Shown here in pieces: positions 1 through 64,000 of a stretch of 64,000 bases of DNA. The notes beneath the pieces were generated by a model that worked only from the letters and a program-made list of their open reading frames with translations, ran no database searches and was not told the origin of the DNA. The translations under genes and the position numbers were made by a program. This DNA is from an uncultured Acidobacteriota bacterium (lineage in GTDB: Bacteria; Acidobacteriota; Blastocatellia; RBC074), in the NCBI GenBank assembly GCA_963796275.1, contig CAWCKY010000001.1, positions 864,001 through 928,000 on the forward strand. The letters run 5' to 3'. How positions within the stretch are numbered: the stretch's first letter is position 1; each line of letters opens with the position of its first letter.

Positions 1-1
1 A

Positions 2-286
2 ACAATAGCCGTCTCGCGCTTGCTGCTGGACAATATCGATCACATTAAAGCTTACTGGGTGATGCTGGGGAAACGGCTCGCTCAGACTGCGCTTCATTAC
101 GGTGCGAACGATTTCGATGGCACTATCAGCGGCGGCGGCGAGTTGATGGAATCATATCTGGTCGAGGCGAAGAACGAGAATGAGGCGACGAAAGACGAGA
201 TCGTGAAACTAATCGCGGAGGCTGGATTTCATCCGATCGAACGCAATACGCTCTATCATCCCCTGAACGAATTTGTGGCGGCATAA
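2..286 (+). CDS. mqnE: Aminofutalosine synthase MqnE (CofH-family radical SAM), C-terminal part; 5' end outside the window
   Basis: The frame is open from base 2 and reads [19 protein letters not shown]...GANDFDGT...PIERNTLY, the MqnE-type C-terminus. It lies directly upstream of mqnD. Confidence 0.8.
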
Positions 287-288
287 AA

Positions 289-1128
289 ATGAAAAAAGAG
301 ATAAAAGTTGCACACAGTCCTGATTCGGACGACGCATTTATGTTTTACGGCCTCGCCACCGATCGGCTCGATACTGGCGAACTGCGATTCGTTCACGTTC
401 TCAAAGACATTCAAACGCTCAATCAGATCGCGATGACGACGCGCGATTACGATGTGACCGCTGTCTCGTTCCACGCATATGCCTATATCGCAGACGATTA
501 CATATTGCTGCCGCACGGGGCGAGCATCGGGGACGGGTATGGTCCGATACTCGTCGCGCGCGAGGATTTCTCGATTGGCGAGATCGCAAGCAAACGCATC
601 GCGGTGCCTGGAACTTTGACCAGCGCATTTCTCGCCTTAAGGCTGCATACGCCGGAATTTGAATATTCAGTCGTGCCCTTCGATCGGATAATCGATGAAG
701 TTGTGAGCGGAGAATATGACGCCGGCCTGCTCATCCACGAAGGGCAGCTGACTTATCAAGAAGATGGTTTGGTCAAGGTGTTAGATCTGGGTGAGTGGTG
801 GAAGAAAAAGACCGGCCTGCCGCTGCCGATGGGAGGCAACGCGATCAGGCGAGAATTGGGGCCTGAGTTGCAGCGGGAAGTGTCGCGCTGGCTTCATCGC
901 AGCATCGAGTTTTCAATGGAGAACCGCCGGGATGCGCTCGGCTACGCGATGCAATTCGCGCGCGAAATGCCGGTGGAAACCGCCGATAGATTTGTTGAGA
1001 TGTGGGTTAACAAGAGCACGCTCGGATATACCGAGAGAGATCGCCAGGCTGTGCAATTGATGCTCGATGAGGGTTACCGTAAGGGTGTGATCCCGCGCCA
1101 GGTTAATATTGAATTCGTGCCGTCCTGA
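289..1128 (+). CDS. mqnD: 1,4-dihydroxy-6-naphthoate synthase (futalosine menaquinone pathway)
   Basis: Motifs [29 protein letters not shown] and DLGEWW...GLPLPMGG; starts 2 bp after mqnE. Confidence 0.88.
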
Positions 1129-1249
1129 GGCAGTCTATCGGAGATGGACCGTAACAACGCTCATTTTCAGTACCGGCTTTAGGTTGGTATATCGAGGCAC
1201 ATTTCCCATCAGATCGTTTTTTTGATTTTTAAATCGCGATTCAAGTTCG

Positions 1250-1322
1250 AATCAGTACCGCGAGCGGTAGCGAGCGTTGTACCCGAACCAGTCGATTGAT
1301 TGAGACCCGCTCGCTACCGCTC
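1250..1322. repeat. REP-like palindromic element, copy 1
   Basis: aatcagtaccgcgagcggtagcgagcg ... cgctcgctaccgctc; the 27 bp left arm is identical to 33631-33657. Confidence 0.8.
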
Positions 1323-1376
1323 ACTAGCCCGCTTTGCGGGCTACAGCAATATCAAAAAACTTTGTTTTACAGAGAA

Positions 1377-1976
1377 CTATGTTTCTCCAGTTTTAGTTTC
1401 AGGCAATTGGTGTGTGGTATGTTCGCTGACGGAAGCCGGAAACATCCGATTCAGAGACGCGACATTCGCATCCGGATTAGGCGATGATTCGGCGACGGTT
1501 ATCACGAGTTGTTTTGATGTTTGATCGGAACCTAGATTCTTGGGAATCGTGAAATGCCAGCCGTTGAATAGGAGCCCAAGGCCGATCAGGAACGTGGTCA
1601 GCCCTAAACCGGAAACAAACAACAGCACCTCTTCATTAATTGCAATTCCGAGACAGGTAAAAGCTACTGCTGAACCCAGACCGATGGCGGCAACAAGCAT
1701 GCCGCTGCGAATGCGTCTCAGCCGTTTTTCTTCCGGAGTTTCGAGGAAATCCGCGACTCCCGGCAGCACCTCTTCAACGACCTTGCTCAACTCCTTGGCT
1801 GATTTCAATTCTCGGATTTTATCGGCGATGGCGCGGCCGATTTCATCGCGGGCAGAACCCAACAACTGCACGGTGGCATCAGGTTTCTCCAGGGCATTAC
1901 GAAACACACGGAGATCAGTGCCACACGAACGACAATATTGGCCATTCTGCTCTGAGCCGCACCCTGGACAATACAT
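1377..1976 (-). CDS. Hypothetical membrane protein with N-terminal zinc ribbon
   Basis: Starts MYCPGCG...YCRSCG, has two hydrophobic helices and ends SVSEHTTHQL. Confidence 0.75.
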   Translation of the reverse strand: MYCPGCGSEQNGQYCRSCGTDLRVFRNALEKPDATVQLLGSARDEIGRAIADKIRELKSAKELSKVVEEVLPGVADFLETPEEKRLRRIRSGMLVAAIGLGSAVAFTCLGIAINEEVLLFVSGLGLTTFLIGLGLLFNGWHFTIPKNLGSDQTSKQLVITVAESSPNPDANVASLNRMFPASVSEHTTHQLPETKTGET

Positions 1977-2096
1977 AATTTACCATCAAAAACTGATTTC
2001 ACCGCGAGGTAAAATCCGGTGAGGAGGCGCAGAAGGCTGGCGATTATTTCATCGCATTCTCTGCGCTCCTTCAACATCTGTCTAACAGCGTTATAT

Positions 2097-3038
2097 TTAA
2101 GCCTTACCGCTGAGCGCACGATTAATGCGCTCAATCGCCTCATCGATTTCAGCGTTGTTTTTGAACCCGATAACCATCGCATCTACGAAGCCGCATTTGA
2201 CGGCGTGTTGGACCGCTTTCTCGCGGTCTTCGGGTTTTGTGAAATCTCCGTTACCGCAGAGCTTCATAGCGATGATGCCACGACCGGCGGCGTGCATCGA
2301 CTTGATCTCCTTCATAGCCTCGTCGTATTTGCCCTGAGGAGCGTGAACATTGGGCAAGTCCTGGTCTACGTGGTGGCCTTGCGGATTGATGCGCGCGAGT
2401 TGGACTTCGACCCAATCGTTTTTGGTCGCGGCGCGCAGGGCCCGCAGCCCGTGGCACGAACAGCCTTTGGTTTTGATCCAGCCTTTCGCCTGGGCCTGAT
2501 CGAAGGCGTCCATCAGGGCCTTCATGTCTTCAACCCAGGTCTCTTTAGTCGCACAGTGGATCAACAGGCTGTCGAAATAGTCCGTGCCGAGTTCCTTTCG
2601 ATAACGATCCATCGTCGCCATCGGGTCTTTAATCGTCTCCTCCCGGATCGGCAACTTGGTCTGGATGAAGATTTGATCGCGCGGGATTTTGTTGGCCTTG
2701 ATTGCCTCGCGGATCAGCTCGTGGGTCTTGTAATTATCGGCGGTGTCGATGTAGCGGACTCCCCGCTCGTAAGCATAGGCGACCAGTTTATTGAAGCCTT
2801 CCTGGCCGAGGTCGCGCTGAACCTTACCATTAATCGACCCGGTGCCCATTCCGAGGCGCGGAATTTTGACATTATTTTTGTTGATGCGGCCGAGCTGCAC
2901 CCAATCCGAAGCCGTGCGAACGGGCGCGGCTTCGGCGTTCGATATCAACTCATTTCCGATCGCAACAACGCCAACGGTCTCGACTGATTTGCGGATGAAA
3001 TTGCGGCGACTGATCGTGCTCGTGTTCTGTTCGCTCAT
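2097..3038 (-). CDS. Aldo/keto reductase with Tat-like leader
   Basis: SRRNFI twin-arginine motif; [17 protein letters not shown] and [15 protein letters not shown] motifs. Confidence 0.85.
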
Positions 3039-3147
3039 TGATGCCCTTTCTTCGACGTAGATTATGACTTGTCAATCCAGAATACGACGGCGTATATACT
3101 TATATCTCATAAAATGTCGACCGTAGGCAACTCTATCTTCCGTAACA

Positions 3148-4191
3148 TTAATCTATTGCCGGCTGTTGCTGCGTTACGCAATGGATCGATCCGAGCCCCC
3201 ATATCAATTCCACGCAATCGATTGCGATGACTTGGCGGTCGACGAATATCTTCTGCAAGATTGCGCAAGCCTTCTCGTCATTTTCGTGTCGATACGCCGG
3301 CACGAGCACCGATTTGTTCGCGATGTAGAAATTGGCATAGCTCGCCGGCAGGCGCTGGCCATCAAAATAGAGTGGGCCCGGCATCGGAAGTTCGATCACG
3401 CGTAGCGGATTACCGAGCTCATCTTTCATGCGCAGCAGACGATCGTAATTATCTTTCAGAACCTCATAGTTTTCATCCTGCGGATCATCTTCGATTACCG
3501 TCACGACAGTGTCGGGCGAAACGAAGCGCGTCAAATCGTCTACGTGTCCATCCGTATCGTCTCCCGCGATTCCATCGCCTAGCCACAAAATATGCGAAAC
3601 GCCCAGATAATCTCTCATGTATTCTTCGATCTGATCCCGATTGAGATGCGGATTGCGATTGGGATTGAGCAGACACGCTTCGGTTGTGATTAACGATCCT
3701 CGTCCATTGACATCCAGCGACCCGCCTTCCATGACAATACCGGGCTTGAATAATGCCTCGCCCATTTCTTCGGCGATTCGCGACGGCACGACATCGTCAT
3801 TGAGGTAGGGCGGATATTTGTTGCCCCAGGCGTTATAACCCCAGTCATTGATCGCCCGTTCGCGTTTGCCGTCCCGGTCGCGCACAACGTAGATCGGCCC
3901 GTGATCTCGCACCCACGCATCATCGGTCGGATTGAAATGAATGCGCACGGCGTCGAGATTGACTCCGCCTTTTTGTAACCGAGAGCGGACCCGCCCCGCA
4001 AATTCCTCTTCGGCGACGTTGATGCGGACGAGTTCGGACTCGGTCAGATGTCTGGTGATTTCTACGAATATGGCAGGGATCTGTTCGAATGCGCCCGGCC
4101 AGCTGGCTTCTTTGTGCGGCCACGAAAGCCAGGTCGCTTCGTGCGGTTCCCATTCGGCGGGCATGAAATACCCAAGTTCTCTAGGCGTCAT
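3148..4191 (-). CDS. aguA: Agmatine deiminase (peptidylarginine deiminase family)
   Basis: MPAEWEPH, DAWVRDHGP, EGGS, DDTDGHVD and GSIHCVTQQ motifs. Confidence 0.92.
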   Translation of the reverse strand: MTPRELGYFMPAEWEPHEATWLSWPHKEASWPGAFEQIPAIFVEITRHLTESELVRINVAEEEFAGRVRSRLQKGGVNLDAVRIHFNPTDDAWVRDHGPIYVVRDRDGKRERAINDWGYNAWGNKYPPYLNDDVVPSRIAEEMGEALFKPGIVMEGGSLDVNGRGSLITTEACLLNPNRNPHLNRDQIEEYMRDYLGVSHILWLGDGIAGDDTDGHVDDLTRFVSPDTVVTVIEDDPQDENYEVLKDNYDRLLRMKDELGNPLRVIELPMPGPLYFDGQRLPASYANFYIANKSVLVPAYRHENDEKACAILQKIFVDRQVIAIDCVELIWGLGSIHCVTQQQPAID

Positions 4192-4295
4192 GACAGGAAG
4201 TTATCCCACAAAAACGGGGAATCAAGGGAAATAGAGCGTCTTTGTTTTCTATTTGTGCCATTTGTGTATTTTCTGTGTTTCGTGGTTACACTAGC

Positions 4296-5183
4296 TCAAT
4301 CGATAAATCTCTTAGTGATGTCCTGATAGGCATCGATTCGGCGGTCCCGCAAGAAGGGCCAATGCGTTCGCTGCACGTCGATTTTTGCGAAATCGCATTC
4401 GGCCATCAGTATCTGCTCTTCTTCGATTCCGGCTCTGGCAATGATCTGGCCGGATGGATCGGCGATGAAACTTTGGCCCCAGAATTGAATTCCGCCATTT
4501 TTATCGCCCTCATGCCCGACGCGATTTGCCACTGCGACATAAACTCCGTTGGCGATTGCGTGCGCTCGCTGAATCGTCTCCCACGACGAATGCTGGCGCT
4601 CGCCGTATTCTTCCTTCTCGCCCGGATGCCACCCGATGGCTGTCGGGTAGAACAGGATTTGCGCGCCAGCGAGCGCCGTGAGTCGAGCGCCTTCGGGGTA
4701 CCATTGGTCCCAACAGACCAACGTGCCGATCTTCCCATAGCTGGTTCCGAACGATTTGAAGCCGAGATCGCCAGGCGTGAAATAAAACTTCTCGTAATAG
4801 AGCGGATCGTCCGGGATGTGCATCTTGCGGTAGATGCCGATCAACGCGCCATCCCTATCCATCACAACCGCGGTGTTATGATAAACTCCGGGCGCGCGCT
4901 TCTCGAACAATGATCCGATGATAACGATTCCGCGCGCAGCTGCAAGTTTAGATAATACCTCCGTGGTCGGACCCGGAATCGGTTCGGCTAGCGCGAAATT
5001 GGCATGGTCTTCGCTCTGGCAGAAATATTGCGAACGAAACAACTCCTGTGTCGAGACGATGTGTGCGCCCTGTCTGGCAGCTTCTTCGATGCGAGCGAGG
5101 GCTTTGTCGAGATTTTCGCGCGGATCTTTGCTGCAGCTCATCTGGATGAGCGCGACATTGGCTTTATTGCTCCCTGATTTCAT
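4296..5183 (-). CDS. aguB: N-carbamoylputrescine amidase (carbon-nitrogen hydrolase)
   Basis: Glu-Lys-Cys triad in QELF, YRKMHIPDDP and VCWDQWYPE; C-terminal WPFLRDRR; adjacent to aguA. Confidence 0.9.
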   Translation of the reverse strand: MKSGSNKANVALIQMSCSKDPRENLDKALARIEEAARQGAHIVSTQELFRSQYFCQSEDHANFALAEPIPGPTTEVLSKLAAARGIVIIGSLFEKRAPGVYHNTAVVMDRDGALIGIYRKMHIPDDPLYYEKFYFTPGDLGFKSFGTSYGKIGTLVCWDQWYPEGARLTALAGAQILFYPTAIGWHPGEKEEYGERQHSSWETIQRAHAIANGVYVAVANRVGHEGDKNGGIQFWGQSFIADPSGQIIARAGIEEEQILMAECDFAKIDVQRTHWPFLRDRRIDAYQDITKRFID

Positions 5184-5203
5184 AGGTGATGATTATAAGA
5201 TGA

Positions 5204-5292
5204 AAGTTTTAAGTTTTCAGTTTTAAGTTTTCAGCTGGGTGATTTTCACTTGGCGGCTGAAATCTAAAACTGAAAACTTAAAACTTAAAACT
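5204..5292. repeat. Heptamer-periodic inverted repeat, (AGTTTTm)n ... (AAAACTk)n
   Basis: aagttttaagttttcagttttaagttttcagc ... gctgaaatctaaaactgaaaacttaaaacttaaaact. Confidence 0.85.
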
Positions 5293-5308
5293 AGTTTCTC
5301 GGAGGTCT

Positions 5309-7042
5309 ATGAAGAAATCGCTCTCCCGTGACAACGGCTCGTCTATCGATCGCCGCACATTCGTTAAGTTGCTCCCCGCAGCCGGCGCGGCAAGTTTCAC
5401 GATCACCAATCTCGACGTCTCGCATGTGCCGGCTCAACAGTCGCAACAGCCGGATAGGATCACGCAAGATATGCTGCACTCTGCCGAACAGTTGCTCGGA
5501 ATCGATCTGACTGATGAGCAGGAGACGATGGCTCTCAGCGGAGTCAATCGCAACCTCACAAACTACGAGACGCTGCGGAAGATCGACGTGCCGCTCGATA
5601 CGGAGCCAGCAACCGCCTTTCATCCGGCGCCGCCCGGTAAAAAATTTAACACCACCCGCACGCGGCGAACAATGAGTAAGGTTGATCTCCCGAAGTTCTC
5701 CTCAATCGATGAGCTCGCCTTTTCGCCCGTTACGCAACTGGCTGAGCTGGTGCGGACCAAACAAGTGTCGCCGGTCGCGCTGACGAAGATGTATCTGGAG
5801 CGGCTCAAGAAGTACGGGCCGAAATTGCTGTGCGTGGTGACCTTGACCGAAGAACTCGCGCTTAAACAGGCGGAGGATGCCGACCGGGAGATCAAGCGCG
5901 GCAGATATCGTGGGCCTCTCCACGGCATTCCGTGCGGCATCAAAGATTTATTTGCTACCAAAGGAATCAAGACGACTTGGGGCGCCGAGCCCTATCGCGA
6001 TCAGATGATCGATTATGATGCGACGGTGGTCGAGCGATTGCGCGATGCCGGCGCGGTGCTCGTGGCCAAACTCTCAATGGGAGCACTGGCAATGGGCGGG
6101 AGATGGTTCGCCGGAATGACGCGCAATCCCTGGCAGCCCGATGAGACAACGACGGGCTCGAGCGGCTCGTCTGCGGGCTCGGCCTCGGCGACCTCCGCGG
6201 GATTGGTCGGATTTTCAATAGGGACGGAGACGCTCGGCTCAATCGTCTCTCCTTCATCGCGCTGCGGTGTGACGGGATTGCGGCCGACTTACGGGCGCGT
6301 AAGCCGCTATGGCGCGATGGGGCTGAGCTGGACTATGGATAAGATTGGGCCGATGTGCCGCGCCGTTGAAGATTGCGCACTCGTGCTCGATGCGATCTAC
6401 GGCCCTGACAGCCGGGATATCACGGTCGGAGATGTGCCGTTCAACTGGAATCCCGACAGGCCGCTTTCTCAGATGCGAATCGGGTATGTGAAGGCAGAGT
6501 TCGAAGATGGCAACGAAGAGCAAAAATCGATGTATAAAGCCGCACTCGATGCGCTGCGCGGGGCGGGCGCGAAACTCGATCCAATCGAGTTGCCAAAATT
6601 TTCATCCCAAAGTTTGCGGATCATTCTCAATGCCGAGGCGGCGGCGGCATTCGACGACATCACGCGCGATGGCCGAGTGAATCAGTTATCCGGCCAGGCG
6701 CCGAGTGATTGGCCCAATTCTTTCCGCACCTCAAGATTTATTCCGGCTGTCGAATATCTCCGCGCTCAGCGCGCCCGGACTCTGCTAATCCGAGAGATGG
6801 ACAAGCTCATGTCGAATTGGGATGTGTTCGTCAGCCCAGCGCCCGGCAGCGCGAGTCTGCTCATCACCAATTTGACGGGTCATCCGGCGGTAGTCGCCCC
6901 CTGCGGATTCATCAATCATTTACCGCGGGCGATCATGTTCACGGGCGGATTGTATGATGAGGCGGCGCCGCTGCGGGTCGCTCTGGCATACGAGCGCGCG
7001 ACGAAGTGGCATACGATGCATCCGAAGCTGGATTTGGGATGA
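5309..7042 (+). CDS. Amidase-signature family enzyme with Tat signal
   Basis: DRRTFVK leader; GPLHGIPCGIKD, SSGSSAGS and GTETLGSI motifs; GGAGG RBS upstream. Confidence 0.9.
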   Translation: MKKSLSRDNGSSIDRRTFVKLLPAAGAASFTITNLDVSHVPAQQSQQPDRITQDMLHSAEQLLGIDLTDEQETMALSGVNRNLTNYETLRKIDVPLDTEPATAFHPAPPGKKFNTTRTRRTMSKVDLPKFSSIDELAFSPVTQLAELVRTKQVSPVALTKMYLERLKKYGPKLLCVVTLTEELALKQAEDADREIKRGRYRGPLHGIPCGIKDLFATKGIKTTWGAEPYRDQMIDYDATVVERLRDAGAVLVAKLSMGALAMGGRWFAGMTRNPWQPDETTTGSSGSSAGSASATSAGLVGFSIGTETLGSIVSPSSRCGVTGLRPTYGRVSRYGAMGLSWTMDKIGPMCRAVEDCALVLDAIYGPDSRDITVGDVPFNWNPDRPLSQMRIGYVKAEFEDGNEEQKSMYKAALDALRGAGAKLDPIELPKFSSQSLRIILNAEAAAAFDDITRDGRVNQLSGQAPSDWPNSFRTSRFIPAVEYLRAQRARTLLIREMDKLMSNWDVFVSPAPGSASLLITNLTGHPAVVAPCGFINHLPRAIMFTGGLYDEAAPLRVALAYERATKWHTMHPKLDLG

Positions 7043-7051
7043 ATTGAAAAG

Positions 7052-7141
7052 AAATAACCACGGCTAAAACACCGATGCGATGGATATTCGCGGGCTTAAT
7101 CCGAGTCAATCCGCCGCATCAGTGTTTAGCCGTGGTTATTT
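7052..7141. repeat. Long inverted repeat between convergent genes (possible bidirectional terminator or miniature element)
   Basis: aaataaccacggctaaaacaccgatgcg ... cgcatcagtgtttagccgtggttattt. Confidence 0.7.
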
Positions 7142-7173
7142 TTGATCTCCTAACTTTACTGCGTGCTACAAAG

Positions 7174-10100
7174 TTAGAAAGTAACCCTGAATCCGAACTG
7201 AAGGATACGAGGGGCAAAACGGAATGCGCGCATGTCACGCAAATCGTCCAACCTACCCGCTGTCGCATAGTTGAAGTTTAGCGACCCGAATCCGCCTCCC
7301 AGGCCGGTATAGGCGCTGAGACCTCTACGATTGAAGATATTGAAAGCATCGAAGTACGGCTCGATGCTGAGGTTCTTGACGAATCCTGCGTTCTCAATAT
7401 TGATCGGTCTGGTAAGACGGAGATCAAAGTTGAGCGGGTTTGATCCGAACGGGCTCGGATTGGTAACCGAGATCGACGGGATCGTGGGAGTCACCGCCAA
7501 AAGGCTTCTCAGCTCAGCTTCAGAGAATATCCCGGCATTAAGCAGAGCCTGTCCGGACAGCGTCAGTTTACCTGCCTGGGTCTGGTTGTACTGCGTGATA
7601 AGGTCGTTGAGCTCGCTCAAGCTATTCACATCGCTTCCCCATTGCCCCAAATTGATTCCGGGGAAAAGATCGGCGCTTGGCGTTGTACCAGTTCCGCCAT
7701 CACCATTGAGATCGGTCGTGAACATCGCATTTGCCCCGGTTATGCCCCCCAACGCCGGCATATTCAGCCTGGCCGGAGGATTGGTAACCGCGGTAACGAT
7801 CGTGCTCATCCTGAAGCCTCCAGGGGTATCGAAGGTAACGCCTCCTGAAAAATTGTGGCGGTAATTGAATGCATTGCCGCCGAAGTAGGCTTTGTTATTG
7901 ATGTTTCTGTTGTCACATGTTCCGGTGTTGAACTCGGCGCGCTGGGATCCGCAACTCGCGAGACTTTCACCGTAGGCGTAAGAAAACTGGAAGTTCGCAT
8001 TTTTGAATGCCCAAAGTGCTTTGGATGTCCGCCCCTGCCATTTAACCTGCAACGACTGATAGAACGAATAACCACCCGTCATAATGCGAGCGCGAAGCAG
8101 GTCTGGAGTCTTACCGGGAAAAAATGTGTCGTTTGCCAGGCCGAAGTTAGCGATGGACCTGCGCGGCTGGCCTGCCGGAGTCGCAGCGATCCAATCAGCG
8201 ACCGATAAACCGCCCAGCATTGATGCCACCCGCGCGCGTGCTGCATCTGCGTTAAAGAAAGCGGCATCGCGTCTGAACTCGTAATCTCGGAGGAAGAATG
8301 GCATTCCGACGCCACGGTTACGTACATAGTCGACCGATACGACGCTTCCACTCCAGAGCTCTTGTTGGAACCCGATGTTGAATTGCATCGAGTAAGGAAT
8401 TTTATAATCGCCCGGGAATATACCGCCTTGTGTACTACCCTGTGCGACTTCAAAGAGCGTATCACCAGTGGCCGGATCGAACTTGTAATTGGTATACGCT
8501 GCATTGAGGGCCTGGTGCACACTGGCGATTAGCGGAAGGACATTCTTGATTGGTTGATCCACTAAATCGTCGTAAACCCCATCAGGATGGTTGCCGTCAA
8601 CGTTGATCGGCGTGCCATCCGGTCCGAATACACCAGCCTGAGTGTACGAGTCAGGTCCAATCCCAGGCGGGATGAGAGAGAATTCGTTAAATAAGGTGTT
8701 ATTGAAAATGTTCATCTCATATGCGAGGTAGAAACCGCCGCGGATCGATGTCTTGCCCTTCCCAAGCGGATCCCAGGCAAACCCGAAACTCGGACCGAAA
8801 CGATTCTTCGGGAATTTGGGCGCTTGCAGTGAAGGTTGATGAACAGCGCCTATGATGGCCGCGCGCCGCGCCCCATCCTCCTCTTCCTTGTTGAAATAGC
8901 CTGTGTCGTATTGCCAGCGTGTGCCGAAGTTGAGCGTCAGATTGCGGCGCGCCCTCCAACTGTCGCCTATATACCAGGCGAAACGATTGTTGTAGTTTCC
9001 GCCGAACGGGAAACCGTGGGCAGGCGGTATCGTGAAGAATCCGTTAGCAGGACCGGTTGAAAAAGAGGTGAGCGGATACTCCAGTGGGTCCTGGGGATTC
9101 GCACCGCGAGCGATGACCTGGTCACGTGTCCCTCCTGGATCGGCAGTGAAACTTCCGGTAATCGATAACGGTCCGGCGAAGTTTGCGAACCCTCCAAGGA
9201 CGATTCTATTGACCTCACCGCCGTAGCGGAGCGTGTGGTTGCTGACCGACCAACTCCCGTCGTATTTGCTCTGGAAGTTATCCTGATAGGTCTGCTGCGG
9301 TGCGTTGCCATTCGGTCCGAGATCATACTCACCCACATCGAGAGAGTAAGGTATTCCACCCCCCGCAGTGGCAAAGGGAAATGCCGGGAATTCCTGGCTG
9401 GTGATATTGTTATTGAAGTTGACGTACCCGAACCGTATCGAATGAGTCGCCCGCGCCCGCGTGTAATCGACGCCGGCCGCGTGAACATTGGTCCAGTTGA
9501 TGTTCTGGAAAGGCGATTGGCCGGTGCCGCCACTCGATCTATCCCAGCTATGGTTGGCCCGGTAGAAGAGGCGGGTCGCACCACTGAGATTCCAATCGAG
9601 CCTTCCCGAAGCCAGACGATTGTCCCGGGGAATCCCGACATTCCCAGCCATTTGCGGGAAAAATTGAAAATCAGCGGGATCGTACTGGAGATTCTCCTGT
9701 TGATAGAATCGTTCCAACGTCCCGAAAAAGAAGAGTTTGTTCTTGATGATCGGTCCACCTGCGTTGGCACCCAGCTGTTTGCGGTCGAACGGTTGATTCG
9801 TATCTTGGGAAGGGGCCTGCTTCGCCGACAGCCGCTGGTCGCGCCAGAATAAGAAGCCGCTGCCGTGATACTCGTTACTGCCGCTGCGCGTCGCGATGTT
9901 GACCGCCCCGGAAGATGTCAGCGAGGTCGACATATCGAGCGATGAGCGGCTCAGCTGGAACTCTGAGATAGCTTCGTTCGATATGTTCGATGTGGTCGTC
10001 CCGACCGTTTCATCGGTTACATCGATCCCATCGATCTGTACGCGTGTGCCTGTTCCACCACGACCTGAGATGCCCACCGCGCGATACGCATTGGCCTTGG

Positions 10101-10626
10101 TCGGATCGACATCCCCTCCATCCATCACGCTCACCCCGGGTTCCAGTCTAGCCAGATCGAGGAAGTTGCGCGCATTGAGCGGCAGTTGTTCGATCTGCTT
10201 GGCCCGGATGACGCCGTCCACCGTCTGCCGGCTGGTATCTACCTGAACATCGGTGCCCGCGGTGACCTCCACCACTGTCGACGTCGTGCCGATTTGTAGA
10301 GATGTGCTGACATTTGCCACCTGGCCGACCAGCACTGTCACATTTTCAAAGACGGCAGGGCTGAACCCCGATGATTCAATCCTGACGCTGTATATGCCAG
10401 GTAACAACGCGCGCACGACAAAGAAACCATCCGCGTTCGTATTAGCGCTGATTTGACGACTCGTAGCCTTTTCGATGATCTTGACTTGAGCATTAGTTAC
10501 CACCGCTCCCGTTTGATCGGTGATAGTCCCTTCAATCGAGCCGACCGGTTGTTGAGCAAAAGCATTCAAATAATTTGAGAGTAATAGCAGGGTGATTACT
10601 CCAAGTAATAATGAGTTTCTCCGCAT
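7174..10626 (-). CDS. Oar-like TonB-dependent receptor with N-terminal carboxypeptidase-regulatory-like domain
   Basis: Signal peptide; GSIEGTITDQTGAVV, LPLNARNFLDL and TRSGSNEYHGS motifs; C-terminal QFGFRVTF. ATG at 10626 has an AGGAGG RBS. Confidence 0.9.
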   Translation of the reverse strand: MRRNSLLLGVITLLLLSNYLNAFAQQPVGSIEGTITDQTGAVVTNAQVKIIEKATSRQISANTNADGFFVVRALLPGIYSVRIESSGFSPAVFENVTVLVGQVANVSTSLQIGTTSTVVEVTAGTDVQVDTSRQTVDGVIRAKQIEQLPLNARNFLDLARLEPGVSVMDGGDVDPTKANAYRAVGISGRGGTGTRVQIDGIDVTDETVGTTTSNISNEAISEFQLSRSSLDMSTSLTSSGAVNIATRSGSNEYHGSGFLFWRDQRLSAKQAPSQDTNQPFDRKQLGANAGGPIIKNKLFFFGTLERFYQQENLQYDPADFQFFPQMAGNVGIPRDNRLASGRLDWNLSGATRLFYRANHSWDRSSGGTGQSPFQNINWTNVHAAGVDYTRARATHSIRFGYVNFNNNITSQEFPAFPFATAGGGIPYSLDVGEYDLGPNGNAPQQTYQDNFQSKYDGSWSVSNHTLRYGGEVNRIVLGGFANFAGPLSITGSFTADPGGTRDQVIARGANPQDPLEYPLTSFSTGPANGFFTIPPAHGFPFGGNYNNRFAWYIGDSWRARRNLTLNFGTRWQYDTGYFNKEEEDGARRAAIIGAVHQPSLQAPKFPKNRFGPSFGFAWDPLGKGKTSIRGGFYLAYEMNIFNNTLFNEFSLIPPGIGPDSYTQAGVFGPDGTPINVDGNHPDGVYDDLVDQPIKNVLPLIASVHQALNAAYTNYKFDPATGDTLFEVAQGSTQGGIFPGDYKIPYSMQFNIGFQQELWSGSVVSVDYVRNRGVGMPFFLRDYEFRRDAAFFNADAARARVASMLGGLSVADWIAATPAGQPRRSIANFGLANDTFFPGKTPDLLRARIMTGGYSFYQSLQVKWQGRTSKALWAFKNANFQFSYAYGESLASCGSQRAEFNTGTCDNRNINNKAYFGGNAFNYRHNFSGGVTFDTPGGFRMSTIVTAVTNPPARLNMPALGGITGANAMFTTDLNGDGGTGTTPSADLFPGINLGQWGSDVNSLSELNDLITQYNQTQAGKLTLSGQALLNAGIFSEAELRSLLAVTPTIPSISVTNPSPFGSNPLNFDLRLTRPINIENAGFVKNLSIEPYFDAFNIFNRRGLSAYTGLGGGFGSLNFNYATAGRLDDLRDMRAFRFAPRILQFGFRVTF

Positions 10627-11072
10627 ATTTCCTCCTAAGTTTTTTGCAGTTCGGTCGCTATGACCGCTCATGCGGGCCAAGTTCTTGCAAATTTATTTTT
10701 TTAACTGAATCTGGAACCTATCATCACCCGCTGCATCTCTCGTCGCTGCAGTGATTCGGGTTCCGTTCGGTGGTGCTTAAACCAAATGCAGACTGATCTC
10801 TTCGTTGTTCACAGCTGATAAGTCGCCTGTATTCCCAGGTTCGTTTGCTATCAGCTGACCAGCTGCCTGTATTCCATCTGAATGTTGTCCTTGTAATTAA
10901 AAAAAGGCAAGAGCTGTTCCAATAATATGGAACAAGCAGGAGTGTTTATAACACGCGTAGATACAGAGTTTAAAGAGGAAGGGCGGAGATAGCTTAATAT
11001 TTAAATTCAGAAATTTGAAATAATATTTAGTTTTTCGAATTATTTTTATAAGTCTATTAACGAATTGAATAC

Positions 11073-12167
11073 TTACCTTTCTCGTTCAGATATTTGGCCG
11101 ATCATTGCCAATGGTTCGCCCTGGCTGACTGGTGGAGTGCCTAGAATATAAAGGACAGTCCCGCCGAACGGCGCGCGCAGATCGAAAATCCTTTTGCCGA
11201 AGAAATCGGTGACATATCCCATTAAGGTTCCTTTGGCTACCGCGTGACCGCGTTCTGCCAGCGGGTAGAAGATTCCGGTTGCATCGCTTCTCAGCACGGT
11301 ATTACGGTCAATGAAGATGGGGTGCTCGACCATTTTCGGTGAGCCCTCGATCATCTTGAGAAACCGCATGACATTGATCACTCCATGCTCGATTCGCGCG
11401 ATGGATTCGTTGTCGGTCATACCGAGCCCGCCCGATTCGGTAGTAATCGCCGGTTTGCCGCGCGTGGTCGCCGTCGTCGAGCAATATAGCGATCTGTTAC
11501 GATCGGTCGGACGCTCGCGGTCCATCACGATATGGTCCATTCCGAAGGCGAGAGCCATTTGTTTCGATTTTTCAATGACCTCCGGGCCGCCCGCATTGAC
11601 GTCCCAATAGCTGTATGGGCGCAGCGATTCGTTGCCGTCGCCGCAATGCAGGTCAATGACATAATCGGCCCGCTCGATCACTTCCCTGGTGATCTGATAG
11701 GCGATCCGTTCCGAGACAGTCCCATCGATCCGGCCCGGATAGACGCGGTTCAGATTCTTACCGTCGACAGGGCTGTAATAGATAGTGCGTTTGAGAAATG
11801 ACGGCATGTTGGCGACGTGAACCATGATCACAGTTCCCGAAAGGCGCTTCGGGTCGATCTGGGTCAGGAGGCGCTGGAGCGCCACGATCGACGTATATTC
11901 ATATCCGTGATTGCCCGCGATCAAAGCAAAAGCGGGTCCCGGTTGGGAACCGTGAATGACCGAGATCGGTATCGTGGTGGCTTCGTCTGTTGCGGCGGGA
12001 ATCTGAATCATTCCTGAGGCAGTTTCACCGGCTTTTGCTGTGATGGAACCGACTGTAAAGTCCGGGCGCGACTGCGCCGCGATGAGCGCCGATGCTAAGC
12101 AAATGAATGTGAGAATTGTGAAAAGTCTTGTTAGTTCACGACACGGACGAAGGGGTTCATTTTTCAT
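11073..12167 (-). CDS. Succinylglutamate desuccinylase/aspartoacylase (M14-like) family protein, secreted
   Basis: GNHGYE, NLNRVYPG and DLHCG motifs. Start is uncertain because the ATG lies inside a repeat. Confidence 0.85.
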   Translation of the reverse strand: MKNEPLRPCRELTRLFTILTFICLASALIAAQSRPDFTVGSITAKAGETASGMIQIPAATDEATTIPISVIHGSQPGPAFALIAGNHGYEYTSIVALQRLLTQIDPKRLSGTVIMVHVANMPSFLKRTIYYSPVDGKNLNRVYPGRIDGTVSERIAYQITREVIERADYVIDLHCGDGNESLRPYSYWDVNAGGPEVIEKSKQMALAFGMDHIVMDRERPTDRNRSLYCSTTATTRGKPAITTESGGLGMTDNESIARIEHGVINVMRFLKMIEGSPKMVEHPIFIDRNTVLRSDATGIFYPLAERGHAVAKGTLMGYVTDFFGKRIFDLRAPFGGTVLYILGTPPVSQGEPLAMIGQISERER

Positions 12168-12283
12168 TTGTCATTTCCTATATTTCATTTGTCATTGAGG
12201 AGCCGCGAGCTACTGTAATTGATGACATCTCCCTGCTACAGGAGTTTCTTCAATGATAAATGATAAATGGAAAATGGAAAATG
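12157..12283. repeat. Heptamer-periodic inverted repeat, (TCATTTn)n ... (AAATGnn)n
   Basis: tcatttgtcatttcctatatttcatttgtcattga ... tcaatgataaatgataaatggaaaatggaaaatg; ends at the stop codon of the VWA gene. Confidence 0.8.
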
Positions 12284-13402
12284 TTATTTGATCATATCCT
12301 TCTCCTGCGGTTCGCTCTCGGCGCGATACCCCTTGCGCGCGCGCACGGCCACATTCGACTGGTCGACGATTACTTTTATGCGGCGGTAACTGCCGTCGCG
12401 CTTATCGTTCGAAGGATAATAGCTGATCGTATACTGATGGCGCAGTTCATCTGCGATTAACTGGAAAGCCTGTTTGACATCGGTCAGCAGATCGGCTTTG
12501 TACAGCCGCGCGCCGCTGCGATCGACGACCTCACGCATGTAGCGGTCCGCCCGCTTGTAATCCTCCTCACTGGCGCCGGTCGTCGGGATCTGGATGGTGA
12601 CCGGCCTGGATCCGCCCCGAGCCGTCCCAACGCTGCCTCTTCGGACGTCATCCTTTGTATCGTATTGGATTCCATATAAAAGGGCGCCCGATTCTTCGAC
12701 TAGATCGATGGTGCTGGCTCCCGTCGCCAGCCGGCTTCCGGTGTCGACTCCGTCCGTGAACAATACGATAGCCTTGCGGCCTGTGACCTTGGCCAGCCTT
12801 TCAGTCAGAACCAGATCGATCGAATCGTATAGGCGCGTCGCCCCACCGGTTCGTGTTTGCAAGATCGCTTTGCGCAATTTTTTGCGGTCGCTGGTGAACT
12901 CCGAGTCGATATAGACCTGGCTGTCGAATGAAACTATCATCACCCGGTCCTGGTCACGCAGCTGATCGATGAAACTCAGAGCGGCTTCCTGAATATCTTC
13001 GAGTTTGAACCGTGTGCTTCCCGAGGTGTCGAGGATAAGCACGACGTTGAAGGGCACTTCGATCGATTTGAAATTATCGATATTCTGTTTGACGTTCTCT
13101 TCGTATAAAGTGAAGCTTCTTTCGTTGAGATTGGGGATGAATTTGCCGTCACGATCGGTGACTATGACCGGAACGCTGACCAGCGCGGTATTTAATTTTA
13201 CCGTCATGTCCTCCGGGGTCTTCTCTTTGCTGTTTGTTTCCGGACCACCACCCGGATTCTTGAGCACCGGCCGGCTCGGATCACTTTGAGAGTTGACTGG
13301 CTTGACCCCATCCTGGCCCGATTGAGCGAGGATCGCGGGGTTAATAAACGCCGCCATCAACGCAATAAAAAATGTAAGAGAAATCTTCGCATTGGCGCAC
13401 AT
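12284..13402 (-). CDS. VWFA-related (acidobacterial-type) VWA domain protein
   Basis: MIDAS motif DTSGS; GGATRLYDS, RKAIVLFTDGVD and ELRHQYTISYYP...RARKGY; signal peptide. Confidence 0.9.
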   Translation of the reverse strand: MCANAKISLTFFIALMAAFINPAILAQSGQDGVKPVNSQSDPSRPVLKNPGGGPETNSKEKTPEDMTVKLNTALVSVPVIVTDRDGKFIPNLNERSFTLYEENVKQNIDNFKSIEVPFNVVLILDTSGSTRFKLEDIQEAALSFIDQLRDQDRVMIVSFDSQVYIDSEFTSDRKKLRKAILQTRTGGATRLYDSIDLVLTERLAKVTGRKAIVLFTDGVDTGSRLATGASTIDLVEESGALLYGIQYDTKDDVRRGSVGTARGGSRPVTIQIPTTGASEEDYKRADRYMREVVDRSGARLYKADLLTDVKQAFQLIADELRHQYTISYYPSNDKRDGSYRRIKVIVDQSNVAVRARKGYRAESEPQEKDMIK

Positions 13403-13439
13403 GGCCTCCTCCTAATGCTTCTGTTGTTGGGAAGGTGGG

Positions 13440-14165
13440 TTACTTCTTCAGCGCCTCTTTGTGAAATCTTTTTACCAGTTTCTCGGCAGAAGCCTCTTCA
13501 AAAGTCGCATCATAATTAACTTCGCCAACCTCCTCGCCTCGCCAGGGTGCAGTATCGAGCTTTCTTAACATTTTACTCGGGCGATCTCGATATGTTGCTG
13601 CTGTGATTGCAACCGCCTTCAATCGCGCCAGTGCGTTGGGTCCATTATCATCGTTTGCTGGCGTAATCGCTCCGTCGGATGACTTCGAACCGAAGCTGAA
13701 GATGTAATCTCCTTGAACGAGGAAGACTATGTCAGCTTGCTCGGCGGCATCGACTAGTTTTAACTTTTTTTGCTTCCTGAATTGTTCCACGATCTTCTCC
13801 AGAAGCTCCTCGTCCGAACCTCCACCGGGTAATATGAAAGGCGCAGGACGATCCAATATCACCCGTTCCATCCTTGTATTTCCGAGCGTCAATCTTCCCG
13901 AGATAGCATCCGCCTGCGTTGCGATCTGATTTCGGCTCTTCTTCGATGAGTGCCGGTGAAGTTGATCCATCAGGTCGCGGTCATAATAGCCTCTCTTCTT
14001 CCAGGCGAGGATGAAGACCGATTGATCGCTCCTGAAAATATCGGGTTTCTCTTGTGCGTTTGCTACTTGCCCCAAATAACCGCTGAGCTTTCGGTGGCTC
14101 GTCTGCCCTGTGATTACAAGGATAAAAAGCAAGGAGAGAAGTTGTATCTGCGCCGGGTTCTTCAT
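13440..14165 (-). CDS. Hypothetical exported protein
   Basis: 241 aa ORF with hydrophobic N-terminus, co-oriented between the two VWA genes. Confidence 0.65.
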   Translation of the reverse strand: MKNPAQIQLLSLLFILVITGQTSHRKLSGYLGQVANAQEKPDIFRSDQSVFILAWKKRGYYDRDLMDQLHRHSSKKSRNQIATQADAISGRLTLGNTRMERVILDRPAPFILPGGGSDEELLEKIVEQFRKQKKLKLVDAAEQADIVFLVQGDYIFSFGSKSSDGAITPANDDNGPNALARLKAVAITAATYRDRPSKMLRKLDTAPWRGEEVGEVNYDATFEEASAEKLVKRFHKEALKK

Positions 14166-14488
14166 CTAGAAAATCACGGAAAGTTGTGTAAATTAAAGTC
14201 CTACAGAGTCGGTAAATCTCACAAACTCAGCTCCTGGAGCGCGCAATGTCTCTAGCTCATTCTTCTAGCGTCAAATCTGGAAGCAAATCCGGTTCAAGCA
14301 ACTCAGCTCGGTTATCGGCAAAATCCCTATACTCAATAAGAGTTGACTTAGAGACCTTCGCCGATCTGCCAATAAATATCCGCTTACAGAAACCAACCGG
14401 AGCTTATTACTTTAATCGGCAGGTTTCAAATAATCCCGGCCCTTCTGCGCATCGAGCGGTTCACGTTCACCGGGCGCAATAGTTCAAA

Positions 14489-15871
14489 TCAATTGTTCCC
14501 CGCTACTTGTTTACGCTTATAACCGGGCTTTTTGCGGTTCTCTTTCTGATTATCTTTCTGGCCATCGTTTATCGCCTGCGCCTGCACCGCCGGAACAGCG
14601 CGATAGCCATCGCGCGCGCGCACGATGGCGCCTTTCTTACTAACTTTCACCTTTATCTGGCGGTAAGAGCCGTCGCGTACGCCGTTCGATGGGTAATAAC
14701 TGATCGCATATTGATTCCGCAGGTCTTCGGCGATCGCGGAAAATGCATCGGATAGGTTCTGGAGGTTATCCGCATCATAAATCTGTCCACCGCTGTTGGT
14801 GGCGAGGTCTTTCAAGTAACGTTCGGCGAAGCGGTAATCATCGGCGCCCTCAGCCGAGCCGGGTGTTGGTATCGGCCCCTGCCTGGGCCACTGACCGGGG
14901 AAACCGTAGTTTATCAGTTGACTACTGAACGGGATCGGTAAGCGAGGGTCGCTACCGCCGGTGGGAGGAGTTCGCGGGTCGCGCGGATTGCGCGGATTCG
15001 GTGTGCGCGGTTTGCCTGGGACAGGAAAGGGAAGACCTCCGGGACCGCTCAGGACGCCTCCCTGAGCATTGTCGGCTTCGGTATCGTAGCGAACCGGATA
15101 AATAAGCGCGTCCGATTCCTGGACTAGTTTGAGCGTGCTGCGCGCCGAAGACCTTCTGCTAGCTGTATCGACTCCATCGGTGAAGAGGACGATCGCCTTT
15201 CGGCCCTGCACCTGGGGGAGAAACTCCGAGAGGCCCAGATCGACCGCCTCATAGAGCTTGGTGCTGCCGCCGGTGCGCGTCTCGTATATAGCGCGGCGTA
15301 ATTGCTCACGGTCGCTGGTGAATTCGGACCATTGATATACGCTGTTATCGAAGGAGACGATCATCACCTTGTCTTCCGGCCGCAATTGTTTGATGAATGC
15401 AAACGCGGCCGCCTGTATATCCTCGAGCTTGAAGCGCGTGCTGCCCGATGTGTCGAGCGTTAAGACCACATTAAAAGGTACTTCGATCGATGCGAAGCTC
15501 GCGATGTCTTGTTTGACACCATCTTCAAAGATGGTGAAGTTACGCTTTTTTAAATCGGAGAAAAACTTCCCCTCACTGTTAATCACGCTTACCGGGATGG
15601 TGACGAGCGATGTTTCGAGCTTGATCGTTCCGTCATCTGTGACAGTGGTGGGCGTATTGTCAGCGAGAGGTTTGTTTGACGGCTTCTCTTCTTCCTCCTC
15701 CTCCGGCTCATTCTTTGATGTATCCTTGAGCGTCTTTTCTTTGTCTTGTTTTGTCGACTGCGACGGCGATTTCCCTTGCCGCTTGCGACCCGATTGTGCG
15801 GAAACAGGCAGGCTCACCCCTGCGATCAGCAGGATGATAATTAAATAGCGAGCAACCCAATAATGCTTCAT
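14489..15871 (-). CDS. VWFA-related VWA domain protein with Pro/Gly-rich insert
   Basis: DTSGS MIDAS motif and RKAIVLFTDGVD; paralog of 12284-13402; AGGAG RBS. Confidence 0.9.
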   Translation of the reverse strand: MKHYWVARYLIIILLIAGVSLPVSAQSGRKRQGKSPSQSTKQDKEKTLKDTSKNEPEEEEEEKPSNKPLADNTPTTVTDDGTIKLETSLVTIPVSVINSEGKFFSDLKKRNFTIFEDGVKQDIASFASIEVPFNVVLTLDTSGSTRFKLEDIQAAAFAFIKQLRPEDKVMIVSFDNSVYQWSEFTSDREQLRRAIYETRTGGSTKLYEAVDLGLSEFLPQVQGRKAIVLFTDGVDTASRRSSARSTLKLVQESDALIYPVRYDTEADNAQGGVLSGPGGLPFPVPGKPRTPNPRNPRDPRTPPTGGSDPRLPIPFSSQLINYGFPGQWPRQGPIPTPGSAEGADDYRFAERYLKDLATNSGGQIYDADNLQNLSDAFSAIAEDLRNQYAISYYPSNGVRDGSYRQIKVKVSKKGAIVRARDGYRAVPAVQAQAINDGQKDNQKENRKKPGYKRKQVAGNN

Positions 15872-16280
15872 TTGTGTCTCCTTTTCGTGGGTCGAGCATT
15901 ACGCGAGCACCAGCAAAGCGGAAGCAGAGAGCTACGGGCTCAATTTAGCTCAACTCGGTTAGTAGTTTTGAGAATGATTATCAGGGGCGGTTGGGGACCG
16001 CGCGGGCATTATATCTCAAATTATCTCCGAAACAACCAGATAAAGTTGTTAAGATCAGGATAAATGTAAACATACATTAATCGGCCCCGCATTCGGTTTT
16101 GTCTTTGCTTTCTATATTTTTGAGTGAAGACTTACAAATTAGAGTGACCAGTAAAATTCTCTAATCTTGCATTTCAAGCGTAAGTTTTAGTTTCAGTACC
16201 CCCATTCCCGTTGATTTCGCATGTGCCCGCCCGTATGCCCGACTGCCCAGATTGCCCCGACTGTGGTCGGGTAGTACCGA

Positions 16281-17330
16281 TTATCTTGGCTGTCTCGGAG
16301 GTCCCGGTTGGCCTGGTTGCCGATGTTCCGATTGCCCCGGCTGTCCTGGTTGTCCTGGTTGTCCTGTGCTCGACACGTATTTATTTCGCATCCAGGCCTG
16401 TTGATTTTTCAGGACAGATGGGAGCAGGCCGGTCCATGCTTTAGGGAGGACTTCTTGGACCGAAAGGTTTGCGCCGAGGATCAAGATAAAGGCGGTAACG
16501 AATACCCATGTAACGAGCGCCATCAAGGTCGCGAGCAGGCCATAGCTCTCCTCGAATTTAAATAACGGCAGAGACAGCCGGAAAATAAGAGTGGCAGCTA
16601 CCCACAGCACCGCCATCGCTACCGAAGTAAATAAGACCTGATTGGGCTGGACCTTTCCGTTGGGCACGAACTGATAGACCACGAAGAAGAGAAGCACGAT
16701 GAATGGCAGCGATATCAGGGGCCCGATGATCTTGAATACCGTTTGGCGTAAATCGGGAGGGACGGAAATAACCTCGAGCATAAAATCGTAAACGCTGCCC
16801 AGCACGATCGGGATCAATATAACTACGCTGCACCCGATAACTAGAACCAGGTAAACGAGATATTGCTTGACGATCCCCCGTTCTTTGAAACCCCACGCGC
16901 GATTGAGCGCGCTCTCGATCGGCTGAAATATCCCAGAACTCGAGAATACCATCAACCCGAAGGAGATCAGTGTCACTTTGCCGCCCGGTCCTTCGGTTAC
17001 GCGCGATAGACTATCGAAGAGCATCTTTGATTCTTTCGGAACGATAGACCGCAATATCAGATAAAACGTTTCGTAGCCGCGCCGCCATTGCAGAACATTG
17101 ACCAGAAAGCTTCCAACCAACACCACAAATGAGAAGAACGAGAGAAGGATGTTGAAGGCGATGGCCGATGCATTTACATATGTTTCAGTAGTCGTCAGGT
17201 CATAGATCGACGGCCACATCTTTCGGAAAAATGCCCAGCTTCCGCGCACGTAAAATGTCAATCCTCGTGTCGGTGAGGATGTAATATGAGCCGTTTCAGG
17301 AGGAGTATTTATTCTGGTAGTTTCTGCCAT
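16281..17330 (-). CDS. YihY/BrkB family membrane protein with GQP-repeat tail
   Basis: ASAIAFNILLSFF, ESALNRAWG, YQFVPN, SYG and ILILGA motifs; about 6 TM helices. Confidence 0.85.
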   Translation of the reverse strand: MAETTRINTPPETAHITSSPTRGLTFYVRGSWAFFRKMWPSIYDLTTTETYVNASAIAFNILLSFFSFVVLVGSFLVNVLQWRRGYETFYLILRSIVPKESKMLFDSLSRVTEGPGGKVTLISFGLMVFSSSGIFQPIESALNRAWGFKERGIVKQYLVYLVLVIGCSVVILIPIVLGSVYDFMLEVISVPPDLRQTVFKIIGPLISLPFIVLLFFVVYQFVPNGKVQPNQVLFTSVAMAVLWVAATLIFRLSLPLFKFEESYGLLATLMALVTWVFVTAFILILGANLSVQEVLPKAWTGLLPSVLKNQQAWMRNKYVSSTGQPGQPGQPGQSEHRQPGQPGPPRQPR

Positions 17331-17487
17331 AAAAATTGGTCAACTCATGGTCAATAGGCCATTACCATCGTGGTGGCTATGGTCGGAATACTAATGCAAA
17401 AAAAAATCGACAATCTGCAAGGGACAGATGCCAGTTCGTATCTTCGTACCTTCGTAGTACCTTCGTATCATTGAGTTTTCCAGATTT

Positions 17488-19710
17488 TTGCACATGACCC
17501 GTATATTTACCACTTCTCTCTGCCCAAACTTGAGGACATTCGCTAAACTGCGAGGGATGAGTCTTCTCGAAGCCAGAACACCGAACATTTCTACGGAAGA
17601 AGGCCGGTCCCAACGCGTGAAGAGGCGGCGATGGCTGAATATCGCTCTCTTATTTTCCCTGCCGCTGGTGGGGGGATTGAACTTGCTCTTCTGGTGGTGG
17701 ACTCGTCCGCCCAAGCCATTAGCTACGGTCGTGACTCTGGCTATCGCCGGCGACTCAAAGACTCCGATCAGAACAAACCATGAACCGTACGGTGTCGCTG
17801 CTGATGAAGACGGCAATATTTTCTTCAGCGATAGCGTTACCGGGCGGATTTATCTCATCCCTGCTGCTGACTATTCGGCGCAATCGATATCAGAAAACAA
17901 GACGATAATCGCCGAAGGCTTCGATACGCCGTCCGCCATCGCGTTAGATGGAGACGGAAATTTAATCGTCGCGAACACGGGTGCGCACACGATTGCGCGG
18001 ATCGATTTTAAAACCAATAAATGGAGTGTTATAGCAGGCAGAGATGGCGAAAGCGGATTGGCCGACGGTCAGGGGGGTGCAGCGAGATTCAACGGACCGG
18101 TGGGGCTGGCCGTCTCCGATGACGGAACGATATTCGTCGCTGATACATATAACGACAGGATAAGAGCCATATCGCGCGATGGAGAGGTGCGGACGTTGGC
18201 TGGAGGCGGCGACCCGGGGTTGAGGGACGGCGCCGGCGCAGAAGCGCGCTTCGATACACCTTGCGGAATAGCAATCGCCCAGGATGGAACGCTGCTGGTC
18301 GCCGATACCGGTAACAATCGAATACGGCGCGTCGCACCGGATGGCGACGTCACGACGTACGCGGGAGCGGGCGAGGCATCCGATGGGGCACCGTTCGTCT
18401 CCGGATTCTACCGACCTGCGGCGATCGCGGTCCTCGATGAGGATGCATTCTATGTTGCCGATGCGTTGACCGTCCGACTCTGCACTTTCGGAGAACGGCA
18501 ATCGATCAAGCCGCTCACCGGCGGCGAACCATTTGGAATGTTTGACGACGATCTTGCGAGAGCGCGGCTCAACCGGCCGTCCGGGCTCACATTGTTGCCT
18601 GGCGGTCAGCTGGTTTTTACCGACAGCGGCAATGGGCTGGTGCGGGCGATCGTTCCCGCAGACGCGAAGATCGGAGGCCGCGCCGATGCGAGGTCGATAA
18701 TTCTCCCTCCGAATAAGCTGCTGGCGCGTCTCGAACCGCGATGGCCTTACGATCCGCCCCAAGCGCGTCGGGATATCGCCGGCACATTCGGTGAAATCAG
18801 GGGCGAGTTGCTTTCCGATCAAACAGCATGGTTTCACACCGGAATCGATGTTCCCGGCGCTTACGGCGAGACGGTCCGCGCGGTCATCACCGAAAAGGTG
18901 CTGCTCCCGCTTGCCGTCGAAGACCCCGGAGACGGGCGCGAGCGGCTGCGGCTTCCCTTGTTCGAGTATATCCATCTGCGGATCGGGCGCGATCAGAATG
19001 AGCAGCCGATCGGGAATTTCGCGGGTGGGGCCATCACCTTTCGCCGCGACGAGGTAAACGGCATCATCGGCGTCCGCGTGCGGCGGGGGACGCGTATCAA
19101 TGCGGGCGATCAGATCGGCACGCTCAATTCCCTGAACCACGTCCATCTGGTGGCCGGTCCCCCTGCATCCGAAGTCAACGCGCTCTCAGTGCTCCGGCTC
19201 CCAGGATTGACTGATACCGTGCCGCCGGTCATCGAGGGAGTGGCAATTTTGAACGAACTGAACGAACCCGCATACGTGACCGGCAAGATCGCGGAGGTGA
19301 GCGGCAAACTGCGCATCGCGGCGCAAGTTTATGATCGGATAGACGGCAATCCCAAATATCGCAGACTCGGCGTCTACCGGCTCGGTTATCAGGTTCTGAA
19401 GACCAACGGCTCCCCAGCGCCCGGTTTCAATGAGCCCCGTTACAACATCGTCTTCGATCGCCTGCCGGCCGCTCCCAACGCCGTCTTACTGGCCTTCGCT
19501 GACGGCAGCCAATCGGGTTACAGCGGCGCGACCGTATTCAATTATCTCGTGACAAATGTCGTGCGCGGCGGTGATGCGCGCGCAGATTTTTGGAATGCAT
19601 CAGAGCTTGAACCCGGAGAATACAAGTTGAGAGTGATCGCGGAAGATCACTTCGGCAATCAGGCGCAGCGTGACGTCTCAGTAAGAGTCACCGCGCGGGC
19701 GGCCAAATAG
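17488..19710 (+). CDS. Membrane-anchored NHL-repeat beta-propeller fused to an M23-like peptidase region
   Basis: Repeats such as ARFNGPVGLAV..DG.IFVADTYNDRIR; HTGID (HxxxD) and NHVHL (HxH). The true start may be ATG 17557. Confidence 0.8.
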   Translation: MHMTRIFTTSLCPNLRTFAKLRGMSLLEARTPNISTEEGRSQRVKRRRWLNIALLFSLPLVGGLNLLFWWWTRPPKPLATVVTLAIAGDSKTPIRTNHEPYGVAADEDGNIFFSDSVTGRIYLIPAADYSAQSISENKTIIAEGFDTPSAIALDGDGNLIVANTGAHTIARIDFKTNKWSVIAGRDGESGLADGQGGAARFNGPVGLAVSDDGTIFVADTYNDRIRAISRDGEVRTLAGGGDPGLRDGAGAEARFDTPCGIAIAQDGTLLVADTGNNRIRRVAPDGDVTTYAGAGEASDGAPFVSGFYRPAAIAVLDEDAFYVADALTVRLCTFGERQSIKPLTGGEPFGMFDDDLARARLNRPSGLTLLPGGQLVFTDSGNGLVRAIVPADAKIGGRADARSIILPPNKLLARLEPRWPYDPPQARRDIAGTFGEIRGELLSDQTAWFHTGIDVPGAYGETVRAVITEKVLLPLAVEDPGDGRERLRLPLFEYIHLRIGRDQNEQPIGNFAGGAITFRRDEVNGIIGVRVRRGTRINAGDQIGTLNSLNHVHLVAGPPASEVNALSVLRLPGLTDTVPPVIEGVAILNELNEPAYVTGKIAEVSGKLRIAAQVYDRIDGNPKYRRLGVYRLGYQVLKTNGSPAPGFNEPRYNIVFDRLPAAPNAVLLAFADGSQSGYSGATVFNYLVTNVVRGGDARADFWNASELEPGEYKLRVIAEDHFGNQAQRDVSVRVTARAAK

Positions 19711-20345
19711 GTGAGCGTGCGTCCCCGGTTGCCGGCTAATCGCCGCGCCCATGACGTGGGGATTTGGGTCAATTTCGCAGGTGAAATTACGCCGTATTCA
19801 ATGATTTCGAAACCAGCTTTGCGGTAGCGCGGGGTCAATCTCTCCTGTAGATATGCAGGTGTGAGAGACTCAAGTCCGAGGCGCAATAACTCGGATTTAT
19901 CCCGGTCGTGATCGAGACCGATAACAATCTCGAGTTGGCCGCCTCTCATGCAGATGCGCCGCAGATTTCGAAGTACGTCTTTATCACCGACCGCTACAGC
20001 ACGCAGCAAACTGCCCCAGGGGAAATTAATGTGAACAGCGCCGGCCACGTCGTCTAATTCCGCTGGCAATGTCTCGACGGCAGATTGTATGAAGAGTGCA
20101 TTTGGCAGGCCGCCCTTCGCAGTCTTCCGGTAAATCTTTCGGGATATCTTCTCCAGCGCGCCGGCTTGTGCGTCTATTCCAATGTAGTATCGATCGGGAT
20201 GCTGTCGGGCGGATTGGTAAACAAATTGGCCGTCCCCTGTCCCTATATCCATGGATACAGCCCCGCCCTTATATGGTGCGATCAACTCATGAAATGTTGG
20301 TCAATCGAATTAGTGGATAGTTTTGCCGCGAATTACATTGAGCAT
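19659..20345 (-). pseudogene. 16S rRNA m1A1408 methyltransferase homolog (NpmA/KamB family) with two premature stops; the downstream ORF 19659-20285 is intact
   Basis: Motifs DIGTGDG, YYIGIDA, KTAKGGLPNALF, LPAEL, INFPWGSLL and TSWARRL. An in-frame ATG at 20345 (AAGGA RBS) reads MLNVIRGKTIH*FD*PTFHELIAPY. Confidence 0.8.
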
Positions 20346-20442
20346 AAGATTTCCTTGCTAGCCCGAGTATAAACGGTGCTGCTGTGAGCCGCAATCGCAC
20401 AAGTTTGTAGGATGCCTCAGGGAGACGCAGCCGGTGAATCTA

Positions 20443-20523
20443 TACCGCGAGCTGTGGCGAGCGGTATTCTCGGGGGGAATCATTTGCGCGAGCCGCGCCG
20501 ACGCCGCTCGCATTACCGATTCG
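20443..20523. repeat. REP-like palindromic element, degenerate copy
   Basis: taccgcgagctgtggcgagcg matches copy 1 at 19 of 21 bases; partial right arm ccgctcgc. Confidence 0.55.
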
Positions 20524-20599
20524 TCAGCAGTGTCTCGGTCCCCGCCCCAAGGGCTACGCAACCTATAATACTCGCGGCTAATTCTGGCAGAAGGTTGAG

Positions 20600-23278
20600 A
20601 TGAAGATGATTCAAACAGCTCAGAATCGGCATTTATCAATGCAGATCCTTGTCATACTATTACTTATCATCCTGCAACCGGGGAGACAGATGGTAGCTAA
20701 TGGCGAGATAAAAGACGATGACCTTCTGGCTGAAGGCGTATCGCGCGGCTTGGCCTTACATCGCTTGGCGCAAATCCAGGATTTGCGCTACCAATTGAGT
20801 TTCGAGATCGTTCCAGGCGCCTCGCGCATCAAGGGCAGTGAAGAGATAAGATTGAAAATCGCCAAGGCCTCGGTTCCCGTTATCCTCGATTTCCGCGACA
20901 TCGATCCAACCGGAAAAGTCATAGAAGGCGCGATCAACGGTCTGAAGATCAACGATCGCGACGTTGACGATCATCGCCAAGTAAACGGTCATATCGTCCT
21001 GCCTGCGCAATATTTCAAACGAGGAGAGAATCGCATCTCGCTCAAATTCGAAACCGGCGTGGCTCCGGCCGGTCGACCTATCATTCGCTATTCCGATCAG
21101 GAAGACGGCAGTGAATACCTCTACACTTTGTTTGTGCCGATGGACGCAAGCCTCGCGTTCCCGTGTTTCGATCAGCCCGACTTGAAGGGACGCTTTTCGC
21201 TCGACCTGCTCGCCCCCGAAGGCTGGACCGTCGTTTCCAACGCCAAACCCGAGAGCGCCATCGCTCAGAATTATCCCGGACAAAATCAGACGCGGTTCAA
21301 AGAGACGGAGCCGATCAGCACTTATCTTTTTTCTTTCGCCGCCGGACCGTTCAAAGAGATCGTGGGGAAAGGCGCTCCTGTTCCGCTGCGGCTCTTGGTG
21401 AGGCAATCGAAACTTAAACGAGCTCAGGAAGAATGGCCCGAAGTGATGCAGTTAACTCGAGACGGAATGAAACACCTCATCGATTTTTTCGGATATCGAT
21501 TTCCCTTCGTAAAATACGACCAGGTGCTCATCCCGGGCTTCGCCTATGGCGGGATGGAACACGCGGGATCGACGTTCCTGCGTGAAGATTCGATCCTCTT
21601 TCGCACAACGCCCAACCGGAGCGACAGACTTGCGCGCGCGTCTCTGGTCCTTCACGAACTGGCGCATCAATGGTTCGGTGATCTTGTCACGATGCGCTGG
21701 TTTGACGATTTGTGGCTTAAGGAAGGATTCGCGAACTATATGGCCTCGCACGCGATGGCCGCGATCTACGACAGCGAGGAAATCTGGAAGCGATTCTATC
21801 AAACGCACAAACCGCTTGCCTATGGCATCGACGCGACGAAAGGGACGACGCCGATATACCAGGATGTAAGCAACCTGAAAGATGCCAAGTCGGCTTACGG
21901 AGCGATCGTTTATCAGAAGGCCCCGAGCCTTCTGCGCGCCCTTTCTTTTCTGATCGGAGAAGAGAAATTCCGCGATGGAGTGAGACTCTTCCTGAAAGAA
22001 CACTATTACGCCAACGCCGAGTGGAGCGATCTGATCGGCTCTTTCGAGAGAACGTCGAACCGGAAACTGAAGGCATGGGCGGATGCCTGGGTTAAGCAGC
22101 GCGGGATGCCGCAGGTCGATGTCGATTGGAACTGCAATCCCGCGGGTAGAATCGATAAGTTGAAACTGAAGCAGAGAGATGTATTGGATGAAGGCGGATT
22201 ATGGCCGATCAAAACTCGCTTGCTTTTAGCTTACGACGATGCGCCGTCCGAGAGGATTACCGTCCAGCTGGAAGGCGCTCAAGGAGATATCCGCGAAGCC
22301 GCCGGCAGGAAGTGCCCGGCCTATATTTTCGCGAATGACGGCGATTTCGGCTACGGGCGCTTTATGCTGGATGAACGGAGCCGCAAAGCGCTTCCCATGC
22401 GCATAGGTAAAGTCAAAGACGCATTTCATCGAACGATGCTTTGGGGAACATTATGGGACGCGGTGCGCGAAGCCGAGATGAGCCCCGCGGCTTATCTCTC
22501 GCTGGCGCTCAACTCGCTTACCGCTGAAACGGACGAACAACTGACCGAGAGTCTCCTCGAACGCGTCGCTCGCGTATTTCAACGATACCTCTCGGACGAC
22601 CAGAAAGCGTTGTTCGCCGAAAAGATAGAGTCACTGTGTTATGACCGGATGATGAATGCGCGAGGGCTGTCGATCACCTATTTCCGCGCGTACCGCACAC
22701 TTGCTACGACATCAACGGGGCGCGAGCGGCTGAAGCAGATACTGGCAGGCAAGCTGGCGATTCCCGGAGTAGAGATAAAACAGCACGACCGGTGGCGGAT
22801 CGTGACGACGTTGCTCGCACTCGGAGATGCCGAATCCGAACTTCTCCTCGAATCCGAGCGCGTTCGCGATATAGGCGATGACAGCCGTAAGCAGGCTTAC
22901 GTTGTTGAGGGCGCGCGCGGCGATGCTCCGACCAAACTGCGATATTTCGATGATTATGCGAAGAATCGGGCCATCCCTGAAGATTGGATCGAAGGAAGCC
23001 TGGGTCCATTCAATTCTTTCAATCAATCGCAACTTACCCTGCCTTACCTCAGGCCCGCGCTGGAGGCTCTTCCGCGGATCAAACGCGAACGTAAAATTTT
23101 CTTCGTGCTCGCCTGGTTGAATGCATTTATCGGAGGTCAACAGAGCGGGGAGGCATTGAATGTGGTGCGCGAATTTAAGAGGACGAATAAGATAGACCGC
23201 GATCTTGAGCTGAAAGTATTGGAGGTGATGGATGAACTGGAGCGGACGGTGCGGATTAGAAATAAGTTTAGCGAGTAG
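20600..23278 (+). CDS. pepN: M1 family aminopeptidase N
   Basis: FPCFDQPDLK, GGMEH, HELAHQWFGDLVT...LWLKEGFA and AYGAIVYQK motifs; ERAP1-like C-terminus. Confidence 0.92.
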   Translation: MKMIQTAQNRHLSMQILVILLLIILQPGRQMVANGEIKDDDLLAEGVSRGLALHRLAQIQDLRYQLSFEIVPGASRIKGSEEIRLKIAKASVPVILDFRDIDPTGKVIEGAINGLKINDRDVDDHRQVNGHIVLPAQYFKRGENRISLKFETGVAPAGRPIIRYSDQEDGSEYLYTLFVPMDASLAFPCFDQPDLKGRFSLDLLAPEGWTVVSNAKPESAIAQNYPGQNQTRFKETEPISTYLFSFAAGPFKEIVGKGAPVPLRLLVRQSKLKRAQEEWPEVMQLTRDGMKHLIDFFGYRFPFVKYDQVLIPGFAYGGMEHAGSTFLREDSILFRTTPNRSDRLARASLVLHELAHQWFGDLVTMRWFDDLWLKEGFANYMASHAMAAIYDSEEIWKRFYQTHKPLAYGIDATKGTTPIYQDVSNLKDAKSAYGAIVYQKAPSLLRALSFLIGEEKFRDGVRLFLKEHYYANAEWSDLIGSFERTSNRKLKAWADAWVKQRGMPQVDVDWNCNPAGRIDKLKLKQRDVLDEGGLWPIKTRLLLAYDDAPSERITVQLEGAQGDIREAAGRKCPAYIFANDGDFGYGRFMLDERSRKALPMRIGKVKDAFHRTMLWGTLWDAVREAEMSPAAYLSLALNSLTAETDEQLTESLLERVARVFQRYLSDDQKALFAEKIESLCYDRMMNARGLSITYFRAYRTLATTSTGRERLKQILAGKLAIPGVEIKQHDRWRIVTTLLALGDAESELLLESERVRDIGDDSRKQAYVVEGARGDAPTKLRYFDDYAKNRAIPEDWIEGSLGPFNSFNQSQLTLPYLRPALEALPRIKRERKIFFVLAWLNAFIGGQQSGEALNVVREFKRTNKIDRDLELKVLEVMDELERTVRIRNKFSE

Positions 23279-23279
23279 C

Positions 23280-23501
23280 CCCTGGCATTTATCATTTTAA
23301 AATTGTCATTTTAGATTTGTCATTTCGTTGCCCGTTAGGCGAGTGAGTGACAAATGTAAGATGTAAAATGACAGCGGATGGTGCGTATCCCTGGCATTTA
23401 TCATTTTACAATTATCATTTTAGATTTGTGATCTCTTTCCCCGTTAGGCGAGTGAGTGACAAATGTAAGATGTAAAATGACAAATGAACAATGATAAATG
23501 C
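23280..23501. repeat. Tandem pair (109 bp period) of heptamer-periodic hairpin units filling the gap between convergent genes
   Basis: ccctggcatttatcatttta...cccgttaggcgagtgagtgacaaatgtaagatgtaaaatgaca occurs at 23280 and again at 23389. Confidence 0.9.
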
Positions 23502-26219
23502 TCAGCCCCACTCGGCGAGCTGTTTCCGCACCAATTCGGCAGAAGGGTCTTCGGCGGCCTCGAACAATTCCAGAGCCGTCCGGGCTTGAGCGACGGCTTG
23601 TCTGCGGTCGCCGTATTTGTCGAGCGCAAGCGCGAGCTGATAGAGCGATTTTGATTGCCCGCGAATGTCCCCTATCTCGGTGGTGATGCCGAAGGCCTGC
23701 TGCAGCAGTTCGATCGCGCGTTTGGCATTCCCCCTCACGATATAGGCTTCACCCAGACTCAGCTGAGCCAGGCTTTTTCCGCGCCGGTCGCCGGTTTCTG
23801 TCGCCAGGTTCAGTTGCTGTTCGAAGTACTGGAGCGCAACGTCAACGTTTCCCCTGAGATAATAGTGAATACCGAGCCCACCCAGGGCATTCGTCTCGTT
23901 GTGCCGGTCGCCGATCTCGCGCGCCACCGCCAATGCCTGTTCGTGGAATGCGACCGCCTGCTTATTATTGTTCAGGCTTGCATATGCGCTGCCCATTTGA
24001 CAAAGCGCGCTCAGCTCCCCGCGCCGGTCGCCTATATCGCGCGAAATTGTCAGCTGAAGATTGAGCAGGGAAATCGCTCCTCCCGCATTGCCGAGAGCGT
24101 TGTGGACCATTCCGAGACCGCCCAACGCGACGCTTTCATTCCGGCGGTCGCCCGTTTCACGCGCGATGATCAGTTGCTGATCGAAGAGCGCCGTCGCCTT
24201 CTCCGGCTCGCCTTTAGCATAGTGTGTCAACGCAAGATTGCCGAGAGCGATCGCCTCGGCCCGCTGGTCCTTGATGCTCCGCCCGATTTCGAGAGCGGAG
24301 AGGTGGAATTCACGGGCCTGGGTGAATCGGCCGCTCAGGTAGTTGGCCATTCCGAGTCCGCTCAATGCATCCGCTTCGCCGCGATGGTCAGCGATATCGC
24401 GAGCCAGATCGAGCGCCTGGTCATAACAATCGATGGCATTGCTCGCTTCACTCAGATCGATAAATGAATCGCCGAGCGCGATCAGATGCCTCCCCATAGC
24501 CTTACGCCGCTGCAATGTTTTCGCAGCATTCAGCGCTGCCTCGCTCCAGCGAATACGCTCGCGCGGATGTTGCCGCAGACCTCGGACATATCTCCCCGCG
24601 ACCGGGTAGGTGGATGACAGCTCGCAGGCAGCCCGGTTCTGGTCGGCATTTGCAACTGCCCAAGACTGCCCGGCCTGGATGTTCTGCCACTCCAAATCGA
24701 GCAGCATCAGCCCCTGCTTTAGGGCCTGACCGCCCTGTTCGTAAAGCGCTTCGGCCTCGTGCAGCACGCTCTGGTAATGAGCTGCGTGCAGGTATGTGGC
24801 GACCCCTCGCTCCTCAACGGTCAGATTTTGGCCGGTGAATTGAAGCATCATATCGTGCAGACGGAACCGCCCGGTCGTCCGGTTACGATCGACCAGACTA
24901 TAAAACATCAGGTAATCGAGCGCATCTGCCGCGCGCCCCGGATTGATCCTCCATATAGATGCGGCGGCATTGATATCGAATGAGTCGGGAAAGATCGACA
25001 GCAAACGCCAGAGCCTTTGCAATCCGGCATCGAGCATCTGATAAGTCGCTTGCAGGACCGTATCGATCGGTCCGGCCGGGTTTTCGCTATCCTCCAGTAT
25101 CTCCAACCTCCGGATATAATTATCGAAACTCATCTCCGGATGCAGCGTTAATGTGTTGGCTGCGACTCGCAATGCCAGCGGCAACCGTCCGCAGAGTTCC
25201 GCTATCCGCTCGCCGTATTCGCCGACGCGAGGAACGATGCGATTGAGCAATTCCCGCGCTTCTGCACCCGGCAGTCCGTTCAACTGGTTGCTAAACATCG
25301 ACGGTAGTTCGATCTTCTGGCGCGATGTGACGATCGACAGACAACCGGCCGGCGGCAGGAGCGGCGCGACTTGATCGGCGTCAGCGGCGTTGTCGAAGAG
25401 CAGAATAGCCCATTTCCCCTCGAACACTCGCTGGTACATATGCCCGAGCTCGCGCTCGTCCTCGGGCATCCTCGCCATCGGCATAAACGCTCGTATGATC
25501 TGAGAGAGAGCTTCGGACACCCGTAGCGGTTGATCGCTCGCCCCCTTTAAATCGATGTAAATTTGAGCGTCGGGATAGTGCTCCGCGAGCTGGTGCGCGA
25601 GTTTTACGGCCAGCGTCGTTTTGCCGACTCCGCCAGCACCTCGTATTCCCAGAATTTTGTTGCTGTGGTTTCGCTGCGCGGCGGCCAACTCCTCCAATTC
25701 GACGACGCGACCGGTGAATTCCGGCAAAGGCGGCGGGAGTTGCGAAACAGGCGGTTTAGCTGCAGCCGGATTCGCAAATATGTCTTCCGAAATGTGCGGC
25801 TCGTCCGCTGGTAGCCCGTTGTGATTTTCGTTCGATGCACCGTTTGTGATTGGCCCGTCGATCGCGGGCGCGACCTTGCGCTGCTCTTCGACAGTCTCAT
25901 CGACCTCGGCTGGCTGATCCGCGATCGCATCACTCCTGGCTTTGCGCTCCTGCAAGAAGTCTTTCCAACCCTCATCCGCGAACCATATCTTGGGCTGCTG
26001 GCGAATCTTCAATAATTCGCGTCTTCTTTCATAAAGCCAGATTGTCGCAATCGACATTATCACGACGAACATAAGTACTGATGCCAGCTTTACAACAGTA
26101 TGTGCGATCTCGATATCCACTCCCGGTAATCCGATGACAGGCAATAGCCATCTGGCCACGATCAACAACCCTAAGCTCGTAGCAATGGTAACCAGAATTG
26201 AATCGATCAACCTTCTCAT
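23502..26219 (-). CDS. STAND NTPase: two N-terminal TM helices, NB-ARC domain, TPR array
   Basis: FTGR, Walker A GAGGVGKT, Walker B ILLFDNA, IVTSR, CGRLPLAL and RFRLHD; 40-aa repeats of the type DRRGE..AL..LG. Confidence 0.9.
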   Translation of the reverse strand: MRRLIDSILVTIATSLGLLIVARWLLPVIGLPGVDIEIAHTVVKLASVLMFVVIMSIATIWLYERRRELLKIRQQPKIWFADEGWKDFLQERKARSDAIADQPAEVDETVEEQRKVAPAIDGPITNGASNENHNGLPADEPHISEDIFANPAAAKPPVSQLPPPLPEFTGRVVELEELAAAQRNHSNKILGIRGAGGVGKTTLAVKLAHQLAEHYPDAQIYIDLKGASDQPLRVSEALSQIIRAFMPMARMPEDERELGHMYQRVFEGKWAILLFDNAADADQVAPLLPPAGCLSIVTSRQKIELPSMFSNQLNGLPGAEARELLNRIVPRVGEYGERIAELCGRLPLALRVAANTLTLHPEMSFDNYIRRLEILEDSENPAGPIDTVLQATYQMLDAGLQRLWRLLSIFPDSFDINAAASIWRINPGRAADALDYLMFYSLVDRNRTTGRFRLHDMMLQFTGQNLTVEERGVATYLHAAHYQSVLHEAEALYEQGGQALKQGLMLLDLEWQNIQAGQSWAVANADQNRAACELSSTYPVAGRYVRGLRQHPRERIRWSEAALNAAKTLQRRKAMGRHLIALGDSFIDLSEASNAIDCYDQALDLARDIADHRGEADALSGLGMANYLSGRFTQAREFHLSALEIGRSIKDQRAEAIALGNLALTHYAKGEPEKATALFDQQLIIARETGDRRNESVALGGLGMVHNALGNAGGAISLLNLQLTISRDIGDRRGELSALCQMGSAYASLNNNKQAVAFHEQALAVAREIGDRHNETNALGGLGIHYYLRGNVDVALQYFEQQLNLATETGDRRGKSLAQLSLGEAYIVRGNAKRAIELLQQAFGITTEIGDIRGQSKSLYQLALALDKYGDRRQAVAQARTALELFEAAEDPSAELVRKQLAEWG

Positions 26220-26586
26220 ATTCGCTGACCCTTTGGCTGGTCGTCAGCATAGCGAGACCTGTCGCAGGGGCATCGTCGCCACAATGAAAGTTAAATTTCT
26301 ACGAATGTACTCGAGACACTAACTGAACGTTCGAGGACAATGACCATTTTTGGAATAACGTACGGGAGCGAGGTCGACCCCAATGTTAAGACTTTTACGA
26401 TCTTGAATCAAGGACTATTGATTGGGGAACGCGGGATACCGTTTGGGCGATTTGCGCTTGATCGGGGGTTCTTATGCTAAGGCCAATAGAATCAATGATT
26501 TTTTACGCTGTCGCTAGAGTAATACACAGAGTTAAGGCAGGGCGGAGTGGGAGTCGTGCGATGGCAACTGCGCAATCAGCCCGTCG

Positions 26587-27762
26587 CTACTCTTTCTTCG
26601 CACTCTTTGGCGATTTCGACCCGCCCGTATCTTTGGCGGACTTTGCGCTTTTGCCGCCGGACTTTTCGCCCGACGTTTTGCGCGGGCGTCTGGGTTTGAT
26701 CGGTTCTGTGATCGAATCGATAACCTCCGAGAGGACATTGGAAGCTTTTTGAGCCATCTCGCCGACGCCGGCGACGATGTCCTGCGCGAGTTCGCCTGCT
26801 GATGACGGCAGGCCGTGCGTATGTTCCTGGTTGAGCCATTTGTTCCACCGGTGATAGCGCTGGGTCGGCATCGCATTCTTCGCGTAATCGACGAGCATTC
26901 CCGCGACCATCCCGGTAAGCCAATTGAAATTTTGTTCCGTGATCGACCAGAGATCGGCATCCGGCGCCGGATTTGTCACGTCAATCGCGTACGCAACGCC
27001 ATCTTTGATTGCGAAATCGACAGCGTTGAGATCGTAGCCGAGAGCCTCGTTTATGAGGAGGGTATCGCGCACGATCCGGTCCTCTATGAAAGACCCGAGC
27101 GGATGTTCCGATCTCAACAGGTAGCGGCGGTTTGCTGGGTCGTAAGGCATCACGAGGACGTGTTTTCTGGCAACGCAGTAGCAGCGCACGTACTGGTCGA
27201 AGTCGATGTACTGTTGTAGGACCATCGCGAGCGCTCCCGTATTGTCATAAGATGACCAGAGGTCATCCAGGGAATTGATATGGTAGACGTCGTTCCATCC
27301 TCCGCCATCGCGCGGTTTCAGAATGGCGGGCAGCCCAACGTATTCGATGATCCCTTCCCAGTGCAGAGGAAATTCCAGGTTGCGCAGCGAAGATTCAGTA
27401 ATGCCGGGTTTATAACTTTTCTGAGGTAGAAGGACGGTCCTCGGCACGGTCAGTCCCAGTTTGGCCGCCAGTGAATATCCGAAGAACTTATCGTCGGCCG
27501 AAGACCAGAATGGATTGTTGACGACAATGCAGCCGTTTAGGACGGCATTCTTGAGATATGAACGGTAAAATGGTATTTCGTGGGAGACGCGGTCGAAGAT
27601 CAATCGATATCCGTCGGACCCAACCATTTTGATGCCGCCTATCCTGACATACTCCGCCGTAACTCCTTCATTCATTCCGTTGATCTTCTCGATCAAGGCC
27701 GGTGGAAAAGTGTTTTCCGCTCCGGTGAGCATTCCTATTTTCATCTTCGACTCCATTCTCAA
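26587..27762 (-). CDS. ATP-grasp (RimK/glutathione-synthetase-like) protein with basic C-terminal tail
   Basis: VNNPFWSSADDKFF, PAILKPRDGGGW, LQQYI and YAIDVTNPAPD motifs. Confidence 0.8.
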   Translation of the reverse strand: MRMESKMKIGMLTGAENTFPPALIEKINGMNEGVTAEYVRIGGIKMVGSDGYRLIFDRVSHEIPFYRSYLKNAVLNGCIVVNNPFWSSADDKFFGYSLAAKLGLTVPRTVLLPQKSYKPGITESSLRNLEFPLHWEGIIEYVGLPAILKPRDGGGWNDVYHINSLDDLWSSYDNTGALAMVLQQYIDFDQYVRCYCVARKHVLVMPYDPANRRYLLRSEHPLGSFIEDRIVRDTLLINEALGYDLNAVDFAIKDGVAYAIDVTNPAPDADLWSITEQNFNWLTGMVAGMLVDYAKNAMPTQRYHRWNKWLNQEHTHGLPSSAGELAQDIVAGVGEMAQKASNVLSEVIDSITEPIKPRRPRKTSGEKSGGKSAKSAKDTGGSKSPKSAKKE

Positions 27763-27849
27763 CCAGTCCGATAGGACTGGCGATAGACGGGTGGACTGGG
27801 TTATGATTTCCTCTGATTAAACAATGGAGTTTAGTTTTAGCTCTGGAAG

Positions 27850-28695
27850 GTGTCAACTCAAATGGTTCTGAAGAAGTATCCCTCTAGTAAGCACCGTATT
27901 TTCTTGATGGCGAATATTATCCTTTTCTCTCTGGTGGTCTTCGGCATCGTCGGTGGTACGGTCACAGCCCAGAAAACTCCCAAGCCGGAAGATATTGTCG
28001 AAAAAGCGATTTTGGCGCATGGCAGTCGGGCCGCGATCTATGCGATTCAACGCACGGGCAGGGTGGGCGCTCTCGTCAAATTCCATACGCCCGAAGGCAC
28101 GCGCGAAGGCAAGTCGGTTCTTAAGTTCCTACGCAAGCAGAAACTTAAGGAAGACCTGATGATGATCGAACTGAATATGCCCGAAACTAAATATATGATC
28201 GGCTTCGACGGAACTCAGACATGGAGCATTTACAACGGGGAAGCACAAAAACCCGGACCGGATGAAGTAAACGCCTTTCATTCCGCGCACGAACATAGCT
28301 ACGAGGCTATCCTCAGGTATAGGGAGAGCGATTCCAAACTGGAGTATGTCGGAAATAAAAATCTCGGGACTTTGATTGTGGATATTATCGATCTGGTTTC
28401 TCCCGAAGGCGTCCGCACGCGCTATGAGATAAGCCGGCGCACCTTTCATATTCTCTATCTTGATTACTCTGATCAACCGGATCCTAATACCGAACCGGTA
28501 AATTATCGACTCAACTTCCGAGATTTTAGGAATGTTCAGAACACGCGTATCCCCTATGAGACGCTCGTTTTTAAGAATGGGAAACTGGTGGAAGAACGAA
28601 GGATAGTAGAAGCCGTCTACAATGTTAAGCTTGATGAAACTGCCTTCAAACAGGAGAACGCAAATAAGCCCATCGAATCTGTGCCCGGGATGTAG
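27850..28695 (+). CDS. Exported protein, LolA-like/outer-membrane sorting fold
   Basis: Signal peptide; IVEKAILAHG, GFDGTQTW, DFRNVQ..RIP and NVKLDETAF patterns. Confidence 0.6.
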   Translation: MSTQMVLKKYPSSKHRIFLMANIILFSLVVFGIVGGTVTAQKTPKPEDIVEKAILAHGSRAAIYAIQRTGRVGALVKFHTPEGTREGKSVLKFLRKQKLKEDLMMIELNMPETKYMIGFDGTQTWSIYNGEAQKPGPDEVNAFHSAHEHSYEAILRYRESDSKLEYVGNKNLGTLIVDIIDLVSPEGVRTRYEISRRTFHILYLDYSDQPDPNTEPVNYRLNFRDFRNVQNTRIPYETLVFKNGKLVEERRIVEAVYNVKLDETAFKQENANKPIESVPGM

Positions 28696-28833
28696 CAGAT
28701 TGCCCCACTTTTGACAGCTTTCTCAGCATGGGTGTAGCATGGCTGGTCAGTGAGCTTTCGGATAAAGCATTGCTCAGTTTCAATCTGAAATTAAGGTGTG
28801 CTCTGCGAGTATTCGTATTCGCCCGGTTGAAAT

Positions 28834-30682
<1,849 letters not shown>

Positions 30683-30794
30683 GGAGAGTAGCAGGCAGTA
30701 CGCAGTAGGCTGCAGACGGCAGGCGGTTCGTTTAATTCGAAATCTCAGTTAAACGGACGGTCGGTCGGCTGTTGTCTGCTGCCTATTAATTTTT

Positions 30795-32222
30795 ATGGCT
30801 GAAGAACCGAAACAATCAGTCCTCGTGGTCGATGATCACGAATCAGTGCGGAAGCAGCTCTACTGGGCGCTCGAGGAGCGGTATAAAGTGCTGGAGGCAT
30901 CATCGCGCGTCCAGGCTTTGGCATTGATCAATCAGGAAGAGGTAGTGGTGGTGCTCTCCGATCTGCGGCTGCCTCCGGCCGAGCACGACATCACTGAAGG
31001 TCTGGCCATTCTCGAATCGGTCCGGAAGATAAATCCGATCCTTCCGGTCATCGTGATCACCGGCGACGAAGATCGCGAGACGGCGCTCAAAGTAGTTCAG
31101 CGCGGCGCCTATGACCTCTTTTACAAGCCATTCAATATCGAAGAGGTCGAGATCATCGTCCGCCGTGCAGTGCAGCATTACCGCCTGGAAAAGGACAACC
31201 TTCTGCTGCGCAATGAATTGAGGCGTACCGTAGGATGGCAGGAAGGGATAGTCGGGTCGAGCCCGACGCTGCGACGCGTCATCGATCAGGCGCGCGCGGT
31301 AGCCGAGACCACCGCGACCGTGCTGATAACCGGCGAATCCGGTACCGGCAAAGAGATGCTTGCGCGGTTCATTCACAAGATCAGTTCGCGCGCCCGCGCC
31401 CCTTTCATCGCGTGCAATGTCGCCGCGCTTCCCGAAACTCTCGTCGAATCGGAATTGTTCGGTCATGAGAAGGGCGCGTTCACCGGCGCTGCCACGAGAA
31501 GGGAAGGGAAATTCGAAGTCGCCGATACGGGGACGCTCTTTTTGGACGAGATCGGCGAACTCTCGCCGGCGGTCCAGGTCAAGCTCCTGCGTGTTTTACA
31601 GGAGCGGCAATTCGAGCGTCTGGGCGGCAAACAGCCGCTCACCGTTGACATCCGCATTATCGCCGCGACCAACCGCAATCTCGAAGAGATGGTGGAGGCG
31701 GGTCAGTTTCGCGCCGATCTGTATTACCGGCTCAACGTCATCAACCTGGAGCTGCCCCCGTTGCGCGATCGTCCCGATGACATCCCCATACTCGCCACGC
31801 ATTTTGCCGCTAAAGCTTCGGCGAAGCACGGAAAGCCCTCGCCGACCTTCACTCCGGTATTTCTCAACCGCCTCTCGGCCTATCGTTGGCCGGGCAATAT
31901 ACGCGAACTCGAGAATGTCATCGAGCGCGCAGTCGTGATCAGCGGCGCCTCGGTGCTCGATGACACATTGTTGCCGGATAAAGTGGTGGCCCACGCGGCT
32001 CAAAATACTCCCCAGCTACTGGGAACCCCTCAGCTCGACCTGGCCAATGAGATACCGCCACCGGACCTCTCCTTTGAGACTGCTATTACGAACTTCAAAC
32101 GACAACTGGTACGGCAGGCCCTGCGCGAATGTAATGGCTCAAGATCGGAAGCTGCGCACCGGCTCAAGATCAGCCGCCAGTACCTTCACCGTCTGATCAA
32201 TGAGTTGAATGTGATAGGATGA
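30795..32222 (+). CDS. Sigma-54-dependent response regulator (NtrC family, PrsR-like)
   Basis: Receiver motifs VVDD and SDLRLPP; GESGTGKE, ESELFGHEKGAFTGA and WPGNIREL; C-terminal Fis-type HTH. Confidence 0.93.
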   Translation: MAEEPKQSVLVVDDHESVRKQLYWALEERYKVLEASSRVQALALINQEEVVVVLSDLRLPPAEHDITEGLAILESVRKINPILPVIVITGDEDRETALKVVQRGAYDLFYKPFNIEEVEIIVRRAVQHYRLEKDNLLLRNELRRTVGWQEGIVGSSPTLRRVIDQARAVAETTATVLITGESGTGKEMLARFIHKISSRARAPFIACNVAALPETLVESELFGHEKGAFTGAATRREGKFEVADTGTLFLDEIGELSPAVQVKLLRVLQERQFERLGGKQPLTVDIRIIAATNRNLEEMVEAGQFRADLYYRLNVINLELPPLRDRPDDIPILATHFAAKASAKHGKPSPTFTPVFLNRLSAYRWPGNIRELENVIERAVVISGASVLDDTLLPDKVVAHAAQNTPQLLGTPQLDLANEIPPPDLSFETAITNFKRQLVRQALRECNGSRSEAAHRLKISRQYLHRLINELNVIG

Positions 32223-32226
32223 AAAA

Positions 32227-32307
32227 AGTGTTCAGTTTTTCAGTATCGGTTTTCAGTTGGATGGTATCGATCAGCAACTGAAAACTAAAAACTGAAAACT
32301 GAAAACT
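32227..32307. repeat. Heptamer-periodic inverted repeat (AAAACTG family)
   Basis: ttcagtttttcagtatcggttttcagttg ... caactgaaaactaaaaactgaaaactgaaaact. Confidence 0.85.
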
Positions 32308-32325
32308 AATTTCAGAGGAGCTCAT

Positions 32326-33609
32326 ATGAGTAATAGCGATTCAGTCAACAAACACAAGGATTATCTCTTCCCCGTCGTCTCGATGTACTACCGCGAACCG
32401 ATCGCGCTCGATCACGGCCAGGGGATGTACGTCTGGGATGAAAACGGCAAAAAATACCTCGATTGTTTCGGCGGAGTATTATCCACCAGCATCGGGCATG
32501 TCCATCCGCACGTGGTAGGGGCCATTACCGATCAGCTCAAAAAGATATCGCACACCTCAACGCTCTACGCGAGCAGACCGCAATCCGAACTGGCGCAGAA
32601 ATTGGCGGAAATAACCCCAGCGGGTCTCGAGAAGAGTTTCTTCACCAATAGCGGGACGGAGGCTGATGAGACCGCGACTATGGCGGCGAAACTTTATACG
32701 GGTCGACAGGAGATCATCACTCTTCGCCACAGCTACAGCGGGCGTTCGGCCGCGGCCATCACGGCATCGGGCCAGGCTCCGTGGAAGATACTGCCGGCGC
32801 AGGTGCCCGGCATTGTCCATGCGCCGGCACCGTATTGCTATCGCTGCCCGTTCAAGCTCAAATATCCGGAATGCGATCTCGCCTGCGCGAAAGATTTGAA
32901 GGAAGTGATCGAGACCTCGACCTCCGGAAAAATCGCCGCCTTCATGGCCGAACCGATCATGGGCGTCGGTGGATACATCACTCCGCCGAAAGAATATTTC
33001 AAAGAGGCCGTCGCCATCATCCGCCAGTACGGCGGAGTGTTCATTTGCGACGAAGTGCAGACCGGCTGGGGGAGAACCGGCGATAAGATGTTCGGGATAG
33101 AACATTGGGAGGTCGAACCGGAGATTATGACCTTCGCCAAAGGCATGGCGAACGGCACGCCTATCGGCGCTACGATAGCGCGGAAAGACATTGCAGATGC
33201 AATGTCGGCTATCTCATTTTCGACTTTCGGCGGCAATCCCGTGTCGATGCGCGCCGCGCTGGCTACCATCGAAGTCATCGAGCGCGAAGACCTGGCGCGT
33301 AACGCTCAGGTCACCGGCGATTACTTGCGCGAAAAACTTATGGGACTGCAAGAGCGGTTTGATGCGATCGGAGAGGTGCGGGGAATGGGACTGATGCAGG
33401 GGATAGAGTTCGTCAAGGACCGCAAGACGAAAGAGCCTTACCCGGAGGCCGTCTTGAAGGTTTTCGAAGAGACGAAGAAACGCGGCGTCCTCATCGGAAA
33501 GGGCGGGCTATATGGAAATGTTATCCGCATGGGCCCGCCACTGATCGCAACGAAAGATCATATCGACGAACTGGCTGCGGCGTTGAACGATGCGCTCGCG
33601 GCAATATAA
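32326..33609 (+). CDS. Class III PLP aminotransferase (AGXT2-like, probable beta-alanine aminotransferase)
   Basis: YLDCFGG, FTNSGTEA, DEVQTGWGRTG, TFAKGMANG and STFGGNP motifs; first gene of the pyrimidine catabolism operon. Confidence 0.88.
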   Translation: MSNSDSVNKHKDYLFPVVSMYYREPIALDHGQGMYVWDENGKKYLDCFGGVLSTSIGHVHPHVVGAITDQLKKISHTSTLYASRPQSELAQKLAEITPAGLEKSFFTNSGTEADETATMAAKLYTGRQEIITLRHSYSGRSAAAITASGQAPWKILPAQVPGIVHAPAPYCYRCPFKLKYPECDLACAKDLKEVIETSTSGKIAAFMAEPIMGVGGYITPPKEYFKEAVAIIRQYGGVFICDEVQTGWGRTGDKMFGIEHWEVEPEIMTFAKGMANGTPIGATIARKDIADAMSAISFSTFGGNPVSMRAALATIEVIEREDLARNAQVTGDYLREKLMGLQERFDAIGEVRGMGLMQGIEFVKDRKTKEPYPEAVLKVFEETKKRGVLIGKGGLYGNVIRMGPPLIATKDHIDELAAALNDALAAI

Positions 33610-33630
33610 AAATCTGGAGGCTGAAGAGAG

Positions 33631-33715
33631 AATCAGTACCGCGAGCGGTAGCGAGCGAATTTCCATTGCTGACCGATTGATGAAAACTCGCTCGCTACTG
33701 ATCGCGGTATTGATT
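33631..33715. repeat. REP-like palindromic element, copy 2
   Basis: aatcagtaccgcgagcggtagcgagcg ... cgctcgctactgatcgcggtattgatt. Confidence 0.8.
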
Positions 33716-33730
33716 CCGCTTAAGTAATCT

Positions 33731-35116
33731 ATGCGCACATTGATCAAAAACGGCCACATCGTCACTGCCGTAGATTCCTACACCGCCGACATTTTGATCG
33801 ACGGCGAAACGGTGGCGATGATCGGAAAAAACCTCTCGGAGGTCGCCGGTTCGATAGACAAAATGATTGACGCTACCGGGAAGCTGGTCATCCCGGGTGG
33901 CATCGATCCGCATACGCACATGGATTTGCCATTCGGCGGCACGTCAGCATCCGACGATTTCGAGACGGGCACGCGTGCGGCGGCTTTTGGCGGGACGACG
34001 ACGATCGTCGATTTTGCCGTTCAATACCATGGACAGGAACTAAACGAGGCGCTCGACGTCTGGTTCGGTAAAGCTGAGGGCAAAGCATCGATCGATTACG
34101 GCTTTCATATGATAGTGACCGATTTGCCGGACGAGCGGTTGCCCGGATTAAAGGGGCTGATCGATCAGGGGGTGACGAGCTTCAAATTGTTTATGGCTTA
34201 TCCCGGCGTCTTTCTCGTCGATGATGGAACTATCTTCAAGGCGATGTCGACCGCGGGCGAGTCGGGCGGTTTGATCTGTATGCACGCGGAGAATGGCGTT
34301 GTGATCGACGTACTCGTCAAACGCGCCTTGGCCGAAGGCAAGACTGGTCCGAAATATCATGCGCTCACTCGCCCGACAAAAGCCGAGGCCGAGGGCGTGC
34401 ACCGGGCGATAGCGATTGCGGAGATGGCCAATTCTCCGGTCTACATCGTGCATCTGAGCTGTTACGATGCTCTGAAAGAGGTTCAGGCCGCGCGCGACCT
34501 CGGATTACCAGCATTTGCCGAAACCTGCCCGCAATACCTGCTGCTCGATTACAATCGTTACGAACAGGAAGGATTTGAAGGGGCCAAATATGTGATGACC
34601 CCGCCGCTGCGCGATAAAGAGAATCAGGAGCTGCTCTGGCGCGGGCTGCGCGGCGACGATCTGCAGGTTATCTCGACCGATCATTGCCCGTTCTGTTTTA
34701 AAGAACAGAAAGAGCTGGGGCGCGATGATTTCAGTAAGATTCCGAACGGTGGGCCGGGGGTGGAAAATCGGATGAGTTTGATCTATCACCACGGAGTCGA
34801 AGCAGGGCGCATTAATTTGAATCGTTTTGTCGAACTTACTTCCACCGCTGCTGCCAAAATTTTCGGCCTCTTTCCGAAGAAAGGGACGATAGCGGTTGGG
34901 TCCGATGCCGATATCGTCATATTCGACCCGAACCGCGAGCAGATTATAAGTGCGGCGACCCACCATATGCGCGTGGATTACAGCGCTTATGAGGGATGGA
35001 AGGTCAAAGGTGTGGCCGAGGTGGTGTTGTCGAGAGGAAGAGCGATCGTAGAGAACGGCGTGTGGAAGGGCAAGGCCGGTGATGGTAGCTTTTTGAGGCG
35101 CGGGACTTTTGCATAA
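33731..35116 (+). CDS. hydA: Dihydropyrimidinase
   Basis: PGGIDPHTH, SFKLFMAY, MHAENG, YIVHLS, ETCPQY, STDHCPF and IPNG motifs. Confidence 0.95.
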   Translation: MRTLIKNGHIVTAVDSYTADILIDGETVAMIGKNLSEVAGSIDKMIDATGKLVIPGGIDPHTHMDLPFGGTSASDDFETGTRAAAFGGTTTIVDFAVQYHGQELNEALDVWFGKAEGKASIDYGFHMIVTDLPDERLPGLKGLIDQGVTSFKLFMAYPGVFLVDDGTIFKAMSTAGESGGLICMHAENGVVIDVLVKRALAEGKTGPKYHALTRPTKAEAEGVHRAIAIAEMANSPVYIVHLSCYDALKEVQAARDLGLPAFAETCPQYLLLDYNRYEQEGFEGAKYVMTPPLRDKENQELLWRGLRGDDLQVISTDHCPFCFKEQKELGRDDFSKIPNGGPGVENRMSLIYHHGVEAGRINLNRFVELTSTAAAKIFGLFPKKGTIAVGSDADIVIFDPNREQIISAATHHMRVDYSAYEGWKVKGVAEVVLSRGRAIVENGVWKGKAGDGSFLRRGTFA

Positions 35117-35274
35117 TTCGAAGTAAATGAATAAATGGAGAACTTATTGGAGCGAATAACCGTGACAGCACACTATCTCCCGGCCAGATAGCCATCCGGG
35201 CATCTGTTAATGAAAGCTTCGCGCTTGAATAGCGCACGGCTTGAATCGTTGTCGATATAAAGGGAACTTTTTAA

Positions 35275-36873
35275 ATGCGACCCAATATTGATCGCGAAGT
35301 CATTGAACACCCCGATGGGCGCGTCGAACTCCGCGATCATTCATCTATCAGCTCGAGTCCGCTATACAACAGCGATCTAGCGCCCGTGCCCGTCGCGAAG
35401 CGCAACTGGACTACCTACAACTATGCCGCCCTTTGGATCAGCATGGCGCATTGCATTCCGACCTACATGCTTTCGGCCGGCTTGATCACGGTAGGGATGA
35501 ACTGGTGGCAGGCGCTGTTCACCATCCTGCTCGGGAATACGATCGTTCTCATCCCCATTCTCCTCAACTCCCATCCGGGCACCAAGTACGGCATTCCCTT
35601 TCCGGTCTTCGCGCGCGCGAGTTATGGGACATACGGCTCCAATCTGCCGGCATTGATGCGTGCTCTCGTTGCCTGCGGATGGTTCGGGATTCAGGCCTGG
35701 ATCGGCGGCGAAGCCCTCAATGTCTTCTTGCGCGCGATCATACCCGGTTGGCATACGATGTTGGGCGGTCCGGTCAACGGGCACACGCCGACCGAGTGGA
35801 TATCATTCCTGCTCTTCTGGGCGCTGAATATCTACATTATCTATCGCGGTATGGATCTGCTGCGGTGGGTGGAGAATTGGGCTGCGCCATTCGTCCTGAT
35901 CATGACCGCGGGATTGCTTGTTTGGGCGGTATGGCGCGCTAACGGACTCGGTTATTTATTGGATGATTCCGGGCGATATCCGAGCCTCGGTGAATTTCTA
36001 CCGGTCTTCATCCCATCGTTAACTGCGATGATCGGCTTCTGGTCGACTCTATCCCTGAATATGCCCGATTTCACGCGCTTCGGGCGCAGCCAGCGCGAAC
36101 AGGCGGTCGGACAAATTATTGCCTTGCCGTCGACGATGACCGTCTTCGCCGCCATGAGCGTAGTCATCACCTCGGCGGCCGTAGTGATCTATCCGCATAT
36201 GAAAGCCGATCAATTGTGGGATCCGATGAAACTTACCGGACAGTTCGATAATGTGGCGGTCATCGCGGTTTCGATGTTCACGGTTGTCGTGGCGACGCTG
36301 GCGGTAAACATCGCAGCAAATGTGGTCTCTCCCGCCAACGATTTTGCCAATGCGTTTCCACACTGGATTTCGTTCCGCACCGGAGGATTGATAACGGGAA
36401 TCATCGGCATTTTGATGCAGCCCTGGAGACTTCTGGCCGACCCATCGGGCTATATTTTCAAGTGGCTGGTCGGGTATTCGGGCGGCCTCGGCTCGATTGC
36501 AGGGGTATTGATAGTCGATTACTGGCTGGTGCGGAATAAGCATCTGGCACTAGGTGATCTCTACCGCACTCAAGGTGTATACGCATACGCTCGGGGATGG
36601 AATTGGCGGGCGATCGCCGCCACCATCATCGGCTGCTCGCTGGCGTGGGGCGGTTTGATTCTCCCGGCGCTAGCGCCGTTATACAATTATGCCTGGTTCG
36701 TAGGATTCGGCTCATCGGCCGTCGTTCACTATGTTTTTATGAAATTGTTTCCCCCATACGAACATACGGGAGATCGGGAGAGCCGGGTACTGAATGAGTT
36801 AGATGAATCACTCTCATCTTCCGCCCCCCTCGCACACAACCCCGCTTCTTCTTCAACCATTACAAAGGACTAG
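35275..36873 (+). CDS. NCS1 nucleobase:cation symporter
   Basis: GTKYGIPFPVFARASYG, ACGWFGIQ, LSLNMPDFTRF and NIAANVVSP motifs; about 12 TM helices. Confidence 0.93.
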   Translation: MRPNIDREVIEHPDGRVELRDHSSISSSPLYNSDLAPVPVAKRNWTTYNYAALWISMAHCIPTYMLSAGLITVGMNWWQALFTILLGNTIVLIPILLNSHPGTKYGIPFPVFARASYGTYGSNLPALMRALVACGWFGIQAWIGGEALNVFLRAIIPGWHTMLGGPVNGHTPTEWISFLLFWALNIYIIYRGMDLLRWVENWAAPFVLIMTAGLLVWAVWRANGLGYLLDDSGRYPSLGEFLPVFIPSLTAMIGFWSTLSLNMPDFTRFGRSQREQAVGQIIALPSTMTVFAAMSVVITSAAVVIYPHMKADQLWDPMKLTGQFDNVAVIAVSMFTVVVATLAVNIAANVVSPANDFANAFPHWISFRTGGLITGIIGILMQPWRLLADPSGYIFKWLVGYSGGLGSIAGVLIVDYWLVRNKHLALGDLYRTQGVYAYARGWNWRAIAATIIGCSLAWGGLILPALAPLYNYAWFVGFGSSAVVHYVFMKLFPPYEHTGDRESRVLNELDESLSSSAPLAHNPASSSTITKD

Positions 36874-36881
36874 TTCAGTTT

Positions 36882-37751
36882 ATGGCACAGGTTGTCAAAT
36901 GCGGTCTTATTCAAGCAAAAAATGCGGCGCCAACCGATGCGCCGATCGAAGATATCAAGCGCGTCAATATTGAAAAACATCTGAAGATCATCGAGTCGGC
37001 CGCGCAACAGGGCGTAAAGATTCTCTGCATGCAGGAGGTCTTTACCACCCCATATTTTTGCGCCGAACAACAGGCGCGCTGGTATGAAGCGGTCGAGAGA
37101 ATTCCAGATGGACCTACAATCAGACTCATGCAGGACGTCGCGAAAAAGCACGGAATGGTTATTATCGTCCCGATTTACGAAGAGGAGATGACGGGTATCT
37201 ACTACAACACGGCCGCCGTCATCGACGCCGATGGGAGATATATAGGGAAATATCGCAAGACCCATATTCCGCACGTCGGGCCAGGCTTCTGGGAGAAGTT
37301 CTATTTCAAGCCCGGAAACCTGGGCTATCCGGCGTTCGAGACGGCTTTCGCGCGCATCGGGGTATATATCTGCTATGACCGGCATTTTCCCGAAGGTGCG
37401 CGCGCATTGGGGTTGAACGGCGCGGAGATAGTTTTCAATCCATCAGCGACGGTCGCCGGTCTCTCGGAATATCTCTGGAGGCTCGAACAGCCGGCTCATG
37501 CAGTGGCCAACGGCTATTTTATCGGTGCGATCAACCGCGTCGGTTACGAAGCGCCGTGGAATATCGGCGAGTTTTACGGCCAGAGCTATTTCTGCGATCC
37601 GCGCGGACAGACGATTGCGATCGCACCGCGCGATGAGGACGCGCTCGTCGTCGCCGACCTCGATCTCGCGATGATCCGCGAAGTGCGCAACACGTGGCAG
37701 TTTTTCCGCGACCGGCGACCCGAGACTTACCAGGCGCTGGTCGCCGAATAG
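36882..37751 (+). CDS. Beta-ureidopropionase (carbon-nitrogen hydrolase)
   Basis: QEVF, YRKTHIPH, WEKFYF, ICYDRHFPE and WQFFRDRRP motifs; operon context. Confidence 0.88.
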   Translation: MAQVVKCGLIQAKNAAPTDAPIEDIKRVNIEKHLKIIESAAQQGVKILCMQEVFTTPYFCAEQQARWYEAVERIPDGPTIRLMQDVAKKHGMVIIVPIYEEEMTGIYYNTAAVIDADGRYIGKYRKTHIPHVGPGFWEKFYFKPGNLGYPAFETAFARIGVYICYDRHFPEGARALGLNGAEIVFNPSATVAGLSEYLWRLEQPAHAVANGYFIGAINRVGYEAPWNIGEFYGQSYFCDPRGQTIAIAPRDEDALVVADLDLAMIREVRNTWQFFRDRRPETYQALVAE

Positions 37752-37818
37752 TTTTCAGCTTTTAGTTTTCAGTTGGGCCGTCTCGATCGACAACTGAAAA
37801 CTGAATACTGAAAACTAT
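37748..37818. repeat. Heptamer-periodic inverted repeat (AAAACTG family) overlapping the upstream stop codon
   Basis: atagttttcagcttttagttttcagttg ... caactgaaaactgaatactgaaaactat. Confidence 0.85.
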
Positions 37819-37838
37819 TTTTGAGGAGCTTATTATCT

Positions 37839-38834
37839 ATGCTCGAATACGCCATCACCTTTAAGCCTGAAATGACCGCGGAGCACATAGTCGGCTTAAC
37901 CAGACAGGCAGAGGCTGCCGGTTTCAGTCACGGCTGGATTTTCGATTCTCACGTATTGTGGCAGGATCCTTACCCTCTGCTCACTTTGATGGCCGTGAAT
38001 TCGAGGACGATGCGATTAGGCACCTGCGTGACCAATCCCGCGGTGCGTGACGCGACTGTGACGGCCAGCCTGCTCGCGACGCTCAATCGTATCTCCGGCG
38101 GCAGAATGGACCTAGGCATCGGGCGCGGGGACAGCTCCCGGCGCGTTATGGGTAAAAGGCCAACGACGCTGGCCGATCTGGAAAATTGTGTACAGGTAAT
38201 TCGTGATCTCTGTGCGGGCAAACAGATTGTGTACGAAGACAACCCGATCCAGATGGCCTGGGCGGACGCCGGCGTCCCGCCTGTATGGATCGCCGGATAT
38301 GGCCCGAAGGCGCTGCGTTTAGCGGGACGCATCGGCGATGGCGTAATTCTGCAATTCGCCGATCCTCATTTGATCAAATGGTGTCTGGGTTTCGTCCGAG
38401 AAGGCGCGGAAGAGAGCGGTCGCGATTATTCCCGGATAAAGGTAATGGCCGCCGCTCCGGTATGGGTTTCATCCGATCTCGCAGAGGCGCGCGATCGCGT
38501 CCGCTGGTTTCCCGCGCTCGTCTCCAACCATGTGGTCGATCTCGTCTCTCGCTATAAGCTAGAAGAGCTGCCGCCGGAGCTGACCGCATACGTCCGTGAT
38601 CGCAAAGGTTATAACTATTTGCATCACGCGGAGGTGGGCAGCGACAACGCACAGTTTGTGACGGATGAAGTTGTTGATCGTTTCTGTCTAGTCGGTCCGG
38701 TTGAAGAACAAGTGAGACGATTGAGGCAGCTCGAAGAGATCGGCGTGACGCAATTCAACATCTATCTTATGTGCGGCGATGAAGAGCAGACCGTTGAAAT
38801 ATATGGCGACGGAGTGATCCCGCCATTTAGATAA
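37839..38834 (+). CDS. LLM-class, probably F420-dependent, oxidoreductase (TIGR03842-like)
   Basis: WIFDSHVLWQDP, VTNPAVRD, GIGRGDSSRR, AGYGPKAL and WFPALVSNHV motifs; GAGGAG RBS before ATG 37839. Confidence 0.85.
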   Translation: MLEYAITFKPEMTAEHIVGLTRQAEAAGFSHGWIFDSHVLWQDPYPLLTLMAVNSRTMRLGTCVTNPAVRDATVTASLLATLNRISGGRMDLGIGRGDSSRRVMGKRPTTLADLENCVQVIRDLCAGKQIVYEDNPIQMAWADAGVPPVWIAGYGPKALRLAGRIGDGVILQFADPHLIKWCLGFVREGAEESGRDYSRIKVMAAAPVWVSSDLAEARDRVRWFPALVSNHVVDLVSRYKLEELPPELTAYVRDRKGYNYLHHAEVGSDNAQFVTDEVVDRFCLVGPVEEQVRRLRQLEEIGVTQFNIYLMCGDEEQTVEIYGDGVIPPFR

Positions 38835-38840
38835 AGCTGT

Positions 38841-40442
38841 TTATAACCTGACGGCCACGCCGCTACCAGGCTCCACCTGACTCTCGCCGCGGACTGTCAA
38901 TTTACCTCCGACGATCACATATTCAACCCCCACCGGGTATTGCATTGAATCATCGAATGTCGCGCGGTCGATAACTCGGTCAGGATCGAAGACGACCAGA
39001 TTTGCCCGGGCGCCCGCTTCGATCTTCCCGTAGCCCTTGATCCGGAAAGTTTCCGCGGCGAGACACGACATCTTGCGCACCGCCTCCTCGAGGGTGAGCA
39101 GCGACTGTTCGCGCGCATATCGGCCGAGAATGCGCGGGTATGTGCCATAAGCCCGCGGATGCGGTTTGCCGCTGAGCAGCCCATCTGTGCAGACATTGAC
39201 ATAGGGTTCTCGCATTATCTTCCGCACCACATCTTCCGATTGGCTGAACGAGATCATTCCGACGCCCATTTTCTCGTCCAAGAGCAGCTCGAGGGCGAAC
39301 TCGGCGGCCTCTTCTTCACTCACCATATCTACCTGTTTCCTCAAACTCGCAGCCTGCGTGAGGTTCTTGCCGATATAACCGGGATGTTGACCGGATGCGA
39401 TGTCGGAGATGACGATGCCCTCCGGCCCCGACCACTTCCAGAAATTATCCCATTTCGACTGCGATCGATCGAGCATCTCGCTCCGCATGCGCCCGCGCTC
39501 GTCTCTGCTGGCCAGACGCGCCAGGGTAGCTGCAACACCCCCGGCGTGCACCCATGGCGGAAGAATTGCACCAAGCATCGTTGAGCCCGCTACATATGGA
39601 TATTGATCTGCAGTCAGCGTCACGCCCGCAGCCTGAGCGATACGGATCGTCTCCAGCACGCGGTCGATCGTCGTCCAGTTCTCTCGCCCTGCCGCCTTGA
39701 AATGTGAGATATGGACGCGAACGCGTGACTCCCTACCCACCTCTATCATCTCCGCCACGGCATCTTCGAGGTAATCGCTTTCGCTGCGCATATGGGCCAC
39801 GAAGATGCCATTCGATTCGGCAACTGTCCGGCACAGATCGATCAACTCGGAAGTATCGGCATAGCAGCACGGCGGATAGATCAATCCGGTCGAGATGCCG
39901 AGCGCGCCTTCGCGCATTCCCTGGCGGATTTGCTGCTGCATGGCATCGATCTCCGCGCGCGTAGCCCGCCGATCTTCCATTCCCATAGCATTTAATCGTA
40001 TCGCCCCGTGCGGGATAAGATAGGAATAGTCGAGCGCAGGTCCGGCATTTCCCACCGCAGAAAGGTACTCAGCCACCGATTCCCAGTCCCATTCGCGATG
40101 CAGACGACCGAGCAATCCGGCCAGCGCGCTCTGCATTTGGGGCCGGTCAGCTACACGGATTGGCGCAACCGAGATCCCATCCTGACCGAAGACTTCGAGC
40201 GTGATTCCCTGCCGCACTTTCATGGGAAGTTCCGGCTCTGCGATGATACGCAAATCCGAATGGCTATGTGTGTCGATGAATCCGGGCGCGATGATCATCC
40301 CGGAGCAGTCAATTTCCGCGTCGCCGTGGAGTGAAGTTTCCGCATCAATCGCCGCGATTCGGTTGTTGGCGATCGCCACGTCGGCGTGATAGCGCGGGCG
40401 GCCGGTGCCATCGATTACAGTTCCATTTTTGAGTAGGTACAT
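38841..40442 (-). CDS. N-acyl-D-amino-acid deacylase family amidohydrolase
   Basis: PGFIDTHSHSD, HMRSE, HISHFK, DQYPY and HPRAYGTYPR motifs; start placed at MYLLKNG. Confidence 0.88.
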   Translation of the reverse strand: MYLLKNGTVIDGTGRPRYHADVAIANNRIAAIDAETSLHGDAEIDCSGMIIAPGFIDTHSHSDLRIIAEPELPMKVRQGITLEVFGQDGISVAPIRVADRPQMQSALAGLLGRLHREWDWESVAEYLSAVGNAGPALDYSYLIPHGAIRLNAMGMEDRRATRAEIDAMQQQIRQGMREGALGISTGLIYPPCCYADTSELIDLCRTVAESNGIFVAHMRSESDYLEDAVAEMIEVGRESRVRVHISHFKAAGRENWTTIDRVLETIRIAQAAGVTLTADQYPYVAGSTMLGAILPPWVHAGGVAATLARLASRDERGRMRSEMLDRSQSKWDNFWKWSGPEGIVISDIASGQHPGYIGKNLTQAASLRKQVDMVSEEEAAEFALELLLDEKMGVGMISFSQSEDVVRKIMREPYVNVCTDGLLSGKPHPRAYGTYPRILGRYAREQSLLTLEEAVRKMSCLAAETFRIKGYGKIEAGARANLVVFDPDRVIDRATFDDSMQYPVGVEYVIVGGKLTVRGESQVEPGSGVAVRL

Positions 40443-40627
40443 ACGCAATTTTTCATCACCCATCAGGCAATTTGTCGGGTTACCGCGCGGGGCATGTAAG
40501 CTAGCTGGTGAATTATCTATTCCCGGCACGTTTCGAGCTTTGAATTACCGGTGAAATGAACATCGCCGTCGATACACGGGTATTTCGTCACTCTGAGCTC
40601 GTCATTCCATTCATAACAAAAATATTT

Positions 40628-41497
40628 TCAGTAACCGGTCAAGGGCCCATACATCTCAGGCCGCCGGTCGCGATAGAACTGCCAGTGTGTCCGTACTTCG
40701 CGAATCTCATCGAGGTTGAGATCGGCCACTATCAGTTCGTCCTTGTCCTCGCTGCCTTTGGCGAGAATACGGCCATCGGGGTTGCAGAAATATGAAGAGC
40801 CGAAGAATTGGCCGACGTTCCATGGGGCCTCTGTCCCCACCCGGTTGATCGTACCGACGAAATAACCGTTGGCGACGGCGTGCGAGCGCTGCTCCAAATC
40901 CCACAGGTAATCGGCGTGCCCCTTGGTCGTCGCTGAAGGAATGAAGACTATTTCTGCGCCGTTCAACCCCAATGCGCGCGCGCCTTCGGGGAAGTGGCGG
41001 TCGTAACAGATGTAAACGCCGATTCGCGCATATTTGGTCGCGAAAGTCGGAAATCCCAGATTGCCGGGCGTGAAGTAGAACTTCTCCCAGAAACCCGGCA
41101 GGCAATGAGGTATATGAGTCTTGCGATATTTCCCCAGATATTTTCCATCGGCATCGATGACCGCCGCCGTGTTGTAATAGACACCGGTCATCTCTTCTTC
41201 GTAGATCGGAGAAATAATTACCATCTGATGTTCTTTCGCGATTTCGCACATCAGCTGCGTCGTCGGCCCATCGGGGATGCGTTCCACCAGGTCATACCAG
41301 TGTGGATTCTGCTCGGCGGGAAAATATGGACCATAAAAAAGCTCCTGCAAACAGATGATCCGAACCCCCTGCCGGGCGGCATCTGCAATCATCGATATGT
41401 GTTTATCGATCATCGCTTTTTTTATCTGTTCGATCGGGCTTTCGGTGGGCTCGCTGTTCGCGGCCTGAATCAAACCGCATCTGACGATACGAGACAT
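40628..41497 (-). CDS. Second ureidopropionase-like carbon-nitrogen hydrolase
   Basis: Close paralog of 36882-37751, with QELF, YRKTHIPH, ICYDRHFPE and WQFYRDRRP. Confidence 0.88.
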   Translation of the reverse strand: MSRIVRCGLIQAANSEPTESPIEQIKKAMIDKHISMIADAARQGVRIICLQELFYGPYFPAEQNPHWYDLVERIPDGPTTQLMCEIAKEHQMVIISPIYEEEMTGVYYNTAAVIDADGKYLGKYRKTHIPHCLPGFWEKFYFTPGNLGFPTFATKYARIGVYICYDRHFPEGARALGLNGAEIVFIPSATTKGHADYLWDLEQRSHAVANGYFVGTINRVGTEAPWNVGQFFGSSYFCNPDGRILAKGSEDKDELIVADLNLDEIREVRTHWQFYRDRRPEMYGPLTGY

Positions 41498-41520
41498 TGC
41501 TTCAATCCTCCCTGGAAAAT

Positions 41521-41574
41521 AGTGTTTTCAGTTGTTGATTGTGGTCCAAGGTACTGAAACTGAAAACTGAAAAC

Positions 41575-41575
<1 letters not shown>
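41521..41575. repeat. Heptamer-periodic repeat/hairpin (AAAACTG family) abutting the LLM stop codon
   Basis: gttttcagttg ... actgaaactgaaaactgaaaact. Confidence 0.7.
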
Positions 41576-42572
<997 letters not shown>

Positions 42573-42594
42573 GTCTGGTCCTCTCTACTCGATC

Positions 42595-43917
42595 TCACAA
42601 ACGTTCCCAAAGTCTCTTAGCCAACTCACGGCTTCTTGCGGTGATCTCAGCCTCGTCAAGAAACAGTAAGCGCCGGTCTTTCATCAATACCTTGCCCGCG
42701 CAGATGGTCGCCGTAATCATCGAATTCTCAAACCCGAAGAGCATATGCCATGGCAGATTGTCGGCATTGAGCGGTGTGGTCGGATGATAGTCCACGAAAA
42801 TGAGGTCGGCGAATGCGCCTGGTGCCAGCACTCCGATCGGGGCTGGCGGGAATAACGCGCCCGCGAGCGCCGCGTTATTGGTCACGGCCATCTCGGCGAT
42901 GGTGTTACCGCTCATCCGGCGCGGGTCACGGTGTGCCGCCTTGTGATGGAGGTAGGCCGCTTTCCATTCATCCCACATCGCATTTGAAAAACCGTCATTT
43001 CCCAGGCATGCCTTCACCCCGCAGCGTAGCATTCCCTCGACATCCGCTGCGCCCACAGCGTTGTTCATGTCAGAGCGCGGTTGATGTGTGACCCAGGTGC
43101 CGGTCTCGCGCAATATTTCCGCTTCGTGGTTATCGATGTGCACGCAGTGCGCGGCGATGGAACGAGGGCCGAGAATGCCAAATTTATTGAGGCGATCGAT
43201 AACGCGCAGGCCCCCCTTTTTCAGACTATCTTGCTGATCGGATTCGTGCTCCGCCGCGTGGATGTGAAAGCCGCCGTCGTGAGCATTGCGGCACGCCTCG
43301 AGCGTTTTATCCGAAAGCGTGAAAGAGGCGTGCAGGCCGAAGGTGGCAGTAATTGCCGATTGCGGATTCCGGTTTGCAGATCGGATGAAGCGGATATTTT
43401 CCTCAATACCTGCCCGGGCTTTCTCCTGGCCGTCGCGGTCGGTGACTTCATAGCAGAGGCAGGCGCGCAGACCGGCTTGTTCGACCGCCTCGGCGATCGC
43501 ATCCAATGAACCGGCGATGGCATTAGGGGACGCGTGATGATCGATGAGCGTAGTCGTGCCGTGCCTCACTGCGTCTATCAAACATAACAGGGCGCTGTGG
43601 CGCACGTCCTCGAGCGTGAGAGCTTTATCCAGCTTCCACCATAAACGCTCCAGGATTTCCGGGAAATTTTTCGGCGCTGCGCCCGGGATCGCCATACCGC
43701 GCGCGAAGGCGCCGTAGAAATGAGTATGCGCGCAAATGTTACCGGGCAGCACGAACTGTCCGCGCGCACCGATGACTTCGGCCTGCGGATACCTGGTGCG
43801 CAGATCGACTGATGGGCCGAGATCAACAATTCGGTCACCTTCAATGAACAGGGCATGGTTATCAAGAATCAGGTTCGGTGAGCCCCAGGTGATAAGCGTT
43901 GCATCAGTTATCAGCAT
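42595..43917 (-). CDS. ssnA: SsnA-like amidohydrolase
   Basis: CAHTHFYG, FPEILERLWWKLD, GTTTLIDHHASP, CYEVTDRDG, GLHASFT, HIHAAE and LGNDG motifs; ATG at 43917. Confidence 0.85.
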   Translation of the reverse strand: MLITDATLITWGSPNLILDNHALFIEGDRIVDLGPSVDLRTRYPQAEVIGARGQFVLPGNICAHTHFYGAFARGMAIPGAAPKNFPEILERLWWKLDKALTLEDVRHSALLCLIDAVRHGTTTLIDHHASPNAIAGSLDAIAEAVEQAGLRACLCYEVTDRDGQEKARAGIEENIRFIRSANRNPQSAITATFGLHASFTLSDKTLEACRNAHDGGFHIHAAEHESDQQDSLKKGGLRVIDRLNKFGILGPRSIAAHCVHIDNHEAEILRETGTWVTHQPRSDMNNAVGAADVEGMLRCGVKACLGNDGFSNAMWDEWKAAYLHHKAAHRDPRRMSGNTIAEMAVTNNAALAGALFPPAPIGVLAPGAFADLIFVDYHPTTPLNADNLPWHMLFGFENSMITATICAGKVLMKDRRLLFLDEAEITARSRELAKRLWERL

Positions 43918-43919
43918 GG

Positions 43920-44330
43920 TCAGCGTGCATGTTTCATATGCTCTTTCAGTATGCAGCGATCCATCACTACCATCAGGCCCGCAGCTCGAGCCCTGTCCGC
44001 CGCTGCCTGATCGATAACGCCCTCCTGCAGCCAAACGGCTTTCATACCCAAACGGATCGCTTCGTCAACATGGGTTCCCGCTTCTTCCGAGCGGCGAAAG
44101 ATGTCTACCAGGTCGACCCTCTCCGGTATTTCAGCCAGCGTCGAATAGGCCCGCTCGCCAAGTATTTCTGTTTCGGCTGGATTGACGGGAATGATGCGGT
44201 AACCGTATTTCTGCATATAACGCGCCACTCCGTAACTCGGGCGGTACGGATTGGACGACAACCCTACGACGGCAATCGCCTTGCATTCTTCGAGGATTTG
44301 TATAATGACTGCAGTATCATTGATATTCAT
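43920..44330 (-). CDS. CoA-binding protein (YccU family)
   Basis: IAVVGLS..PYRPSYGV, PVNP, VDIFRRSE, VWLQEG and VVMDRC motifs. Confidence 0.92.
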   Translation of the reverse strand: MNINDTAVIIQILEECKAIAVVGLSSNPYRPSYGVARYMQKYGYRIIPVNPAETEILGERAYSTLAEIPERVDLVDIFRRSEEAGTHVDEAIRLGMKAVWLQEGVIDQAAADRARAAGLMVVMDRCILKEHMKHAR

Positions 44331-44346
44331 CTTAAATTCTCAAATC

Positions 44347-47300
44347 TCAAATCTCAAATCTCATATGGTGTTCCTGTAGACTGATTACGCTCAGCTTCTC
44401 ATGCCGCATCGCGGCAATTGCGCTCGCCGCCGCATTGGCTCCCGTCAGCGTTGTGAAAGTGACGACGTTGTACTGCATTGCAGCGCGGCGAATAGCCTTC
44501 TCATCGTAAAAAGACGAACGCCCGAGTGGAGTATTGACGATCAAATCGATCTCATCGCTCTTGATCAGGTCGACGACGTTCGGACGTCCTTCGTTGACCT
44601 TATAAACGCGGTCGCAGGGGACGCCCGATTCATTCAGGAAGCCTGCCGTACCGCGCGTCGCGATGATTTTGAATCCGAGCTCGTGCAAACGCTTGGCTAT
44701 GCGAACTGCGTTCTTCTTGTCATTGTCGTTGACGCTGATGAAAGCGGTGCCTTCGAGCGGAAGGCTGGCGTTCGTCCCCATCTGCGCTTTGGCGAAGGCC
44801 AGGCCGAAACTATCGGCCATTCCCATCACCTCCCCGGTCGACCGCATCTCAGGCCCCAGAACAGGGTCGACTCCCGGGAATTTGTTGAATGGAAAAACCG
44901 GTTCTTTGATGAAGAAGCTGTTGACCTTCAGTTCATCGGGCAACTGGAACTCGCTCAATTTTCGCCCGGTCATCACCAGAGCGGCGATCTTCGCGAGCGG
45001 GACGCCCGTCGCCTTCGAAACGAAAGGTACCGTGCGCGAAGCCCGCGGGTTCACTTCGAGGACATAAACGATGTCATCTTTGATTGCAAATTGAATGTTC
45101 ATCAGCCCGCGTACCTCGAGCGCACTCGCAAGCTGGCGTGTGTACCTGCGCATTGTTTCAACATGTTCGGGCTTGACCATGTATGGCGGCAGCACGCACG
45201 ACGAATCGCCGGAATGAATCCCCGCCTCTTCGATGTGCTCCTGAATGCCCGCGATCACGCATCGCGAGCCGTCGGCGAGCGCGTCGACGTCGACCTCAAA
45301 TGCGTCCTCGAGAAAACGGTCTATCAGCACGGGCTTCTCCGGCGAGGCTTCGACGGCGTTTTTCATGTAGCTTTCCAGGCTCGCTTCGTCGAAGGCGATC
45401 ATCATCGCGCGCCCTCCCAGAACGTAACTCGGACGAACGAGTACTGGATAACCGATCGATGCTGCGACGTGCTTCGCATCCTCGACCGTCACCGCCGTAC
45501 CGTTGACCGGTTGCGGAATATGCAGATCGGCGAGCAGTTTGCCGAAGCGTTTGCGGTCTTCCGCCAGATCTATCGATTCGGGGCTGGTGCCGATGATGGG
45601 CACGCCCGCCTGTTGCAATCGCATCGCGAGATTCAATGGCGTCTGACCGCCGAACTGAACTATGACGCCGTCCGGTCTCTCCAGTTCGACGATGTGCATG
45701 ACGTCTTCAAAAGTTAGGGGCTCAAAGTAGAGACGATCGGATGTGTCGTAATCTGTTGAGACGGTCTCCGGATTGCAGTTGACCATGATGGTCTCGAATC
45801 CGGCATCTTTCAGCGCAAATGATGCGTGACAGCAGCAGTAGTCGAACTCGATCCCCTGGCCGATGCGGTTGGGACCTGAACCGAGTATGGCGATCTTCTT
45901 ACCATCCCTGGGTCCGGCTTCACATTCGCTCTCATAAGTAGAATAGAGGTAGGGAGTGAAAGACTCGAATTCAGCGCCGCAGGTGTCAACCCGCTTATAG
46001 ACCGGTTTGATGCCCTCGGCCTGGCGCCTTGCGCGGACCTGGTCCTCGCCGCATTTGAGCAGGTCTGCCATCCGCACATCGGAGATGCCCATCCGCTTCG
46101 CCTGATAAAGCCGTTCAGCGGAGAGCGATGTCAGGCTCTCCTGCTTAAGATCATTTTGAAAATCGGCGATCTGTTTGAGCTGAGTCAAGAACCACCGATC
46201 GATGCTCGTCAATTCGTAGATTTCATCCAGCGTCCAGCCGCGCTCGAAGGCCGCATTCAAATAATGTATGCGCTCAGCATTGGGGATTATCAGTTTGCGG
46301 CGCAGGGTCTCATCGTCAGGATATCCGGTGAAGGCCGGTCCGCGATTTTCCAATGAGCGCACTCCTTTGAGAAAAGCTTCCTTGAAAGTGCGGCCGATGG
46401 CCATCACCTCGCCCACTGATTTCATCTGCGTACCGAGACTATCTTCGACGCCGGGAAATTTCTCGAACGCCCACTTGGGGATTTTGACCACGATATAGTC
46501 GATCGTCGGTTCGAATGATGCCGGAGTCTTCTTCGTGATGTCGTTCGGGATTTCATCCAGGGTATAACCGACCGCGAGCTTAGCGGCGATCTTCGCGATC
46601 GGAAAGCCCGTGGCTTTTGAAGCCAGGGCCGATGAACGCGACACGCGCGGGTTCATTTCGATGACCCGCAAATCTCCGTTGCGCGGATTCACGGAAAATT
46701 GGATATTAGATCCGCCCGTCTCGACGCCGACTTTGCGAATGATCTTGATGGCGGCGTCGCGCATTATCTGATATTCGCGATCGGTCAGCGTCTGCGCGGG
46801 AGCCACGGTTATCGAGTCGCCGGTGTGCACGCCCATCGCATCGAAGTTTTCGATCGAGCAGATGATGACGACGTTGTCGGCCAGGTCGCGCATCACTTCA
46901 AGCTCGTATTCCTTCCACCCGATGATCGATTCTTCGACCAGTATTTCGCTGATCGGACTGGCTGTGAGACCGCGCTCGGCGATCTCCTCAAGCTCTTCGC
47001 CGTTATAAGCAATGCCGCCGCCGGTGCCGCCGAGCGTGAAGCTCGGCCGGATGATTATCGGGAAGTTGGTCTCTTCGGCGGCCACCAGCGCTTCCGCCAT
47101 GGTGCGGCAGAACCTGGCCTTGGGCATCTGCAACCCTATCTCATCCATCGCTTTTTTGAACAGCAGGCGATCTTCGGCGATTTTGATGGCATCAAGTTTG
47201 GCGCCTATCAATTCGATTCCGTATTTTTCAAGCACGCCTGATTCGGCTAGCTTGACGGTCAGATTCAAAGCGGTCTGTCCACCGACGGTCGGCAGCAGGG

Positions 47301-47553
47301 CGTCTGGCCGTTCGCGTTCGATGATGGCAGTCAGCGTCTCGACTGTAAGCGGTTCGACATAGGTTCGGTCGGCTAATTCCGGATCAGTCATTATCGTGGC
47401 TGGGTTGGAATTGACCAGAACTACATTGAAGCCCTCCTGTCTGAGCGCCTTGCACGCCTGAGTTCCGGAATAATCGAACTCGCAAGCCTGACCGATGACG
47501 ATCGGCCCGGAGCCAATGATGAGAATCTTATTTAGATCAGTTCGTTTGGGCAT
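44347..47553 (-). CDS. carB: Carbamoyl-phosphate synthase large subunit
   Basis: Starts [24 protein letters not shown]; two ATP-grasp halves and a C-terminal MGS domain. Confidence 0.98.
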
Positions 47554-47639
47554 TCCTTGAAGATTTTCGATTTGAAATTTGGTTTTGAACTACAAAAGTA
47601 TCATAAGGAGGCAGTAGAAGAGGAGGACGCAGAAGAAAA

Positions 47640-47731
47640 TTTTAAATTTTAGATTTGACATTTTAGATTTTAGATTTAGAAGATAAATCTAAAATCTAAA
47701 ATCTAAAATCTAAAATCTAAAATCTAAAATC
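47640..47731. repeat. Heptamer tandem array (AAAATCT)n with inverted (AGATTTT)n arm
   Basis: ttttagattttagatttag ... aaatctaaaatctaaaatctaaaatctaaaatctaaaatctaaaatc. Confidence 0.9.
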
Positions 47732-47742
47732 GTATTCTGTCT

Positions 47743-49821
47743 TTACACTTCTTCGCGCTTGCGCAATCTCAATTCGGCGAGTTTCCATCGTGGCCAGTTC
47801 GATGTACGGTTGTAACGGCTGTTAGCTTGCGCCAGGCCGTCGACGCGCGTTGAACTGCAATGTGGGCAGATACCGTGTAGACCGCGCGACAACTTTTGAC
47901 AGACATTGCAAACCGTAAATTCCGGTGAAATAGTTAATGCAGATACTTCTGTTCGATGGTATGCATGAGCGATGATCGAAGCCAGATAATCGGATGACGG
48001 GAGTCCGACCCCCAGCCAGAGATCGGTGGTCGCATTCCAGACTTGACCTCCCTGCAGTGCGCCTTCAATTTCGATTTTTTCGGTTGCGCTGATTTCGGTC
48101 GCCACCGGCAGTTTGACGGAGTTGGTGTAGAAGACCTCTTCCTCATCCAGGTTTCCGATCGACTGAGGGACAATCGTGGGACCGAATTTTCTGACATCGA
48201 GGCGCGCGAGCCGGTGCGGAGCAATGATGTCGTGCGACTCTGCGATCAGGAATCGGACTTTATGTTTGGCCGATAGACGTTCGGCTTCTGCGTTGAGATG
48301 AGTCACGACGCGTCTGGCAAAATCACGGCTGGCGAGAGAATCTATGAGCGAAGAGCCGGTCACGGTCTCAGTCATTTCGGCGAGACCGACCGGGCAGATG
48401 GCGTGTGCGGTCCAACTCAGCGGTATGAACGGTTCCTTGTCCGGGCGCATTGCAAGCATTGCCAGTACGCCTGCCTCACCGCGAGCGAGCAGCTTCTCCA
48501 GGAAAACCCTCTTTTCCAGCGACGCCTGGGCCGCAAGTTCGAGAAGAGATGTCAAAAGCTCGAATACCTTTACCTGGTTGAATTCAGAACGGTAGCCGAC
48601 GCGCGGAAGATTTATCGCAACCGATGAGAAGATGGCCGCACGCCACTGCCAGCTATCGCCCGCCCTTTGCAGCTTGTCCGCGCCTACGCCGTAGCGCGCG
48701 GTGAACACCGATTCATCGCTGTTGTTCGGGTTCGTTCTATCGAAAGCCAGCACGACGCCGCCGCGCTCGCTCGCGACGCGGGTTACGAGATCGAGGAAAC
48801 CACGGTTTCCGGGATTGGCTATGAATTGTTCGTTCAAATGGAGGATCGGACGCGGCCCAATGAATGAGAATCCCTGGCCGTCGCCTTCGAGATAGACCTC
48901 GAACAATATTTTGAGGAAAGTGCGCGCGACTTCGCCCACCGAACCGTAGCTGATGCTGAGTTTCTCGCCTCCCGCGCCTACTATCGGTAGCTTGAGGAGG
49001 TAAGAAGGCGCATCCCAATCCAGGTGCAGGTCGCATCGCACCGGTTGCCCCCCGCGCGCGATCGTCGGGGCAGAAAGCTCGAACAATAATTTTTGTGCGA
49101 GCTGCCTCATCTCTCGCTGGTTGAGACCTACAAGCATCGGTGCGAGCGCGAAGTTGACCGAATCCCACGCGAGCGCATCGCTGAAATACCCCTGTAAGGC
49201 CGCGCTCAGCGTGACGAAATGTGACGCCAGCACCTCGGGCCGTTTGGCCGGGCGCGACCCCGCGAATCCACCCGGCAGCTTGATACCGTGGCGTTTGATG
49301 AAATCGATTGTGCCGATCATGTTCGACGGACGGTCGACTTCTCCCAGGTTTTCAATATGAAAATCGCCTTCCAGATGGGCATTCGCCACGGCATCCGAAA
49401 AAACATAGAGCATGGCGAACTCGCGTTTGATCGCTTCAGCCAGAGCGAGGCTCGTGCCCTCAGGCCCGTGCACTACGGCTGATTCGCTCGACACCGATTG
49501 GATGATGCGGTCTACGTCATAGACCGGAACGCCCAATCTCGAGTGCGCGCTGTATTCAGTCATTAATCCGTATTCGAGCAGCTTTGCATCAACGAGCCCG
49601 CGGATCAGCGGCGCGGTCAGCGCCCGGATGCCGGAGCGTTCTATCTGTTCTTTGACCTCGTTAGCGATCTGTTGCGCGATCTCCGGCGCCAGATTGGTTT
49701 CGCGTACAAGAGCATCGGTTATGCGTTGAGGATCGAAACGCGCATATTTCTCATCCGATTGTCTGACGAGCAGTTCGGATTCGGTCAGGGTGATATTTAC
49801 TTTTTCCTGAAGTATATTCAT
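47743..49821 (-). CDS. Class III anaerobic ribonucleotide reductase (NrdD) homolog with ATP cone, predicted catalytically inactive
   Basis: ATP cone (FDPQRITDALVRET..LTAPLIR), AHLEGDFH, ARGGQ, INLPR, YTNS, SPEFTVCNVC and CPHC are present. The glycyl-radical loop and active-site Cys are substituted. Confidence 0.85.
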   Translation of the reverse strand: MNILQEKVNITLTESELLVRQSDEKYARFDPQRITDALVRETNLAPEIAQQIANEVKEQIERSGIRALTAPLIRGLVDAKLLEYGLMTEYSAHSRLGVPVYDVDRIIQSVSSESAVVHGPEGTSLALAEAIKREFAMLYVFSDAVANAHLEGDFHIENLGEVDRPSNMIGTIDFIKRHGIKLPGGFAGSRPAKRPEVLASHFVTLSAALQGYFSDALAWDSVNFALAPMLVGLNQREMRQLAQKLLFELSAPTIARGGQPVRCDLHLDWDAPSYLLKLPIVGAGGEKLSISYGSVGEVARTFLKILFEVYLEGDGQGFSFIGPRPILHLNEQFIANPGNRGFLDLVTRVASERGGVVLAFDRTNPNNSDESVFTARYGVGADKLQRAGDSWQWRAAIFSSVAINLPRVGYRSEFNQVKVFELLTSLLELAAQASLEKRVFLEKLLARGEAGVLAMLAMRPDKEPFIPLSWTAHAICPVGLAEMTETVTGSSLIDSLASRDFARRVVTHLNAEAERLSAKHKVRFLIAESHDIIAPHRLARLDVRKFGPTIVPQSIGNLDEEEVFYTNSVKLPVATEISATEKIEIEGALQGGQVWNATTDLWLGVGLPSSDYLASIIAHAYHRTEVSALTISPEFTVCNVCQKLSRGLHGICPHCSSTRVDGLAQANSRYNRTSNWPRWKLAELRLRKREEV

Positions 49822-49876
49822 GTGTTGGGGAGCGATAGCACAAATATTTTAGCGATCGGCGAAAAGAGATCGCCTT

Positions 49877-50677
49877 TCACCATTTACAAAAATGATCGAG
49901 CGGCCCGGCTCCGTGCCCCAGCTCCGGCGCAGCTCGTAACGCCGCTTCCAGATATCGCTTGGCGCGGGGGACGGCCTCGGGGATTCCTTCGCCTCGTGCG
50001 AGCAGCGCAGCAATGGCCGATGCGAGCGTGCAGCCAGTGCCGTGCGTATTGCGCGTCGAAATCCGCGGAGCACGAAAGACATGAAACTCGCGCCCGTCAT
50101 CGAGAACATCGATCGCCTCAGCATCGGGCAAGTGACCGCCCTTGACGAGGACCGCGTTTCGATGGGAGCCATGTGATTGCGCCCGGCACAACTCATGCAG
50201 CGCGCGGGCAGCCCGTTTCATCCCATCCGCGTCTTCTACTTTCAAGCCGGTGAGCAATTCAGCCTCCGGGATGTTGGGCGTAATCACATCTGCGAGCGGA
50301 AATATCCGTTCGATCAATATTTTTGTGTCATCAATCAGCTGGTAACCGCTGGTCGACATGATGACCGGGTCCAGTACCACATTTTGCAGAGCGTAGCGTT
50401 CAATCGTCTCAGCCACGACATCAATGATCTCCCGGTTCGGTAGCATCCCGATTTTGACCGCAGCGATCTTGAAGTCACTGATGATCGGATCGATTTGCGC
50501 GCGCAGCACATCAGCAGGATTATGGTATGCGCCGTATACGGCAACTGTATTCTGCGAGGTAATGGAAGTGATCGCCGCCGTGCCGTAGCACCCGAAAGCA
50601 GCGAAGGTTTTGAGATCAGCCAACACCCCCGCCCCGCCCGAAGGATCGAATCCGGCTATTGAAATCAGTGTAAGCAT
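49877..50677 (-). CDS. thiD: Hydroxymethylpyrimidine/phosphomethylpyrimidine kinase
   Basis: IAGFDPSGGAG, VKIGML, LDPV, TPNIPEA, VKGGH and THGTGCT motifs; GAGGAG RBS. Confidence 0.95.
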   Translation of the reverse strand: MLTLISIAGFDPSGGAGVLADLKTFAAFGCYGTAAITSITSQNTVAVYGAYHNPADVLRAQIDPIISDFKIAAVKIGMLPNREIIDVVAETIERYALQNVVLDPVIMSTSGYQLIDDTKILIERIFPLADVITPNIPEAELLTGLKVEDADGMKRAARALHELCRAQSHGSHRNAVLVKGGHLPDAEAIDVLDDGREFHVFRAPRISTRNTHGTGCTLASAIAALLARGEGIPEAVPRAKRYLEAALRAAPELGHGAGPLDHFCKW

Positions 50678-51109
50678 GATAAAGATCTACTCCTCAGCAC
50701 GAAGCCGAGACATTCGTTTAGTGGGATTTCATTCTTTAGGTGCTTACCTGTGCCGGAAGAAGCGCTAATACTACTCAATTCTTGGGGCGTATTAGCTACC
50801 TCAATCAGCTTCCGTATCGACCAACCGATCGGATACACGTTATCTGGTGGGTTCGTCCACGGATAATAGCATTATATTGGGTAGTGGTAAAGAGAAGGAC
50901 TATTCGGGGGGTAAAAGAGAGAGAGAGATTCCATGTCTACGGATTTAACCACACCCCTGAATTTACCGCTAAAGAATTAAAAGCTCGGATTGTGATTGAG
51001 TGTGATGAACGATAATTCTGAAGGATTGTGGCCTATGGTGGATGGGAGGAAATATCGACGGATTTGCCCCCCCGGTTTGGCGAATTACTTGAGCGGGGTG
51101 CGCAGTCCA

Positions 51110-51298
51110 ACTTGCTCAACATTTGCTGGAGTTTTACGAGGATTTCAGCGCTGGGGCGTCGTTTTCCGTTGATGACACTCGATAAATGTGCTGGGTCAAT
51201 TCCGGCCAGTGCGTCGAGTTTTCTCAGACTGATTTTTCTTTTTTTGGATGGCTCGCTTCCCTCTCGAAAGGGTTTCGGCAGCCTCTTTCTTCGCTTTT
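51110..51298 (-). pseudogene. Start-less XRE-family HTH remnant
   Basis: Manual minus-strand translation gives KISLRKLDALAGIDPAHLSSVINGKRRPSAEILVKLQQML; no start codon found in frame downstream of the STAND gene. Confidence 0.55.
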
Positions 51299-54200
51299 TT
51301 AAGAGTGATTATCGTCGTTTGAGCGAAACACTTTCTTAACTGTGATTGGTGAAGAACCCCCGATCTGACTGATTCTATCAAAAATGTCCGGGCGTATAAG
51401 CAATTCGCACCCTTCCAATCGATGGTGTTCCGAGTTAATCGCGTCATCAAGTGGACGAGTATTCCAATATCGAAGAACAACGGCATCCTGGTTTGAAGAG
51501 TCAAGCAAGGTATATTTTCTTGAGTCCGGATAGGGGCGTAGGTGACAAGTGGCCATAAGCATTGGGTGTAGTACTAGTACAGGGAATAAACCTAATTTAT
51601 CATCAACACGCTCAACACCCACTAAAGGCCCTCTAAAAGAGTAAATCACTTTAGATGTCGGTTCCTGAAGTTGAAACCAAGTTTCCGCCTCCCCAACAGC
51701 AAGTAGGGGTGAATAAGAGTCCGGACTTTGAACTATGTCCGGAAATTGAATATCAGATACCGCCGTCACATAGCCAGCGAAATCGTGCCATCCACGGATG
51801 ATAAGCTCTCGCTCAACATAACCACAGCGAACCCAGCCTGAATATTCATCATCTCCCCTTATAGTCTCTACACCGGCAGTATAATCGTACTGCTCGTGAG
51901 GGAGTGACAAGCGTGGCCTGACAGTCCGACTGTGCCATTTGGCTATATAAAGAGGTAGATTAGGTAGAATGCTCAAAGCAAGTTCAAAGTTCGTTTCAGC
52001 CCTCCACAGCCCTGATCGCCAGAGTGTTTCATCGACGCCATTCAAAATTTCGTTCAAAGCACACTCAAAAACTTCATCTTCCCAGGCAAACATTCTTAAC
52101 TGAGGTAATTTATTGTAAAGCCAACTTGTGGCAGCTTCTTGGCGTAATCTTGATCTTTCTTTGTGAATACTGGAACTCTCCCAAATATAATTGAATCGTT
52201 TCGCTACCAGCGATGGGAATTCAGGCCAGAAACCGGCAATATGTTCAATCCGCTCATTACAGTCCAATGAGAGAACAGCGACTTGTTTTCGCTGACCTAT
52301 GTTCTCACTTATAGAATAGTCAAAGTTTCCCAAAACGGTTATTGTCTCAATGCCAGCACGTTCGAGAAGATTTTTTGCCAGTACCCGAAGTCCAAAAAGT
52401 CCGGACTTTGCAAAGCCTTGAAATTCATTCTGCAGCGCTTTAGTTATTGGGTATGATGTTGGCTCCGCTTCAACTATGACCCGCAAGATTGCAAGGATCG
52501 AACTGAGAGGGGTATCAAGGCTAAAACAATAGCGCAATGGTGCAATGGCTAGAGAAGGGTATAAGCTAAGAATTTTTGCCAAACCAACAAGTGCAGTTGT
52601 TTTTCGCTTCAACTCTGGGTGACTTACTCTAGCCAGAAGAAGGGCAATGAGTGATTCATCAATTGACCAACTAGGCGTCTCCTCAGGCAAATATGTCTCA
52701 ATAATACCGGCATCATGTTCACAATCTGGGAGCCTGTGACGAATAACTTCATATGCCGCTTGCCATACGGAATTTGCGTTCGTGCTGAGTTCAGATATCG
52801 CACAGGCCTCAACCAGATGATGCGTCAATCCACGAACTACCCCTCGCTCATTCAGCCAGTACACAACTTCATCTGCAAAATGTTTTTCAGCATCCTGGGG
52901 TGAGAGAGCAAGAGCATGAGATAGCCAAGGTAGTTGTTCCATATCACCAAGGCATAAGTACCCTCCTCCTCCGCGAGAGTGTGCATATGCTAATATTAGG
53001 GCAAACGAGGCAGCGCCAGTGTACCCGTATCTTTCAAGCCCTTCTGCGAGTATCTTTTAGCGGCTCTGCCTCATGGTAAAAGGCATTTTCTCTGGCGAAG
53101 CATCTTAGCAGGCGCAAGGCATCTTCTCCCCTATTACTCTGGAGCAATTCTAGCAAGCGAAAGCCGATAGCATTAACGATGCGGCTTTGATTCTTATTAT
53201 TCTTGTCGAAGGTTCGCCAAGATGAACGAATAGTTCTCATCGCTTCCAATAGTCCTGCGTTGGCGGGAAAGGTCGGGGAATCTTTAAATAATAGATAAGG
53301 ATCAGATTTTGGAACGTATGCCGTATCTTCCTGTCTTTCTTCCGGATCAATAGGGTCTTCTGCATGCGGCAAGAAAAGTCCGTGAGACCTTGCAAATGTC
53401 TGAAGCTGTTCGTAAGCGGTCGTATTGAACTGCTTGGCATCACCGTGAACCTGAGCGGCAAGTATGCGAAGCGATTGCTCGCCCTCGCTTACACTTATTG
53501 CAAGGATGTGCTCAATGGTATTTAAACGCTGTGCTACATCTTTGATACCATCACCGTTTGTCAAAGTAGATTCCAAGAAAAATATGAGAAAAGGATTGGC
53601 AATGTCTCGTGCATTATCTATTACTTTAATAATACTTTCTTCATACCGCCAATCAATTTGGCCTCCGTCCTTAATAAGAGAGCGCACCATTATGAACGAC
53701 GCTGCTACAATATCAACTTTAGCTATCGCGCCAACCCAGTGGATCGGTGCATACTGTGTTCCTTTGCCATCAGTGTGAGCAACTGCGGCGTTTACTAGAG
53801 GTTGCGTCGCAGCGAGTGCGTTGAGCGCGTGTCGTATGCTGCTTTTACGGAGTATGGGAGCGCTCTCCAACAACTCAAAAATTGTGGCGTCCTTGCGAAA
53901 GCCATAACCGCAAAGTTGCACTGCAACAGATTCCCATAGTTTTTGTGCCTCTTCTTCCTGTCCGCCTGCATTCAAGGCCAGTGCAAGCAACATATCCTGT
54001 TGTGCGAGGGTTTCGTACAACCATCCACGGGATTTATTTTCCTTTATCAGTTGCTTAAATTCAGAAATTAGGCTTGGGTTCAGCTCTGGATTATCTGCAA
54101 ACGGCAACAAGATTTTGATGAAGTCCGCTGGCGTCAATGGGCCGCTCTGAGAATTTTGAAGCGAAACAGTAGTTCCATTCGAAATCTCAACCAAATGTTT

Positions 54201-57200
54201 CAATGCGTCTTCCCAAGCTCTTATATTGCGAAGTAGACTTAGCGCACGAGTGATCGTTTGATGGATGATTCCATGTACAAAATAAAGATCGCAAGCCCTC
54301 GGCTCACCAACAAAGGGACGCGTGTCGCTTGCAAGGTTATTCAAAGCCGCAAGGATATTTACTTCGGCTCCATCTTCATCTAGTTTAGCTCGCACTTCAG
54401 CCTGCGAAAGTGCAACAACAAAACGCAGCCAATTTCTATACCAACCGATTCCTTTGATGCTTGCTAAAACTGACCCAAGAATCTGCGGGTGATATCTCTG
54501 CCGCAATTCTGATACTCTCAACCCAAAGCTTCATTACCCCGACATCAGCCAATACTTTTCCCTTATCAAGTCCGATGTCAATGCCGGATGGATGAGGGTA
54601 ATGTTTGGTCACTTTGTTTGGGTCAGCACCAAGAGTTAAGCATTCAAGAATAAGTTCAGGCGAATCAGTCCCATATAATATTTCTTTAAGAATCTCCTTA
54701 GCCCGTACTACTTCACCATCGGCAAAAAGGGCTCTTGCTAGCTCGGCTTTAACTTTGCCCGCAATCGCCGAAGACAGCTTCGCTTCTTCTAGCAGTCGCA
54801 AAAGGATAGATGAGCCGCCGAACTGTCTCAGACGCTTAAGAATAAGATTTAGGTACTCGCCTGGGAGATTGTCAACACTGCTTAGCCACGTGTTAACGCT
54901 TGGATAAACACTTTCTATGCCCTCAACCCGAAGTGAGCCGTGAAATTCTGCATCAGCAAACTTTATCCAGTCCTCTCTCACTGATTCCCGGATCTCATCT
55001 ATGCTCGACCTTCCATCTACATCTAAGTACTCCTCCCAAGGCGCAACTTGCCCTGCATCATCGCAAAGTGAGCAGAATAATAATCCTACCCACTCTGGAA
55101 ATGTTGGCTTTCCATCGAAAACCAATCGCTCACTTAGCATCTTTGCGCCGAAAAGTGCTGCAAAAGTGCGTCCATATAAATCTAAATCAAGTAACTTTTG
55201 CTCAAAGCACGTCCAACATGAAGAATTTAGTTCAGCCAAACGTGCCAATGCGGCCCAGTCCAATACTTCCGCAGCAATGTAAGTCGCCAGTTTCAAATTT
55301 TCTTCAATTGCGGGTCTCGAAAATCCTGCCTGTACACTACGCGAGACAAAATCCATATTAACGGTTTGTAGCGCTTCTTGATTCTTCCCTGCTCGGCGCA
55401 AACAAGGGATTAGAAAGCGATGCGCTCTTGCATCCGCGAAGATCCCCTTACTCTTAAGCCAAATGATAACCGGCTCAATTATTGCGGCGATTGACCCTCC
55501 CTGATTACGGATACGTTCAGTAATGAACCGCCGGAAACTCTCATGATAAATACGGAACCCACCTTGGGCTGCGGATTGATTAAGAACCGGGCCAAGATAA
55601 ATCAGCGCCTGGGAGAGACGATGGGCAAGATCAAGGCGAATCTCTCTAAGTTCGGTTTCGCTTAACCCAAAATCTACGAGCCCCAGCAACTCCGCTACGA
55701 TACCCGTTGAATTTTCACCTTCAACGGTTCGTAGCAACCAGTCGTAATAGTGTGAAATTGAACCTTCAAGTTGTGGGACTTGTTGCAAAAACTCCTCGGA
55801 GTCAAAAGTTTGATCTTGGAGAAGGCTGGAAAGTATTTGCTTACACAGGAATGTTGCATAAAGTGGGTTGCCTTCTGAACGGTTATACAACTTAGTGAAT
55901 AACTCTTCTGTGGACTTCTTGAACCCTAAATTGTCGAGCGCGGCCATAATGCCGAAGTTGTAGGCGAGCTCTACTACCTCATCATATCCCCACTCCGGCA
56001 TCGTAAGCGTTTCAGCGTTTGCGTATAATGGAGTGAGATGAGCGCCTGGTTGCGATCCAATGACAAGATATACTCCGCGAGGGAGATTGAGTGTGACTAG
56101 TTCTTCAACAATGTCAATTTCACCTGCCGTGAGGTCTTTTACTTCACCAAAAACGCGTGAGATGTGATCTACCCCATCAACAACCAGAATGACTTTATCT
56201 GCAAATCCATGTGTAATGGCATTATTCAACATCATCTCAAGCTCGCGCGGGCCTGCCGAGTAGAGTGGCTGGTGCAGCCCCCGCAATTCCGGACAAGATT
56301 GAATTAAGTCATAAATCAGATTACCGAAAAGGACATTAGATGTAATGCGTCGTTGAACCTGCTCATCACCGGGCTCAAGATAGCAATAGTGTTTGGCGAC
56401 AAGATGCCCGTCATGACTTAGTTCATCGACCAATTCTGTGAGTAGCCAAGATTTCCCAGAGCCTGGTGGGCCGGTGAATATAACTCGCTGAGAATCAATT
56501 TTCTCCCGAAACGCATCAAGTAGAAATTGGCGCTTGATCAGAATGGAATTATCTATCGGAAACTCTTGAGCAATTCGGCCAAAGTCTCTTTGTAATTGCA
56601 GAGCGTTTTCTACATCAGCTTGAGCGAGGGTCTCATGGTTTACTCTGGCACGCTCTGCTCGTTTAATCAGGATTGCAGCTGCGTCAGCAAGATTCCGCCC
56701 GTGATTCGGATAATGTCCAATCCCCACTCCGTCAGCCAAAAGGCGCAATAGCAACTCTTCCAACTGACCTGGACTCCTTAAGTCAAGGGACGCTCGTGGG
56801 CACTCCAATTCGATGACGAGCTTCTTTGAAAAATCCACGAAGTCCTGTCGGTTGATGTCTCTTGCTTTTTCCAATGGTTCCCATAATGCAGATTGCCCTT
56901 CTGGCCAAATCTTATCGGTATTCAGCCGGTAAAGCTTTGTGATATAGCCGTCAAATGAAGGATCAATACTCGACGGTTCGAGTAAGTCTACAAAAGCAAA
57001 ATCTCTCGGGGTACCCATCGATGCGCAAATACGATACTCCTCAACAGTTGACTTACCATCATTGAGTAGACATCGAACTAGATTGTCAATTCTTAGCTTG
57101 CGATTTTCCGTTGTTAAGTCGCTCTGTTCAAAAGTGCGTTGCGAATCTGGAGTAGATTTTATCTGGCGTTTGACGATACTTGAACCATAATGAACCGTGA

Positions 57201-57342
57201 GATCATCAAAGCGGTCTCCCTCAAACCCTTTACGGTCAACCGTAACCGAATCAAACCCTTTCACCAAACCAAGAGCTAGAAAATAAGCAGTGAACAAATC
57301 CTGATAAGCATACCCGTAATGGGCTGCCCTTAAATCACTCAT
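51299..57342 (-). CDS. Avs-like anti-phage STAND protein of ~2010 aa (N-terminal Cap4-like PD-(D/E)xK nuclease, NACHT-like NTPase, long helical region); two frameshifts at ~54490 and ~53056
   Basis: GYAYQD..FDDL..KRQIKS; Walker A GPPGSGKS; Walker B LVVDGVD; SEGNPLY. ORFs 54436-57342, 53034-54521 and 51299-52942 join with single-base corrections. The region is visibly AT-richer than its flanks. Confidence 0.8.
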
Positions 57343-57427
57343 TTTGATATCTCGGAACTCTTACGCTTTTCGTAGATAGTAAATTACCTGGGAAGGCAAA
57401 TACTTTCTAAACGTTGCTTTAACGTGA

Positions 57428-57473
57428 TTTTGACAACTCGTAATGTGCAGCGTCACATTACAGGTTGTCAAAA
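57428..57473. promoter_or_regulatory. 20 bp-arm inverted repeat upstream of the Avs-like gene (operator or terminator candidate)
   Basis: ttttgacaactcgtaatgtg-cagcgt-cacattacaggttgtcaaaa; arms match at 18 of 20. Confidence 0.5.
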
Positions 57474-57555
57474 CCACCGAAGGACTATTCGGTGCATAAC
57501 TGGGAGATGAGAGAGAATTAAATCTGCCCCGTTGCCCCGTTGTCCCGTTGTCCCG

Positions 57556-58224
57556 TCACACCGTGGCTCTTATGATCGTTTCGATGTTGGATTTTAAGCA
57601 TTCCGCATCGGCGAATAGTCGGATTGCCGCAATCCCCGCCGCTCCCCGCCGCAAAGGCTCTTGATAGTTGGTGAGGTCGATGCCGCCCAGAGCCAGGACG
57701 GGGATATTCACTGATCTGCAGATTTCGGCGAAATTTTCGATACCAATCGGTGGCCCATAGGCCCGTTTCGATGGCGTGTCGTAGACCGGTCCGCAGACGA
57801 TGAAATCCGCACCTCCCGCCTCGGCAGTGCTGGCTTCGGCGAGCGAGTGCGTCGAAACGCCGATGATGAAATCATTCAAACCTCGGCGCCGGACAGCTGC
57901 GCGGGCCTCAGCTGCAGGAAACGATAGGGCTGGTAGATGCACGCCATCGGCACCCGCGGCAATCGCGACGTCCATCCGATCGTTCACGAGTACTCGCGCA
58001 CCATGTGGATGTGATGCGGCAACTGCGGCGCGCGCCAGCCGATAGAGCGTTCGCGCATTTAAATCTCGCTCGCGAATTTGAACGAGCTGGCATCCGGCTC
58101 GCGTTGCCTGGCGGATTATGTCGATTTGGGCAGCTTCAGGCTCAGGATTCCCAGGGATTCGGCGGAGCGCCAGGCGGTCGCTTATCAGGTAGAGTAATGG
58201 GCTGGTTTGTGGCAGTCTCGGCAA
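57556..58224 (-). CDS. thiE: Thiamine-phosphate synthase (ThiE/TenI family)
   Basis: LYLISDR, VQIRE, VNDRMD, GVHL, STHS, GPVYDTPSK and ALGGI motifs. Confidence 0.85.
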   Translation of the reverse strand: MPRLPQTSPLLYLISDRLALRRIPGNPEPEAAQIDIIRQATRAGCQLVQIRERDLNARTLYRLARAAVAASHPHGARVLVNDRMDVAIAAGADGVHLPALSFPAAEARAAVRRRGLNDFIIGVSTHSLAEASTAEAGGADFIVCGPVYDTPSKRAYGPPIGIENFAEICRSVNIPVLALGGIDLTNYQEPLRRGAAGIAAIRLFADAECLKSNIETIIRATV

Positions 58225-58525
58225 TGGTTGAATGGGCTACCGCTTGCGTGGTGGATCCCAGGCTCGTCAGAGCCTCTACGCTTTCATGAAATTTAAGGAT
58301 ATCACGCATTCCGGCGAGGAGATTGAGCACGCCTAAACCTGTGACCGCGCCTCGCATATAACCGCTCGTCAGGAATGTCTGAATCCAGGGGGCATTCAGT
58401 TTGCCGGTAAGGAAATAAAGAAAAACGTTATCTTCCCAATACTGTGTCCATGGCAGGATCAGGAGGAGAATACCTACCTCAAAGCAAATCAGGATATATA
58501 CGATGACTGTTATTTTCGCCGACAT
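58142..58525 (-). CDS. Small hypothetical membrane protein
   Basis: Hydrophobic segments FEVGILLLILPWT..WEDN and RGAVTGLGVLN. Confidence 0.7.
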   Translation of the reverse strand: MSAKITVIVYILICFEVGILLLILPWTQYWEDNVFLYFLTGKLNAPWIQTFLTSGYMRGAVTGLGVLNLLAGMRDILKFHESVEALTSLGSTTQAVAHSTIAETATNQPITLPDKRPPGAPPNPWES

Positions 58526-58597
58526 TTTGTATGGTAGAGGATATCGTATGGAATGTGAGATTGTCGAGGCACGGGCGCATTGAGACGCCGCATCAGA

Positions 58598-60184
58598 TCA
58601 GCGGATAAAATTGATCTTCATCTGTTCACGCTGACGTGAAACCGTGATCTCGACTGATTCACCCGAACTCTTATCTAGTGCAGTTATCAAACCTGCCAGG
58701 TTATCGATATTAGCGTTTCCCACTTTGAGGACGATATCCCCGGCCATCAGGCCGGAACGTGCGGCCTTGTTGTTCTCCGTCACGTGAGAGACGAGTATCC
58801 CATTCGTTACGGTAAAGTATTTCATCAGTTGACCGGTGAGCGCCTGGACCTCGAAGCCGTAAAAAACGCGTAATCTGATCTCGGGCGGAGCAGGGCTTGC
58901 GACTGCGCCGACGAAATTTCGCATCATCCCAACGCGCGACTCCTGCCTTTGGCGCTTCGGATCGGTCGGTGACATCGACTTCAACTCTTCCTCCATCGTC
59001 TCAAGCCGTTGGGCGAAGGTGAAGACCTGCTGCTCCGGTTCGATTGCGGGCACCGGCGCTAGCTTCGCTTTGAGATGTTTATACTCGCTCCCGCGCTTGA
59101 CCCTTAACATCACCTCACTATCAGCCGGCATCTGCTGCATGATCGATGCCAGTTGCGACAAGGTCTCGACGCGGCGGTTATTAACGCTCAGAAGAATATC
59201 CTGTGCCTTAACGCCCGCCATATCCGCCGGGCTGTCCGGAGCGACCGCAATCAAGCGAACTCCGGGCTTTTCTGCCGTCGGATTGTTCGCCAGCGCATTC
59301 ATGTCTCTTCCCGATGCGCCGAGCCACCCGTATGCGATGCTTTGATTCGATTTGATGACCGGCTGCGCAATGCTAAGAATCTGCGCAATCGGATAGACCA
59401 GATGTGGTCCTTGCCCGCCGATGTTATAGAACGCGAGCCCGAAGACTGAATCTCCTTTATCGAGTATCAGGCTGCAGTCCTGTACCTCGGCCAATTGCGG
59501 ATTGACCAGGTGATAGAGCGGAATGTTGTTGTTGAAACGAAGATTGCTTCCAGCCTTGACGATCTGACCGCTATAAAAATTTCTCCGCGGATATCCTGCC
59601 GTCATAGATGATCCGAGGTTCGATGCCTGCCTCGGGTGGAATCCATAAAGGCGAATATTGATACGGGCGGGAAATGATTGTGTGGTAGAGAAATGCGCAA
59701 TCTTCAAGGTGGGATCATCGGATTTCAAGACGCAGAGCCCGGAAACTGTATCCATCCCCAGGAACCTCGCCGTCGTAACATTCGCTGAGCCCCTAATCGT
59801 AATATTGATCGGTGGATTACCGGGAGACACATCTATCAGCCTGGTGACGATGTGCCCCTGATCATCGATGATCAGGCCGAGCGTTACCCGCAGTCTCACC
59901 ATAGACGGCACCGGTTCGCCGTCAAGCGTCATGACGTTATCCACCCCCAGTTGCTTCGCGTGATCGATAGTTTGCGTCACCCAGACCCACCCCTGAGGCG
60001 CCGTTTGGCGAGTCAGATCCTGAACTCCATTGACTTTAGAAATGTTCGACTGCTGCTGAGTCCTCCGGTCAACTGGGACAAACGGGGCAGATGGAGCATA
60101 TGGCGATAAATGGGCGTGTGAGGCGAACGAAGGGATAGTCAGGAGTATAAGGAATAAAAGACCGGTTTGGATCCGCAGAGACAT
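58598..60184 (-). CDS. HtrA-like protein (degenerate trypsin fold plus two PDZ domains), predicted non-catalytic
   Basis: Signal peptide; GWLGA, VAPDSPADMAGVKAQDIL and AARSGLMAGDIVLKV PDZ motifs; no TNxHV, DxA or GNSGG. Confidence 0.78.
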   Translation of the reverse strand: MSLRIQTGLLFLILLTIPSFASHAHLSPYAPSAPFVPVDRRTQQQSNISKVNGVQDLTRQTAPQGWVWVTQTIDHAKQLGVDNVMTLDGEPVPSMVRLRVTLGLIIDDQGHIVTRLIDVSPGNPPINITIRGSANVTTARFLGMDTVSGLCVLKSDDPTLKIAHFSTTQSFPARINIRLYGFHPRQASNLGSSMTAGYPRRNFYSGQIVKAGSNLRFNNNIPLYHLVNPQLAEVQDCSLILDKGDSVFGLAFYNIGGQGPHLVYPIAQILSIAQPVIKSNQSIAYGWLGASGRDMNALANNPTAEKPGVRLIAVAPDSPADMAGVKAQDILLSVNNRRVETLSQLASIMQQMPADSEVMLRVKRGSEYKHLKAKLAPVPAIEPEQQVFTFAQRLETMEEELKSMSPTDPKRQRQESRVGMMRNFVGAVASPAPPEIRLRVFYGFEVQALTGQLMKYFTVTNGILVSHVTENNKAARSGLMAGDIVLKVGNANIDNLAGLITALDKSSGESVEITVSRQREQMKINFIR

Positions 60185-60213
60185 CTGTAAAATTGCCGAA
60201 TGAGTGTGCCCGA

Positions 60214-60927
60214 TTATATAGACGGCACGTACGGTGAAGTCTTGGACATCGTAGACGCCGAACTCTCCGCTCCGATCAGATCGCGACTCTGAGCGGTTAT
60301 GAACTCCCCTTTCTCTGGGTCAAACCCTCGCCAGGTATAAACGTGTTTTTCAGCTTCAATTTCTGATTCAGCCGCCAGGTTCAGGTCATTAGTCCGCTCG
60401 CTCAACGAAATCTGAGTGAGCTCGGAAGCTTTGTGGTTGTATTTCACAGTTTGCAAAGGTTTAACTGATGTCACCGCGGGCGAACTCGTGACGGTCGGCG
60501 AGACGGCTGCAGCGGCTTTCTCGGCGATTTGAGAGGACGGAGCTTCTGATTTCGATTGGGCGATACGATCTCCGGTCGTGAAATTGAGAGCGGTAATTGT
60601 AACCAGTATAGCCAGCGCAGCCGTTGCGGCAGCCGCCCTCCCCCAGGTATATCCTAAGGTTATGGAAGATCTGGCGTGGAGCCTATCAAGGAGACCTTCC
60701 GACGATGCGTCCGATTTAGCGCGCGCTAGACGCGCACGCAGTTTAAAATCGAAATCTGCTGGAACCTCGATTCTAGGTTGAGCGCCGAGTAGATTCAGCA
60801 AGCCGGCGGTTTCATCGGTATAACGGCGGCAATCGTGGCAGCTTTTCAAATGAAAACCGATGGTTTCGTTCGCATTTTCGCGGCGAAAATCCGTGTCGAT
60901 TGCCGATTGAACGTTTTGACAGTCCAT
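60214..60927 (-). CDS. Zinc-binding anti-sigma factor (zf-HC2) with one TM helix
   Basis: MDCQNV..HLKSCHDC (HxxxCxxC); TM segment AAAATAALAILVTITAL; downstream of the ECF sigma gene. Confidence 0.85.
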   Translation of the reverse strand: MDCQNVQSAIDTDFRRENANETIGFHLKSCHDCRRYTDETAGLLNLLGAQPRIEVPADFDFKLRARLARAKSDASSEGLLDRLHARSSITLGYTWGRAAAATAALAILVTITALNFTTGDRIAQSKSEAPSSQIAEKAAAAVSPTVTSSPAVTSVKPLQTVKYNHKASELTQISLSERTNDLNLAAESEIEAEKHVYTWRGFDPEKGEFITAQSRDLIGAESSASTMSKTSPYVPSI

Positions 60928-61044
60928 GCTTTTCTCCGTCTTGAGGCCTCCGAGCCCGTTCAGTTTATTACCCGGTTCGCATTCGGGGGTGAGAGTACAA
61001 TAAATAAATAGAGCAGGCAATTCTCTATATTGACGCACGCCTCC

Positions 61045-61746
61045 TCACAGATACTCTCGCAATTTTTCTTTCAACAGGTTCCGTGCACGATTAATTCGCG
61101 ATTTGACGGTCCCGACTGGCAGATCCAGTATCTCTGAAATCTCTTCGTAACTCTTCTCTTCAAGGTGGCAAAGCACCAGCGCCCCCCTGTATTTCTCGGG
61201 TAAGCTTCCGATCGCCTTCTTTACCGCCCTGTTCCGCTCGTCGATGATCATCATCTCATCAGCCTGCGTCAGGCGTTGATCCGGTAATTCAATCTCGACC
61301 TCATCGCCGTCTTTGTCGGAAAAGAAGAAGGGCAGCGGGATCAGCCGATGTCGCTTCCGCTTCCTTATTTCGCTGATCGCCAGGTTATGCGCGATCTTGT
61401 AAATATATGTCGAAAAACTATAGGTCGCCTGATACCGCTCAACGTTGTTGTAAACCCTGACAAAAGTCTCCTGCGCCAGATCGACCGCACAGTCATAGTC
61501 ATCGATTATCCGATAGACGTAGTTGGTTATCTGATTACGGTAGCGGCGCACCAGCTCATAGAACGCATCTTCATCGCCCGTGCGGGTAGCTTCTAGCAGC
61601 GAGTGATCGTCTAAATCCTTAACCGGCATATCTTCAACCGGGAGATCGACTTTTCGCTCGACTGCGAGCTTCTCCGTCCTCGGCGTCTGGGTGGTCTTCT
61701 CCAGCTCAGCGTCTTTCAGTCCGGCGCTCAGCACTAATGTTGTCAT
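61045..61746 (-). CDS. ECF sigma-70 factor (RpoE/SigW-like); start uncertain, ORF extends to 61869
   Basis: GDEDAFYELVRRY, DLAQETF, FSTYIYKIAHN and SYEEISEILDLPVGTVKSRINRAR motifs. Confidence 0.92.
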   Translation of the reverse strand: MTTLVLSAGLKDAELEKTTQTPRTEKLAVERKVDLPVEDMPVKDLDDHSLLEATRTGDEDAFYELVRRYRNQITNYVYRIIDDYDCAVDLAQETFVRVYNNVERYQATYSFSTYIYKIAHNLAISEIRKRKRHRLIPLPFFFSDKDGDEVEIELPDQRLTQADEMMIIDERNRAVKKAIGSLPEKYRGALVLCHLEEKSYEEISEILDLPVGTVKSRINRARNLLKEKLREYL

Positions 61747-62174
61747 CGGTGACTCGCCTGATTCAGCTTCTACAAGAATTCTGCGCGACCCAGGGTCTTC
61801 TTGCGGAAGGTCTTTCATCGGTTTCGCTCCCGACTGGTGAGGCGTCTTACCCATATGATCTGGACCCATTCGTTCCGGCTATTTCGCCGTAAACTGAGAT
61901 ATTGGACTCCAGCTAATGGTTCTTATAGGCAGCCCTCAGTGAGAGCGTACGAAGAAGTATCTTCTGCCGCTGACACGCTGTCATAATTGAATTGTTCCAC
62001 AAACTTTATGACACTATTCATCCGCTGCCTCCTGTTTATCGCTAATATTACAACAAATTCCTCAGGTGTGTTGCTAGGATACACCAGGTAAATTATTGCA
62101 GTAATGATTCATCCGGCCAGGGAGGATTCAATTCTTACATGATAAGGTGAGGAAAGCGAGCAGGGGAAAATCAA

Positions 62175-62211
62175 AAGATCATACAAGATCATCAAGATCA
62201 TCAAGATCATC
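62175..62211. repeat. Short 9 bp tandem repeat (AAGATCATC)n
   Basis: aagatcatacaagatcatcaagatcatcaagatcatc in the intergenic region between divergent genes. Confidence 0.7.
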
Positions 62212-62502
62212 GGTAAAGATGAGCCCAAAAAATATTTAGCCCATTTTTATTCGATTATTTTTTACTCTTTTCGGTATAAAGATTATAAAAAACCAGAGAA
62301 AGCAACATGAGTACAGCCGAATATTGTTTTTTGAAATGCGATTGCCCTTTTATTTCTTCCTTTTGCGTTTTGCTCTGGTTGCCGCCATAATTGCGCCGAT
62401 TTTGAGGTTGCCGCTCGAGGCGGGGTTCTCCGCGTCTGACTGAGTAAAAATTAGAAGTAACAATTAGGAAAGCTAAGCAGCAATTCCGGAGGAAAAATTT
62501 CT

Positions 62503-63705
62503 ATGAATCAACGAAGGCTGTTTATCGCCAGTTGTCTATCGCTGGTTGTCACCGCGATGATTTTTGCGTTGCGAGGAAACATAGAGGATTTGGTCCTTAA
62601 TGATCCTGCCCTCAGCGGGTATTTCGATCCCACCAAGCCCCGCGCGGATTATGGCTGGATTTCAACTATGGCCTTTTTCGGTTTCGCGGGTTCGATCCTG
62701 GTCGCATCGCCGATGCTCGATGCGCTGAAGATGCGAAACCTTCTCTATCTCGCCTTCGGGCTTCACATCATCGGAGTTGTTGGCTTCATTATGGCTCCCA
62801 GCTATACGGTGATGTCGCTCGCCATGCTGCTGGCTGGTTTCGGCAACGGTCTCGTTGAAGCCGTGATAAACCCTCTGATTGCCACTATGTATCCGGAAGA
62901 GAAGACGCATAAACTCAATGTGCTGCATTCGTGGTGGCCGGGTGGGCTGATAATAGGCGGCCTTCTGGGATATTTCATGAAGACGATGGGATTGAGCTGG
63001 CAGATGCAAATGGGCCTCGTTCTCATTCCCACCGTAATTTATGGCATTTTGATTTTCGGCCAGGAGTTTCCGCTCACCGAGCGTAAGGCCTCTGGCATCT
63101 CGACCGGTCAGATGTTTCGGACGGCGGTCAATCCGGCATTTCTCCTTTTGATCTGCTGCATGATGATCACCGCTTCGATCGAACTGGCTCCCGGGCAGAT
63201 GGTCGATTCCGTCCTCAACAGTCTGGCGGGTATGAGTGGCATTCTGATTCTGGTCTATGGGAGTGCGTTGATGTTCGTCCTGCGCTATTTTGCGGGTCCG
63301 ATTGCGCACCGGATCTCCCCGATCGGAATGATGTGGGCCTCGACGACAATTGCCTCCGCCGGGTTGTACTTATTATCGCAGGTGACGACTCCGACGATGG
63401 CTTACGTCGCGGCGACGGTTTTCTATGTTGGGGTCTGTTTCATGTGGCCGACCATGCTAGGCATCACGTCAGAACGTTTTCCTCAGGGCGGCGCATTCAC
63501 TATGGGGCTGATGGGCTTTGCCGGGCAGTTCGCCCTCGGAATGGTCATCTTTAACATGGCTTCTATTCGGGACAAGATAGGAAATGCTGCGTCATTCAGG
63601 TGGGTCGCGTTGTTGGCTATCTTCCCGTTTATCGTCTTTACCATCTGGTGGATCAAGGACTATCTGGCGGGCGGCTATAAGACGGTTAAGCTGAGCCAAT
63701 CGTAA
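62503..63705 (+). CDS. MFS transporter (sugar/FucP-like)
   Basis: About 12 TM helices; GFGNGLVEAVINPL, KLNVLHSWWPGG and FMWPTMLG motifs; GGAGG RBS. Confidence 0.88.
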   Translation: MNQRRLFIASCLSLVVTAMIFALRGNIEDLVLNDPALSGYFDPTKPRADYGWISTMAFFGFAGSILVASPMLDALKMRNLLYLAFGLHIIGVVGFIMAPSYTVMSLAMLLAGFGNGLVEAVINPLIATMYPEEKTHKLNVLHSWWPGGLIIGGLLGYFMKTMGLSWQMQMGLVLIPTVIYGILIFGQEFPLTERKASGISTGQMFRTAVNPAFLLLICCMMITASIELAPGQMVDSVLNSLAGMSGILILVYGSALMFVLRYFAGPIAHRISPIGMMWASTTIASAGLYLLSQVTTPTMAYVAATVFYVGVCFMWPTMLGITSERFPQGGAFTMGLMGFAGQFALGMVIFNMASIRDKIGNAASFRWVALLAIFPFIVFTIWWIKDYLAGGYKTVKLSQS

Positions 63706-63805
63706 AATGGGAAGCTGGGGAGACAAGGCGACAGGGGGAGACCGCTTATAAAATTATCTGGTCCTCCTGCTCCTTGTCCCCCTGTTTCTTGCCTCTCATT
63801 TGATT

Positions 63806-64000
63806 TCACCCCCCAATAATCCCGGCCATACCGCAATTCAAGCAGCGATAGAGGGTGCCCGCGCGTTCGGGAAAGACTTGTACGTGCGCGGGGCCGCAGA
63901 CGTGCTCGACCTGGACCTCGAACAGCGTGTAATACTGTTCGTCGGCTACGCTCGACAAAGCATCGAAAATAGCCTGTTCTGCCATCGTATTCCGGTCGAC
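63806..64000 (-). CDS. C-terminal part of a hypothetical protein with a CxxC motif (5' end possibly outside the window)
   Basis: Manual translation VDRNTMAEQAIFDAL...HVCG...YRCLNCGMAGIIGG*; the frame is open to the window edge. Confidence 0.55.
   Translation of the reverse strand, partial: VDRNTMAEQAIFDALSSVADEQYYTLFEVQVEHVCGPAHVQVFPERAGTLYRCLNCGMAGIIGG

Follow-up and report, generated by a model that had tools for sequence, protein, structure and literature searches.

A candidate acidobacterial variant of reductive urate degradation with a luciferase-like reductase beside ssnA

Introduction

The reductive pathway of urate degradation was worked out only in 2025, in gut anaerobes, and parts of two articles (PMC12507026; bioRxiv 10.1101/2025.04.24.650524) set out the biochemistry published for the YgfK, SsnA, HyuA, UacY, YgeY and YgeX steps. 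In E. coli, the ring is reduced, the two rings are opened in succession, two ureido groups are removed and the product is deaminated. In the K-12 record, ssnA and ygfK are neighbours and hyuA and ygeWXY lie close by, just as the original prediction for the locus studied here had stated. In the C. difficile variant, as presented in parts of PMC12507026, the reductase is UacX, a PydA-like enzyme of the DHO_dh type, and UacY, a D-aminoacylase-type enzyme (PF07969), removes the 2-ureido group hydrolytically, replacing YgeW and YqeA. The reductive pyrimidine pathway (PydA/PreTA, dihydropyrimidinase, beta-ureidopropionase) follows the same chemical logic.

For Chloroflexota, parts of the same article (Li et al., 2025, Life Metab; PMC12507026) predict an F420 "luciferase-family" reductase in ssnA clusters, from neighbourhood networks only. 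The replacement of YgfK by a luciferase-like protein (LLM), which the original prediction had presented as undescribed, is therefore already in print for that phylum. The words Acidobacteri, nitrilase and PF00795 were not found in the main text of that article. Here we describe a stretch of 64,000 nucleotides (the window) from an uncultured Acidobacteriota bacterium (GCA_963796275.1 CAWCKY010000001.1:864001-928000), with positions counted from its first letter. Judging from sequence comparisons, we find it fairly likely that a gene cluster in this window is an Acidobacteriota variant of reductive urate (2,8-dioxopurine) degradation, whose middle part would be encoded by the minus-strand genes.

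Results

Four genes (ssnA, LLM2, CNH2 and a UacY-like gene) were located on the minus strand at positions 38841 to 43917, where they had been predicted. The ssnA gene (42595..43917, minus strand) codes for an amidohydrolase proposed to open the six-membered ring once the purine has been reduced. It was the sole copy above cut-off in the genome, and its product exceeded the curated cut-offs of TIGR03314 (506.6 bits against 455.5) and PRK07203 (527.8 bits against 444). Compared with E. coli SsnA along its full length, the protein showed 34% identity, and it fell within the Chloroflexota SsnA clade. At the other end of the set, 6 bases separate the UacY-like stop codon (38841) from that of LLM1 (plus strand, 38834), which confirms that the gene sets converge. 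The mirror layout that the original prediction had emphasized exists here but is not conserved. In most relatives, HydA and ssnA are far apart. Two bases upstream of ssnA is a gene for a CoA-binding protein (43920..44330, minus strand; PF13380). This is a matter of adjacency only: the gene is outside the conserved set and was not beside ssnA in related loci, one of which (L039) carried it 8 kb from ssnA on the opposite strand.

The product of CNH2 (40628..41497, minus strand; PF00795, 213 bits) is a beta-ureidopropionase paralog and a proposed 3-ureido (albizziin) amidohydrolase. It was 69% identical to CNH1 (36882-37751), the beta-ureidopropionase of the converging operon, of which it is a duplicate. 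The motif differences that had been pointed out between the two nitrilases (PHVGPG vs PHCLPG, ATVAGLSEY vs ATTKGHADY) were exact and proved to be subfamily-specific, with PHCLPG in 7/7 CNH2-type rows and PHV(G/A)PG in 2/2 CNH1-type rows. The nearest solved relatives of CNH2 were beta-ureidopropionases (E 2e-63), and the Glu-Lys-Cys columns were invariant.

The UacY-like gene (38841..40445, minus strand; PF07969, 86.2 bits; longest ORF extending to 40529) encodes a D-aminoacylase-family amidohydrolase proposed as the 2-ureido hydrolase. It matched the D-aminoacylase structures 1m7j (E 3e-78) and 3gip (E 1e-77) and aligned with D-aminoacylase at HxH, the His of HMR, the His of SHxK and the Asp of (S/T)DGL. 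In place of the Cys of GNCGIS, 12/12 orthologs had an Asp (GQDG[IVL]S), which speaks against the proposed role. We take the metal-binding roles of the D-aminoacylase residues, including this Cys, to be those in the A. faecalis structure. The window protein is likened to C. difficile UacY at the level of the PF07969 family.

The converging operon also contains a D-hydantoinase/dihydropyrimidinase gene (33731..35116, plus strand; TIGR02033, 633 bits with a cut-off of 393), a candidate shared opener of the hydantoin ring. The predicted sharing of HydA is plausible in that this is the genome's sole D-hydantoinase, sharing 43.5% identity with E. coli HyuA, but none of the 13 ssnA clusters fetched from the class contained a hydantoinase. 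Its family, which is also that of ordinary dihydropyrimidinase, occurred in 156 of 201 class genomes and was common without ssnA. For these two reasons its part in the pathway is an assumption. Orthologs of YgeY, YgeW, YqeA and YgeX were not found in this genome.

LLM2, which encodes a Mer-like F420-type luciferase-like oxidoreductase, was present between ssnA and CNH2 as predicted, but not as one ORF, the prediction having overlooked a +2 frameshift. The N-terminal part (42297..42572, minus strand; 91 codons; PF00296 positions 20-100) matched the N-terminus of intact homologs (331-342 aa) at 93% identity, and the C-terminal part spans 241 codons (41575..42300, minus strand; PF00296 positions 101-313). 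Two extra bases (GC) at about position 42301, beside GATC, mark the frameshift site (42297..42303, minus strand). Both halves were 93-94% identical to intact homologs, with no further defect in either. The intact homologs continue through the site in one frame (a 15-residue stretch spanning the junction), and the nucleotide alignment to the closed relative L038 has a 2-base gap there. The contigs of two relatives span the position, each without the 2 bases, and LLM2 was in a single frame at 80/80 related loci. The break is probably an assembly error rather than a true mutation.

LLM1 and LLM2 belong to different subfamilies, since TIGR03842 gave 423.8 bits for LLM1 and 84 for an intact LLM2 ortholog. 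LLM2 is a member of an unnamed, very conserved LLM subfamily, with relatives encoded in at least 579 species genomes. The nearest solved relatives of the intact ortholog were F420-dependent Mer enzymes (E 5e-42), and all NCBIfam matches of LLM2 at E <= 1e-20 (9 to 13) were F420-type LLM families. Mer, an F420-dependent methylenetetrahydromethanopterin reductase, is thus its nearest solved and curated relative, whereas LLM2 is carried by genomes of neither methanogens nor methylotrophs, in a context of purine catabolism. LLM2 stayed below every curated NCBIfam cut-off (176-185 bits for Mer, with cut-offs of 276 and 348.7; best 178.8-184.9 bits vs 276), so the case for F420 use is made from relatives and gene context.

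As for that context, F420 genes (CofC, CofD, CofE, Fno or an FbiB-type nitroreductase) were near LLM2 in 54 of 80 loci, with CofC directly upstream in 34. Among class genomes, CofD was found in 54/59 with LLM2 vs 0/11 with the YgfK N-domain protein described below. Fo synthase was not found in this genome, and CofG was present in 0/5 LLM2 genomes reached through loci and in 1/55 genomes of the window's family (f1). This family retains CofC, CofD, CofE and Fno; lacking Fo synthase, it would have to make F420 from scavenged Fo, a point that weighs against the proposed reading. In another family (f6), 43 of 49 genomes had CofG and 37 had LLM2. LLM2 is probably an F420-type reductase doing the ring-reducing step.

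We surveyed 80 LLM2 loci, of which 49 with at least 7 kb upstream were counted as assessable for ssnA. The ssnA gene was near LLM2 in 40/80 loci and in 37/49 assessable ones, and absent from 12/49. A second sample comprised 201 genomes of the window's class, including this one (G000), with an ssnA threshold of E <= 1e-90; because genomes of one class are kin, its counts overstate independence. LLM2 was found in 59 of these genomes and ssnA in 66, with both in 53 and six LLM2 genomes without ssnA. The 66 ssnA genomes comprised 53 with LLM2, 11 with a short YgfK N-domain protein, none with both and two with neither. The YgfK-N protein was thus present in 11 of 13 ssnA-only genomes vs 0/59 LLM2 genomes, and YgfK was not found in this genome nor in the 80 LLM2 loci. 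The link to ssnA and the mutual exclusion in the class sample lend comparative support to the prediction that an LLM would replace YgfK. LLM2 was considered as a YgfK/UacX homolog and rejected, its fold being unrelated; we propose the same job, not membership.

In 13 class loci picked from the hits in the class sample, ssnA, CNH2 and the UacY-like gene occurred together in nine, six of which also had LLM2, and CNH2 adjoined ssnA or the UacY-like gene in 9/13. UacY-like orthologs were detected in 67/201 class genomes, 62 of which also had ssnA. The nitrilase and the UacY-like gene remained with ssnA whichever reductase was present, and their persistence across three families favors the predicted view that a nitrilase, here together with a D-aminoacylase-type enzyme, could take over the YgeW/YgeY steps. 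XDH-family or XdhC genes were within 10 kb in 23/80 LLM2 loci, and YgeY, YgeW and YqeA adjoined LLM2 and ssnA in two loci (L048, L056). In L038, genes for an XdhD-like protein, two PLP enzymes, SsnA, LLM2, CNH2 and the UacY-like protein run in one direction. XdhD-like genes were contiguous with ssnA, CNH2 and the UacY-like gene in the family f9 loci and also in L038 and L133, and XdhD-like, UacY-like and PLP genes were contiguous with ssnA at L038, L133 and L127-L129. The XdhD-like gene, which joins the cluster in relatives, is 86 kb away here and outside the window; at C1:818-823.5 kb we found this gene, 87% identical to its L038 ortholog, along with orthologs of the two PLP genes.

Discussion

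In the proposed route, the XdhD-like molybdenum enzyme would convert urate to 2,8-dioxopurine, whose pyrimidine ring LLM2 would reduce with reduced coenzyme F420, a step carried out by YgfK in E. coli and by UacX in C. difficile. SsnA would open the reduced six-membered ring to give a ureido-hydantoin, and the single D-hydantoinase of the converging operon would turn the hydantoin into 2,3-diureidopropionate. The UacY-like enzyme would take off the 2-ureido group and CNH2 the 3-ureido group of albizziin, where E. coli uses YgeY. Finally, a ThrC-like PLP enzyme, whose gene adjoins that of the XdhD-like protein, would probably convert diaminopropionate to pyruvate and ammonia. Nothing points to a modified base, which had also been suggested as a substrate.

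Because LLM2 is split in the assembly, this strain may no longer have a working pathway. We regard as unlikely, however, that the cluster is a decaying remnant in which the LLM2 insertion and the breaks in CofD and other genes are real; the reductase step and the F420 supply would then be lost, leaving genes without a working route. Decay would fit the two frames of LLM2 and the splitting of CofD (with an in-frame TGA), of the ThrC-like PLP gene and of a methylmalonate-semialdehyde dehydrogenase gene, and no same-strain read or contig covers the LLM2 site, as X1 and X3 end before it. Yet the LLM2 halves are otherwise undamaged and close to intact homologs, only 1 of 48 ORFs in the window is split, and, one partial match apart, LLM2 is open over 330 aa or more in every other genome of the class sample that carries it. 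Furthermore, the LLM2 and CofD junctions lie at GATC and the PLP junction in an A-run, as systematic long-read base-calling errors would.

A different substrate is a less probable explanation still. SsnA and LLM2 might act on another N-heterocycle, either urate or xanthine reduced directly by low-potential F420H2 or a pyrimidine- or hydantoin-like compound, with CNH2 and the UacY-like enzyme trimming the resulting ureido products. The scarcity of XDH-family genes near LLM2 (23/80 loci, none in the window), the modest identity of SsnA to the assayed E. coli enzyme and the scores of the f6 SsnA proteins, at or slightly below the curated cut-off, are in line with this. It is countered by the two equivalog or subfamily cut-offs that the window SsnA passes, by the contiguity of XdhD-like genes with the cluster genes in relatives, by the known-pathway genes adjoining LLM2 in L048 and L056 and by the mutual exclusion of YgfK-type and LLM2-type reductases in ssnA genomes. 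We give very little credence to LLM2 being FMN-dependent, or acting in the making or recycling of F420 rather than in purine breakdown, its location in F420 clusters then reflecting cofactor metabolism. Chloroflexota ssnA and LLM2 do flank Fno, CofE, nitroreductase, CofD and CofC, CofG was not found in the two Chloroflexota genomes tested, and LLM2 exceeds no curated cut-off. Nevertheless, its family matches and nearest structures are of F420 type, acidobacterial LLM2 accompanies ssnA, CNH2 and the UacY-like gene far from F420 genes, and family f6 keeps LLM2 despite having CofG; moreover, an amidohydrolase with a hydride-transfer enzyme would offer no route to the deazaflavin ring.

Under the preferred reading of a reductive urate pathway, the closest counterparts are the Chloroflexota ssnA clusters, which show the same ssnA pairing and an LLM of the same subfamily (73-86% identical to window LLM2 over 240 residues). 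The window differs from them in its phylum, in having the F420-supply genes outside the cluster and in the nitrilase paralog and UacY-like gene that come after the LLM. Likeness to the E. coli pathway lies in SsnA, a candidate HyuA-type hydantoinase, an XdhD-type Fe-S/Mo enzyme in the genome and the proposed sequence of reactions, whereas YgfK, YgeW, YqeA, YgeY and YgeX would give way here to LLM2, the UacY-like enzyme, CNH2 and, probably, the ThrC-like PLP enzyme. With neither YgeW nor YqeA, the route through carbamoyl phosphate is lacking, and hence no ATP gain is expected. Compared with the C. difficile variant, as described in parts of PMC12507026, an LLM would stand in for UacX and a CN hydrolase for YgeY. 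The window route is linked to the pyrimidine pathway by the CNH2 duplication and by a hydantoinase that may serve both; it differs in its ring opener, SsnA, and in a bicyclic substrate, which leaves two ureido groups to remove. New here are the occurrence of the cluster in Acidobacteriota, a nitrilase in the position of YgeY, the mutual exclusion of reductases, an ssnA of Chloroflexota type and a family that has genes for the F420 tail but no Fo synthase.

A broader reading, which we offer tentatively and as a whole, is that LLM2 reduces the purine ring with F420H2 and thereby allows soil Acidobacteriota and Chloroflexota that respire oxygen to use the "anaerobic" reductive urate pathway. The window's family would depend on Fo scavenged from neighbours for ring reduction, ssnA would have come laterally from Chloroflexota and joined acidobacterial hydrolases, and the albizziin amidohydrolase would have been born by beta-ureidopropionase duplication. 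The swapped enzymes are natural candidates for the engineering of urate-degrading strains. If LLM2 is indeed an F420-dependent reductase, the route would be common in large soil phyla too, given the at least 579 species genomes with an LLM relative, and the pathway would be assembled from modules that can be exchanged, among them three types of reductase and two sets of decarbamoylases. An unnamed, very conserved LLM subfamily would gain a function, coenzyme F420 would have a defined task in the catabolism of Acidobacteriota and Chloroflexota, and Fo cross-feeding would be a cofactor dependency of a whole acidobacterial family.

Gene organization of the ssnA cluster and the converging operon

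Four genes are transcribed from the minus strand between positions 38841 and 43917, in the order ssnA, LLM2, CNH2 and a gene for a UacY-like amidohydrolase. The first, ssnA (42595-43917), scored above the cut-offs of both TIGR03314 (506.6 vs 455.5 bits) and PRK07203 (527.8 vs 444). LLM2 is a luciferase-like oxidoreductase gene (PF00296) found in two frames (41575-42300 and 42297-42572), CNH2 (40628-41497) encodes a carbon-nitrogen hydrolase, and the UacY-like gene (38841-40445, longest ORF to 40529) belongs to PF07969. The converging plus-strand set comprises, in order, genes for an aminotransferase, a D-hydantoinase, an NCS1 permease, the beta-ureidopropionase CNH1 and a second luciferase-like enzyme, LLM1 (37821-38834; TIGR03842, 423.8 bits), the stop of which lies 6 bases from that of the UacY-like gene. 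CNH1 and CNH2 share 69% identity. The motif differences by which the original prediction distinguished these two nitrilases were exact and are kept in orthologs, with PHCLPG and T(K/A)GH(A/S)(D/E)Y in all seven aligned CNH2-type rows and PHV(G/A)PG and VAGLSEY in both CNH1-type rows. The Glu, Lys and Cys columns were invariant.

Upstream on the minus strand (44347-49821), carB lies 16 bases from a CoA-binding gene abutting ssnA, with nrdD (anaerobic ribonucleotide reductase) farther upstream; no carA was seen adjoining carB in this segment. The intergenic gaps from carB to the UacY-like gene measured 2 to 182 bases. Rfam searches at gathering scores gave no match, and thus no riboswitch, between 27000 and 51000. 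A sigma-54 consensus scan returned 28 matches vs 26.2 expected, none of the intergenic ones convincing, and counts from a sigma-70 and terminator scan of 38000-50800 were equal to or below those of shuffled sequences. The LLM1 operon (32326-38834, plus strand) is preceded by genes for a histidine kinase and a sigma-54 response regulator (28834-32222). Other minus-strand genes of the window include one for an NpmA-like 16S rRNA (adenine1408-N1) methyltransferase (19659-20285; PF24675, 209.6 bits vs a cut-off of 60), a family associated with aminoglycoside resistance, and two large STAND-type genes, at 23502-26219 and 54436-57342, one with NB-ARC plus TPR and the other with NACHT. Also on this strand, at 3148-5183, an agmatine deiminase gene is paired with the gene of a third CN hydrolase (41% identical to CNH2; N-carbamoylputrescine amidase type), an ordinary polyamine arrangement.

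The interrupted LLM2 gene

LLM2 is read as 91 codons (42297-42572) followed by 241 codons (41575-42300) in a different frame, and homologs of 331-342 aa continue uninterrupted across the join. Nucleotide alignment with the nearest locus revealed two surplus bases, GC, beside a GATC. A programmed frameshift was ruled out, since all 80 related loci carry LLM2 in a single frame. The break is probably an assembly error: contigs of two relatives span the join without the two bases, one from sequencing run X2 (56 differences in 885 bases) and one from X4 (23 in 298). The other reading, a real and very recent pseudogene, seems rather unlikely. The runs with pieces 100% identical to the window (X1 and X3) did not reach the frameshift site, none of the runs checked contained the stretch whole, and no RNA run was listed. 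Only one of the 48 ORFs within the window is split.

Five further genes of the assembly are broken by frameshifts or stops, several of them at a GATC or a homopolymer run. These encode CofD (contig C1:543614-544521), a ThrC-like PLP enzyme (C1:822299-823514), a methylmalonate-semialdehyde dehydrogenase (locus L121:286-1768) and two amidohydrolases (C7:790964-792267 and C6:927048-928530). In the CofD gene the break falls at a G-run plus GATC, and in the PLP gene it falls within an A-run. Because GATC is common in this genome (approximately 1 per 131 bases), its presence at junctions is suggestive and no proof.

Predicted protein functions

The closest structures to an intact LLM2 ortholog were those of F420-dependent Mer (E 5e-42), and every NCBIfam match of this ortholog at E <= 1e-20 was to an F420-type LLM family, none reaching its curated cut-off (top score 178.8 vs 276). 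Judged by these matches, LLM2 is predicted to be an unnamed subfamily of F420-type LLMs. CNH2 was closest to beta-ureidopropionases (E 2e-63) and the UacY-like amidohydrolase was a relative of D-aminoacylase (E 3e-78). The latter keeps an HxH motif, two His and an Asp aligning with the D-aminoacylase metal site, residues that we take to be metal ligands, and all 12 orthologs have Asp in place of the D-aminoacylase Cys. UacY, also of the D-aminoacylase family, was shown by Li et al. 2025 (PMC12507026) to remove the 2-ureido group in the pathway of C. difficile.

Conservation of the cluster and exchange of modules

LLM2 relatives were found in at least 579 species genomes, and neighbourhoods were analyzed for the best 80 loci, which came from Acidobacteriota/Blastocatellia and, for the most part, Chloroflexota. 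A nearby ssnA was present in 40 of these 80 loci, and in 37 of the 49 loci whose upstream sequence reached at least 7 kb. The usual order in Chloroflexota was ssnA, Fno, CofE, (PNPOx-like), FbiB-type nitroreductase, CofD, CofC and LLM2, often followed by a YgfM-like FAD protein, an XdhD-like protein and XdhC. Genes for F420 supply occurred in 54 of the 80 loci, with CofC immediately upstream of LLM2 in 34, and XDH-family or XdhC genes in 23; YgfK was found in none. CNH2 (>=80% identity) followed LLM2 in six loci, all of acidobacterial type, and the UacY-like gene came next in five of them, the sixth stopping too early. Two loci (L048 and L056) had YgeY, YgeW and YqeA adjoining LLM2 and ssnA. 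In several acidobacterial relatives, pairs of nucleotidyltransferase and HEPN/HepT genes of toxin-antitoxin type were seen between ssnA and LLM2 or elsewhere in the cluster (L052:9085-9716; L042:7981-8376 and the next ORF; L038:2223-2531).

We also surveyed 201 genomes of the class, including the source genome, which are kin and whose counts are therefore not independent. LLM2 was present in 59 and ssnA in 66 (called at E <= 1e-90, 42 of them above the curated cut-off); 53 had both, 6 LLM2 only and 13 ssnA only. Among the last group, 11 encoded a protein of 650-760 aa, here YgfK-N, which aligned with YgfK positions 4-400 (366-402 bits). Its gene adjoins ssnA in two of these 11 genomes, and the protein inspected in one of them (L131:1290-3236) had 4Fe-4S motifs without an NAD(P)H/FAD domain. 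YgfK-N was absent from all 59 LLM2 genomes, and CofD was found in 54 of those 59 vs none of the 11 YgfK-N genomes. The short YgfK form coincided exactly with the ssnA genomes that have neither LLM2 nor CofD. UacY-like orthologs occurred in 67 genomes, 62 with ssnA and all with ssnA or LLM2.

Thirteen class loci, hand-picked from the survey matches, were then compared. Six carried ssnA, CNH2, LLM2 and the UacY-like gene jointly, three of the YgfK-N type had ssnA, CNH2, UacY-like and XdhD-like genes in a row, and one had YgeY, YqeA and YgeW in place of CNH2 and the UacY-like gene. The ThrC-like PLP gene adjoined ssnA in eight loci and was absent from the sole locus with a YgeX ortholog. Around ssnA, then, two modules change independently of each other: a reductase, either LLM2 or short YgfK, and a decarbamoylase set, either CNH2 with the UacY-like enzyme or YgeY with YgeW and YqeA. 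The three checks of the original prediction that could be computed all came out in its favour.

Origin of the cluster

The SsnA proteins of the window's family (f1; 8 rows, support 95) were nested within successive Chloroflexota clades (96-99), separate from other acidobacterial SsnAs, when a quick maximum-likelihood tree was built with E. coli SsnA as the root. Forcing all Acidobacteriota SsnAs together, a group chosen after the tree was seen, cost 145.7 log-likelihood units (p-AU 3e-32). Between f1 and its sister family f6, identity was 86-90% for CNH2, 69-76% for the UacY-like protein and 61-65% for LLM2. Monophyly of Acidobacteriota was not rejected in the LLM2 tree (p-AU 0.535), so a transfer of LLM2 jointly with ssnA was unsupported.

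F420 supply and the remaining pathway genes

The source genome encodes CofC, a split CofD, two CofE and Fno, and CofG was not found in it. Its CofH-like matches were rejected as Fo synthase, being below the cut-off, with one beside a menaquinone (futalosine) gene; they were assigned to the futalosine pathway. CofG was detected in 1 of 55 f1 genomes vs 43 of 49 f6 genomes, and CofD in 44 and 46, respectively. None of five LLM2 genomes reached through the loci, including a closed chromosome and two Chloroflexota, had CofG. As a family, f1 seems to produce F420 with no Fo synthase of the usual kind, either from scavenged Fo or with another synthase.

No orthologs of YgfK, YgeW, YqeA, YgeY or YgeX were found in the source genome; for YgeX the sole match was weak, a cross-match with the gene of the ThrC-like PLP enzyme. 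The genes found ahead of ssnA in a closed relative (L038) have their orthologs 86 kb from ssnA here, at C1:818-823.5 kb. They encode an Fe-S/Mo protein resembling XdhD (87% identity; 828.1 bits with TIGR03311, cut-off 830.45), a PLP enzyme of CysK/SbnA-like type (81%) and the split ThrC-like PLP enzyme (76%). A three-subunit xanthine dehydrogenase adjoins them.

This genome has one D-hydantoinase gene, in the converging operon, and its product is 43.5% identical to E. coli HyuA. Hydantoinase was absent from all 13 fetched class loci and present in 61 of the 66 ssnA genomes, mostly as one distant copy, vs 156 of 201 overall (counts that include G135 and G204, flagged unpublished). Sharing of the enzyme between the two gene sets, as originally proposed, is therefore plausible, but the mirror layout is confined to some members of the family.

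LLM1, in the converging operon, is a candidate F420-type replacement for dihydropyrimidine dehydrogenase. PreT was unmatched in the source genome and the PreA match reached only 30%. The TIGR03842 LLM occurred in 85 of the 201 class genomes, only in CofD-holding families bar one genome (G060), and by our reading of the survey lay <=18 kb from the single hydantoinase in at least 35.

A candidate F420-dependent route for urate

The proposed chemistry is modelled on reactions shown for enzymes from E. coli, C. difficile and C. sporogenes (PMC12507026; bioRxiv 10.1101/2025.04.24.650524). The XdhD-like enzyme would convert urate to 2,8-dioxopurine, which LLM2 would reduce with F420H2; SsnA would open the reduced six-membered ring and the hydantoinase the five-membered ring. 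The UacY-like enzyme would then take off the 2-ureido group and CNH2 the 3-ureido group of albizziin. As 2-amino-3-ureidopropionate, albizziin would be a natural substrate for an enzyme that arose as a duplicate of beta-ureidopropionase. Finally, the ThrC-like PLP enzyme may deaminate diaminopropionate.

Literature searches on luciferase-like enzymes with dihydropyrimidinase and uracil found nothing, and those linking F420 and dihydropyrimidinase, or Acidobacteri, F420 and purine, gave nothing relevant, judged from the listings. Within the literature searched, the only work joining SsnA with F420 was Li et al. 2025, in two versions. That study describes Chloroflexota ssnA clusters without YgfK and UacX; its main text contains neither Acidobacteri nor nitrilase nor PF00795. 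The pathway was originally called undescribed. Its core idea, an LLM for YgfK, is an already published prediction (PMC12507026), to which the window adds a phylum-level variant that is new and a sharper comparative case.

Follow-up and report, generated by a model that had tools for sequence, protein, structure and literature searches.

A radical-dead NrdD paralogue, kept under purifying selection, beside thiD in an uncultured Blastocatellia bacterium

The window (the whole stretch of DNA that was analysed, 64,000 nucleotides) comes from a soil bacterium, an uncultured member of the Acidobacteriota (class Blastocatellia). Its minus strand carries a paralogue of NrdD, the catalytic subunit of class III ribonucleotide reductase (RNR), which we call nrdD*, along with three genes that are discussed below:

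44347..47553, minus strand: carB, 189 bp downstream of nrdD* and on the same strand
47743..49821, minus strand: nrdD*, a radical-dead NrdD paralogue; intact coding sequence, 692 amino acids, stop codon at 47743-47745
49877..50677, minus strand: thiD (HMP/HMP-P kinase), 55 bp upstream of nrdD*; 302.5 bits against TIGR00097 (cut-off 204.95)
57556..58236, minus strand: thiE open frame, 226 amino acids from stop to stop, with Pfam TMP-TENI

The original prediction had described an uninterrupted open reading frame of 692 amino acids at 47743..49821, and the frame is indeed there, on the minus strand, with an ATG start and no internal stops. Residues 118-688 of its product match positions 7-560 (of 562) of the Pfam profile NRDD (PF13597; 231.6 bits, E = 2.4e-68). 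The score against NCBIfam's NrdD equivalog, TIGR02487, is 202.8 bits, which is below the cut-off of 326.35, and the protein lies far under every cut-off of seven further NrdD equivalog models. The AlphaFold2 model of the window protein has a pLDDT of 89.2 and a pTM of 0.88. With Foldseek, every one of the best PDB matches was a class III RNR (E = 3e-28 to 2e-16; top matches 9dca, 8p23, 4coj, and 1hk8, with TM scores of 0.6-0.75). A protein atlas look-up returned clusters with NrdD names only. Judging from the model, nrdD* encodes a derivative of the class III RNR catalytic subunit that is full-length and folds well.

Three former catalytic elements can be located in the protein:

47812..47832, minus strand: former glycyl-radical loop AQANSRY (residues 664-670), with Gly replaced by Ser668 and Tyr by Arg669
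48679..48705, minus strand: former finger-loop tip FTARYGVGA (residues 373-381), without Cys
49321..49359, minus strand: region of the former HxHD triphosphate motif and beta-A Cys, HIENLGEVDRPSN (residues 155-167), with H157E, D158N, and Cys replaced by Asn167

As outlined in a preprint, the thiyl-radical Cys of NrdD occupies the finger-loop tip, within an MGCR or MCCR motif (bioRxiv 10.1101/2022.04.23.489257). We aligned the window protein to the NrdDs of E. coli and a Methanobacterium virus, to 55 catalytic NrdDs (with hmmalign), and to P. copri NrdD (PDB 8p23; profile alignment). All three sets of alignments agree that Ser668 sits under the radical Gly and Arg669 under the Tyr, and that neither catalytic Cys position has a Cys. 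(There is no Cys anywhere in residues 360-394.) These alignments uphold the earlier claim that the radical Gly had become Ser668 and that the thiyl Cys was lost: the substitutions are confirmed, with neither Gly nor Cys at the protein's radical positions. The motifs that had been read from the translation also lie exactly where they were placed (ENLG at 157-160, RPSN at 164-167, ARGGQ at 255-259, FTARY at 373-377, INLPR at 403-407, SHDII at 529-533, YTNS at 565-568, CNVC at 638-641, CPHC at 652-655, and AQANSRY at 664-670).

The same losses are seen across the family. Among 46 family sequences, the radical-Gly position is Asn in 24, Ser in 10, Thr in 6, and Gly in 2; it is absent from the other 4, in which the C-terminal domain is deleted. 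The Tyr after the radical Gly is Arg in 98% of the family, and none of the 46 sequences has a Cys in the aligned finger-loop or beta-A segment. The beta-A Cys, which is present in 87% of the 55 catalytic NrdDs, aligns with Asn167, and this position is Thr in 67% of the family. The elements that hold the triphosphate of the substrate, given in one account as HxHD, a Glu-bearing loop after the third-last strand, and an NxN flap (PMC11226230), are altered as well: in the window protein, HxHD reads H-I-E-N, TPAE reads S-H-D-I, and N-x-N reads S-A-V. More broadly, of the 58 positions that are at least 85% conserved across the 55 catalytic NrdDs, 39 are unchanged in the family (128 sequences) and 19 are altered, including HxHD, the beta-A Cys, the P-A-E of the TPAE loop, Gly668, and Tyr669.

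NrdD also needs its activase, NrdG. No NrdG-type activase adjoins nrdD*, as had been noted before, and no match anywhere in the genome (94.7% complete) reaches the cut-off. The best match to TIGR02491, at 59.9 bits against a cut-off of 126.1, is a PflA equivalog gene next to ackA (271.8 bits against a cut-off of 231.75); we did not find a PFL-like protein in this genome. PF13597 has one match in the genome, and we found neither a canonical NrdD nor a second, intact nrdD-nrdG pair. All nine class-level genomes with this type of NrdD (this one included) have a single NrdD-family match. With replacements at the radical Gly, at the two catalytic Cys, and at the triphosphate-holding residues, and with no NrdG found, the alignments indicate that the product of nrdD* would be unable to carry out NrdD chemistry.

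Nevertheless, nrdD* is kept under strong purifying selection across the whole bacterial family and beyond. In 22 close pairs, dN/dS is 0.036-0.113, or far under 1; for comparison, the neighboring genes have values of 0.107-0.189 (thiD) and 0.023-0.064 (carB). All of the domains have dN/dS below 0.2: residues 118-360 have 0.035, the former Gly loop and tail 0.054, the cone-like domain 0.094, and the Zn ribbon 0.197. The frame is open in 50 of 52 related loci, and the other two (L104 and L105, unconfirmed) end at a contig edge. The family is large in Blastocatellia and Acidobacteriota, and its members are 45-50% identical between families of the class. The original prediction had argued that loss focused on catalytic positions, with no stop or frameshift, points to selection for a non-catalytic role. 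With catalytic positions lost, an intact frame, and strong selection, nrdD* is best described as a conserved non-reductase derivative of nrdD and not as a decaying gene.

In a phylogenetic tree, the window protein falls within a clade of 99 leaves that lack the catalytic triad (support 0.96; the 99 are representatives at 50% clustering among the best 150 hits). The sisters of this dead clade are catalytic (support 0.99 and 0.98), so by sequence phylogeny the clade is nested inside catalytic NrdDs, of the double-Cys (RPYC / CCRL / RITGYF) type. The nearest sequenced catalytic relatives, from Methylomirabilia and Methanoperedens MAG records, are 40% (P0124) and 35% (P0125) identical to the window protein. 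A 33%-identical homologue in genome G023, which belongs to another class (represented by 2 genomes only), lies on a basal branch of the dead clade. A metagenome scan with a 2-sequence alignment of this branch gave one locus, 21% identical.

The N-terminal domain and several other elements of NrdD persist in altered or intact form, together with four residues that are specific to the family:

49567..49770, minus strand: degenerate cone-like domain (residues 18-85), with VRQSDE in place of the VxKRDG of a true cone
49045..49059, minus strand: loop-2-like ARGGQ (residues 255-259), aligned with loop 2 of P. copri NrdD, SRGGNQ
49024..49035, minus strand: family-specific Cys263 and His266 (VRCDLH), at least 98% in the family and 0% in the 55 catalytic NrdDs
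48394..48405, minus strand: family-specific His473 and Cys476 (HAIC); position 476 is an invariant Gly in catalytic NrdDs
47857..47910, minus strand: Zn-ribbon CxxC...CxxC (residues 638-655), kept, with four Cys invariant in alignment A1

The ATP cone had been listed as kept, and the domain does pass the Pfam model, marginally (PF03477; 27.2 bits against a cut-off of 25.8). Yet this was an overstatement. Cones bind phosphate with a Lys-Arg pair at their start, and in the window protein this pair is Gln21-Ser22, while true cones read KKRNG (P0125), VKRDG (P0170), or MKRDG (E. coli NrdD). The window domain does not align with the true N-terminal cones of catalytic relatives. Instead, it aligns with another cone-like domain, second in order and likewise degenerate, which the catalytic relatives P0124, P0125, and P0141 also have. 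Because the substrate-triphosphate motifs are gone too, the earlier suggestion of a (d)NTP sensor is unlikely if sensing is by the catalytic site or a true a-site. The protein may still bind a ligand at the retained specificity-site/loop-2 region, which was placed on it by sequence alignment: both SRPAKR and ARGGQ have counterparts in P. copri NrdD, and G257 of ARGGQ is found in 100% of the 128 family sequences.

The claim that ARGGQ, INLPR, YTNS, and both CxxC pairs are retained agrees with the coordinates and the alignments. The active-site Asn of NLPR is invariant. A predicted four-Cys Zn ribbon (C638, C641, C652, and C655) is retained, and C638, C652, and C655 are found in 100% of both the family and canonical NrdDs. 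As for the family-specific residues, Cys263 and His266 are present in all 46 aligned sequences (the window protein and 45 loci), and each of Cys263, His266, His473, and Cys476 is found in at least 96% of the family and in none of the 55 catalytic NrdDs. Of 46 family loci, 42 show the pattern C-H / W-H-C. In four loci, Cys263, His266, and His473 are kept and position 476 is Ala; the class-level members L018 and P0123 lack Cys263 and Cys476 together. Together, the four family-specific residues may make up a new site, for a metal or for redox chemistry.

The original prediction did not pick up the linkage of nrdD* to thiE and thiD. Same-strand thiD lies directly upstream of nrdD* in all 39 related loci with at least 900 bp of flanking sequence, and in 13 of 13 genomes from the host's own family (f1) the two genes adjoin. 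Of the 43 loci with a piece of thiD, 29 have a gap of -5 to +35 bp between the thiD stop and the start of the match, and the two genes often overlap at their stop and start codons. Often thiE comes first (thiE-thiD-nrdD*). In relatives thiE directly precedes thiD, while in the window an island separates them. The flanks outside this unit vary among lineages. Elsewhere in the class, the families with the protein (f3, f4, and f5) do not have the thiD adjacency, and none of 17 non-f1 thiD loci has nrdD*, so the adjacency in f1 may be a single inherited rearrangement. The one independent line of support for the linkage is G023, which again has thiE-thiD-nrdD*, with a 20 bp gap.

The other neighbor, carB, is within 1.5 kb downstream in 23 of the 42 related loci with enough flanking sequence; entire sub-lineages have thiD upstream but no carB downstream. 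A relative in G282, 28% identical, is encoded two genes away from a class II RNR. Neither positions 40000-64000 of the window (at the gathering threshold) nor 10 related loci yielded a TPP riboswitch; the sole match in those loci was an Acido-Lenti-1 RNA in L067. A scan for promoters and terminators found 5 promoter-like sites (3.2 +/- 1.4 expected), one of them upstream of thiD (50891-50863, minus strand), and no terminator-like site on the minus strand, which is of little help. A predicted complex of the window protein (alignment A4) with ThiD (A5) had a score of 0.00 and a mark of 0.32, which speaks neither for nor against binding. We also considered a loop insertion in the ThiD of f1 as the mark of an interface, but dropped it: it is variable and is missing in several f1 members and in G023.

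Given that the radical residues are lost, yet selection is strong and the gene is tied to two genes for vitamin B1 synthesis, nrdD* must have some other job. It is not a stand-in for a missing thiamine enzyme, at least for the steps that we tested, as ThiC, ThiD, ThiE, and ThiL are all encoded in the genome (the window's thiD is the only full-length one). The explanation that we favor, tentatively, is a non-radical, ligand-binding protein that tunes or reports on the thiamine-pyrimidine branch or nucleotide status. The protein would probably be a dimer, like NrdD. The ligand, a nucleotide or a pyrophosphate-bearing metabolite, would be bound by residues 118-360, the most constrained part, which has SRPAKR and, from the specificity-site region, the loop-2-like ARGGQ. 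Its binding would serve to adjust, or to signal the state of, the thiamine-pyrimidine branch (ThiD/ThiE), whose precursor, AIR, is a ribonucleotide of the purine pathway. Against this explanation, the thiD adjacency may be a single rearrangement within f1, carB is an equally frequent neighbor in part of the family and may point to pyrimidines, the triphosphate motifs are gone, the cone lacks its Lys-Arg pair, there is no TPP riboswitch in the regions searched, and, with all four thiamine enzymes present, no tested thiamine step is left for nrdD* to fill.

An unlikely but substantive alternative is a new non-radical enzyme, in which the RNR barrel would use Cys263, His266, His473, and Cys476 as a metal or thiol site and act on a phosphorylated substrate from the thiamine pathway or on a nucleotide. 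The near-invariance of these residues in the family, their absence from catalytic NrdDs, and the joint loss of Cys263 and Cys476 in L018 and P0123 all fit this idea, as do the invariant active-site Asn of NLPR and an operon shared with two enzymes. But four loci have Ala at 476 despite keeping the other three residues, and the known thiamine steps that we tested are all encoded elsewhere.

Two further readings strike us as improbable. One takes nrdD* as an RNR-derived pseudoenzyme recruited to vitamin B1 synthesis and made third from a thiE-thiD-nrdD* unit with translational coupling. Its ligand would be a nucleotide or a compound like HMP-PP or TPP, possibly held at a new Cys2His2 site inside the former radical barrel, and the protein would either gate ThiD/ThiE by purine or nucleotide status or catalyze an undescribed non-radical step on a thiamine-pathway phosphate. 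The other, improbable to a similar degree, is a nucleotide-sensing regulator of pyrimidine or dNTP metabolism (carB and RNR genes), with thiD as a mere bystander. The proximity of carB in 23 of 42 loci and the class II RNR near the relative in G282 are in its favor. However, Pfam (at E <= 0.01) finds no HTH or other DNA-binding family in the window protein, the cone is degenerate, a true NrdR is already encoded elsewhere in the genome, and whole sub-lineages that keep thiD lack carB downstream.

It is very doubtful that nrdD* encodes a hidden radical enzyme of the aminoacyl type, with relocated cysteines and a C-alpha radical formed on Ser, Asn, or Thr668 by a glycyl-radical activase. Stable radicals are reported for enzymes of the PFL type in which Ala, Ser, or Thr replaces Gly (PMC11528403), the window protein has Ser668, and the genome's PflA equivalog has no PFL-like protein that we could find. 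But the position is most often Asn and is sometimes deleted, all 46 sequences lack the finger-loop and beta-A Cys, the adjoining Tyr is nearly always Arg, and the cases described in that source are of the PFL family, with NrdD only as an outgroup. Also, other class-level carriers have no PflA-like gene at E <= 1e-30 (f1 0/2, f3 0/2, f4 0/4, f5 0/1); as the orphan PflA does not co-occur with the nrdD* protein, we rejected it as a conserved partner.

A regulatory heterodimer with an active NrdD, one of the roles originally suggested, is extremely unlikely. Canonical NrdD is described as a dimer with half-site behavior (PMC11226230), and three genomes of another family (G007, G026, and G042) each hold a dead-type copy (37-39% identical) and a canonical-type copy (24-26% identical), but there is no second NrdD-family gene in the host's own genome or the nine class-level carriers, and no NrdG was found. 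Finally, we give practically no credence to a decaying pseudogene or neutral relic of an anaerobic past: all of the catalytic residues are lost, and class-level relatives elsewhere are recorded from oxic or micro-oxic habitats (PMC12816986), but this idea is contradicted by the open frames, by dN/dS values that are below thiD's and low in every domain, by the identity maintained across families of the class, and by the high-confidence structural model.

Genome pipelines label such proteins "anaerobic ribonucleoside-triphosphate reductase," which wrongly implies anaerobic dNTP synthesis in many genomes of Acidobacteriota and Hydrogenedentes. If the dead clade is real, then it is among the larger radiations of pseudoenzymes from a radical enzyme, and would show that the RNR barrel, allosteric apparatus included, can serve again in the absence of the radical. 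The tight linkage to thiE and thiD gives a concrete, testable handle on the function of nrdD*. If the protein does act in vitamin B1 synthesis, this would be the first functional assignment in an apparently very large and unrecognized clade of radical-dead NrdDs.

How does this family compare with known systems? The catalytic double-Cys finger-loop NrdDs, such as those like T. maritima's, have the same fold and the same order of domains (cone-like domain, barrel, Zn ribbon, and C-terminal loop), and the 39 conserved positions that the window family keeps include NLPR, YTNS, and the four ribbon Cys. Unlike them, the window protein lacks the radical Gly, the finger-loop and beta-A Cys, HxHD, the Glu of the TPAE loop, the NxN flap, and NrdG, and it scores under the NrdD equivalog cut-off.

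The earlier statement that no inactive NrdD family had been described was nearly right. In the literature that we searched (by title and the start of the abstract), we found none, apart from one entry in a table, for Chloracidobacterium: "NrdD-like paralog, no NrdG" (PMC12816986). This organism is in the same class, Blastocatellia, and the entry describes an NrdD-like gene without an activase, with other RNRs present. The paper does not go beyond this table line to examine residues, define a family, test for selection, or describe the gene's surroundings; the likeness is one of description. The aminoacyl radical enzymes (PMC11528403) resemble the window protein in having a residue other than Gly (here Ser) at the radical position of a glycyl-radical fold. 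As described there, they are PFL-family proteins with a retained thiyl Cys and a partner activase. The window family has lost the Cys, mostly has Asn at the radical position, and at times lacks the domain altogether, and we found no co-occurring activase.

Within the dead clade, the window family adjoins a sister family of the Hydrogenedentes type (~760 amino acids), which is also an NrdD barrel without the radical machinery. The Hydrogenedentes-type form has a true extra ATP cone and lacks the Zn-ribbon/loop domain, while the window family has neither a true cone nor an HTH, keeps the ribbon, and is linked to thiD. More distantly, beta-herpesviruses have catalytically inactive homologues of the large subunit of class I RNR. 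These belong to another class of RNR, have a viral role in host interaction, and are not related to the window family by descent, but they likewise put the fold of an RNR catalytic subunit to a non-reductase use.

The gene for the radical-dead NrdD homologue (dead nrdD) and its neighbours are arranged as follows, in window positions:

47743..49821, minus strand: dead nrdD, 692 codons, ATG start, no internal stops
49877-50677, minus strand: thiD, 55 bp upstream of dead nrdD
51028-57360: low-GC island of about 6.5 kb, separating thiE and thiD
57556-58236, minus strand: thiE open frame
189 bp downstream of dead nrdD, minus strand: carB

The Pfam NRDD model matches residues 118-688 of the protein with 231.6 bits. 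NCBIfam's NrdD equivalog model, TIGR02487, gives 202.8 bits, which is under its cut-off of 326.35, and seven further NrdD equivalog models score far below TIGR02487. We compared an AlphaFold2 model (70-sequence alignment; mean pLDDT 89.2, pTM 0.88) to the PDB with Foldseek. The matches were class III ribonucleotide reductases (RNRs) throughout the ranks listed, to 36 (E = 3e-28 to 2e-16), from S. thermophilus, P. copri, T. maritima, and T4. The next matches were class I RNRs (E around 1e-9).

We then examined the catalytic residues (in the numbering of the window protein). In a MAFFT alignment with 11 relatives, E. coli NrdD, and the NrdD of Methanobacterium virus PhiF1, Ser668 lies under the radical glycine: AQANSR aligns with RRVCGY from E. 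coli and DRVTGY from PhiF1. The counterpart of the finger-loop motif MGCR is free of cysteine, and the counterpart of the beta-A cysteine region is RPSNM. The placement is the same with hmmalign (300 sequences) and in a profile alignment to P. copri NrdD (PDB 8p23). So all three alignments confirm the substitutions in the original prediction, whose motif coordinates were all exact: there is no Gly or Cys at the radical positions.

As a reference, we took 55 catalytic NrdDs from our match lists, each with both cysteines and a G-Y/H/F/N loop, and scored the 58 positions at which at least 85% of them share one residue. Across the dead family (128 sequences), 39 of the 58 are kept and 19 are changed. 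The changes include H157E and D158N in the HxHD motif; the beta-A cysteine (Asn167 in the window protein, Thr in 67% of the family); the Pro-Ala-Glu of the TPAE loop; the radical glycine at 668 (Asn in 84% of the 128 sequences); the positions of Tyr669 (Arg in 98%) and Arg665 (Gln); and several Gly and Phe of the barrel. The N-x-N flap is S-A-V in the window protein. The Asn of NLPR, YTNS, and the four ribbon cysteines are kept. Among 46 aligned sequences (the window protein and 45 loci with a match of at least 1800 nt), none has a cysteine in the beta-A or finger-loop windows, and the former glycine is Asn in 24, Ser in 10, Thr in 6, Gly in 2, and absent from 4.

(In two related loci, L095 and L098, the former radical loop is RDGYF and so matches catalytic NrdDs in its Gly, Tyr, and Phe, yet both catalytic cysteines are missing. 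In four thiD-linked loci, L087, L088, L094, and L096, the protein stops around residue 635 and the whole Zn-ribbon and loop domain is gone; these retain Cys263, His266, His473, and Cys476.)

The family is widespread in this part of the phylum. A word-indexed search with the window protein scored 8000 candidates, of which 430 reached E <= 1e-3. The top 120 of these are 64-91% identical and 678-739 aa long and, where a source is named, come from Blastocatellia or Acidobacteria MAGs and are labelled as anaerobic RNRs. When 50%-identity representatives were searched exhaustively, 1832 matched at E <= 1e-3, and 384 of these did so at E <= 1e-30. Sampling 301 genomes of the phylum gave strong matches (45-69% identity) in 2/2 genomes of the window's own bacterial family (f1) and, among other families of the class, in 1/2 of f3, 4/4 of f4, 1/1 of f5, and 0/16 of f2. 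The match region is a single open frame in 50 of 52 species-representative loci; it is unconfirmed in the other two (L104 and L105), which both start at a contig end.

Simple decay would bring dN/dS near 1, and the values are well under that. For the 22 closest pairs, which share sequences and hence are not independent, dN/dS (Nei-Gojobori) is 0.036-0.113 for dead nrdD, 0.107-0.189 for thiD, and 0.023-0.064 for carB. Pooled over 13 disjoint pairs, it is below 0.2 for every domain:

dN/dS by region of the dead NrdD protein
Residues 118-360: 0.035
Former Gly loop and tail: 0.054
Cone-like domain: 0.094
Residues 395-635: 0.089
Finger region: 0.131
Zn ribbon: 0.197

With an intact frame, replaced radical residues, and strong selection, the claim of a full-length NrdD pseudo-enzyme is supported.

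The claim that the ATP cone is kept fared less well. A cone-like N-terminal domain is present (Pfam ATP-cone, 27.2 bits versus a cut-off of 25.8), but it is of a degenerate type without the Lys-Arg pair. In alignments, its counterpart in catalytic relatives is their second, degenerate cone-like domain (in P0124, P0125, and P0141, all VRTSxD-like), so the family inherited a cone-like linker domain that lacked this pair. True cones form an extra N-terminal domain and have KKRNG (P0125), VKRDG (P0170), or MKRDG (E. coli NrdD).

To place the family, we ran FastTree (LG+gamma) on the HMM match columns of 187 sequences. (Sequences with under 70% column coverage were dropped, which reduced 300 to 286, and then 5/6 of the close homologues P0002-P0120 were omitted.) A node on the path to the window protein has 99 leaves and support of 0.96, and none of its leaves has the full catalytic triad (radical Gly, finger-loop Cys, and beta-A Cys). 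Its sister is a Synergistaceae-type NrdD (P0141), and the clade of the catalytic relative P0124 branches next (supports of 0.99 and 0.98). The supported reading is that the dead clade probably arose once, given a tree built from the best 150 hits of one query by one fast method, with states called from alignment windows.

The window's family has as its sister, within the dead clade, a large family of about 740-790 aa (around 760 aa is typical), whose sources are mostly Hydrogenedentes (P0170 and relatives, a subset of P0169-P0271). Its members combine a true ATP-cone at the N-terminus with a cone-like domain, and their NrdD barrel ends near profile position 500 of 562; the Zn ribbon and the Gly loop are both missing. 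Another branch, typified by genome G023 (L025 / P0154), keeps an SPAES (TPAE-like) loop and H-x-H-Q but lacks the catalytic Cys and has Asp in place of the Gly, so degeneration differs among the branches. (Many of the nearest catalytic NrdDs have one to three insertions and are 1000-1700 aa long. In the two that we scanned, P0127 and P0142, the insertions are inteins with LAGLIDADG domains.)

The gene neighbourhood suggests a link to thiamine synthesis. Every one of the 39 related loci (of 52) with at least 900 bp of upstream flank has thiD upstream and in the same orientation. The gap from the thiD stop to the match start is -5 to +35 bp in 29 of the 43 loci showing a piece of thiD, and thiE precedes thiD in 16 of the 52. 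Of the 42 loci whose downstream flank is 1500 bp or longer, 23 have carB no more than 1.5 kb downstream. Genes outside the unit vary by lineage (DUF2911 with enolase, carB, and others).

In 61 sampled genomes of the class, ThiD is present in 59. dead nrdD follows thiD in all 13 f1 genomes and in none of the 17 thiD loci shown from outside f1, 13 of which have thiE beside thiD. In carriers from f3, f4, and f5, dead nrdD is located elsewhere, with no common neighbours. The adjacency within f1 could be a single inherited event. G023, which belongs to another class, independently shows the linkage: it has a 33%-identical homologue on a basal branch of the dead clade, also in the order thiE-thiD-nrdD*, with a 20-bp gap. 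Overall, we judge the evidence for a functional link with the thiamine-pyrimidine branch to be moderate.

Some features of the region stand apart. The island (GC of 0.46-0.50 versus about 0.53-0.57 around it) looks like a defence island inserted in the thiE-thiD operon; in relatives, thiE and thiD are adjacent or overlapping. Inside the island are a 968-aa NACHT/AAA ATPase that matches Avs1b weakly (PADLOC, E = 3.4e-10) and a pair of ORFs (495 and 547 aa) with no Pfam, NCBIfam, or PADLOC match. The 226-codon open frame of thiE is ThiE-like in its N-terminal part; upstream of 57987 it has no in-frame ATG, GTG, or TTG, so the start-limited ORF is just 143 aa. Either it uses a non-standard start codon or the gene is 5'-truncated. 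In a single case (L047 10467-11066, genome G089 of f4), a gene for a CYTH (triphosphate-tunnel) protein is directly downstream of dead nrdD. An Acido-Lenti-1 sRNA match (37.6 bits; gathering score 37) lies downstream of carB at L067 11775-11819 (minus strand). The unit is not visibly controlled by a TPP riboswitch: no match reached the gathering threshold in window positions 40000-64000 or in 10 related loci.

What does the protein do? The roles in the original prediction (a (d)NTP sensor, a partner of an active NrdD, or a decoy for phage proteins) are only partly supported. Our most likely mechanism, held tentatively, is that the product is a non-radical, ligand-binding protein, probably dimeric, which would be functionally coupled to ThiD/ThiE. 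An unlikely alternative is a refitted non-radical enzyme. This idea is based on the family's own residues: at 48 positions, the family is at least 95% conserved while under 20% of catalytic NrdDs share the residue, and these include Cys263, His266, Trp470, His473, and Cys476 (an invariant Gly in catalytic NrdDs). The Cys and His of this set might form a new site. The C-H / W-H-C pattern occurs in 42 of the 46 sequences, with Ala476 in the remaining 4; both Cys263 and Cys476 are missing from two class-level members. A regulator of pyrimidine or dNTP status seems somewhat less probable still. A partner of an active NrdD is contradicted, as this genome (94.7% complete) has one PF13597 match and each of the nine class-level carriers, this genome included, has one NrdD-family match. 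A stand-in for a missing thiamine enzyme is rejected for the steps tested, whose enzymes (ThiC, ThiD, ThiE, and ThiL) are present.

The same genome encodes NrdR and one class II-like RNR alpha with a TSCPD tail. (This only class I/II-type alpha gene, at G000:C6 about 432138-433644 (L003 805-2571 and 2321-3304, minus strand), has Ribonuc_red_lgN, barrel, and TSCPD domains and is split into two overlapping frames of 327 and 588 aa. The split reflects either a frameshift or an assembly error, in what is an essential gene.) The sole glycyl-radical activase is a PflA equivalog adjoining ackA (G000:C6:103495-104184, L002 1351-2205; TIGR02493, 271.8 bits versus a cut-off of 231.75). No PFL-like protein (PF02901) was found in this 94.7%-complete genome, and other carriers lack a recurring PflA equivalog, in a tally that includes one unpublished genome, G152, on which none of our conclusions depend. 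A role as an aminoacyl-radical enzyme in the published sense (PMC11528403) is rejected as well: residue 668 varies, its domain is deletable, the cysteines are gone, and the activase is non-recurrent.

Judging by titles and abstract openings, the literature we found describes no inactive NrdD family. The nearest mention is a table entry in PMC12816986 for an NrdD-like paralog without NrdG in Chloracidobacterium, which is also in Blastocatellia. A large RNR phylogeny (bioRxiv 10.1101/2022.04.23.489257) sorts class III by MGCR and MCCR finger-loop motifs, and the sections of its text that we consulted do not mention inactive members. The closest comparison is with P. copri NrdD. As described in parts of PMC11226230, the substrate triphosphate is gripped by HxHD and the loop after the third-last strand, and a Glu of this loop connects the substrate with the NxN flap and with the Tyr after the radical Gly. 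All four elements (HxHD, the loop Glu, the flap, and the Tyr) are altered in the window protein. The family keeps the SRPAKR stretch, which is identical in P. copri NrdD, and the loop-2-like ARGGQ (SRGGNQ in P. copri). Comparing the residue ranges in those parts of PMC11226230 with our alignment, we read these two kept stretches as probably the specificity-site side.
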